From: Octopus bimaculoides
Taxonomy: Eukaryota
DNA: 41,733 bases
NCBI RefSeq assembly: GCF_001194135.2
Contig: NC_068997.1
Location: 29,996,670-30,038,402 of the forward strand
Direction of reading: 5' to 3'
Part shown: one piece after another, positions 1 to 41,733 of the stretch
Layout: each line of letters opens with the position of its first letter
How positions within the stretch are numbered: the stretch's first letter is position 1
Position numbers and translations under genes: made by a program
Notes under the pieces: generated by a model
The model's database searches: none
What the model saw: only the letters and a program-made list of their open reading frames with translations
What the model was told of the DNA's origin: nothing

Positions 1-337
1 AATGGAAAAACTTTCAAAATACAAAGACCTGGAAATAGAGATAACTCGAATGTGGAATCTAAAAACAGAAACAATTCCTATCATAGTAGGTGCCTTAGGT
101 ATAATAAAAAAATATTCAGACAAATACATAACAAAAACACCAGGACTTACAAATATATATAACATACAGAAAATTGCACTACTGGGTACTGCACACATTC
201 TACGCAAAACACTTTCAATACAGTAAACATAAGAGCACCACAGCAAACCACAGCACATACCCAAGGCGCACAGAGCTGCGCTCGGTAGTGAAGTGAAAGC
301 CCGTTATAAAAATAAAACTACTGAACAATAATAATAA
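1..337 (+). mobile_element. 3' end of R4/Dong-clade non-LTR retrotransposon (RLE endonuclease C-terminus, 3' UTR, (AAT)n tail)
   Basis: ORF 2-226 KYKDLEIEITRMW...IPIIVGALG...ALLGTAHILRKTL is the typical RLE-domain end; followed by short UTR and AATAATAATAA at ~327-337. Confidence 0.85.
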
Positions 338-338
338 C

Positions 339-530
339 AAGCTGGCAGAATCGTTTGAATACTTAGCGGTATTTTGTCTGCCGCTACGTTCTGAGTTCAA
401 ATTCTGCCGAGGCCGACTTTGTCCTTCATCCTTTCGGGGACGATTAAATAAGTACCAGTTATACACTGGGATCGATGTAATCGAATTAATCCCTATCCCC
501 AAATTTGAGGCCTTGTGCTTCCAGTGGAAA
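339..530 (+). mobile_element. Octopus-type tRNA-derived SINE, 5' truncated
   Basis: GCTGGCAGAATCG...GTTCTGAGTTCAAATTCTGCCGAGG (B-box-like)...AAGTACCAGTT...GGCCTTGTG; homologous copies at 6430-6610 and 20950-21262 on the minus strand. Confidence 0.8.
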
Positions 531-970
531 TTTGTCTAGTGGTTGTAGCGAAAGAGGTAGTATGGTGGACCCGTTTGAAAGGGCTAAAGCTCTCATCAAC
601 TTTTTCAAGTTTCATGTGAAAAGGAAATTGAGGGTGGAGAGGGAAGTGTTGCCTTGTAGTAAGTTTGTTGAAAGGAGGGTGAATGTTGGAAGAATGGCCA
701 GTGTGAAAAGACCAATTCTGATCGTGCACCTGTAAAAAATAAAAGGGAATTTAAGGAGAAGAGCTCTTTTCCTGTTGATCAGGCTTTTGTGGGGTTTTCC
801 ACGAGGACCTTAAAGCGCCTCTCTTATTGGGGGTTTAAATTGTGCAACTTTTTTGTTATTACATTGTATATATACGCGAAAACCCATTGTATCATCCTGT
901 TTTCGTCTTTAATGTTACATGTCGTTTAATGATTTGTATGTGAGCCCCTGTGACCATTAAAAGAATTAAC
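531..970 (+). mobile_element. 3' end of Tx1/L1-clade LINE (ORF2 C-terminus plus 3' UTR) followed by (ATT)n
   Basis: ORF 505-735 LINFFKFHVKRKLRVEREVL...KFVER resembles Tx1 ORF2 terminus; (TAT)n tract 971-997; related Tx1 pieces at 7430-8900 and 29768-30520. Confidence 0.6.
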
Positions 971-1141
971 TATTATTATTATTATTATTATTATTATTTC
1001 TTAACTCAATATTTATCATCTATTTATTATTATTATTCACTAATCCAATATAATAAAACGGTCCACTACAACCGGACACACCCGCCATTCTTACGAGAAA
1101 GAAAAGAAGAAAAAATTCATTTATCCATTTTCTTCTTTCAG

Positions 1142-1369
1142 GAAAATGCCCCTTGGATATAGTTGACAACGCTTTTCTCCCTGGTAACAATGATATTGAG
1201 ACGTCTGTTCTTAGTTATACGATGTGTTTCTATAGGTGTGAGGAAAAACCAAATTGTCAATCGTTTGACTACGGTATAAGTGATAGAAGATGCATTTTGT
1301 CAAGTAAAAATCATAATGATTCTGTTGCGTGGTATGGCGCACAAACACTTTACACTGAAATAAGCAGAG
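1142..1369 (+). CDS. Copy A internal exon: PAN/Apple domain (KCPLDIV...CFYRCEEKPNCQSFDY...RCILS...YTEISR)
   Basis: Pyrimidine tract + CAG acceptor ending 1141, GTAAGT donor at 1370; 228 nt, phase 1-1, open; C-x3-C-x5-C-x-x-F-x-Y...C PAN core; paralogous exon at 35158-35388. Confidence 0.9.
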
Positions 1370-2323
1370 GTAAGTGCAAAGTTGCTTTATATTTTATTGC
1401 ACTTTTAGTCATAGTTTAGGTAAACAATACTGCGGCCCCACCTTTAGCTGTTGTGTGTGTGCGTGCGCGCGCGCGCGTGTACTATATATATATANNNNNN
1501 NNNNNNNNNNNNNNNNNNNNNNNNNNNNNNNNNNNNNNNNNNNNNNNNNNNNNNNNNNNNNNNNNNNNNNNNNNNNNNNNNNNNNNNNNNNNNNNNNNNN
1601 NNNNNNNNNNNNNNNNNNNNNNNNNNNNNNNNNNNNNNNNNNNNNNNNNNNNNNNNNNNNNNNNNNNNNNNNNNNNNNNNNNNNNNNNNNNNNNNNNNNN
1701 NNNNNNNNNNNNNNNNNNNNNNNNNNNNNNNNNNNNNNNNNNNNNNNNNNNNNNNNNNNNNNNNNNNNNNNNNNNNNNNNNNNNNNNNNNNNNNNNNNNN
1801 NNNNNNNNNNNNNNNNNNNNNNNNNNNNNNNNNNNNNNNNNNNNNNNNNNNNNNNNNNNNNNNNNNNNNNNNNNNNNNNNNNNNNNNNNNNNNNNNNNNN
1901 NNNNNNNNNNNNNNNNNNNNNNNNNNNNNNNNNNNNNNNNNNNNNNNNNNNNNNNNNNNNNNNNNNNNNNNNNNNNNNNNNNNNNNNNNNNNNNNNNNNN
2001 NNNNNNNNNNNNNNNNNNNNNNNNNNNNNNNNNNNNNNNNNNNNNNNNNNNNNNNNNNNNNNNNNNNNNNNNNNNNNNNNNNNNNNNNNNNNNNNNNNNN
2101 NNNNNNNNNNNNNNNNNNNNNNNNNNNNNNNNNNNNNNNNNNNNNNNNNNNNNNNNNNNNNNNNNNNNNNNNNNNNNNNNNNNNNNNNNNNNNNNNNNNN
2201 NNNNNNNNNNNNNNNNNNNNNNNNNNNNNNNNNNNNNNNNNNNNNNNNNNNNNNNNNNNNNNNNNNNNNNNNNNNNNNNNNNNNNNNNNNNNNNNNNNNN
2301 NNNNNNNNNNNNNNNNNNNNNNC

Positions 2324-2910
2324 CTGTATAGTAATTCTCTTGCCCCAAATATAAACAACTATACAGCTGATCTGAGACGAGATAAGAGTTGGGGTACGGT
2401 TTCCCATAACGTACCGGTAAGTTGACTTACGGTCAATTCCAAGCAGATTCCAAACTCATGGCTGAAAAACAATAAAAGGCACTGTTATAACATCAAATTT
2501 AAACTAGGAGTCGTAGCAAACACAAAAGACCACGGTAATAGGGGAGCCTGCTGGGTATTTTGGTCCACCACCAACCGAGAAAAAAATGCTAAGACTAGGA
2601 GGAAACAGGAAGAGTAGCTACAAGTTGCTAAACGTAGCAAACACCGCCTCCGTAGGGGAGTCGTAAAGTGGTCTGAACGAGAAGAAGGTGAGTGTAAAAC
2701 TGCATATGATTTCATACTTTATTCCTCTGTACTGTCACTTTATCGTATTTCATGCGCAGAATCATACAATTGTCACCACAAAACCACTTTAACATATCAT
2801 TGAATAAATCTATGATGAAACATACTAAAATTATTGTTTTCCGCAAAATATCCTTGTAAAATGAGGATGCGTCTTATGTGAGGGCGCGTGCAATGCGACG
2901 GAAAATACGG
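2324..2910 (+). mobile_element. Internally deleted pogo-family (Passer-like) DNA transposon in the intron of copy A
   Basis: Near-identical to 16782-17143 joined to 18171-18393; remnant YNIKFKLGVV..DHGNR Brinker-like DNA-binding motif; right end ...GGAAAATACGG. Confidence 0.75.
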
Positions 2911-3131
2911 CATATATATATACATACACATATATATCGTATTTGTAATTAAATTTCATGGATGGGCTTTATGAATATTTTAATGCAGCGCTACGCGAGT
3001 TTCCACAAATCACGTATTACTTGTGATCATTGTCCGTATTCCGGAGATGATTACGGTATATTCCATAGTATGATCGACATCGGGTGGATCATAGTTTCTG
3101 CGTTCTTTCATCATTTTTTTTTCCATTTCAG

Positions 3132-3218
3132 AACTTTGGAATGATTTCAATCAGTCACATACATTGGAGGACATCAACGCCGCAGGATGTGCTTTCGGTT
3201 CCTATTTTATCCTTGATA
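3132..3218 (+). CDS. Copy A short linker exon (ELWNDFNQSHTLEDINAAGCAFGSYFILD)
   Basis: TTTTTTTTCCATTTCAG acceptor, GTAAGA donor, 87 nt phase 1-1, no stop; the B paralog keeps both splice sites and differs by an in-frame 9-nt indel. Confidence 0.8.
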
Positions 3219-3964
3219 GTAAGACCGTCATTTTTATTTAGTTGTTTATTTTTAGTGTTCTTTGATTCTGTGTCTTNNNNNNNNNNNNNNNNNNNNNNNN
3301 NNNNNNNNNNGTTCCTGATCTTTTACTCATCGATCTTCTGTCTCCAGTGCACGCCGAACAAAACTGAAGATTTTAAATATCTCTTTCTTCCGCAACGCAA
3401 AAGATAAAGAAATTTATAAATATCGCTTTCTTCTTCATCGCATGATTATTTCTACTTAGCGTCTTAATTTTTAGTTAAATAGATAATAAATAAATTAATA
3501 ATTAATAGTCTTGCAAAAAAGATGTAGTAAAACAAACACACAAGTACATTTAAAATCTGGCAGATGGGTTAATATTAATCCTCGTTGTCAATAAAAATCT
3601 CAACACGCTTCATTAATAACTTGTTCAAAAATACTCCAATACATCTCGCTGGTAATACGAGAATCTCTCTGCCTTCTAGATAACCAGCCACATACCCCTT
3701 CTCCCTCTCCCCTCATAATGCTATTTCACCAACCAAATTCCGCATAAATTATTATTCCCAATCCTTCCTTTCTAGATTATGCAACACTCAGGAACTCACT
3801 CCCTACTCACACTAACCTAAAGATTGCAAACGGAATATCCATAACATCGATCTATCGAATCAATAGACCACATCTATTCGTTTCCCTTGTACCTTGTCAA
3901 TGAAGAGCAATAATTTATGTTCTTATATCTCTTGTGTTCTCTCTTACATTTTTTTCTGTTGCAG

Positions 3965-4155
3965 AAAAAGAAATTAATGGCCAGACAACTTATTCAACTT
4001 TTTCCTTCAAACCAAATTCACATCACAACCTTGTAATCGAGGCCCAAGTGGACGCCCGCTCGGTCTTGGATTGTTCACGTTTATGTATGTTATCTTCTAC
4101 ATGTACCGCCTTTTCATATACTAACACTAAGTGCCTGCTAAAGAAACTGATCTGA
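3965..4155 (+). CDS. Copy A terminal exon: second PAN/Apple-like domain (KEINGQTTYSTF...CSRLCMLSSTCTAFSYTNTKCLLKKLI*)
   Basis: TTTTTCTGTTGCAG acceptor, phase 1, TGA 4153-4155, four-Cys PAN core, AATAAA at 4271. Confidence 0.88.
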
Positions 4156-4270
4156 ACTTCAATGGAATTCACTCCAAAATTATTTACTTCTCAATGAAAT
4201 GTGAGCAAGATTTCAACGGATCATGTTTGCATATAATAATTATATAAGATAAAAAGTGTGTTTCTTTGTG

Positions 4271-4276
4271 AATAAA
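4271..4276 (+). promoter_or_regulatory. Polyadenylation signal, copy A
   Basis: AATAAA ~115 nt after the stop codon, conserved in position in copies B and C. Confidence 0.6.
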
Positions 4277-5399
4277 ATATCAATTTAATTCAGATATTTA
4301 TTTTGTTAATTTATTTTCATTGCTAACGCTTTTCATTCTAAATTAGTCCAATCACACATTGGACGATTTATAAGATTATTAAATTTGCCTTGTAGCAATG
4401 AAGCAATTGGGCGTTATTTTATCGACCTTCAAAGAATGAAACACTAAGTTAACCTGGACAGCATTTGATTTCAAAACGTAACTGGTCTTAACTAAATGCC
4501 AGAAGCAGTTAAACCGAATCTTTAATGCTTCTTACCCATCATCTGAATAATATATGAGATAAAATAATTACATTTGATTGATTTCCCTTGAAAAGTGAAA
4601 TGATTTGTTATTCAAACTAAAAAAAGAAAAAAACCAAATTGAGGAAAGTAATATCGAAAACTTTTCTGAAGAATATGGTAAACAGTTTACGGGAATTATT
4701 GTACGCCCATTCCTATGTAAGAAAGCACCAAAAATCTTAGGTAATATGATTGTTAATTTGAGTTTTAGCTCTGGTCTCTCAGAAACTATTTAAGCTGGCT
4801 GATCTAAACTGTCTTTATCAAGGATTATAAAACCAAATTAAAATCGAATAGTGGAAAACGCGTCTGGAGAGGTGCATTAAATCCAGAAGTTACTCAATAT
4901 CCAAAGAATTTTTCACAGATAATATTGTCAAATTCTCGGTGAAGAACGCCTAAGAGCAGTTTAATTTTCGAAATGACTATTATTTCATGCAAAATTAATG
5001 TAAGTTTTAAGACTTAGTCAAGACTTAAGCTAGCAATTCTTAGATTACTGATGTCATAATATAGAGAAACCTTTTGTACAAAATATTCTGTCGCGTGACG
5101 CTAACGCACGGACGTAGCAGGAAATGTAGAACATGTTCTAAACTTAATCACGTGTTCATTCTCTTCAAACACTTGACCGAAAACATTCTGAGCATTGATC
5201 GTTTGGACATGTTCGGTCAACCGTATCAGCCTTAATTTACGGCGCTAAACATTGTCACTTGATCCCAACACGCACACGTAGTAGGGAACCTAAAGAAATT
5301 TCCAAGATATATATATATCCGTTTTTAAGGCCAGCCATGTGACTATCCTCTATCAATCAAATCCGATTCAAAGCGTATACTAATTTGAGTCATGAACTC

Positions 5400-6150
5400 G
5401 CCTATAAAAATAGGGGCAAGCTTCAAACACTAGTCAGTAGCAAGACAGCTGTAACATAGGCCACTTCTTTGTTTCAACTTTCTCATTACTGACACATAGG
5501 CAACGTGTTATATATTCCGGTACCGCAACAATTAGAGATATAAACCTGAATTTGTAATCGGGGTGGAGTAACAGTAAATTTCTCAATAATTCAGCGTAGG
5601 TATTCTCTTTTTTGCTGATCTTTATGTTAACGTCCGCTGGACAGCTAATTTCCACAACTGTACACAGTTTCTCCTCTCCATCCTAGTTCTATTATGCTTA
5701 AATTTTATTGAGGTTTTCACTGGGACATTCAATCAGTGCTCCTTATTATGAATGGCTATCGCCTCTACCAAACTGTGGATTCTTATTTCTTTGGGCTCAG
5801 GGTTATCCTTCCGACGGATCTTATTGTACAGTGTCTTAGTCACATCATATTACATATACCGCGATGACGTTTTCGAACGACTGCTTATGATGTGGGTAAT
5901 ATCATGGTGTTAACTCCAGAAAGTCTGCAGCAGTTATCATATTTTGGTATTTTACCTGCGTCTGTGAACCTTTTGTGCATCAAGCATTTGGCTGATACTT
6001 CATATTCTTGGATTGCAAAAACATAGCGTTTCATGTGAGAGTTTGTAGTCCGGTCGTTGGTCCATGGTAGATCGCTTTTATGAGCAATGTGCTATTGTTT
6101 TCGTTATCTACATTCCAACATGGAGCTCTGTATATTTGTTAGAAACAAGC
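5400..6150 (-). mobile_element. Degenerate RLE-type non-LTR retrotransposon fragment (zinc knuckle plus endonuclease)
   Basis: Minus-strand translation gives CCRL...DITHIISS knuckle remnant and EISCPADVNI...KENTYAELLRNL...YKFRFI; clade (NeSL/R2/R4-like) not resolved. Confidence 0.7.
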
Positions 6151-6429
6151 TCCTTTTTCAGAGGATGAATTTAAATGATTGAATACAGAAGAGACATAAT
6201 ACATACATGCATATATACATGCATACATACATACATACATACATACATACATGGATGCATGGATGGATGAACTGGGGACAATCGCTTAAATTGTATAACT
6301 GGTTCTTATTTTTTCCGCCCTGCTGGGATAAATGAGTCCAACCAAATTTGAAATCCAGACGTAGAGGAATGTGATAACGTGCATTAACTCATCGTTTCTA
6401 TCCATTCGCTGCCATTGTCACTCCGGTAT

Positions 6430-6610
6430 ATTGGTTTCAAAGGCCAGCAATTTCGAGGGAGAATTTAAGTCGATTACATGGACCCCACTGTTCAACTGGG
6501 ACTTATTTTTATCGACTCCTAAACAACAAATGGCCAAGTCGACCTTGGTGAAATTTGAACTCAGGAGGCAGAGACGAAAGAAATGCCTCTAAGTATTTTG
6601 TCCATCACAC
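6430..6610 (-). mobile_element. Degenerate SINE of the 339-530 family
   Basis: AGTCGATTACAT...AAGTCGACCTTGGTGAAATTTGAACTCAG is the reverse complement of the SINE core. Confidence 0.7.
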
Positions 6611-6929
6611 TAACGACCCTGCCAACACGTCACATTATTACTACAGTATATTAAAGAGTGTCGACTTGTTTTGCAGTATCTTGTTTTGATGTTACATTTA
6701 GGCGATGTTAATGTTAAACGCCCTTTGTTCAATATATTCATTTACAATGGTTTGTCATAAATCAACGAAGTGACTCTGTTTTTTTTCTATTTAATTGCGA
6801 TTAGCAAATATTCATTGATTAATTGATAACATTAATCAATTGGAAGGCTATTTATTATTCATTTGATAGCGATTTTATGAACAACAGTGTTGTTGGTTAC
6901 AAGGCTTTTAATAAAACTTTCAATAAAGA

Positions 6930-7011
6930 ACGAGAGAGAGAGAGTGACAGAGGGACAGAGAGAGAGAGAGAGAGAGAGTGAGAGAGAGAGAGTGAGAGAG
7001 AGAGAGAGAGA
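6930..7011. repeat. (GA)n microsatellite
   Basis: Direct reading. Confidence 0.95.
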
Positions 7012-7190
7012 AAGGCGTATCTGTACCTTTATACGTGTTCACTATAATCGTCGTATTTGTCATTTGTAAGTGCGTTTTGCTTTTGTCTTANNNNNNNNNN
7101 NNNNNNNNNNNNNNNNNNNNNNNNNNNNNNNNNNNNNNNNNNNNNNNNNNNNNNNNNNNNNNNNNNNNNNNNNNNNNNNNNNNNNNNNNN

Positions 7191-7228
<38 letters not shown>

Positions 7229-7237
7229 GCTACTACT
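7191..7237. repeat. (CTA)n microsatellite, gap-flanked
   Basis: Direct reading. Confidence 0.95.
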
Positions 7238-7429
7238 AATTTCACGGACCATCCGGCGTTTCGGTGCCAGCCATAAATATCTTCACACTCGGTAATAATA
7301 TCCTCTTGTTTCCTTTTTTAATTTTTTCATTGATTTCAAGGTAATCTTGTCTATTTTGCTTATTTATTTTATCATCTCTTATGCTTCAGCTATTATTGTT
7401 ATCGTTTTCAAATTCATACCTCTTATATT

Positions 7430-8900
7430 CCCATATGAGGTTGTGACTGCCCTGGTCAAAGCTATCAGTATGGACCGCCTGGTCAAATCTACCTGATTAT
7501 CTTTTGAGAGATTTCCCCAAGGTACTACAAGCAGCAATGGAGGAGATTACTCCAGTTCACCACATAGTTTAATCGCTAAAGTAGGCGAAAAATTTCCTTT
7601 TTCTTCCTCTTCTACCGTCCTAACAACTCTGAGAGTAGAATGTATGAATGCAAGTGGACGGTAATTCCCCCTGGAAGCTTTGTCATCTACTCAATAAGTA
7701 CAGGTAACTGGGTTTTGAGGAGGTAGCCATCAGAGAAACCAACATTTCCAAGAAACAATTTACGCGCCCGTTTTTGTTTAATTTGAAATCTCCACGTCTC
7801 TTTGTTGACCTGCAATGGGAAGCGGAATGGCAGTGTTGTTTGGGAAAGGACTGGATCTTGAGATCAGGCCAATCTTCCCAGAAGTGGTCAGCAAGTTGGT
7901 GGTTCTTGCCGTTGGAAGTAGCGAAAAGTGGTGCTTCCAGATCTGTGGCTATCAATTCTTCTCCAATAGAAGGGCGGCCAAATTTCTTCAGGCGTTGGGC
8001 GGTGTTCCTGAGAACATCTTCATTACACATCTGAACTGTGAGGCTGATAAGAGAAGATGCAAAAGTCTTGTAAACCTGCTCAGTCGTTTCCATATGACTG
8101 ACAACTGGATTACCTGAATGCACCAATGTAGACATGGACGTCGGGCCATCTTGGTCTTATCTAGATAGATTTTTCTGTATTTTAGAAGAAGACAAGAATA
8201 GCATATGTTGTCCACAATTTAAAGTAGTCGGCTTCACAGAACACACATTTGTGATCTGTACGGTGGATGTAGATAAGCACCGTTGGCAGTGCTTGTATAC
8301 TAGAAGCCGAATGCATCTTTCCCAGTGCGCCAAGCTTTCAGAGACATGTTAGTAAGTTAGGCGTCAGGAGTTGACAGGTGTTATCGTCTACAACTGATGA
8401 TGGATGACTATAAAAAGGGCTCCTAGAATCGAGAATTTAGTAGAGTATTAGCGATAAAGAAATCTAGAGACCCAGTTACGAAGCTACAACAAGCATTTCG
8501 GAACGGGAGAGCAACCGACATGCTGGTGGCGAGATTGGTTCTTGATCTATTTTTCAAGCACGACGTTTGATTTGTCGAATCTAGGGAGTGTGCTGTAACG
8601 CATGAAGAAACAAAAGCTCTTGGATGCGCCTGAGTTGAAGAGGCACAATATGGCAACAACGCCACAGTTCGGTCTTTGGCGTGTTACGACGGGCTATTGC
8701 TACTCTTGTCTAGGCAAATATCAGTGGCATTCCAGCGGCACTTCGCTGAACTCTACGGGCGTGCGATTAACTAGAGATAGTGGTAGATTTTACCCTTTTC
8801 CCCTCACGACAGTCTGCCGCCGCTTATAGCTAGGTATGTGGAGTTTTTCGAAACAGCGGTATTACACGAATCAATGACGAGGGCGAAGTCTACCCTTTGA
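7430..8900 (+). mobile_element. Degenerate Tx1/L1-clade LINE: AP-endonuclease domain and following region
   Basis: Frame-shifted pieces MAVLFGKGLDLEI..KLVVL, GRPNFFRR..VFL, SYLDRFF..CPQFKVVGFTEH match Tx1 EN motifs; boundaries approximate. Confidence 0.75.
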
Positions 8901-9249
8901 GTTTATATTCATATAACAGGCTTGTTTGGTGATTTATTGATAAATGTCTACCGCTATTTGCAGCAGGGTAGGAGAAATCCCAATCCGGTGAACCGAGGTG
9001 CGGTGGTGCTTCATTATCCTTTGACATTATCCTTGAAGTCTAGTGTTATTTCTCCATGTCTTATCTATTGTGGAACATCACGCCCTTTCAAAAGTCAGGT
9101 AAAATGGTTTGCAATTCTCAAATGAAGTTTTGTAAATACTTTAATCCAATATACCTCCAATAACTCTGCTGCCTTCGAATTTTTCATTTTTTTGTTTGTT
9201 CTTCCATTGTTGTTTGTGCTATTATGATGTTTTCATGTCTGTTTCTACC

Positions 9250-9955
9250 ATTCATATTCTCTTCAACTTTTCTCAACCAATTAACTTCATCATCATGCAC
9301 GACTGGTTGATCCTAGATCTAACCTCAAGCTGTACACTCTTCCTTGTTCGGTATGGCACTATGGTCTTGAATCTCTTTCTCTAACCTTTCGAACAATTTT
9401 TCGATGATTCAACTACATAATCCTGTTCTGTATAAATCATTCTGTATGTCTGACATATCTTGCTAGCTATCCTGATCTTGCAATAATTTTCTTCGACCTC
9501 TTCAATAGCAACTTCAATTCCTTTTCTGTGTATTTTGTATTTTCTTTCCAACTGATCTTTAATTCTAATGTTTTGAAGTTCATTGTTTCTCCAAATTTTA
9601 ATCTATTCATATCGTTTCGCAATTTTGCAACCTTCTCTGCTATTTTTTTCTGAACCTTGGTTCTTGTTTGTGTCTTCTTGTCTGATGTTTTATTCTAAGA
9701 TATTCAGCAGTTACACATGCAGCTTCTTTGAGCAGTTTATTCGTTTCAGTGATGTCAGCAGATTGTTTGTATCCTAATACTTTGTTGACTTGATTCGCCT
9801 TATCTCTCATTTTTTTTTCCTGTTTACGTTCTTCAAATTTGTTGGCTGTTCCTTCATTACCATCTGTTCCACAATTTCTTCTGCTATTTTGATTTCTTAA
9901 TCTTCAATTCCTCTGCTTTTCAATTCTCTCCCAGTGATTTCTCTATCCATATTCA
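9250..9955 (-). mobile_element. Fragment of a second, divergent R4/Dong-like LINE (pre-RT region)
   Basis: Minus translation (NKVLG..DITETNKLLKEAA..KDQLERKYKI..GIEVAIEE) is paralogous to ORF 12574-13347. Confidence 0.6.
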
Positions 9956-9959
9956 GTAT

Positions 9960-12900
9960 CACGATGTTATTTCTGACAACTATATCCGGCCTGTTGGCCT
10001 TAATTTCCCTGTGTGTATTGGCATATCCCATAGTATCGCTGCTTTCTCATTTCTGTGACCTATTCTGGCGTGTGCTTATGCCATCTTTGTTCTGTTGCTA
10101 TTTCATAGTGTGAATATATTCCTTCTTAGTCAAGATTGGGCAGCCAGAGACAATATGATTTATTGTTTCTTGTCCATCTCCACATATTCTGCAGTTACAT
10201 GTTATGTTTTTTTTTATGTGTTGGGTAATTTCTGTTGTGGGTGAGGGGCTTTGGTCTTGTGCTGCAATCAAAAGTCCAGTATTTATCATGAAGGGGCTTT
10301 TCTTGCCATCGTTTTATCATGATCCGTTGCTGTTCTAGTCTTAGTTTGGATTTCATTTGTTTTACAGCTTTTGTTGTTTCTTCTTTTTCTTCATAGTTGT
10401 TAGGTAGTATGACTTCATGTTTGTATTTGTCAGCTTCCTTAAAGACTGAAAACAGTTTTTTGTTTTGTTCATTTTTTGTGACTATTTGTATTAGTTTTCT
10501 TTGCTTCTGAAGTAGATATTTTTGCAGTCCTATGATGGTTATTTTGCAATAGTATTCTAGCTGTATAAGGCCTCTACCACCTTCTATACGTAGTATGTAT
10601 AATCATTCTATGTCAGATTTTGGGTGGTGCATCCTAAATCCTGTCATTATTTTCTTGTTTTCCATTATTTTTCTTGTTTTATTTTTCTTGTTTTTTTTAT
10701 TTTGATTACTTCATTTAGTGTCCAGTTAAGGATATTGTAGCTGTAACTTATAACTGGGTCGGCTAAAGTGTTGATACCTATTATCTTGTTTTTCACATTG
10801 AGCTCTGTTTTCAGTATTAATCTAACTCATCAATAGTATTCCTTTTTATCTTCTTTTTCATTTGTGTGTGTTGTATCGTACCTAGTTCATAGGTTCCTAA
10901 ATATTTATATGCCTGGCTTTTGTCTACTTCTCTTGTTTCATTAGCCTTATCTAGTGTGATGTTGCTACTCATAACTAGTTTTCCTCATTTGAAGAATGCT
11001 TTGGCACAATTTTTCTAAGCCAAATTTCATGTTTATTTCTATGGTAAATCCATGCTCTGCCTGTTGTAATGTTTCGAGGTGTTTACCATTTTTAGCGTAC
11101 AGTTTTAGGTCATCCATATATAAGAGGTAGGTGATTGTTTTACCGTAACAGTTGTATCCGCATCCAGTTCTGTTTATCATGTCAGATAAAGGTGTCAGTG
11201 CCAAGCAGAAAAGGAGTGGAGAGAGCGTGTCGCCCTGGAATATTTTTCTTCTAATGGGGATGGTATTGGTTTTTATGAGTCCCTCTTGTGTTTGGAGCTG
11301 TGGCACTGTCTGCCATTTATTCATAGAGTGATTAATATATTTTATGATTATTGTGCTACCTTGTTCATGGCTAGTGTTTCTAGGATCCATGTGTGGGGAA
11401 TACTATCAAAAGCCTTTCGATGCAGGCCATACTTAGACCTTTCTTCTTTCTGCGGCTGTCTTCAGTTATAGCTTTATTGAACACTAGTTGGTGTACCCGA
11501 TAATTCCCGGGAGTATAGATGTTCTATTGAAATGCCTTATTACTCTGATATAAGAAAGTAATTTCGTTATAATTTCTACAAAAAGTGTATTTTCCGTCAC
11601 GAAAAAGTACAAAAAACAGTCTGCTGGAGGAAGGAGAAAATTGACGAGAGAGGTCTTCGGAGGTTGGCGAGAAAGATTGTCGGATGTTGGTGAGAGAGGT
11701 TGTCGGAAGTTGGCGAGAGGCAAAGACATTATTCTGCTTAGGAGATGTATAACTGCTGTCATTCACAGAAATGAAGTCTTTAAGGTTTAAGATTCAAATG
11801 AAGGAAGTGCAATATTAACGTTTAGCAGTTCAAAACTGTGAGTAATGAAATGCAGAATCAGGTCGGCTAATCGTGAGAATCAGATATTGATCGCTTCGCT
11901 AAAATCTGCAGGTGGTATGGGTTATTTCCCTTGGGTTGTTTAAATAAAATATTAGTAATATGTAGAAGATAGAAGGATCCATTGGAAGTGCCCTATTATC
12001 GATTTTTTTCAGCAATCTAAGTATGTCAAGAGGTTTCCAGACATGAGTTCTACTCACGTGTCAAATAAAGTATAAAAGTGATATTGTCTGCAAAAATTAG
12101 AAATAGGACACACAAAAAATCAGTATTCAAAGTAATCGAACATGAACAATGAAATGAGTTATTTTCCTGGAGTGTTTAAAAACATATTGTACAGGTGCTA
12201 TGGGTTATACCCCTTAGGTGTTTAAAACATTAGTGATATGAGTCAGATAAAAAGGTCCCTTTCAGGGGCCGTATTATCGAATTTTCAACAATCTAAGTAT
12301 GTTACGAGGTTTCCAGACATGAGTTCTACTCACGTGTCAAGTTTCATCAAAATATGTTCTTGTCAGATATTTTAACCAGAAGTTGGGGATCTTATCAGGT
12401 GTTATCCAGTTATTTAGTTTGTGCCTGGGTGACCTCTTCAGTTGTTATAGGGGTCCAGAGTTGTTCAGGTGCTGAGTTCGTTGTTTTAATAGTCCTTTTC
12501 TGAGGTTGTTCCTTTGCCGACCATATTTCTTTCGAAAATTCTTCCACTTCTGCTGTTGGTGCTGCATTGGTATCTATTTTATTTTTGCCAAGCTGGAGTT
12601 AAACTGTTTGTTTTGTTCAAAGAAACGTTGGCGTTTCTCATACCGGCGGATCCTTTGTGCTTTGGTAAGGATATCTTGCTTTAGCTGTTCTTTTACCTCA
12701 AGTAAACCTATTTCTGTAATGTTGTATTTGCACAGTATTTTTGTTCTTTTCTTGTTGCTTAGTAGTGTTGATTGTCTACTAGTTTCGTTAAGGATTAACA
12801 GATCCTTTCTCTTGTTTTCTATTTTTTTCTGGATATTATTTATCCACAGGGTTTGTTTGGGTGGTGGTACTCCTGTTTGGATGGGTTTGAGGGAGTATCC

Positions 12901-14050
12901 AGCTTCATTTGTGACCACAGTGGCTGCTGCATATATTATGTCATTTAGTTCGGTGACATTGACATTTGTTTCTGTGGCTATTAGTTCTGTGGCGGCCAGG
13001 TTCATGCTATTTATAATTGACGCTGTTTTAGTATCAATTTTAATTTGTGGGAGGTACAATCGGTAGTCCATACTGAGATCTGTGGCTTTCAGTTCTTTGA
13101 TTATGCTCATTTTTAGAGTATCATAGTCATTAGGTTCCCCTTCAATGTTTCCAGGTTTTAGATTTGTTTTTCCTTCCTTCCCATTCATATGTTTGTCTGT
13201 GGTGTTCTGGTTTGGTGTCTTTTGCTCATCATTATACATTGCTACTGTCTGGGTTTGTTGTCTTCTGTTGTTTACTTCGCTTTTGTTGGAAATGTTACGT
13301 CTGTCTTTGTGTTTTACAGTCCCAGTGCTTATGATATTATTTGGCATTGATGTGTGGTTACTATCTACGTTTTCCTGATGTATTTTTCCTTTTAAGTGTT
13401 ATATTTCTATTTTTGATATTTTGTTTTGTTTTGAGAATATATATTCATATGTTAGCTAGTTTATTAGGGTTCATTGCTGTATCTAAGTCTTTATTTAGGT
13501 TATTTTTCTTCCGGGTTTCATATGTATATGTTGTGGTGTTTTCGTTCTTTGGGTAGAGCACTGCTCTAAAATATGCGTAGAGGATTGAAATATATTCCTC
13601 ACGTGTCCATTTATGCTTTTTTGATTTTACTTGCGCGACATGCGGCCCTTTATTCTGACGGTCATCATTTTCGTAGGGCCCGTTCATTCCTGGTGTTAAA
13701 TTGTTTTGCATATGTAGTTTTTCGTACTTTTTGTGTAACAAGCTTAAAGTACGTACTTCCCGAATATTATTCTTGGGTTGAATAATACCGGTATTATCTA
13801 ATCTATTAAAAAAATTAGCACATGGTGTTTGGGAAAGGAGATGATCTGGTGCTGATGGGATCGTAATGTGGCGGGTGTGTTTACATGTACTGTGAGAGCA
13901 GTGGAGATGATATACAGTTAAAATACATAATTTCATTTGGAAAATAGAAATAAATTTCATTGAGTATTACTTACTCGGATATAGTCTAACCCTTTGTCAG
14001 CTATTTTTAGTTCCATGTGATGTCTTTATTCCCGATGTTTTTGGAGAGAT
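9960..14050 (-). mobile_element. Near full-length degenerate R4/Dong-clade LINE, interrupted at 11473-12353
   Basis: N-terminal KKHKWTREE..MNPNKLAN (13445-13960); RT FQGDTLSPLLFCLAL..LYMDDLKLY (10965-11390); knuckle CRICGDGQETINHIVSGC (10098-10289); ANRPDIVV near 9970-10000. Confidence 0.9.
11473..12353. mobile_element. Non-coding insertion with internal repeats, possibly a non-autonomous Helitron/Helentron-like element
   Basis: Interrupts the LINE RT region; starts ACTAG..ACCCG..CCCGGG like 37584; contains 3 x 23-bp repeat (11646-11714) and ~155-bp direct repeats (~11908-12065, ~12190-12345). Confidence 0.4.
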
Positions 14051-14108
14051 TTCTTCTTCTTCTTCTTCTTCTTCTTCTTCTTCTTCTTCTTCTTCTTCTT
14101 CTTCTTCT
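14051..14108. repeat. (TTC)n microsatellite abutting the LINE 5' end
   Basis: Direct reading. Confidence 0.95.
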
Positions 14109-14947
14109 NNNNNNNNNNNNNNNNNNNNNNNNNNNNNNNNNNNNNNNNNNNNNNNNNNNNNNNNNNNNNNNNNNNNNNNNNNNNNNNNNNNNNNNNNNNN
14201 NNNNNNNNNNNNNNNNNNNNNNNNNNNNNNNNNNNNNNNNNNNNNNNNNNNNNNNNNNNNNNNNNNNNNNNNNNNNNNNNNNNNNNNNNNNNNNNNNNNN
14301 NNNNNNNNNNNNNNNNNNNNNNNNNNNNNNNNNNNNNNNNNNNNNNNNNNNNNNNNNNNNNNNNNNNNNNNNNNNNNNNNNNNNNNNNNNNNNNNNNNNN
14401 NNNNNNNNNNNNNNNNNNNNNNNNNNNNNNNNNNNNNNNNNNNNNNNNNNNNNNNNNNNNNNNNNNNNNNNNNNNNNNNNNNNNNNNNNNNNNNNNNNNN
14501 NNNNNNNNNNNNNNNNNNNNNNNNNNNNNNNNNNNNNNNNNNNNNNNNNNNNNNNNNNNNNNNNNNNNNNNNNNNNNNNNNNNNNNNNNNNNNNNNNNNN
14601 NNNNNNNNNNNNNNNNNNNNNNNNNNNNNNNNNNNNNNNNNNNNNNNNNNNNNNNNNNNNNNNNNNNNNNNNNNNNNNNNNNNNNNNNNNNNNNNNNNNN
14701 NNNNNNNNNNNNNNNNNNNNNNNNNNNNNNNNNNNNNNNNNNNNNNNNNNNNNNNNNNNNNNNNNNNNNNNNNNNNNNNNNNNNNNNNNNNNNNNNNNNN
14801 NNNNNNNNNNNNNNNNNNNNNNNNNNNNNNNNNNNNNNNNNNNNNNNNNNNNNNNNNNNNNNNNNNNNNNNNNNNNNNNNNNNNNNNNNNNNNNNNNNNN
14901 NNNNNNNNNNNNNNNNNNNNNNNNNNNNNNNNNNNNNNNNNNNNNNN

Positions 14948-14988
<41 letters not shown>

Positions 14989-14991
14989 GTA

Positions 14992-15863
14992 CAGCGTGTC
15001 CCAAAAGTCACTATACACTTTCTTTCTTCTATTTCGTTTCAGGTATCATTCGGAGAGACATGAGGCCATCAACATTTAACATCATAGGCTTTGCAGTTTT
15101 TGTAATTGTATCATTTCCTTGCCCCATGGCACACCATACCATCAGCTTTGGAGAGTCTGGTTCATGTTCGAGAATTTCTGCTAGCTTTGATTTTCCCCAA
15201 ATTCAACAATTGTGTTGGTTTACCCGACCAGAGAGATGAAAGATAGACGCATCGCTGAACCATACGTTTTCTAAGAACTGAGAGTCGTTTTGGTAATGGT
15301 AGAGGAGTGATTAACACATTTCCAGACCACGAGCATCATAATCTTCCGCTTGAAGTCTTTGAAGAACCTCATGTTAGTATAGACAGAGCTTTATCACTCT
15401 CTGAAGCATCTACTGAATCAAGCTTTTGTTGATGCTAAGTTCCAGTGCAGTCCTCCTGATGAATTTCCTCTGGCTTTTAGTGAACGCCTGCATCAGAAGT
15501 TCGGTGTTGTTATCAATGGTAGTAGTAGAAGGCGTTCCGCTTCGTGGTTTGTCAAGAACATATCCTTTTTCGAGAAAATTGCTACGGATAGCATAAATTG
15601 TGCTACGCGTTAGAGCAGCATGACGGCCATGAACTCTCTCAAACGTGCGATGAACCACAGTAGGGGACTGACAAAATTCCTGCCAGGCAGTAATTTTGCA
15701 ACGTTGCTCTAACGTCAATTGGCAAGCCATGGTCAAGGGAATGATACACTTACAAAAACTGCAAAGCCTAAGGTGTCAAATGCTAATGGCCTCACGTCAC
15801 TCCAAATGATAACTGAAACGAAATAGAAAGAAGAAAGCTTATAATGACTTTTGGGACACCCTG
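14992..15863 (-). mobile_element. Internally deleted Tc1/mariner-superfamily transposon with ~139-bp TIRs
   Basis: TIRs 14992-15130 and 15726-15863 (CAG.GTGTCCCAAAAGTCA); inserted in (TA)n; HTH ORF 15410-15736 with KPRSG.P motif (DUF4817-like N-terminus). Confidence 0.88.
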
Positions 15864-16781
15864 CATATATATNNNNNNNNNNNNNNNNNNNNNNNNNNNN
15901 NNNNNNNNNNNNNNNNNNNNNNNNNNNNNNNNNNNNNNNNNNNNNNNNNNNNNNNNNNNNNNNNNNNNNNNNNNNNNNNNNNNNNNNNNNNNNNNNNNNN
16001 NNNNNNNNNNNNNNNNNNNNNNNNNNNNNNNNNNNNNNNNNNNNNNNNNNNNNNNNNNNNNNNNNNNNNNNNNNNNNNNNNNNNNNNNNNNNNNNNNNNN
16101 NNNNNNNNNNNNNNNNNNNNNNNNNNNNNNNNNNNNNNNNNNNNNNNNNNNNNNNNNNNNNNNNNNNNNNNNNNNNNNNNNNNNNNNNNNNNNNNNNNNN
16201 NNNNNNNNNNNNNNNNNNNNNNNNNNNNNNNNNNNNNNNNNNNNNNNNNNNNNNNNNNNNNNNNNNNNNNNNNNNNNNNNNNNNNNNNNNNNNNNNNNNN
16301 NNNNNNNNNNNNNNNNNNNNNNNNNNNNNNNNNNNNNNNNNNNNNNNNNNNNNNNNNNNNNNNNNNNNNNNNNNNNNNNNNNNNNNNNNNNNNNNNNNNN
16401 NNNNNNNNNNNNNNNNNNNNNNNNNNNNNNNNNNNNNNNNNNNNNNNNNNNNNNNNNNNNNNNNNNNNNNNNNNNNNNNNNNNNNNNNNNNNNNNNNNNN
16501 NNNNNNNNNNNNNNNNNNNNNNNNNNNNNNNNNNNNNNNNNNNNNNNNNNNNNNNNNNNNNNNNNNNNNNNNNNNNNNNNNNNNNNNNNNNNNNNNNNNN
16601 NNNNNNNNNNNNNNNNNNNNNNNNNNNNNNNNNNNNNNNNNNNNNNNNNNNNNNNNNNNNNNNNNNNNNNNNNNNNNNNNNNNNNNNNNNNNNNNNNNNN
16701 NNNNNNNNNNNNNNNNNNNNNNNNNNNNNNNNNNNNNNNNNNNNNNNNNNNNNNNNNNNNNNNNNNNNNNNNNNNNNNNNN

Positions 16782-18393
16782 TATAGTAATTCTCTTGCCC
16801 CAAATATAAACAACCATACAGCTGATCTGAGACGAGATAAGAGTTGGGGTACGGTTTCCCATAACGTACCGGTAAGTTGACTTACGGTCAATTCCAAGCA
16901 GATTCCAAGCACATGGCTGAAAAACAATAAAATGCACTGTTATAACATCAAATTTAAACTAGGAGTCGTAGCAAACACAAAAGACCACGGTAATAGGGGA
17001 GCCTGCTGGGTATTTTGGTCCACCACCAACCGAGAAAAAAAAATGCTAAGACTAGGAGGAAACAGGAAGAGTAGCTACAAGTTGCTAAACGTAGTAAACA
17101 CCGCCACCGTAGGGGAGTCGTAAAGTGGTCTGAACGAGAAGAAGAATTAAAAACATGGGTTTTAGACCAAAGAAAATCGAGCTTTTCAGTATCCACTAAA
17201 ATGATTATGTACCGTTCAAGACTTATAGCAATGCACAGAGATATCAACGATTTTAAAGGGTAAACATCACGATGTTCCATGTCCTTTGAATAGGAAGATC
17301 AAATACTTAAGTTTCATAGGTACGCCATCTGTGCAAGAAAGCAAGTTAATTTGGAACTTTCACAGATAGTGAATATGGCCGAAAGCTGTGACATTTGATG
17401 TGCCATCAAACAAGGCAGTAGAAACCAAGGGGTGCTAAAGCTCTGACTGTTAAATTATGTGGCTAGGAAAAGACACGCTACGCAGTTGTATTATCATGCT
17501 GCGCTGATGGGACGAACATTTCACCTTTTTTAATTTTTAAAAGAAAGACATAGCCTTAAAAAAGGATTCCCAATGGTATTTATGTTCATGTCCATCGAAA
17601 AGGTCGGAAGGATGAGGGAGGAATGAAATCCTGACTTGATAAAGAGTGGTCCTGGCGTCCTGGTGGACTGTTAAAGAAACCTGCTTTATTAGTTTGAGAC
17701 CAGTTTCGAGCTCATAGAACTGAGTATGTTAAGAGAAAACTTGGAGAACTGAAGACCCAGTTAGCTACAGTCCCAGCCTAACCAACTATAATTCTGGGAG
17801 GCCTAACCAGTGGTAATTCCAGGTGGCCTAACCAGTCTTTAAATGTTTCAGTCAATAAAAAAAAACCTAAAAGATTCCTACGGGTGGGGTGGAGCAAGTG
17901 GATTCAGTCTTCAGATTTTGAAGTAACACCAACAGGAAGAAGGAAGAGGCCTAATATTACACAGGTGTGTGATTGGGTAGAAAGTTCATGGAATGGTGTA
18001 AAAGAAGAGGATGCTGTGAAACTACTTTAAAAAATCTGGCATTAGTAATGCCCTTGATTGGTTTCTCCCAGTTTTTATCTGTATATTTGCTTTTTGTTTG
18101 CATGGATCAGGATTCATTAATACCAATATTTCTCTTTCGTTATGGCAAATTAATTTAGTTTCCTTTAAAGGTGAGTGTAAAGCTGCATATGATTTCATAC
18201 TTTATTCCTCTGTACTGTCACATTATTGTATTTCATGTGCAGAATCATGCAGTTATCCCCACAAAACCACTTTAAAGTATCTTTCAATAGATCTGTGATG
18301 AAACATACTAAAATTGTTGTTTTCTGAAAAATATCCTTGGAAAATAGGGATGCGTCTTATGTGAAGGTGCGTGCAATGCGACGGAAAATACGG
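16782..18393 (+). mobile_element. Degenerate pogo-family (Passer-like) DNA transposon upstream of copy C
   Basis: Brinker-like FKLGVV..HGNR, CENP-B-like KWSE..ELK.WVLDQR, DDE remnants (RPGGLLKKP, DQFRAH); right TIR ...GGAAAATACGG at 18393; left end probably in the gap. Confidence 0.8.
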
Positions 18394-18418
18394 CATATAT
18401 ATATACATATACATACTT

Positions 18419-18455
<37 letters not shown>

Positions 18456-18505
18456 CACGCACACATACACACACATACATACACACATGCATACGCACAC
18501 ATACA

Positions 18506-18545
<40 letters not shown>

Positions 18546-18764
18546 TACACACACACAAACCTATATAGATCGTATTAGCAATTATATTTCATGGATGGGC
18601 TTTATGAATATTTTAATGCAGCGCTACGCGAGTTTCCACAAATCACGTATTACTTGTGATCATTGTCCGTATTCCGGAGATGATTACGGTATATTCCATA
18701 GTATGATCGACATCGGGTGGATCATAGTTTCTGCGTTCTTTCATCATTTCTTTTTCCATTTCAG

Positions 18765-18851
18765 AACTTTGGAATGATTTCAATCAGTCACATACATTGG
18801 AGGACATCAACGCCGCAGGATGTGCTTTCGGTTCCTATTTTATCCTTGATA
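18765..18851 (+). CDS. Copy C linker exon, identical in sequence to the copy A linker exon
   Basis: Same CAG acceptor and GTAAGA donor, 87 nt, phase 1-1. Confidence 0.75.
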
Positions 18852-19571
18852 GTAAGACCGTCATTTTTATTTAGTTGTTTATTTTTAGTGTTCTTTGATT
18901 CTGTGTCTTGTTCCTGATCTTTAATTCACCGATCTTCTGTCTCCAGTGCACGCACATCGAACAAAACTGAAGATTTTAAATATCTCTTTCTTCTGCAACG
19001 CAAAAGATAAAGAAATTTATAAATATCGCTTTCTTCTTCATCGCATGATTATTTCTACTTAGCGTCTTAATTTTTAGTTAAATAGATAATAAATAAATTA
19101 ATAATTAATAGTCTTGCAAAAAAGATGTAGTAAAACAAACACACAAGTACATTTAAAATCTGGCAGATGGGTTAATATTAATCCTCGTTGTCAATAAAAA
19201 TCTCAACACGCTTCATTAATAACTTGTTCAAAAATACCCCAATACATCTCGCTGGTAATACGAGAACCTCTCTACCTCAAAGATAACCAGCCACATGCCC
19301 CTTCTCCTTCTCCCCTCATATATGCAATTTCACTAGCCAGATCCTGCATTAATTATTATTCCCAATCCTTCCTTTCTAGATTAGGCAACACTCAGTAACT
19401 TCCTAATCTTTAGCAAACCTAAAGATTCCAAACGGAACATTCATAACATCAATCTACCGAATCAGTAGACCATATCTATTCTTTCGCGTTTTACGTTGTC
19501 AGTCTAGAGCAATAATTTATTTCGTTCTTATATTTATTGTGTTTCCTCTTTCAATTTCTTTTCTGTTGCAG

Positions 19572-19762
19572 AAAAAGAGATTAATGATCTGACAGCTTAT
19601 TCAACTTTTTCCTTCAAACAAAATCCATATCTCTACCTTCAAACCGAGGCCCAAATGGATGCTCACTCGGTTCTGGATTGTTCACGGTTATGTATGATAT
19701 CTTCTACATGTATCGCCTTTTCATATACTAACACTAAGTGCTTACTAAAGAAACTGACCTGA
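19572..19762 (+). CDS. Copy C terminal PAN-like exon (KEINDLTAYSTF...CSRLCMISSTCIAFSYTNTKCLLKKLT*); absent from the ORF track
   Basis: TTTTCTGTTGCAG acceptor, 191 nt like A and B, open frame, four Cys, TGA 19760-19762. Confidence 0.8.
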
Positions 19763-19875
19763 ACTTTAATGGAATTCACCCAAAAATTATTTACTTCACA
19801 ATGAAATGTGAGCAAGACTTCAAAGGATCACGTTTGCTAATAATAATTATATAAAATAAAAAGTGTTTCTTTGTG

Positions 19876-19881
19876 AATAAA
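19876..19881 (+). promoter_or_regulatory. Polyadenylation signal, copy C
   Basis: AATAAA at the position homologous to 4271. Confidence 0.55.
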
Positions 19882-20949
19882 ATCAATTTAATTCAGATAA
19901 TTATTTTGTTAATTTATATTTATTACTAACGTTTTTCCTTTCAAATTAGTCTCTCTTATACATCCATTCACACATTTGAAGGTTTATAAGATTAGTAAAT
20001 TTACCCAAGTAACTCTGGAGAACTTAGGTTTTATCTAATCGACCTTCAAAAAATGAAACATAAAGTTAACNNNNNNNNNNNNNNNNNNNNNNNNNNNNNN
20101 NNNNNNNNNNNNNNNNNNNNNNNNNNNNNNNNNNNNNNNNNNNNNNNNNNNNNNNNNNNNNNNNNNNNNNNNNNNNNNNNNNNNNNNNNNNNNNNNNNNN
20201 NNNNNNNNNNNNNNNNNNNNNNNNNNNNNNNNNNNNNNNNNNNNNNNNNNNNNNNNNNNNNNNNNNNNNNNNNNNNNNNNNNNNNNNNNNNNNNNNNNNN
20301 NNNNNNNNNNNNNNNNNNNNNNNNNNNNNNNNNNNNNNNNNNNNNNNNNNNNNNNNNNNNNNNNNNNNNNNNNNNNNNNNNNNNNNNNNNNNNNNNNNNN
20401 NNNNNNNNNNNNNNNNNNNNNNNNNNNNNNNNNNNNNNNNNNNNNNNNNNNNNNNNNNNNNNNNNNNNNNNNNNNNNNNNNNNNNNNNNNNNNNNNNNNN
20501 NNNNNNNNNNNNNNNNNNNNNNNNNNNNNNNNNNNNNNNNNNNNNNNNNNNNNNNNNNNNNNNNNNNNNNNNNNNNNNNNNNNNNNNNNNNNNNNNNNNN
20601 NNNNNNNNNNNNNNNNNNNNNNNNNNNNNNNNNNNNNNNNNNNNNNNNNNNNNNNNNNNNNNNNNNNNNNNNNNNNNNNNNNNNNNNNNNNNNNNNNNNN
20701 NNNNNNNNNNNNNNNNNNNNNNNNNNNNNNNNNNNNNNNNNNNNNNNNNNNNNNNNNNNNNNNNNNNNNNNNNNNNNNNNNNNNNNNNNNNNNNNNNNNN
20801 NNNNNNNNNNNNNNNNNNNNNNNNNNNNNNNNNNNNNNNNNNNNNNNNNNNNNNNNNNNNNNNNNNNNNNNNNNNNNNNNNNNTGATTAATTTCTCTTGA
20901 AAAGTGACACTATTTGAAATTTAAAGTAAAAAATATTCTATTCTACTCT

Positions 20950-21262
20950 AGACACAAGGCCTGAAATTTTGGGGGAGGTGAGGGCACTCGATTAGATCAA
21001 TCCCAGTACGTAACTGGTACTTAATTTATAGACTCCGAGAGGATTAAAGGCAAAGTCGACCTCGGCCAAATTTGAACTCAGAACGTAAAGGCAGACGAAA
21101 TACGTTAAGCATTTCGCCGGCTTGCTAACGTTTCTTATTTCTTTATTGCCCACAAGGGGCTAAATATAAAGGGGACAAACAAGGACAGACAAAGAAATTA
21201 AGACGATTACATCGACCTAAGCATATCACCCCCGCATGCTAACGTTTCTGCCTGATCGCCAC
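20950..21262 (-). mobile_element. Two adjacent SINE copies with different 3' tails
   Basis: 20950-21134 has the GGCCTTGTG tail; 21135-21262 has the AGCCCCTTGTGGGCAATAAAGAAATAA tail and an internal deletion; absent from the homologous flanks of A and B. Confidence 0.8.
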
Positions 21263-24200
21263 CTTCAAAGTGAAAATTAATGATGAAGTTAATATCGAAA
21301 ACCTTTCTGAAGAATATGGCAAACACTTTGCGAGAATTATGGTACGTCTATTCCAACTTAAGAAGGCACCAAAAATCTTATTGTTAATTTAACTCTGATT
21401 GTTAATTTGAGTTTTAGCTATGGTCTCTCAGAAACAGTCGAAGCTGGCAAATCTAAACTAATTTTATCAAGGATTACAAAGCAAAATTAAAATGAAAATC
21501 TTTTTTTTTCTCTTTGGACGAAATTTTGCGTTTCAGCAAATTATTTGTATACACGGATGCTACAGATTACACGAAAATACGAAATCAGCAATACGAAAAA
21601 CGAAATTTAATAGAAACTCGTACCGAAACTCAGCAGCGCAACGATTTCTTTCAGATTATCGAAAGGTTAAAATAGTTTTTACTGTGAAAAACTGAATTGC
21701 AATACTGACAATGAATATCGTTAGAATGTTCCTTTTTTTCCATTGGTTAAGTTTTAGATTAATATTGGTGAAGAGGAGAGGTGGCGGTGAACATGGCGTT
21801 TGCAAAACTTTATGGATTGGTGAGACGGTCAATATTTAGCTTGGAGATTTGTGTTGATATCTGTTGGGAAAATGGGATCAGGGATTGAATTTCAAGGGAT
21901 TAATGCTCCGGAGCTGTGGAGACCCAATCGCTGTGTTGTAGCTTTAGTTAAAAAGAAAAACACGGGCAAAGATTTTATATAAATAATAATTTGAGTTTTA
22001 ATTGAATAAATCAAATTTACTGTCAACTTCTCAATGTGATTGGAATGTCAAATAAATAAAAAGTTAGCATCATATGTTATTATAAGTTATGAAAATAATA
22101 ACTATTCGAAAGCAATTCTCTTTTCAATGTTTTGTTGGAAAACGAAAGAGGATGTCTTCAAGATTCAGGTTTTCATCACACCATCTATTTATTATAATTG
22201 GGTATAAATTATCCGGTTTATTGTCTACCATGAAATCTTTCAGATAAGACTTGATCATCCACAGCTTGAGAAAGTATTCCTTCACAGCCTGCCGTGTACT
22301 CACAGGCAGTGTTACGTCTTCTTGCAGCAGTTCGATCAGTTTAAACGAGGAATCCACAGAGAGATTAAGAAACTCAAGTAAATCGGTCAATTAGATCAAA
22401 ATGTGTCACTTCCACCCGATGAGTCACTTTGTATAGTGGCATTCTGACATCAGGTTGACCAAGTTCAGTTGAAATGTATCTGCTATGAATTTGAGACAAA
22501 ATATATTCAGAAACTGGAGAATTTAGGGATTAAGATAAGAAAAATTCATTATATCACCATTTTATGCCAAAAATTGGTGTCGGAATTCTAAGCAAATCTG
22601 GTTCAATATAGGAATGACGGTCTCACGGTGAAAATTGTTGACAGATCCTCTTTTATTTTTCACCCGGTTTCTCCCTGAGAACCGAGGCCTCTAAATGTTG
22701 TGGAGGTTTAAGTTTTTCCCGAGTCAGCTGATTAACCTTAATAACATACTGATCTGTTACTTAATTGGTGACCAGAAAAGGTTAGTTTCGTTTGACATAA
22801 GAAGTTAAATGCAAATGGATATCAGTTCTGTTTCTGTAGTCACAGCAGTGAATATTTGTAACATCTCTGCTAAAGACTTGATTCGGATGAAAACTTGTTT
22901 AAGGAAGACGAGAGTGCAAACTTTCATAGACGAACGTAATAGAAACATTTGTCTTTAATTTGCCTCCCCCATGACTTGATAACCTCACTGAAATGAGAGA
23001 GAATGTCTATAATAAGCTCATAATGAACAGCATAGCACGATACCTGCTGACAGACCCATCGTGTATAGGAGAAGATTTTCTCATCTACTGGTTGTCTTCG
23101 TTTTTCTTCCTGTAAGTACTTGTTGTACTGATGCACTCTGAATCGATCCATAAACAGGTAAAGTTACTGCTGTCTGACGAAAAATTCCCCGATAGCCTTT
23201 ACATATTTGTTAAGGAGTTACACACAGCTAGGTTTAGTGGGTGGAAGCTGACACAAGTTGCAGATGGGGCTGAGACAAGCAATTTCGCTTGAACACCAGC
23301 GATTCCTCTGCTCATTTTTTCTTGCTTTGAGTCGCAGTTTTCCGTTTGGACGCAACATTGAATGTACATAATTCGCAACTTCCCACGGAATAATCCTCAC
23401 AGTAAACAAAATGTAGCAACATTTTTAGGCTGAATAACCCAAAACGTTTTTGAATTGGAAAAACAAAAAATAATTATTATTTGTTTAATTAATAATGATA
23501 ATGAGATAATACTGCTGGCTTATTTTTAGTGTTGCTAAAACAACGTTAGAGAAATTAATGTTTCAAGGTGCTGAGATGGCAAACGTCTTGGTCATTATTT
23601 TATAACAAAGACATTCAAATATAAGATTTTAATTCTTTGTTGTAGATCCTGTATACAATGGATATACGACAATTTATAAAAAGAATATTGCTGCAATAAA
23701 TGAAAATGTTGAATATTCTTCAAAGCCAAAGGTCTCCAACGTGTCAGCTTTTGAAGTATTTGAACGTTATGATACAGTTACAAACTTACTGGGGTATGCG
23801 TGTATTTTGAAAATACCTAAATGAGTGACGACCGAGCCCTGCATAGCTACAACTGCCAGAAATACGGTGAAGTCATGGGACTCCACCTTGGTGGATTGCA
23901 AAGAGATAACGGAAGAATTCAAATTAGACAACGGTGCTTCTGACATCGATGCTGAACAGAAGAATCCTAGATCAATGGTCAGGATCACCTAGCTCTATCA
24001 AGATAGAAACTGCAACGCATCCATTGGGGTGGCGTTCATGGTTGTGTAATCAGGTAATGAAAGATTCACTATGATTCAAGTTCCCAATTCAAATTTATAA
24101 GAATGGAATTTGATAGGGACAGAGTGTCTTGGGAATCTATGAAAGCAGCGAGAAAGGAATCACAGGATTTTGATTCAACAGATGAGACAAGGATGATCGT

Positions 24201-24619
24201 GTTGTGATAGACACCGCAGTACAGGCCGGACTGTGGTTAGGGATGAGAAAACATTTCATTTGAAAAGGCGCCTTTCAGAGCAGCCGTTGATGTTCAACAG
24301 CGTCATTTTGAAAACGTTAACAACAACCAAAGCAATAAAGCTTCTTAACCAGAACTAAAAAAAAACAAAAAAACAAAAAAAACATTGTTTGACTCCAGTT
24401 GCCGCCGCAGTTCCAATCCAGGGCTTCGTAAGTCACATCAATGAGTACAGCATACCGGAAAATACATTATATAGCTTTTGTTGTCCACATTTTCCGGAAC
24501 AAATAAAAAGCAGCACACAGAAAGCACTCATTAAAACAAGTTTTCTCGATTGGAATTATGCATTGGGGTAAAATGTAGCAAATCTGAATCTCAGCCGGTT
24601 GTTTATGGAGGGAATATCA

Positions 24620-25330
24620 AACTTTTGGGAAAGAAACACGTGATGCTATTCACGGTTGTCAAGAAGGGGACAATAATGGGACCACGAAATGCAAAATACA
24701 TATAATCACGGTAAACGCAATGTCCATTTGACGTAATGCATATTTGCAGACGCGTTTCCCAGTCTTCGAAACAGCGATGGAACTCTTCTTGCGAAGTGAT
24801 GCCTTTTAACGCCTCTCTTGTTCTTTTTTCTTTCACCTCTTCCACATCTGCAAAACGTTTTCTTTTAAGAACCTGTTTTCATTCGGGAGAACAAAAAGAT
24901 GTTGCAGGGAGCAAGATCGATGCAACAGGAAGGCTGGGTAAGCAGAGGCATTCCATTTTTGGTCAAAAACTGTCTCACAACACTCAAGGCGGTGTGCGCA
25001 GGCGCATTGTCGTGATGAAACCACCACTCCCTACTTTGCCAGTAGTCGGGATGTTTTCGTCTCACCGTGTTTCGCAAACCCTTCAGAGTTGCCAAACAAA
25101 ATGTTTGGTCAACAGTTTGACCTGGAGGAACAAACACTGTGCGGACAATTCATTTCGCATAAACGAAACAAATCAGCATCGTCTTGAAGTTGGACTTCAC
25201 TTGACGCACTTTTATGGGGCGTGGTGATATTTAATGTTTCCATTGACTTGATTGCTGTATCGTTTCTGGGTTGTAGCTATAGCACTAGCTTTCCTCACTC
25301 CGAGAAAAGGGTTCGGATCAATTTCCAACT
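24620..25330 (-). mobile_element. Truncated mariner transposase pseudogene (catalytic C-terminal half)
   Basis: PGQTVDQ...WWFHHDNAPAHTA...DLAPCNIFLF and CFEDWETRLQICI; frameshifted; no clear TIR pair. Confidence 0.85.
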
Positions 25331-26692
25331 GTTTTCACTTCACGACACGTATTTAGTCGTGACTGCTTTTAATTTTCCGTGAGCAAGTGAAGCACAAATA
25401 TTTCTATTACGTTTGTCTATGAAAGTTTGTGCTCCCGTCTTCTCTAAACAAGTTTTAATACGAATCAAGTCTTTAGCAGAGATATTACGAATTTTCACTG
25501 CTGTGACTACAGAAACAGAACTGATATCCATTTACATTTAACTTCTTATGTCAAACGAAACTAACGTTTTGTGGCCTCCAATTAAATAACAGATCAGTGA
25601 AGTTATTAAGGTGAATCAGCTGACTCGAGAGAAACCTAATCTGCAAGACAATCTTAGCAGCATTTGAAGGTCTCAGCGGCTAGTGAGAGTGTTGGAAGCC
25701 GGTTGAAAATTCAAACCGTCATTCTTAGATTGAACCACAATTGCTTAGAGTTCCGACACTGATTTTCGGTATAAAATGGTGATATCATGATGAGCCTCTC
25801 TTATGTTACTCCCTAAATTCCCAGATTCTGAATATTGTTTGTCTCACATTTATAGCAGACGCATTTCAACTGAATTTGGACACCCTGAACACAGAATGCC
25901 ACTGTGTAAAGAGTCTCATTGCATGGACTCATCATAACTTATAACAGATGCTGCTAAGTTTTTATTTATTTTTGAATTTTCAATTACATTGAGAAGTTGA
26001 CTTTAAATTTGATCTAATAATTTAAGACTGAAAATATTATCTATGAAAAATCTTTGCCCGTATTTTTTTAAACTAAAACTGTGAAGGCTTCAACAGAAAG
26101 ATTGGGTCGCCATTGCTCCAGAACATTAATCCTCTGAAATTCAATCTCTGATCACATTTTCTTTATACAAATCTTCAAACGAAATATTAACCGTATCGAT
26201 CTCACCAATCGATAAAGAGTTGCAAACATCATGAAAGCAAAATATCGCCCAAAGAGAACGAAATTTTTTTAATTTTAATTTCACTTTATAATCCTTGATA
26301 AAGACAGTTTAGATCAGCCAGCTTAAATAGTTTCTGAGAGACCAGAGCTAAAACTCAAATTAACAATCATATTACCTAAGATTTTTGGTGCTTTCTTACA
26401 TAGGAATGGACGTACAATAATTCCCGTAAACTGTTTACCATATTCTTCAGAAAAGTTTTCGATATTACTTTCCTCAATTTGGTTTTTCTCTTTTTTTAGT
26501 TTGAATAACAAATCATTTCACTTTTCAAGGAAATCAATCAAATGTAATTATTTTATCTCATATATTATTCAGATGATGNNNNNNNNNNNNNNNNNNNNNN
26601 NNNNNNNNNNNNNNNNNNNNNNNNNNNNNNNNNNNNNNNNNNNNNNNNNNNNNNNNNNNNNNNNNNNNNNNNNNNNNNTGAATTAAATTGAT

Positions 26693-26698
26693 TTTATT
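26693..26698 (-). promoter_or_regulatory. Polyadenylation signal, copy B
   Basis: TTTATT on plus, position homologous to A and C. Confidence 0.55.
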
Positions 26699-26813
26699 AG
26701 TAAAGAAACACACATTTTATCTGATATCATTATTATTAGCAAACGTGATCCTTTGAAGTCTTGCTCACATTTCATTGAGAAGTAAATAATTTTCAGGTGA
26801 ATTCCATTAAAGT

Positions 26814-27004
26814 TCAGTCCAGTCTCTTTAGTAGGCACTTAGTGTTAGTATATGAAAAGGCGGTACATGTAGAAGATATCATACATAAACGTGAACAATC
26901 CAGAACCGAGTGAGCATCCATTTGGGCCTCGGTTACAAGGTTGTGATGTGGATTTTGTTTGAAGGAAAAAGTTGAATAAGCTGTCTGGCCATTAATTTCT
27001 TTTT
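26814..27004 (-). CDS. Copy B terminal PAN-like exon (KEINGQTAYSTF...CSRLCMISSTCTAFSYTNTKCLLKRLD*)
   Basis: Minus-strand TTGCAG acceptor, 191 nt, phase 1, TGA, four Cys. Confidence 0.88.
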
Positions 27005-27437
27005 CTGCAACAGAGAAAAAGAAAATGAAAGAAAAAACACAAGAAATATAGCAACATAAATGAAATGATTTCTCTTCATTGACAAGGTACAAGGGAAACG
27101 AAAAGATGTGGTCTATTGATTCGATAGATCGATGTTATTGATGTTCCGTTTGAGCATCTTTAGGTTAGTGTGAGTAGGGAGTGAGTTCCTGAGTGTTGCA
27201 TAATCTAGAAAGGAAGAATTGGGAATAATAATTGATGAGGGATCTAGCTGTTGAAATAGCATGTATGAGGGGAGAGGGAGAAGGGGGTATGTAGCTGGTT
27301 AACTCGAAGGTAGAGAGGTTCTCGTATTACCAGCGAGATGTATTGGGGTGTATTTCTGAGCAAGTTAGTAATGAAGCGTGTTGAGATTTTTAATGACAGC
27401 GAGGATTAATATTAACCCATCTGCCAGATTTTAAATG

Positions 27438-28706
27438 AAGTGGTATTAAACAGTTCCCGGACTAGTTCTGTAGCGTGCCAACAGATGGCAGCACATGGTT
27501 AAGTGCGCAATGAAAGCTAGCAGTGATGTTTTTGAAGCAGTGCGCTGAGTGACATCGCTGCGTTTACTTCGCAAGATGTGAAATTTTTGATATTGTAAGC
27601 TGCAAACTGCGATTTCGTGATGGGCTGGAGGTTGGAACAAAGAGCCAACGTGAAATTTTGCGCAAAATTTGGGACGTCTTCTATAAAGACATTGAGTATG
27701 CTTTGGCAAATTAACGGTAACAAGGCAATTGGTTTTACGCAATGTTACGAGTGGCACGCGCTCTTCAAAAGCAAACGAACATCCCTGGAAGACGATGAGC
27801 TATCTGGAATATCGACCACGGGCGTCATCCCAGGAGATGTAGAGAAAATTCATCAGCTTGTGAATGAAGATCGTCGGACGACAATCAATGACATTGCTGA
27901 TGTTATTGATCTGTTGTATGGATTCATGCAGACAATCTTAACATCTGAACTGAACATCCGGCGTGTCTCTGCCAAATTTTCTCTCAGGAGAAAGAACATT
28001 GCGTTAATGTCTGTCAAGATGTCAGTCAGCCTGCCGCTGATGACCAATCCTTCATGTCAAGGATCATTACTGGTGATGAGAGTTGGGTCCACAGGTACGA
28101 ACCTGAGATGAAACAGCAGTTATCACAATGGAAGAGCCCTTCATCTCCACGACCTAAGACAACACGAAAGAACCGCAGTTCAATCAAGGGTGTGTTGATC
28201 GTTTTTTCCAACATCTGCATTATTGTTCAGCGAGAATTCATCCCCCAGGGCCAGCCAGTCAATCGGCAGTTTTTACTACGCCGTTTTGAGAGAAGAAATT
28301 TGGCGAAAAGACCGGTTCTGCAGAGCGCGAAGAACCGGATTCTTCATGACGACAATGCATCCTGCCACCGATCTCTGCTCTCTCGTGAATTTCTCATCAA
28401 AAACAACACAGTATCGCTTCTACATCAGCCCTATTCGTCACATTTAGCCAACTTCCTGCGGGCTTCCATTTCTTTCCCAAGATGAAAATGCCGCTGTTTT
28501 AACACCATTGTCCTTTTCCTGGAACGAATCGCAGATGGTTCTCGAATCGCTTAAGGAAAACAACTTTCAGGTCGGATACCAAAAGTGGCAGGAACGCTGA
28601 GACTGGTCTATTTCCTCACAAGGTAATTATTCCGAAGGAGAAGATGTGAAAACATGGACAATGTATTTTTCAATAAACATAACGGGAAGTTTTTGATACC
28701 GCTTCG
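27438..28706 (+). mobile_element. Full-length (~1.27 kb) mariner with frameshifted transposase, inserted in the last intron of copy B
   Basis: TIRs (c)GAAG.GGTAT.AAA.AGTTCCCG / CGGGAAGTTTTTGATACCGCTTCG followed by TA; EQRANVKFC, IITGDESW, LHDDNA motifs; flanks rejoin as the uninterrupted intron of A and C. Confidence 0.92.
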
Positions 28707-28938
28707 TAATTGTAGATCAGTTTTACTACATCTTTTAAAAAGGCTATTAATTATTAAATTAATGCTTATCTATTTAAAAATGCATAAGTATTAATGCGAT
28801 GAAGAAGAAAGCGATATTTATTAATTTCTATTTATTTTTCGGCAAGAATTGGACACAGAAGATCAATGAGTAAAAGATGAACAAGAAACAGAACCAAAGA
28901 ACACACAAAAAAAAATAGACAATATAGAATGGTCTTAC

Positions 28939-29034
28939 TGCTAAGAAAATAATAAGAGTCGAAAACCCTTATACCACATCCTGCAGAGTTAATCTTCTCA
29001 AATGCATGTGACTGCTTGAAATCATTCCAAAGTT
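28939..29034 (-). CDS. Copy B linker exon (KLWNDFKQSHAFEKINSAGCGIRVFDSYYFLS)
   Basis: CCATTTCAG acceptor, GTAAGA donor, 96 nt phase 1-1, no stop, ~18 of 32 aa identical to A/C. Confidence 0.8.
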
Positions 29035-29767
29035 CTGAAATGGAATAAAAATAAAATAGTCCCCAATTTCTTTCCTGGTTTTAATGTTTTCCATGATTTC
29101 TTTAATATTATTCAAGAAATCCTCATCTCTTTAACACAATCGACTTTCCTATTTATATAAGATGATTTTATATTAGAAATTATCACTTCTTTAATATATG
29201 TTGTGTTTTATTTATTATCAGTTATTTTGTAGTATTAGCACAAGGCCTCAGATATGAAGGGAGGGGACAGACGTTTAGAAAGGTTCTAGGATGTTACCGA
29301 TATGTTACTGATACGTCACTTTATGCGTGATTAGACCGCAAAGGAAAAAGAAAACCAATATTCTTCATCTCTGAGAGTTTGATGACTTATTTAGAGTATG
29401 TCTAAATCATTTTTAATGTTGTATGCTATGTTTTAATAGAGAAAAACTAAACAACTACAACAAACAAATCCGTCGTACACATGATAGCAGGCGTTCGAGG
29501 TCACTCCTCAAGTTATCAACGCTTGGGCATTGAACGATTTTGTGTAGAACACATGCGTCATTTGTGTGCATCTCAGGCAGACTTCAATTGACAGCGTTTT
29601 TATGTGTCATTAAAAATCTCAGCACGCTTCAATACTAAATTGCTCAGAAATCCCATAATACATCTCGCTAATAATACGAGAACCTCTCTACCTCCGAGAT
29701 AACCAGCTACATACCTCTTCTCCCTCTCCTGTCATACATGCTATAGTTTATACCGAGCTGGTAGTGT

Positions 29768-30520
29768 CTACTGGTAGCATAGCCAGACCAAAAATCTTTG
29801 GAAATTATCTCTGTGTTCCGACTCGCAGGTAGAACGGACAACGCCGTCGCTCTTTTCTACCACAGACAATCTGTAGAACACCAAACTGGGGTTTCTGTAT
29901 TGGTTGACTGGCAGAGGGTTGTGAGCGTCTGACAACACTCTAGATGTGGAAAAAATCTGTCTTAGTCTACTCTTGATCCTGCATGATTGTAACTCTTCCA
30001 AAGAGACGAGCTGCGGAAAAGTGAGTCTGAGAAACGACGACCCCACCTGGTGAGCGCCAATCAAACTCTGGAGATGTCGCAACCGCAGCGCCCGACTGCT
30101 CATCGTCAGGCACAGCGTGCTCAGTTTTCCACCTAGCGGTTGTCGACAGCAAATGGATCGTATGACGAGTGAAACGTGTAAATTCCAAAGGAAGCGGAAA
30201 CACAGGTGGCAATGTATGACGGTAATGTTGTAAGCATTCGCCACCTCTACTCCACCTTTCAAGGATAACTTCCGCTCGGCTAATTTCTGAGTAAAGTTGG
30301 TCACCCTGATCTTTCCAGTGCTTCTCTACTTGGAGATGTGGACCAAACCATATCCCGAGTAATTTACCCTGCCTGTCCATCCAGCGCATAATGATGTTGA
30401 TGGACTGAGCGACCAGCATCTCTAGGCAAAGAGCTTCAGAACGATGTTTGATGTCACTGCCTCGTAGTCCCTTAGAGACTGCTGTCAGACTCAATGACAA
30501 TGCGTTTAATAAAGTTATGG
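29768..30520 (-). mobile_element. Tx1/L1-clade LINE fragment (region C-terminal to the RT core)
   Basis: KLLGIWFGPHLQVEKHW and RKLSLKG.VEVAN motifs in two frames. Confidence 0.75.
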
Positions 30521-30798
30521 TCCGAAAATTATCACGAGATTCTCGTTGTTCGGGTCACTTCCCAGGTGCGATACTACTGTACGACTCACAGCACTAAGAA
30601 TTACCCTGTTTTGCTGCCATTCCTAGTAAATATTGGCTAAGAGGTCCCCAAAGAAGTGTGGCATACAAAAGTAAAATTCATATGGGAGAACATCGAGACC
30701 AAGAGATTTTTCCCTCCAACATCCATTCATTCAACCATCAATCCCCGTATCTCAGCAGCCGTATCAGCTCTTGGCAACACTCCGTCTATACACAAACG

Positions 30799-31047
<249 letters not shown>

Positions 31048-31859
31048 CGGCCACAACCAGACACAAAGTGTTCCTTCTCTTTCTTTCATGTGATGTCCTT
31101 GGTCATCGTCGACAACGACGGAAGAACTAATAATGTATAGTATAATAAAACCCATCCCAGAAGAAACAGAAGCCGAAAGATAACTAAGTGGAAAATGGCA
31201 AATGAGGAAATGCAGACATAGTATGGGAACTATGGGAAGTTGGGATACTGAGCAATAAAGCAAAATGGAAGTCAACAGATGAAGGAATTCACGTAGGATT
31301 CAGTAGAAATACGAATGGAAATAAGAACAGAAATAAAAAGGGACTCTGAGAGGTAAAGGCACCAACTGGTTTCTTAATTATGAACGCGCTGCCGACAACC
31401 CTCTCCTAAAGAAAAGACAAAAACAAACAAATGATGCACGGACACAGTTTTACAGTGAGCAAGAGAACCTAAACCCGTTTCACTCTCAAGAAAAGGATAA
31501 AAGACCGATCCCAAACATCATTATCATCACTCGAATGAATGACATCGGTATTTCACCAAGAACAAGCAAATATATAAGTAATCCCTAGGTCGACATTACA
31601 ATTTCCCCTCCCCATAAGGAGAAACAATCAACGAAAACTGACCGAAACACACCAAAGGAACCTAAATTCCAAAAAGTCACTGAACAACAGATTTCTGCCA
31701 TACGGAGAAACTCCCAACGAAATCTCCCTGAAATACGTCAGCGGAGCATAAAATTCAGACACACCGAACAGTCGTAAACCACAAATCCACAACATAAATT
31801 AGGCCAATAGGAGATGCATTTATAACGTGATTACAATAACTCTTTTCGAGACCAAGATC

Positions 31860-32147
31860 AGAGATATACGGTGGCACCAATCATAGAAGAGAAGTCAAAA
31901 ATAATTAAGATCATTAATTTAGTAAACAAAGAATTAAGAACACAACAAATTAACTTATTCTCTAAAGGGCTGAAATTCCCACCAATCCCTCAAAGACACA
32001 ACTATAACGAAATGAAAAACGAATTAAGATTCTCCAAAGAACGGTACGAGAAAAATAGCCTCACGAAATGGTAAGAACAAAACCCGAGATTTCTCTGAAT
32101 ATATTTGGAAGTACCCATATCAACACACACACACACACACACACACG

Positions 32148-32201
<54 letters not shown>

Positions 32202-32280
32202 ACCCAACCAAACTTGCATTATCGTATGAGAAGACGATGCATAATGTGAAAAGGCCAAAATCCATTGTCAATGAAAAATA
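31860..32280 (+). mobile_element. Penelope-like element, N-terminal ORF remnant, interrupted by (CA)n
   Basis: IINLVNKEL..QINLFSKGLKFPPIP resembles the NLS..LLSKGLKF.P.P motif upstream of PLE RTs. Confidence 0.55.
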
Positions 32281-32699
32281 ATGAGAATCTTTAGGATATT
32301 AATAAATTTATACCCAGAGGCGTGTAGCGTGTGATCGTCGTATTGAGCATGACAGGGAAAGTTGAGCAGGGAACCTGCATCAAAGTTTAGAGACCTCTGC
32401 AAAGTTTAGAAAAAGTTTTCAATGTGCCGAAGGATATCTTATGCAACTGAAGGCGAGTGTCTTGGCAGGCACTCGTTTCATACATAAATCTTTAGGGATT
32501 ATGGACTGAACTAAACCGAAACTAATCTGAACATATTCTGATAACTCATGGATGGTGAATCGACGATTTCCACTCACAGCTACACGCACATCTGCGATGT
32601 TTTACTCAGTTTCGCTGGTTGTATGTCTACCAGAACGTTCGTCAATATCGATATGTGTGCGTGTATATAGAAATAAAAATTATAAATTATAAAAAATAA

Positions 32700-33860
32700 G
32701 GATGAAAGGTGATAAAGGAGAAGTTAATACAATATAAATGGTGCAATTAGAAACAAGATTAAAATGAAAGAAGGTTCCAGGTGGAGTCGCGAGTGTGTGG
32801 ATCTGTGGTGCAGAGCGAGGCCAAAGAGGGAGATGATAGAGGGGGAGTTGTTAACCAAGCGGAAGTGACGGGCGACGAGGGTGTTTGAACGTAGCCGAAC
32901 ATCTCTCAGATGTTCGGTGAGATGTTCGGTGAGATGTTCGGTGAACCGGTCGGCCAGTCGGCGGCCCGTCTGACCTACATATAGTTTACCACAGATGTTG
33001 CATCTAATACAGTATATGAGGCTAGAAGAGGTGCAAGAGAAGGAATTTGTGATGCAAAGCATGTGCTGATTGGAACCAGTGAAAGAAGTAGTGTTGGTGA
33101 TGAAGGGGAAGGTTTGACAGCGGGATCTGGAGCACGGGAAGGATCCGGTTGGGGTGGGGGAAGAGGAGAAGGTGCTACGGACCAGAAGATCGCGTAGGTT
33201 TCGGGCGCGTTTAAAGGAGGACAAGGGTGGGCTGGAGAAAATGGAGCNNNNNNNNNNNNNNNNNNNNNNNNNNNNNNNNNNNNNNNNNNNNNNNNNNNNN
33301 NNNNNNNNNNNNNNNNNNNNNNNNNNNNNNNNNNNNNNNNNNNNNNNNNNNNNNNNNNNNNNNNNNNNNNNNNNNNNNNNNNNNNNNNNNNNNNNNNNNN
33401 NNNNNNNNNNNNTTGATGTGGTTAAGGAGAGATGGTGGTGGCGCGATCGATTTTACGAGCGCGAGCAAGGGCGGTTTGGACTAGGGGTGAGGGCTATCCT
33501 CGATGCCTGAACAGGCGGGCAAGGTACTGGGACTGGGTCTCGAAATCCTGGACCCGGCTGCACAAGCGTCGGAGGCGGAGGAACAGGGAGTAGGGGATGG
33601 CCCGCTTGGTGTGGAAGGATGGGAAGAGAGAAGTTGAGGTAGAGGTGGGAATCTGTGGGTTTGAAGAAGGCGGAGGTGGTGAGAAAGTGGGAGGGGTGGT
33701 CAATGGTAAGAGAGATATCAAGGAAGTTAACCAAGGTGTTAGAGATAGTAGATATATAGATAGAACCTACATGTGGCGTGTAAATCTGTGGATAATGCTG
33801 TTGCTGTTAGGTTTAATCACGTGACCGCTTTCAGATCAAAGATCCTTTATCAGACATTCT
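32700..33860 (-). mobile_element. Penelope-like element fragment: RT C-terminus and GIY-YIG endonuclease, with an adjacent pLTR-like segment
   Basis: VNFLDI..FKPTDSHLYL, HTKRAIPYS.FLRLRRLCS; LIYCIRC..CGKLYVGQTGRRLADRFTEHL..VARHF. Confidence 0.9.
33819..33857 (-). ncRNA. Degenerate minimal type I hammerhead ribozyme motif
   Basis: Minus strand ATGT CTGATAA A GGATC TTT GATCT GAAA GCG GTC ACGT; stems I and II can pair; core G8 and stem III mutated. Confidence 0.5.
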
Positions 33861-33879
33861 TTCTTTTTGCTTTTTTTTG

Positions 33880-34780
33880 TTCTTACAGATGTCATTGTGG
33901 TGCTGTTCAAAGGCTCAGAAGCAGTTGATGTGCCTTCAAGCTCACTTCGGTGGTTAAGGCTGGGTAATTTATTCCTAATGAAGTGTACCATCGTGATTCT
34001 GAACTTGACTGCGACCGTTCCCCTTGCTTGGATCTGTCCCCACTCTCCAGTACTAGGGTGGACAAATCCCCACCACATTGCTGGTGGTGTTGGAAAACGG
34101 CACTGGGTGGTGTGGCCTGTGGAGACGCTCCTTTCCTCCTCTAACGTGCAGCTGTCTTTTGGGCGATCCTATGTATGTCCCCCTCCAAGATCACGTCATG
34201 TGGTACACCTCATGAGATGTAAAACAGCGCTGGACGCTCTCCGTTGGCTGCCTTGCAATCATTGGACAATGGTTCTAGCAGCATGTGTCCGGTGCGTTGT
34301 TGGTGAGTGAGAGATAGTGTCTAAGGGTGTGGTTTCGTCTCATGATTTTGAAGAGGAGACCAGAGATTTTGATCGGGATGTCAACCTCCATGCAGTGAGC
34401 GAGAATGCCCTACAACCGTATCACTTTTCTTGGCAAACCTATCGGGAACTCTTCTACTTGTCTTTTGGTGATCACCTCAACCCATCTACTTCTGGAGTCC
34501 AACAGGGTAACCCACTTGGTCCTGCTCTATTGGTATTGGGCATTGGCGATGTTACCTAGAAGATAGCCGACCGAGACTTAAGTATCAGGAACCTCAATGA
34601 CGCTTGTTTGAGAGGCCCTGCTGACAAGATGTTTGCATCTGCGAGGACAATGATCGAAGAACTTGGTTCTAAGAACTTTGGATTAACAGCTCCAAATGCG
34701 AGCTCTGGCTTATCAAACATCCAGCTTTACATGAGCAGACTATTAAACTATTTATTGACTGCCCAACCTCTATCGCGGTT
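33880..34780 (+). mobile_element. Degenerate CRE-clade-like non-LTR RT fragment
   Basis: FSWQTY..LSFGDHL..SGVQQGNPLGPALL motif resembles the GVQQGDPLGP of CRE-type RTs; many stops. Confidence 0.6.
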
Positions 34781-34799
34781 CATCCTTCAACAGCCCAAG

Positions 34800-34890
34800 A
34801 TTATAGTAGAAGACTCCTGCTCATGTTGCCACGCAGTGGGACTGAACCCAGAACCATGTCGTTGGGGAACAAGCTCCTTACCATATAGTC
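34800..34890 (-). mobile_element. 5' head of a second SINE family
   Basis: Reverse complement reads GGTAAGGAGCTTG..GGTTCTGGGTTCAGTCCCACTGCGTGGCA (A/B-box-like). Confidence 0.6.
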
Positions 34891-35157
34891 ACACATATAT
34901 AAAACACACACACACACACATGTGCACACACACACACGCAGACACAATATGTCAAACAGGAGTGATCAATAATTGTATATTTGTTTAGTCCATCAATTTA
35001 CATCTCTTATGGCCAAGTTTCACTCAATCATTTGGTAGAGAGTAAAGGAAACAATTGGGGGTGGCATAATAGTCTAAAGCTTTTGAAGGTGACACCTCAG
35101 TACTGTCTAAATAGACTGACTAAAAGTCCCCAAAATATGAAACGAATTTGCACTTAC

Positions 35158-35388
35158 TTCTGTTTATTTCAGTGTAAACGTCACCTTTGAGGTAACGCAA
35201 ACCTGCATTGGTATGGTTATGAGTTGACATGTAGCAAGCTTTCAAATGAAAGGTGTAGTCAAACGATTGACAGGTTGGTTCTGCTTCACATCCGTAGAAA
35301 CACTGCATGTAATGAATGCCATACGTGACACCCAAATCATTCGTACCCAAAACATAACCGTTGTAAACGAAATCCACAGGACATCTTC
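35158..35388 (-). CDS. Copy B internal exon: PAN/Apple domain (RCPVDFV...CFYGCEAEPTCQSFDY...ACYMS...YTEINR)
   Basis: TTCTTTCAG acceptor, GTAAGT donor, 231 nt phase 1-1; ~32 of 76 aa identical to exon 1142-1369, all five Cys conserved. Confidence 0.9.
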
Positions 35389-35521
35389 CTGAAAGAATAA
35401 AACAGATAAATGAACGTTTTGGTTCGGTTTTCTTAATTGTGGTGGGCTGCTTTTATGGTGAAGTGTTTTATTGATTTAGAGAAATGAGAAATATTAAATA
35501 TATAAATATATTGGGTAAAGA

Positions 35522-36241
<720 letters not shown>

Positions 36242-36723
36242 AATAATAATAATAATAATTGCAAGAACACTATAGTTTTCTATGTTCGGGCATACAAACG
36301 ATCATCTTTAAAAACATTAAAAACCGTTAATATTTACAACTTCTGTGAATACCTACTCTTTCCTTTCTGCTTGAATATTCGAAAATGCAAACATCCTTTT
36401 TATTGCAAGAAAACTACAGTTTTCTCTGTTTGTATATACAAACGATCATCTTTAGAAAATTTTAAACTTTGATATCTACAATTGTGTGTGAAAATTTTAC
36501 CCTTTTTTTCTCACTGACTACGCGAATATGTAAACATACCTTTTCTTGCAACAAATCAAACGCACGATATAAATAAAGGAGATAAGCACCTGGCAATATA
36601 TACAAACTGCACAATTACGAAAACTATAAACCACAGAAAAACCTATAAAAAGAAAAAGAAAATTCAAAAAATCCCGCCACAATCGCCCCAAAATTAAAAA
36701 ATTCAACGATGTAAACGTCACTA

Positions 36724-36764
<41 letters not shown>

Positions 36765-37583
36765 NNNNNNNNNNNNNNNNNNNNNNNNNNNNNNNNNNNN
36801 NNNNNNNNNNNNNNNNNNNNNNNNNNNNNNNNNNNNNNNNNNNNNNNNNNNNNNNNNNNNNNNNNNNNNNNNNNNNNNNNNNNNNNNNNNNNNNNNNNNN
36901 NNNNNNNNNNNNNNNNNNNNNNNNNNNNNNNNNNNNNNNNNNNNNNNNNNNNNNNNNNNNNNNNNNNNNNNNNNNNNNNNNNNNNNNNNNNNNNNNNNNN
37001 NNNNNNNNNNNNNNNNNNNNNNNNNNNNNNNNNNNNNNNNNNNNNNNNNNNNNNNNNNNNNNNNNNNNNNNNNNNNNNNNNNNNNNNNNNNNNNNNNNNN
37101 NNNNNNNNNNNNNNNNNNNNNNNNNNNNNNNNNNNNNNNNNNNNNNNNNNNNNNNNNNNNNNNNNNNNNNNNNNNNNNNNNNNNNNNNNNNNNNNNNNNN
37201 NNNNNNNNNNNNNNNNNNNNNNNNNNNNNNNNNNNNNNNNNNNNNNNNNNNNNNNNNNNNNNNNNNNNNNNNNNNNNNNNNNNNNNNNNNNNNNNNNNNN
37301 NNNNNNNNNNNNNNNNNNNNNNNNNNNNNNNNNNNNNNNNNNNNNNNNNNNNNNNNNNNNNNNNNNNNNNNNNNNNNNNNNNNNNNNNNNNNNNNNNNNN
37401 NNNNNNNNNNNNNNNNNNNNNNNNNNNNNNNNNNNNNNNNNNNNNNNNNNNNNNNNNNNNNNNNNNNNNNNNNNNNNNNNNNNNNNNNNNNNNNNNNNNN
37501 NNNNNNNNNNNNNNNNNNNNNNNNNNNNNNNNNNNNNNNNNNNNNNNNNNNNNNNNNNTGCATATAAATATATATATATATAT

Positions 37584-37800
37584 ACTAGCAGTATAACCCG
37601 ACGTTGTCCGGGTGTGACTCATTACGCCATCTACGATAAGTCTTGCTATGTGAAAATCAACTAAAAAAGAAAGCCTTACAACGAAAAAACCCTTATGATG
37701 TAAATATGTTCATAATTCAAAAGACGATGAAATTAATAGGGAAAGTCTGAAGGCTGTTTTGCGTAACATTATTAAGTGTACGTAAATTTCATCCGTCTAA
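37584..37800 (+). mobile_element. Possible non-autonomous Helitron/Helentron-like repeat end in (TA)n
   Basis: ACTAGCAGTATAACCCGACGTTGTCCGGG start with a CCCG/CGGG hairpin; extent uncertain. Confidence 0.35.
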
Positions 37801-38094
37801 TTGGCTATACAGATGCTTGTGCAAAACAACTTTTTGCGCTGCCCTGATTATATATAGCACGGTAATCCCTTTTCCCAGGTGCTAGGACGGCAATTTCTGA
37901 TGAAGCAATTGCTGGCGATCTGTTGCTACACAGTTCTGGAATGTGGTGAATTGATGCAGTCTGTTGCTGTATTTTTAAACCGGTTGCTTTCTTTCCCCAG
38001 CAAGCTCTCTTCTTTGGAAGCATAATCTATGTACATATTAAACAGAACAACAAACGTTATAACAGATGGCAGGGTCGGTAGTTTTCACATTTTG

Positions 38095-38355
38095 GTAATT
38101 TTTCAGATTAACACCCGCACGATTACGTAACCCTAACCTTAAAACCCTAAACCTAACCCTAATCCTAACCCTAACCCTAACCCTAAACCTAACCCTAACC
38201 CTGACCCTAAAACCGTAACCGTAACACTAACCCTAATCCTAACCCTAACCCTAACCCTAACCCTAAACCGTAACCCTAAAACCCCATCCCTGACCCTAAA
38301 ACCCTAACCCTAACACCCTAGTGAAAATCGTGCGGGTGTTAATCTGAAAAATTAC
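38095..38355. mobile_element. MITE with perfect 30-bp TIRs, 10-bp TSD and a telomere-like (CCCTAA)n core
   Basis: TIRs 38095-38124 and 38326-38355; TCACATTTTG at 38085-38094 and 38356-38365. Confidence 0.9.
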
Positions 38356-38599
38356 TCACATTTTGCAATGTGTTGTCCTGTCTACATAAGCTCCGTAGTT
38401 TGTGTCTGTTCAAAACATTGACGAACATGGGTTATATTGTAGTGAATGCGTGTGTGTATGCGTTTGAGAGAGCGAGAGAGAAGAGGGAGAGAAGAAGAGA
38501 GAGAGAGAGAGAGAGAGAGAGGGGGAGAAAGGAATAGAGAACAGGAGCAATGAAGAGAGAGAAAGAAAGGAAGGAAGAACAGAATACAGTTATGAAATA

Positions 38600-39440
38600 G
38601 GGTGAAACTGAAGCGTGTGACCCGATGACAAAAAAAATTAGTCTAATAGGTGTAAAACAACTTGCTGGGAACAAATATGAAGAAAAAAATGCGCGCTCAC
38701 GAACGGGCTAGGAACATTAACATTGTGAATGTTCCGAGACGCCTCACCGGAGCCAAGAAACAAAAGAAAAATAGTGTAATAGATGTAAAACAACTTGCTC
38801 TGAAAGAATATCAAGAACACACACACACACACACACACACANNNNNNNNNNNNNNNNNNNNNNNNNNNNNNNNNNNNNNNNNNNNNNNNNNNNNNNNNNN
38901 NNNNNNNNNNNNNNNNNNNNNNNNNNNNNNNNNNNNNNNNNNNNNNNNNNNNNNNNNNNNNNNNNNNNNNNNNNNNNNNNNNNNNNNNNNNNNNNNNNNN
39001 NNNNNNNNNNNNNNNNNNNNNNNNNNNNNNNNNNNNNNNNNNNNNNNNNNNNNNNNNNNNNNNNNNNNNNNNNNNNNNNNNNCAGCAAGTTGTTTTACAC
39101 CTATTACACTAATTACTTTTTGCTTTTGAGCTCGGGTCAAACACTATAGTTTAGAGGCCATGGACTGACGATGTGTGACGATGTGAATGTTCCGAGTCCT
39201 CTCGCCACCTCGCCTTTCGCGAGAGCGCATTTTTTTTTCATATTCGTTCAGAGCAAGTCGTTTTACATCTATTACACTATTTCTCTTTTGTTTCTTAGCT
39301 CCGGTGAATGTTCCGAGTCCTCTCCCCACCTCCCCGTTCGCGAGGACGCATTTTTTTCTTCATATTCGCTCCCAGCAAGTTGTTTTACACCTATTAGACT
39401 AATTTTTTTTCATCTTTGTCACCGGGTCAAACGCTTTTTC
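38600..39440. repeat. Inverted pair of a ~220-bp complex repeat around (CA)n and a gap
   Basis: 38600-38815 is the reverse complement of ~39205-39440; subunit GTAAAACAACTTGCT recurs. Confidence 0.75.
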
Positions 39441-39876
39441 ATAACATAGAAACGTAAAAAGACACACAACCACACATACATGATCTGTGACAACAACATA
39501 CACATAAACACATACACACATCAACATTATAAATATAAGATTTAGTTCCTGTGTGTTTTGAAAAAATCTGTTATCTCTGTTGCTCTCACTTTTTGCACCG
39601 TCGCTAGAAGGGGACTGAACTCATGTTTGCAAATAATGGCAACTTGAATATTGTTAGAATTTATGGTTTAAAATTATTTTTAATGCAAAAATTCACGTGT
39701 TAAGAAGCAACCAAAAAAAACAACAACAAAGAAATGGCCGATTCCGGGCATTTTCGACCATGAGGAATCCATTGGTGCGACTCCCAGATTGCTATCTTGT
39801 AAGGTGTGGATTTCTATAGATGCAACACACACCCACACCCACACACACACACAAACTCAGCTATATAGATATAGAT

Positions 39877-40886
39877 ATACATGTTCATATAATACATACA
39901 TATGTACACACACACATATATATATACACATATATATTCACGCATACATACACATACACACACACATAATACATACATACATATATACATACATACATAC
40001 ATACATACATACACATACATATATGTGTACTCACATACACACGATAGAACCCAAATTAGGACACCCAACACGTCTATAAAACATAACTTAAACATTACTT
40101 TCAATTTAACTTAACATAAGCATTACTTCCAACTATGTTCAATACATTGTGCTCCCATAACATTATACCTTTGATTTCATTGCTCCTTCTTAACTCCATC
40201 TCCTTCACTTGTTGCCTTTATTTTCTTCAGCAAAGATAGGAGTAATTTATCCTGTTTAGGCTATGTTAGTGGCATTATTCTGCGTCTGAGAATTTTAAAT
40301 ATCTTCTTTAACTCTCTTAGACATATCTAAGATTCTGAAAGCAATCTTAGTTCGTTTGTTTACGTTTATCGTAAGATGAATTCAAAACATATAAATATTT
40401 TCTTCTACCTACTTTATTACGTATAAAATACTGTTCCGCACAAAATAGATCCCTTCACTTTATTTATTGGTAAACTCTTGCATCAACAAATATAGAGCGT
40501 GAATATCGAAGTAAACTTTGGTAATAATATTAACTTAGTTTAAACAAGTAATCTTTACTCCTTTAACCCCGTATTTTTCCCCATCTGATTTCCATTTCAC
40601 TTAACAACACAATCTCTCTCTTTAGATCAATAGACCATCCATCACCTTTATATATTGTCATACACTTAATATCTTACTAGTTCATACAAGCATCATTCTC
40701 CTATACATATAACATTACCACACGTCTTTAATCTTTATTACCTTAATTTTTATTACCACACGTCTATCGTGTGTATGTGCGTACACATATATGTATGTGT
40801 ATGTATGTATGTATGTATGTGTGTACGTGTATGTATGTGTGAATATATGTGTGTGCATATGTATGTATGTATATGAACATGTGTAT
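39877..40886. repeat. Inverted pair of complex microsatellite-like arms
   Basis: 39877-40047 vs 40764-40886 share non-trivial words (ATGTTCATATA, ATATGTGTAC.CACATACACACGATAG). Confidence 0.65.
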
Positions 40887-41247
40887 ATATATATATATAT
40901 ATATATATNNNNNNNNNNNNNNNNNNNNNNNNNNNNNNNNNNNNNNNNNNNNNNNNNNNNNNNNNNNNNNNNNNNNNNNNNNNNNNNNNNNNNNNNNNNN
41001 NNNNNNNNNNNNNNNNNNNNNNNNNNNNNNNNNNNNNNNNNNNNNNNNNNNNNNNNNNNNNNNNNNNNNNNNNNNNNNNNNNNNNNNNNNNNNNNNNNNN
41101 NNNNNNNNNNNNNNNNNNNNNNNNNNNNNNNNNNNNNNNNNNNNNNNNNNNNNNNNNNNNNNNNNNNNNNNNNNNNNNNNNNNNNNNNNNNNNNNNNNNN
41201 ATATTTGTTTTGCAAGATTTTTGATGTGAAATCGTGTGTTGAAACAG

Positions 41248-41586
41248 ATGTTGTTGTACTTGGGGATGGTCATATTGCCAGTTTAGCCAATAAAAACACA
41301 CGCACTGTATATTTGGTGTTAATTTGCTTCAGCTTTATATTACATTAATCTTAATCTTATTTCGCCAGAGTTCTTTCGTCACACCTTTAGCAAGGTGAGA
41401 CACACATAAGAAGGAAGGAAACAAAGGACCACTGATGAGGTCACAGAAGTGTGACGAAAGAACTCTGGCCGAAATAAGATTAAGATTGATGTAATATAAA
41501 GCTGAAGCAAATTAACACCAAATATACAGTGCGTGTGTCTTTATTGGCTAAACTGGCAATATGACCATCCCCAAGTACAACAACAT
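41248..41586. mobile_element. Inverted pseudo-LTR pair of a Penelope-like or retrozyme-like element
   Basis: Arms 41248-41384 and 41449-41586 differ at only ~3 positions; a hammerhead motif overlaps the right arm. Confidence 0.75.
41426..41470 (+). ncRNA. Minimal type I hammerhead ribozyme
   Basis: GGACCA CTGATGA G GTCACA GAAG TGTGAC GAAA G AA CTC TGGCC: intact core, 6-bp stem II, stem I CCA/TGG, very short stem III. Confidence 0.7.
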
Positions 41587-41733
41587 ATATATATATTTAC
41601 ATATATATATTTAATTATATATAAAGGGCATTAACTGTGTATCAATGCCTCACGCTATCGAGGGACTAAATAAGTAAAAACAACTACCAAAAATAAGCAA
41701 CATATTTACCGAAAGCGAGGGAATGCAGCTTTT

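What the first reader, a model, noticed from the sequence alone, without database searches (positions are those of the whole stretch)
2324..4845. Copy A is a chimera: C-like upstream, B-like downstream
From 2324 to ~3660 A is nearly identical to C, sharing the pogo insertion and an identical linker exon, while B is clearly diverged there. From ~3780-3910 A matches B much better than C. At 4535-4840 A differs from B (26280-26578) at only ~3 sites in ~290 bp, versus roughly 80% identity to C. The relationship switches inside the last intron. This suggests gene conversion or unequal exchange reassorting exon modules among paralogs, including across orientations.
Basis: partly seen in the sequence, partly recalled or inferred. 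Interest (0 to 1): 0.72.

Follow-up and report, generated by a model that had tools for sequence, protein, structure and literature searches.

The report
Mosaic copy of octopus PAN-domain gene
One of three neighbouring copies of a small octopus PAN/Apple-domain gene is a patchwork whose front is almost identical to one sister copy and whose tail to another. This is the ordinary footprint of gene conversion between duplicated genes, seen here in a gap-ridden short-read assembly that cannot fully vouch for it.

Summary
Copy A (2323-4844) is 98-99.7% identical to copy C up to about 3634. It switches inside the last intron (3635-3675) and is 99% identical to inverted copy B at 4537-4831 (triplet permutation p<=5e-5). 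The 34-N gap at 3277-3310 is intronic, and its flanks abut directly in copy C, so its true length is about 0.

The 'C front / B back' picture is too simple. The A=C tract contains a 90% island at 2688-2952. A's middle (3661-4292) is only about 91% like B. A's last exon is not B-derived. The 99% B-like tract lies beyond the poly(A) signal. That gives at least three switches, so a single crossover is rejected.

A fourth O. bimaculoides paralog and two O. vulgaris copies give strongly discordant trees per segment. Paralogs cluster by species in the distal intron, also in the gap-free O. vulgaris assembly.

Best reading: repeated short-tract interlocus gene conversion (concerted evolution) in a PAN/Apple gene family. 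This mechanism is well known and has already been invoked for cephalopod gene clusters. Contig-level misassembly cannot be excluded without reads. Low to moderate interest.

The parts
1141..1368 (+). N-terminal PAN-like exon of copy A, upstream of the finding and separated from it by gap 1495-2322
   Evidence: tblastn with O. vulgaris exon-1 peptide and P0003, E 2.6e-12 and 7.9e-10. B's counterpart is 35389-35159 (-). None was found for C.
2323..2687 (+). A=C block 1: the 5' fragment of a decayed pogo/Tigger-type element in intron 1, 98.3% identical to C 16782-17144. Both contigs start here at a gap edge.
   Evidence: Element identity comes from the DDE_1 hit on the adjoining C-only segment.
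2688..2952 (+). Island of about 90% A-C identity (27 substitutions). It is bounded on the left by the 1,023-bp indel (C 17145-18167) and on the right by a microsatellite that is about 130-150 bp longer in C.
2953..3634 (+). A=C block 2: 5 substitutions and a 4-bp indel in 648 read bases (99.2%). It contains the linker exon and the assembly gap, and 3392-3634 is identical over 243 bp.
3132..3218 (+). Linker exon (87 nt, ..ELWNDFNQSHTLEDINAAGCAFGSYFILD.), identical in A and C (18765-18851). B's version (about 29035-28938, -) differs in sequence and has a 9-nt insertion.
   Evidence: Splice sites and phase were read from the sequence.
3277..3310 (.). Assembly gap (34 N) in intron 2. The flanks abut directly in C and in all other copies, so the true length is about 0.
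3547..3660 (+). Segment highly conserved in all four O. bimaculoides copies (94-99% pairwise). It is part of a ~140-bp element with an extra copy at 29605-29744. The A=C tract ends at its distal edge.
3635..3675 (+). Switch zone from C-like to non-C-like, inside gap-free contig 3311-7090 and inside the last intron
3661..3964 (+). Distal intron 2. A groups with B and D (A-B 90.8%, A-D 90.1%, A-C 83.0%). Here paralogs cluster by species.
3965..4155 (+). Last coding exon (PAN/Apple module, stop TGA at 4153-4155). A's version is its own lineage, nearest to O. vulgaris V2 (bootstrap 97), and is not a copy of B or C.
   Evidence: Pfam PAN_1 24.3 bits against a cut-off of 21.4
4156..4536 (+). 3' UTR (AATAAA at 4271-4276) and proximal flank, with mixed relationships. 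B is unread from the equivalent of 4293 to 4536 (gap 26579-26678), so the left end of the A=B tract is hidden there.
4537..4831 (+). A=B tract: 2 substitutions and a 1-bp indel in 295 bp against B 26578-26285 (-). It is intergenic.
4832..4844 (+). End of collinear homology: 3 clustered substitutions, then a breakpoint. Homology to D and V2 resumes at 4928-5069, so A has a 1.4-1.7 kb deletion here rather than the end of the duplicated unit.
16782..19238 (+). Partner tract in copy C, including the C-only pogo DDE core at 17145-18167
26272..26578 (-). Partner tract in copy B. It ends exactly at the 100-N gap and lies in the same gap-free contig (20884-26578) as the 3' flanks of B and C.

Best explanation
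A, B and C are three paralogs of a small octopus gene with three known exons: an N-terminal PAN exon, a linker exon and a C-terminal PAN/Apple exon. A is an older paralog whose sequence has been overwritten piecemeal by homologous, non-reciprocal exchange with its sisters, that is, interlocus gene conversion.

There are at least two young events (about 1% divergence). One is with C, covering at least 1.3 kb of intron 1, the linker exon and proximal intron 2. That tract is split into two blocks by a stretch bounded by two large length differences. The other is with B, covering 0.3-0.55 kb of 3' intergenic flank. An older event brought A's distal intron 2 close to the B/D lineage (about 90%).

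Shown here: the tracts, their bounds, their statistical support, the discordant trees, and species-wise clustering of paralogs. Inferred: that the mechanism is gene conversion, and that the tracts are a few million years old. The age comes from scaling about 1% divergence against 6-12% between the D and V2 orthologs, which split about 34 Mya. The direction of transfer could not be determined.

The only coding consequence is that A and C carry the same linker exon joined to clearly different last exons.
For: 1. The switch is highly non-random, and it lies inside a gap-free contig.
2. Tracts are bounded on both sides. A-B jumps from 91.5% to 98-99% (Fisher p=1.2e-5). The A=C tract cannot extend far upstream, because A 1-1494 has no match near C.
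3. The joins are in perfect homologous register, as homologous recombination would give.
4. Tract ends coincide with length differences: the 1,023-bp indel, the microsatellite length difference, and A's deletion at 4844.
5. Segment trees conflict with 93-100% bootstrap support.
6. The same process shows up independently of A. B-D is 95-99% at A-coordinates 3547-4155 but 81% in the flanks, above the D-V2 ortholog identity. Quartets give D,B|V2,V3 at 22:0:2 in distal intron 2, against D,V2 orthology at 8:0:1 and 12:1:1 in the flanks. V2 and V3 come from a gap-free long-read assembly.
7. A's private differences inside the C-like tract (3324, 3326, the 4-bp indel) carry the state found in B or V2. 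They are real paralog variants, not read errors or copies of C reads.
8. Gene conversion has already been proposed for cephalopod gene clusters (PMC9068888).
Against: The contigs come from a short-read shotgun assembly that was later scaffolded with Hi-C (PMC9068888; about 3.3 kb per contig, PMC10700109).

- The A and C contigs both begin at the same homologous base, next to gaps.
- The B tract stops exactly at a 100-N gap, so its left boundary is unseen.
- Contig 2323-3276 is a 954-bp piece placed only by scaffolding.
- No reads, depth data or second assembly of this species could be examined.
- Unsampled paralogs may be the true partners.
- Non-reciprocity, the defining property of conversion, cannot be tested from one genome.
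- That the window is O. bimaculoides is inferred from gap style and from 95-99% tracts shared with L001. It was not shown directly.
Confidence: 0.66

Rival explanations
1. Assembly artefact. The near-identical stretches are C-derived or B-derived (or allelic) sequence wrongly built into or scaffolded into A's locus by the de Bruijn assembler, gap closer or scaffolder, so the real A is not mosaic.
For: The assembly is a fragmented short-read one. A's and C's contigs start at the same homologous position beside gaps. There is a spurious ~0-bp gap at 3277-3310. B's tract ends at a 100-N join. The switch at 3635-3675 sits next to a 243-bp stretch identical in A and C, inside an element that is 94-99% alike in all copies, which is a place where paths could be swapped.
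Against: The tracts are not identical copies. A has private variants on both sides of the identical stretch, and these carry paralog states. The 90% island is far too diverged for alleles. Swapping A's and C's left halves would not remove the pattern, because both halves exist and are 98-99% alike. Removing the A=B tract would need two chimeric joins with no long shared k-mer at 4832-4844. Apart from the tracts, scaffold piece 1-7090 has no >=95% match elsewhere in the window, so it is not a haplotig. The same kind of mosaic occurs in the gap-free O. vulgaris loci.
Confidence: 0.16
2. A single unequal crossover (NAHR) between a C-like and a B-like parent created A as a hybrid gene, which has since diverged.
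For: The overall pattern is C-like at the 5' end and non-C-like at the 3' end, with a seamless junction in a conserved element.
Against: Identity to B is not uniform downstream: 91.5% and then 98-99% (p=1.2e-5). A's last exon groups with V2, not B. Identity to C does not continue upstream into 1-1494. The A=C tract has an internal 90% island. As scaffolded, B is inverted relative to C, so a simple crossover would invert the interval rather than make a hybrid.
Confidence: 0.06
3. A was assembled in one complex replicative event (template switching of the FoSTeS/MMBIR type, or nested partial duplications) that copied pieces from C, from B and from a third, unsampled paralog.
For: There are several donors and short pieces. 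A's middle segment has no near-identical partner among the six copies examined. A also has a nearby 1.4-1.7 kb deletion.
Against: All junctions are in exact homologous register, with no microhomology-type insertions or filler. Pieces differ in age (about 1% against about 9%). The family shows the same patchwork between other pairs and in another species, which fits a recurrent process better than a single event.
Confidence: 0.08
4. There was no exchange. The pattern reflects uneven substitution rates or selective constraint along the gene.
For: The exon and the 114-bp element are more conserved in all pairs.
Against: Constraint raises identity for all pairs alike. It cannot change which copy is nearest, nor produce 93-100% bootstrap conflicts or clustering of paralogs by species.
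Confidence: 0.02

Closest known systems
Interlocus (non-allelic) gene conversion and concerted evolution in duplicated gene families (textbook cases: primate gamma-globin genes, opsin arrays; from general knowledge)
   Same: Discrete tracts of near-identity, a few hundred bp to about 2 kb long, bounded by older divergence. Tract-versus-flank tree conflict. Paralogs within a species more alike than orthologs. Tract ends at length differences.
   Different: Non-reciprocity and direction were not tested. The evidence comes from one draft genome. At least one partner (D) is probably megabases away, and one (B) is inverted as scaffolded.
Homogenization by gene conversion proposed for cephalopod protocadherin clusters (Albertin et al. 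2022, PMC9068888)
   Same: Same animals, same inference: species-specific sub-families despite orthologous chromosomes.
   Different: That case rests on gene-tree patterns across large arrays. Here individual tracts and breakpoints are resolved in a small PAN/Apple family, mostly in non-coding sequence.
Hybrid genes made by unequal crossing-over (e.g. Lepore-type globin fusions, red-green opsin hybrids; from general knowledge)
   Same: The 5' part comes from one paralog and the 3' part from another lineage, with a seamless homologous junction.
   Different: There are at least three switches, tracts of unequal age, and no extension of identity into the flanks.
Paralog collapse or chimeric contigs in short-read assemblies
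   Same: Contig breaks and gaps fall at the edges of near-identical paralogous sequence.
   Different: The tracts carry private paralog-type variants and a diverged island, and the pattern recurs in a long-read assembly of a sister species.

Membership tests
Interlocus gene conversion tract | A discrete stretch of elevated identity between paralogs, bounded on both sides by clearly lower identity | tested here: met
   A=C is bounded at 3635-3675 and somewhere upstream of 2323, since there is no match in 1-1494. A=B is bounded between 4293 and 4536 on the left and at 4832-4844 on the right..
Interlocus gene conversion tract | Phylogenetic conflict between tract and flanks | tested here: met
   Bootstrapped NJ trees per segment and quartet counts.
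Interlocus gene conversion tract | Non-reciprocal transfer: donor unchanged, acceptor overwritten | not testable with these tools
   This needs pre-event haplotypes, population data or a close outgroup for each copy. Direction could not be polarised with D, V2 or V3.
Interlocus gene conversion tract | Both partners exist as separate physical loci, not as an assembly duplicate | tested here: inconclusive
   Private variants, indels and the 90% island argue for separate loci. No reads or second assembly of this species were available.
Unequal-crossover hybrid gene | A single breakpoint, with uniform identity to each parent on its side continuing into the flanks | tested here: not met
   There are at least three switches, A-B goes from 91.5% to 98-99% (p=1.2e-5), and there is no upstream continuation.
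PAN/Apple domain (Pfam PF00024 PAN_1) | Profile match above Pfam's gathering score | tested here: met
   A scores 24.3 bits and B 23.6 bits against a cut-off of 21.4, on the last exon. Database relatives are named 'Apple domain-containing protein'.
pogo/Tigger-type DDE transposon | DDE_1 transposase domain | tested here: met
   C 17145-18167, with frameshifts bridged, scores 37 bits against a cut-off of 22. A lacks this core and keeps only the 5' ~360 bp.
pogo/Tigger-type DDE transposon | Terminal inverted repeats and TA target-site duplication | not tested
   The 5' end is lost in the gaps 1495-2322 and 15873-16781.
mariner-type transposon (insertion in B, D and V2) | Transposase_1 / HTH_48 domains above threshold | tested here: inconclusive
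   Only a weak Transposase_1 match, E 0.11 and 12.9 bits against a cut-off of 24. The element is decayed.

The most novel reading that the evidence does not exclude
Exchange among these PAN/Apple paralogs is not just neutral homogenisation but a recurrent way of recombining a shared linker or N-terminal part with divergent C-terminal PAN modules. It would operate between copies that are inverted and up to about 3 Mb apart, generating diversity in a lineage-restricted octopus secreted-protein family.
Probability: 0.05. Interest if true: 0.5.

Novelty: new member of a known kind. Interest (0 to 1): 0.25.

Why it matters
If real, it is a cleanly resolved example of ongoing concerted evolution in a cephalopod gene family, with individual tracts, breakpoints and barriers visible. 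It supports at base-pair level what has been inferred from gene trees for cephalopod gene clusters. In practice it warns that orthology and duplication dating in this family, and in similar octopus families, will be wrong if whole genes are treated as single units. It also marks a locus where the O. bimaculoides short-read contigs need long-read validation. It does not reveal a new mechanism.

Tried and rejected
- a MAFFT global three-way alignment misaligned B upstream of its 1.28-kb insertion. I replaced it with a TE-trimmed six-copy alignment.
- I first took some BLAST hits for a second O. vulgaris copy 'V1' in L002. /data/L002.fa actually holds both L002 and L003, so 'V1' was V3. Corrected.
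- L003 was not exported as its own file, so I passed it through DNA alignment.
- four-taxon counts for A, B, C, D at 3661-3964 favour AC|BD only because B and D are near-identical. They say nothing about A's affinity, so I used six-taxon trees instead.
- Rfam and tRNA scans of the region found nothing above threshold. The hits at 6192-6270 lie on a microsatellite.
- the protein search found only three relatives, and none is encoded by the window. A, B and C are therefore unannotated, and I could not find the window's position in the public assembly by protein look-up.
- I could not retrieve the 2015 O. bimaculoides genome paper, so I do not cite its heterozygosity value.
- I rejected a young TE inserted independently in A and B as the cause of the 99% tract, because C, D, V2 and V3 all carry homologous sequence at the same position.
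- I rejected a haplotig, because apart from the tracts 1-7090 has no high-identity partner in the window.
Full report
**What the window is.** The window is 41.7 kb of AT-rich animal sequence (about 38% G+C), broken by 11 runs of N. It is rich in (CA)n microsatellites and decayed transposons.

The finding concerns the 3' part of a small gene present three times. A is at 2323-4844 (+). C is at 16782 to about 23242 (+). B is on the minus strand, from 35389 down to about 23489.

The gene has three exons:
- An N-terminal PAN-like exon: A 1141-1368, B 35389-35159, not found for C.
- An 87-nt linker exon: A 3132-3218.
- A last exon: A 3965-4155, with stop at 4153-4155.

The last exon passes Pfam's PAN_1 gathering score, at 24.3 bits against 21.4. 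The only database relatives are 'Apple domain-containing' proteins of Octopus bimaculoides and O. vulgaris.

The window's gap style matches that of the O. bimaculoides locus L001, and it shares 95-99% tracts with L001. That points to O. bimaculoides, but this is an inference. That assembly is the 2015 short-read shotgun assembly re-scaffolded with Hi-C (PMC9068888). It has about 3.3 kb per contig (PMC10700109).

**The gap.** In C the two flanks of A's gap 3277-3310 are directly adjacent, and the other copies also have nothing between them. The flanks are therefore collinear and the true gap is about 0 bp. It sits in intron 2, so no reading frame is involved.

A break with no missing sequence comes right after 324 bp that are nearly identical in A and C, and right before three A/C differences. 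That is what a k-mer assembler does when two real copies share a long identical stretch. This last point is an inference.

A against C:

| A coordinates | A-C differences |
|---|---|
| 2327-2687 | 98.3% identical |
| 2688-2952 | about 90% (27 substitutions) |
| 2953-3276 | 1 substitution |
| 3311-3634 | 4 substitutions and a 4-bp indel |

The linker exon is identical in A and C. C has an extra 1,023 bp (17145-18167) that matches the pogo-type DDE_1 domain, and a longer microsatellite. B is 75-83% identical to both A and C in this region.

After 3635 the A-C differences pile up. At 3661-3964, A-B is 90.8% and A-C is 83.0%. At 4537-4831, A and B differ by 2 substitutions and one 1-bp indel, followed by three adjacent changes at 4832-4834. 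A-C there is about 82%.

The order of informative sites is 69:4 (C-type to B-type) left of 3628-3675 and 27:144 right of it, with permutation p<=5e-5. A GENECONV-style test singles out A-C, A-B and B-D, each at p<=2e-4. The main switch lies within the gap-free contig 3311-7090 and within the last intron.

**It is more than a two-part chimera.**
- A's identity to B is 91.5% over 3547-4292 and 98-99% over 4537-4844 (Fisher p=1.2e-5).
- The A=C tract is interrupted by a 265-bp island of about 90% identity. The island starts exactly at the 1,023-bp indel and ends at the microsatellite length difference.
- A's last exon is not B's. It is 92-93% identical to B, D and V2, and 87% to C.
- The 99% B-like tract lies beyond the poly(A) signal at 4271-4276, so it carries no exon.
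- Homology does not truly end at 4844. A 4928-5069 matches sequence 1.4-1.7 kb further downstream in D and V2, so A has a deletion there.

**Other copies.** D (L001, O. bimaculoides) and V2 (L002, O. vulgaris) are orthologs, at 86% over 4.4 kb with shared flanks and a shared 1.28-kb intron insertion. V3 (L003, O. vulgaris) is C's ortholog by its last exon and 3' flank.

Segment trees conflict strongly:

| A coordinates | Best-supported groupings (bootstrap %) |
|---|---|
| 3100-3660 | (A,C) 99-100 |
| 3661-3964 | (B,D) 99; (A,B,D) 97; (V2,V3) 91 |
| 3965-4155 (last exon) | (A,V2) 97; (C,V3) 87 |
| 4640-4844 | (A,B) 93; (C,V3) 100; (D,V2) 100 |

Quartet counts tell the same story. In distal intron 2, same-species paralogs pair up (D,B|V2,V3 at 22:0:2). 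In the flanks the orthologs pair up (8:0:1 and 12:1:1). B and D are 95-99% alike across A-coordinates 3547-4155 but 81% outside it, which exceeds the D-V2 ortholog identity there.

This is concerted evolution. Part of the evidence comes from the gap-free, long-read O. vulgaris assembly, so it does not depend on the draft contigs.

**Mechanism.** The best explanation is repeated short-tract interlocus gene conversion on an older paralog A. Four observations fit it:
- The junctions are in exact homologous register.
- The tracts are bounded on both sides.
- The tracts have different ages.
- Three tract ends coincide with large length differences, which are known barriers to heteroduplex extension (general knowledge).

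The D-V2 orthologs are 6-12% diverged and split about 34 Mya (PMC10700109). Scaling the young tracts' roughly 1% divergence against that puts them at a few million years old. This is an inference that assumes a clock. Direction of transfer is unresolved.

**Rivals.** Misassembly is the serious rival. Contigs start and stop at the edges of the tracts, and B's tract abuts a 100-N join. Against it:
- The tracts carry private variants that show paralog states (3324, 3326 and the 4-bp indel have the B or V2 state).
- The 90% island is too diverged for alleles.
- Swapping A's and C's near-identical halves would not remove the pattern.
- Removing the A=B tract would need two chimeric joins without long shared k-mers.

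A single unequal crossover is rejected by the non-uniform identities and by the lack of upstream continuation. A one-off multi-template event is possible but less economical, given that the same patchwork appears in other pairs and in the other species. Rate heterogeneity cannot change which copy is nearest.

**Orientation.** The 3' flanks of C (+) and B (-) lie tail to tail within one gap-free contig, 20884-26578, so that inversion is solid. A's orientation relative to them depends on the 100-N join at 7091-7190, so 'across orientations' is not secure for the A-B exchange.

**Novelty.** Gene conversion between duplicated genes is textbook, and it has already been proposed for cephalopod clusters (PMC9068888). 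This is a new and rather well-resolved instance in an unstudied PAN/Apple family, mostly affecting non-coding sequence, and it still needs read-level confirmation.

Noticed in passing
window 27437-26815 (-) vs L001 13092-13714: B and the distant O. bimaculoides paralog D are 95-99% identical across distal intron 2 and the last exon, but about 81% in the flanks. That is higher than the D-V2 ortholog identity, so this is a further exchange tract that does not involve A.
   Followed up: yes
L002 about 25831-26700 and L003 about 12515-13140: O. vulgaris copies V2 and V3, 3 Mb apart in a gap-free assembly, cluster together in distal intron 2 (bootstrap 91). Their flanks are orthologous to D and C respectively. 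So there is concerted evolution in the sister species too.
   Followed up: yes
window 22937-23242 vs L001 15731-16035: C and D are 95.4% identical over 305 bp of 3' flank, against 88-89% for either one versus V2. The stretch starts at a 291-bp deletion in D. It may be a further tract, or just a conserved piece.
   Followed up: partly
window 20884-26578: The 3' flanks of C (+) and B (-) lie tail to tail in one gap-free contig and meet at about 23242-23489. This is an inverted duplication of the gene unit.
   Followed up: partly
window 27438-28719 (-); also L001 about 11835-13091 and L002 about 24572-25830: A 1.28-kb insertion with decayed transposase-like ORFs (weak Transposase_1 hit, E 0.11) sits at the same intron-2 site in B, D and V2, but not in A, C or V3. 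It is older than the split between the two species and marks two sub-lineages of the family.
   Followed up: partly
window 4845-5069: A's homology to D and V2 resumes at 4928-5069 (about 80%) after skipping 1.4-1.7 kb that B, C, D and V2 all have. So 4844 is a deletion breakpoint in A, not the end of the duplicated unit.
   Followed up: partly
window 14109-16781: C's N-terminal PAN exon was not found. The space upstream of C is taken up by two gaps and an ~890-bp element with ~150-bp inverted ends (14981-15130 and 15726-15872).
   Followed up: no
window 29605-29744: There is an extra copy, 84-89% identical, of the ~140-bp element that lies at the A=C tract end (A 3586-3724, B 27256-27398). It sits in B's intron 1. 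The element may be a small repeat family.
   Followed up: no
window 3965-4155, 19572-19762, 27005-26815: The last exons differ mostly by amino-acid-changing substitutions in their first half (A vs B: 9 of 62 residues). The four cysteines and the C-terminal half are conserved. No dN/dS was computed.
   Followed up: no
window 10965-13347 (-): ORFs resembling a reverse transcriptase (YMDD motif), probably a LINE fragment between A and C. Not checked against Pfam.
   Followed up: no
window 6192-6270 (-): Rfam matches to mir-297, mir-1277 and mir-3149, far below gathering scores, on a TG/TA microsatellite. These are chance matches.
   Followed up: yes
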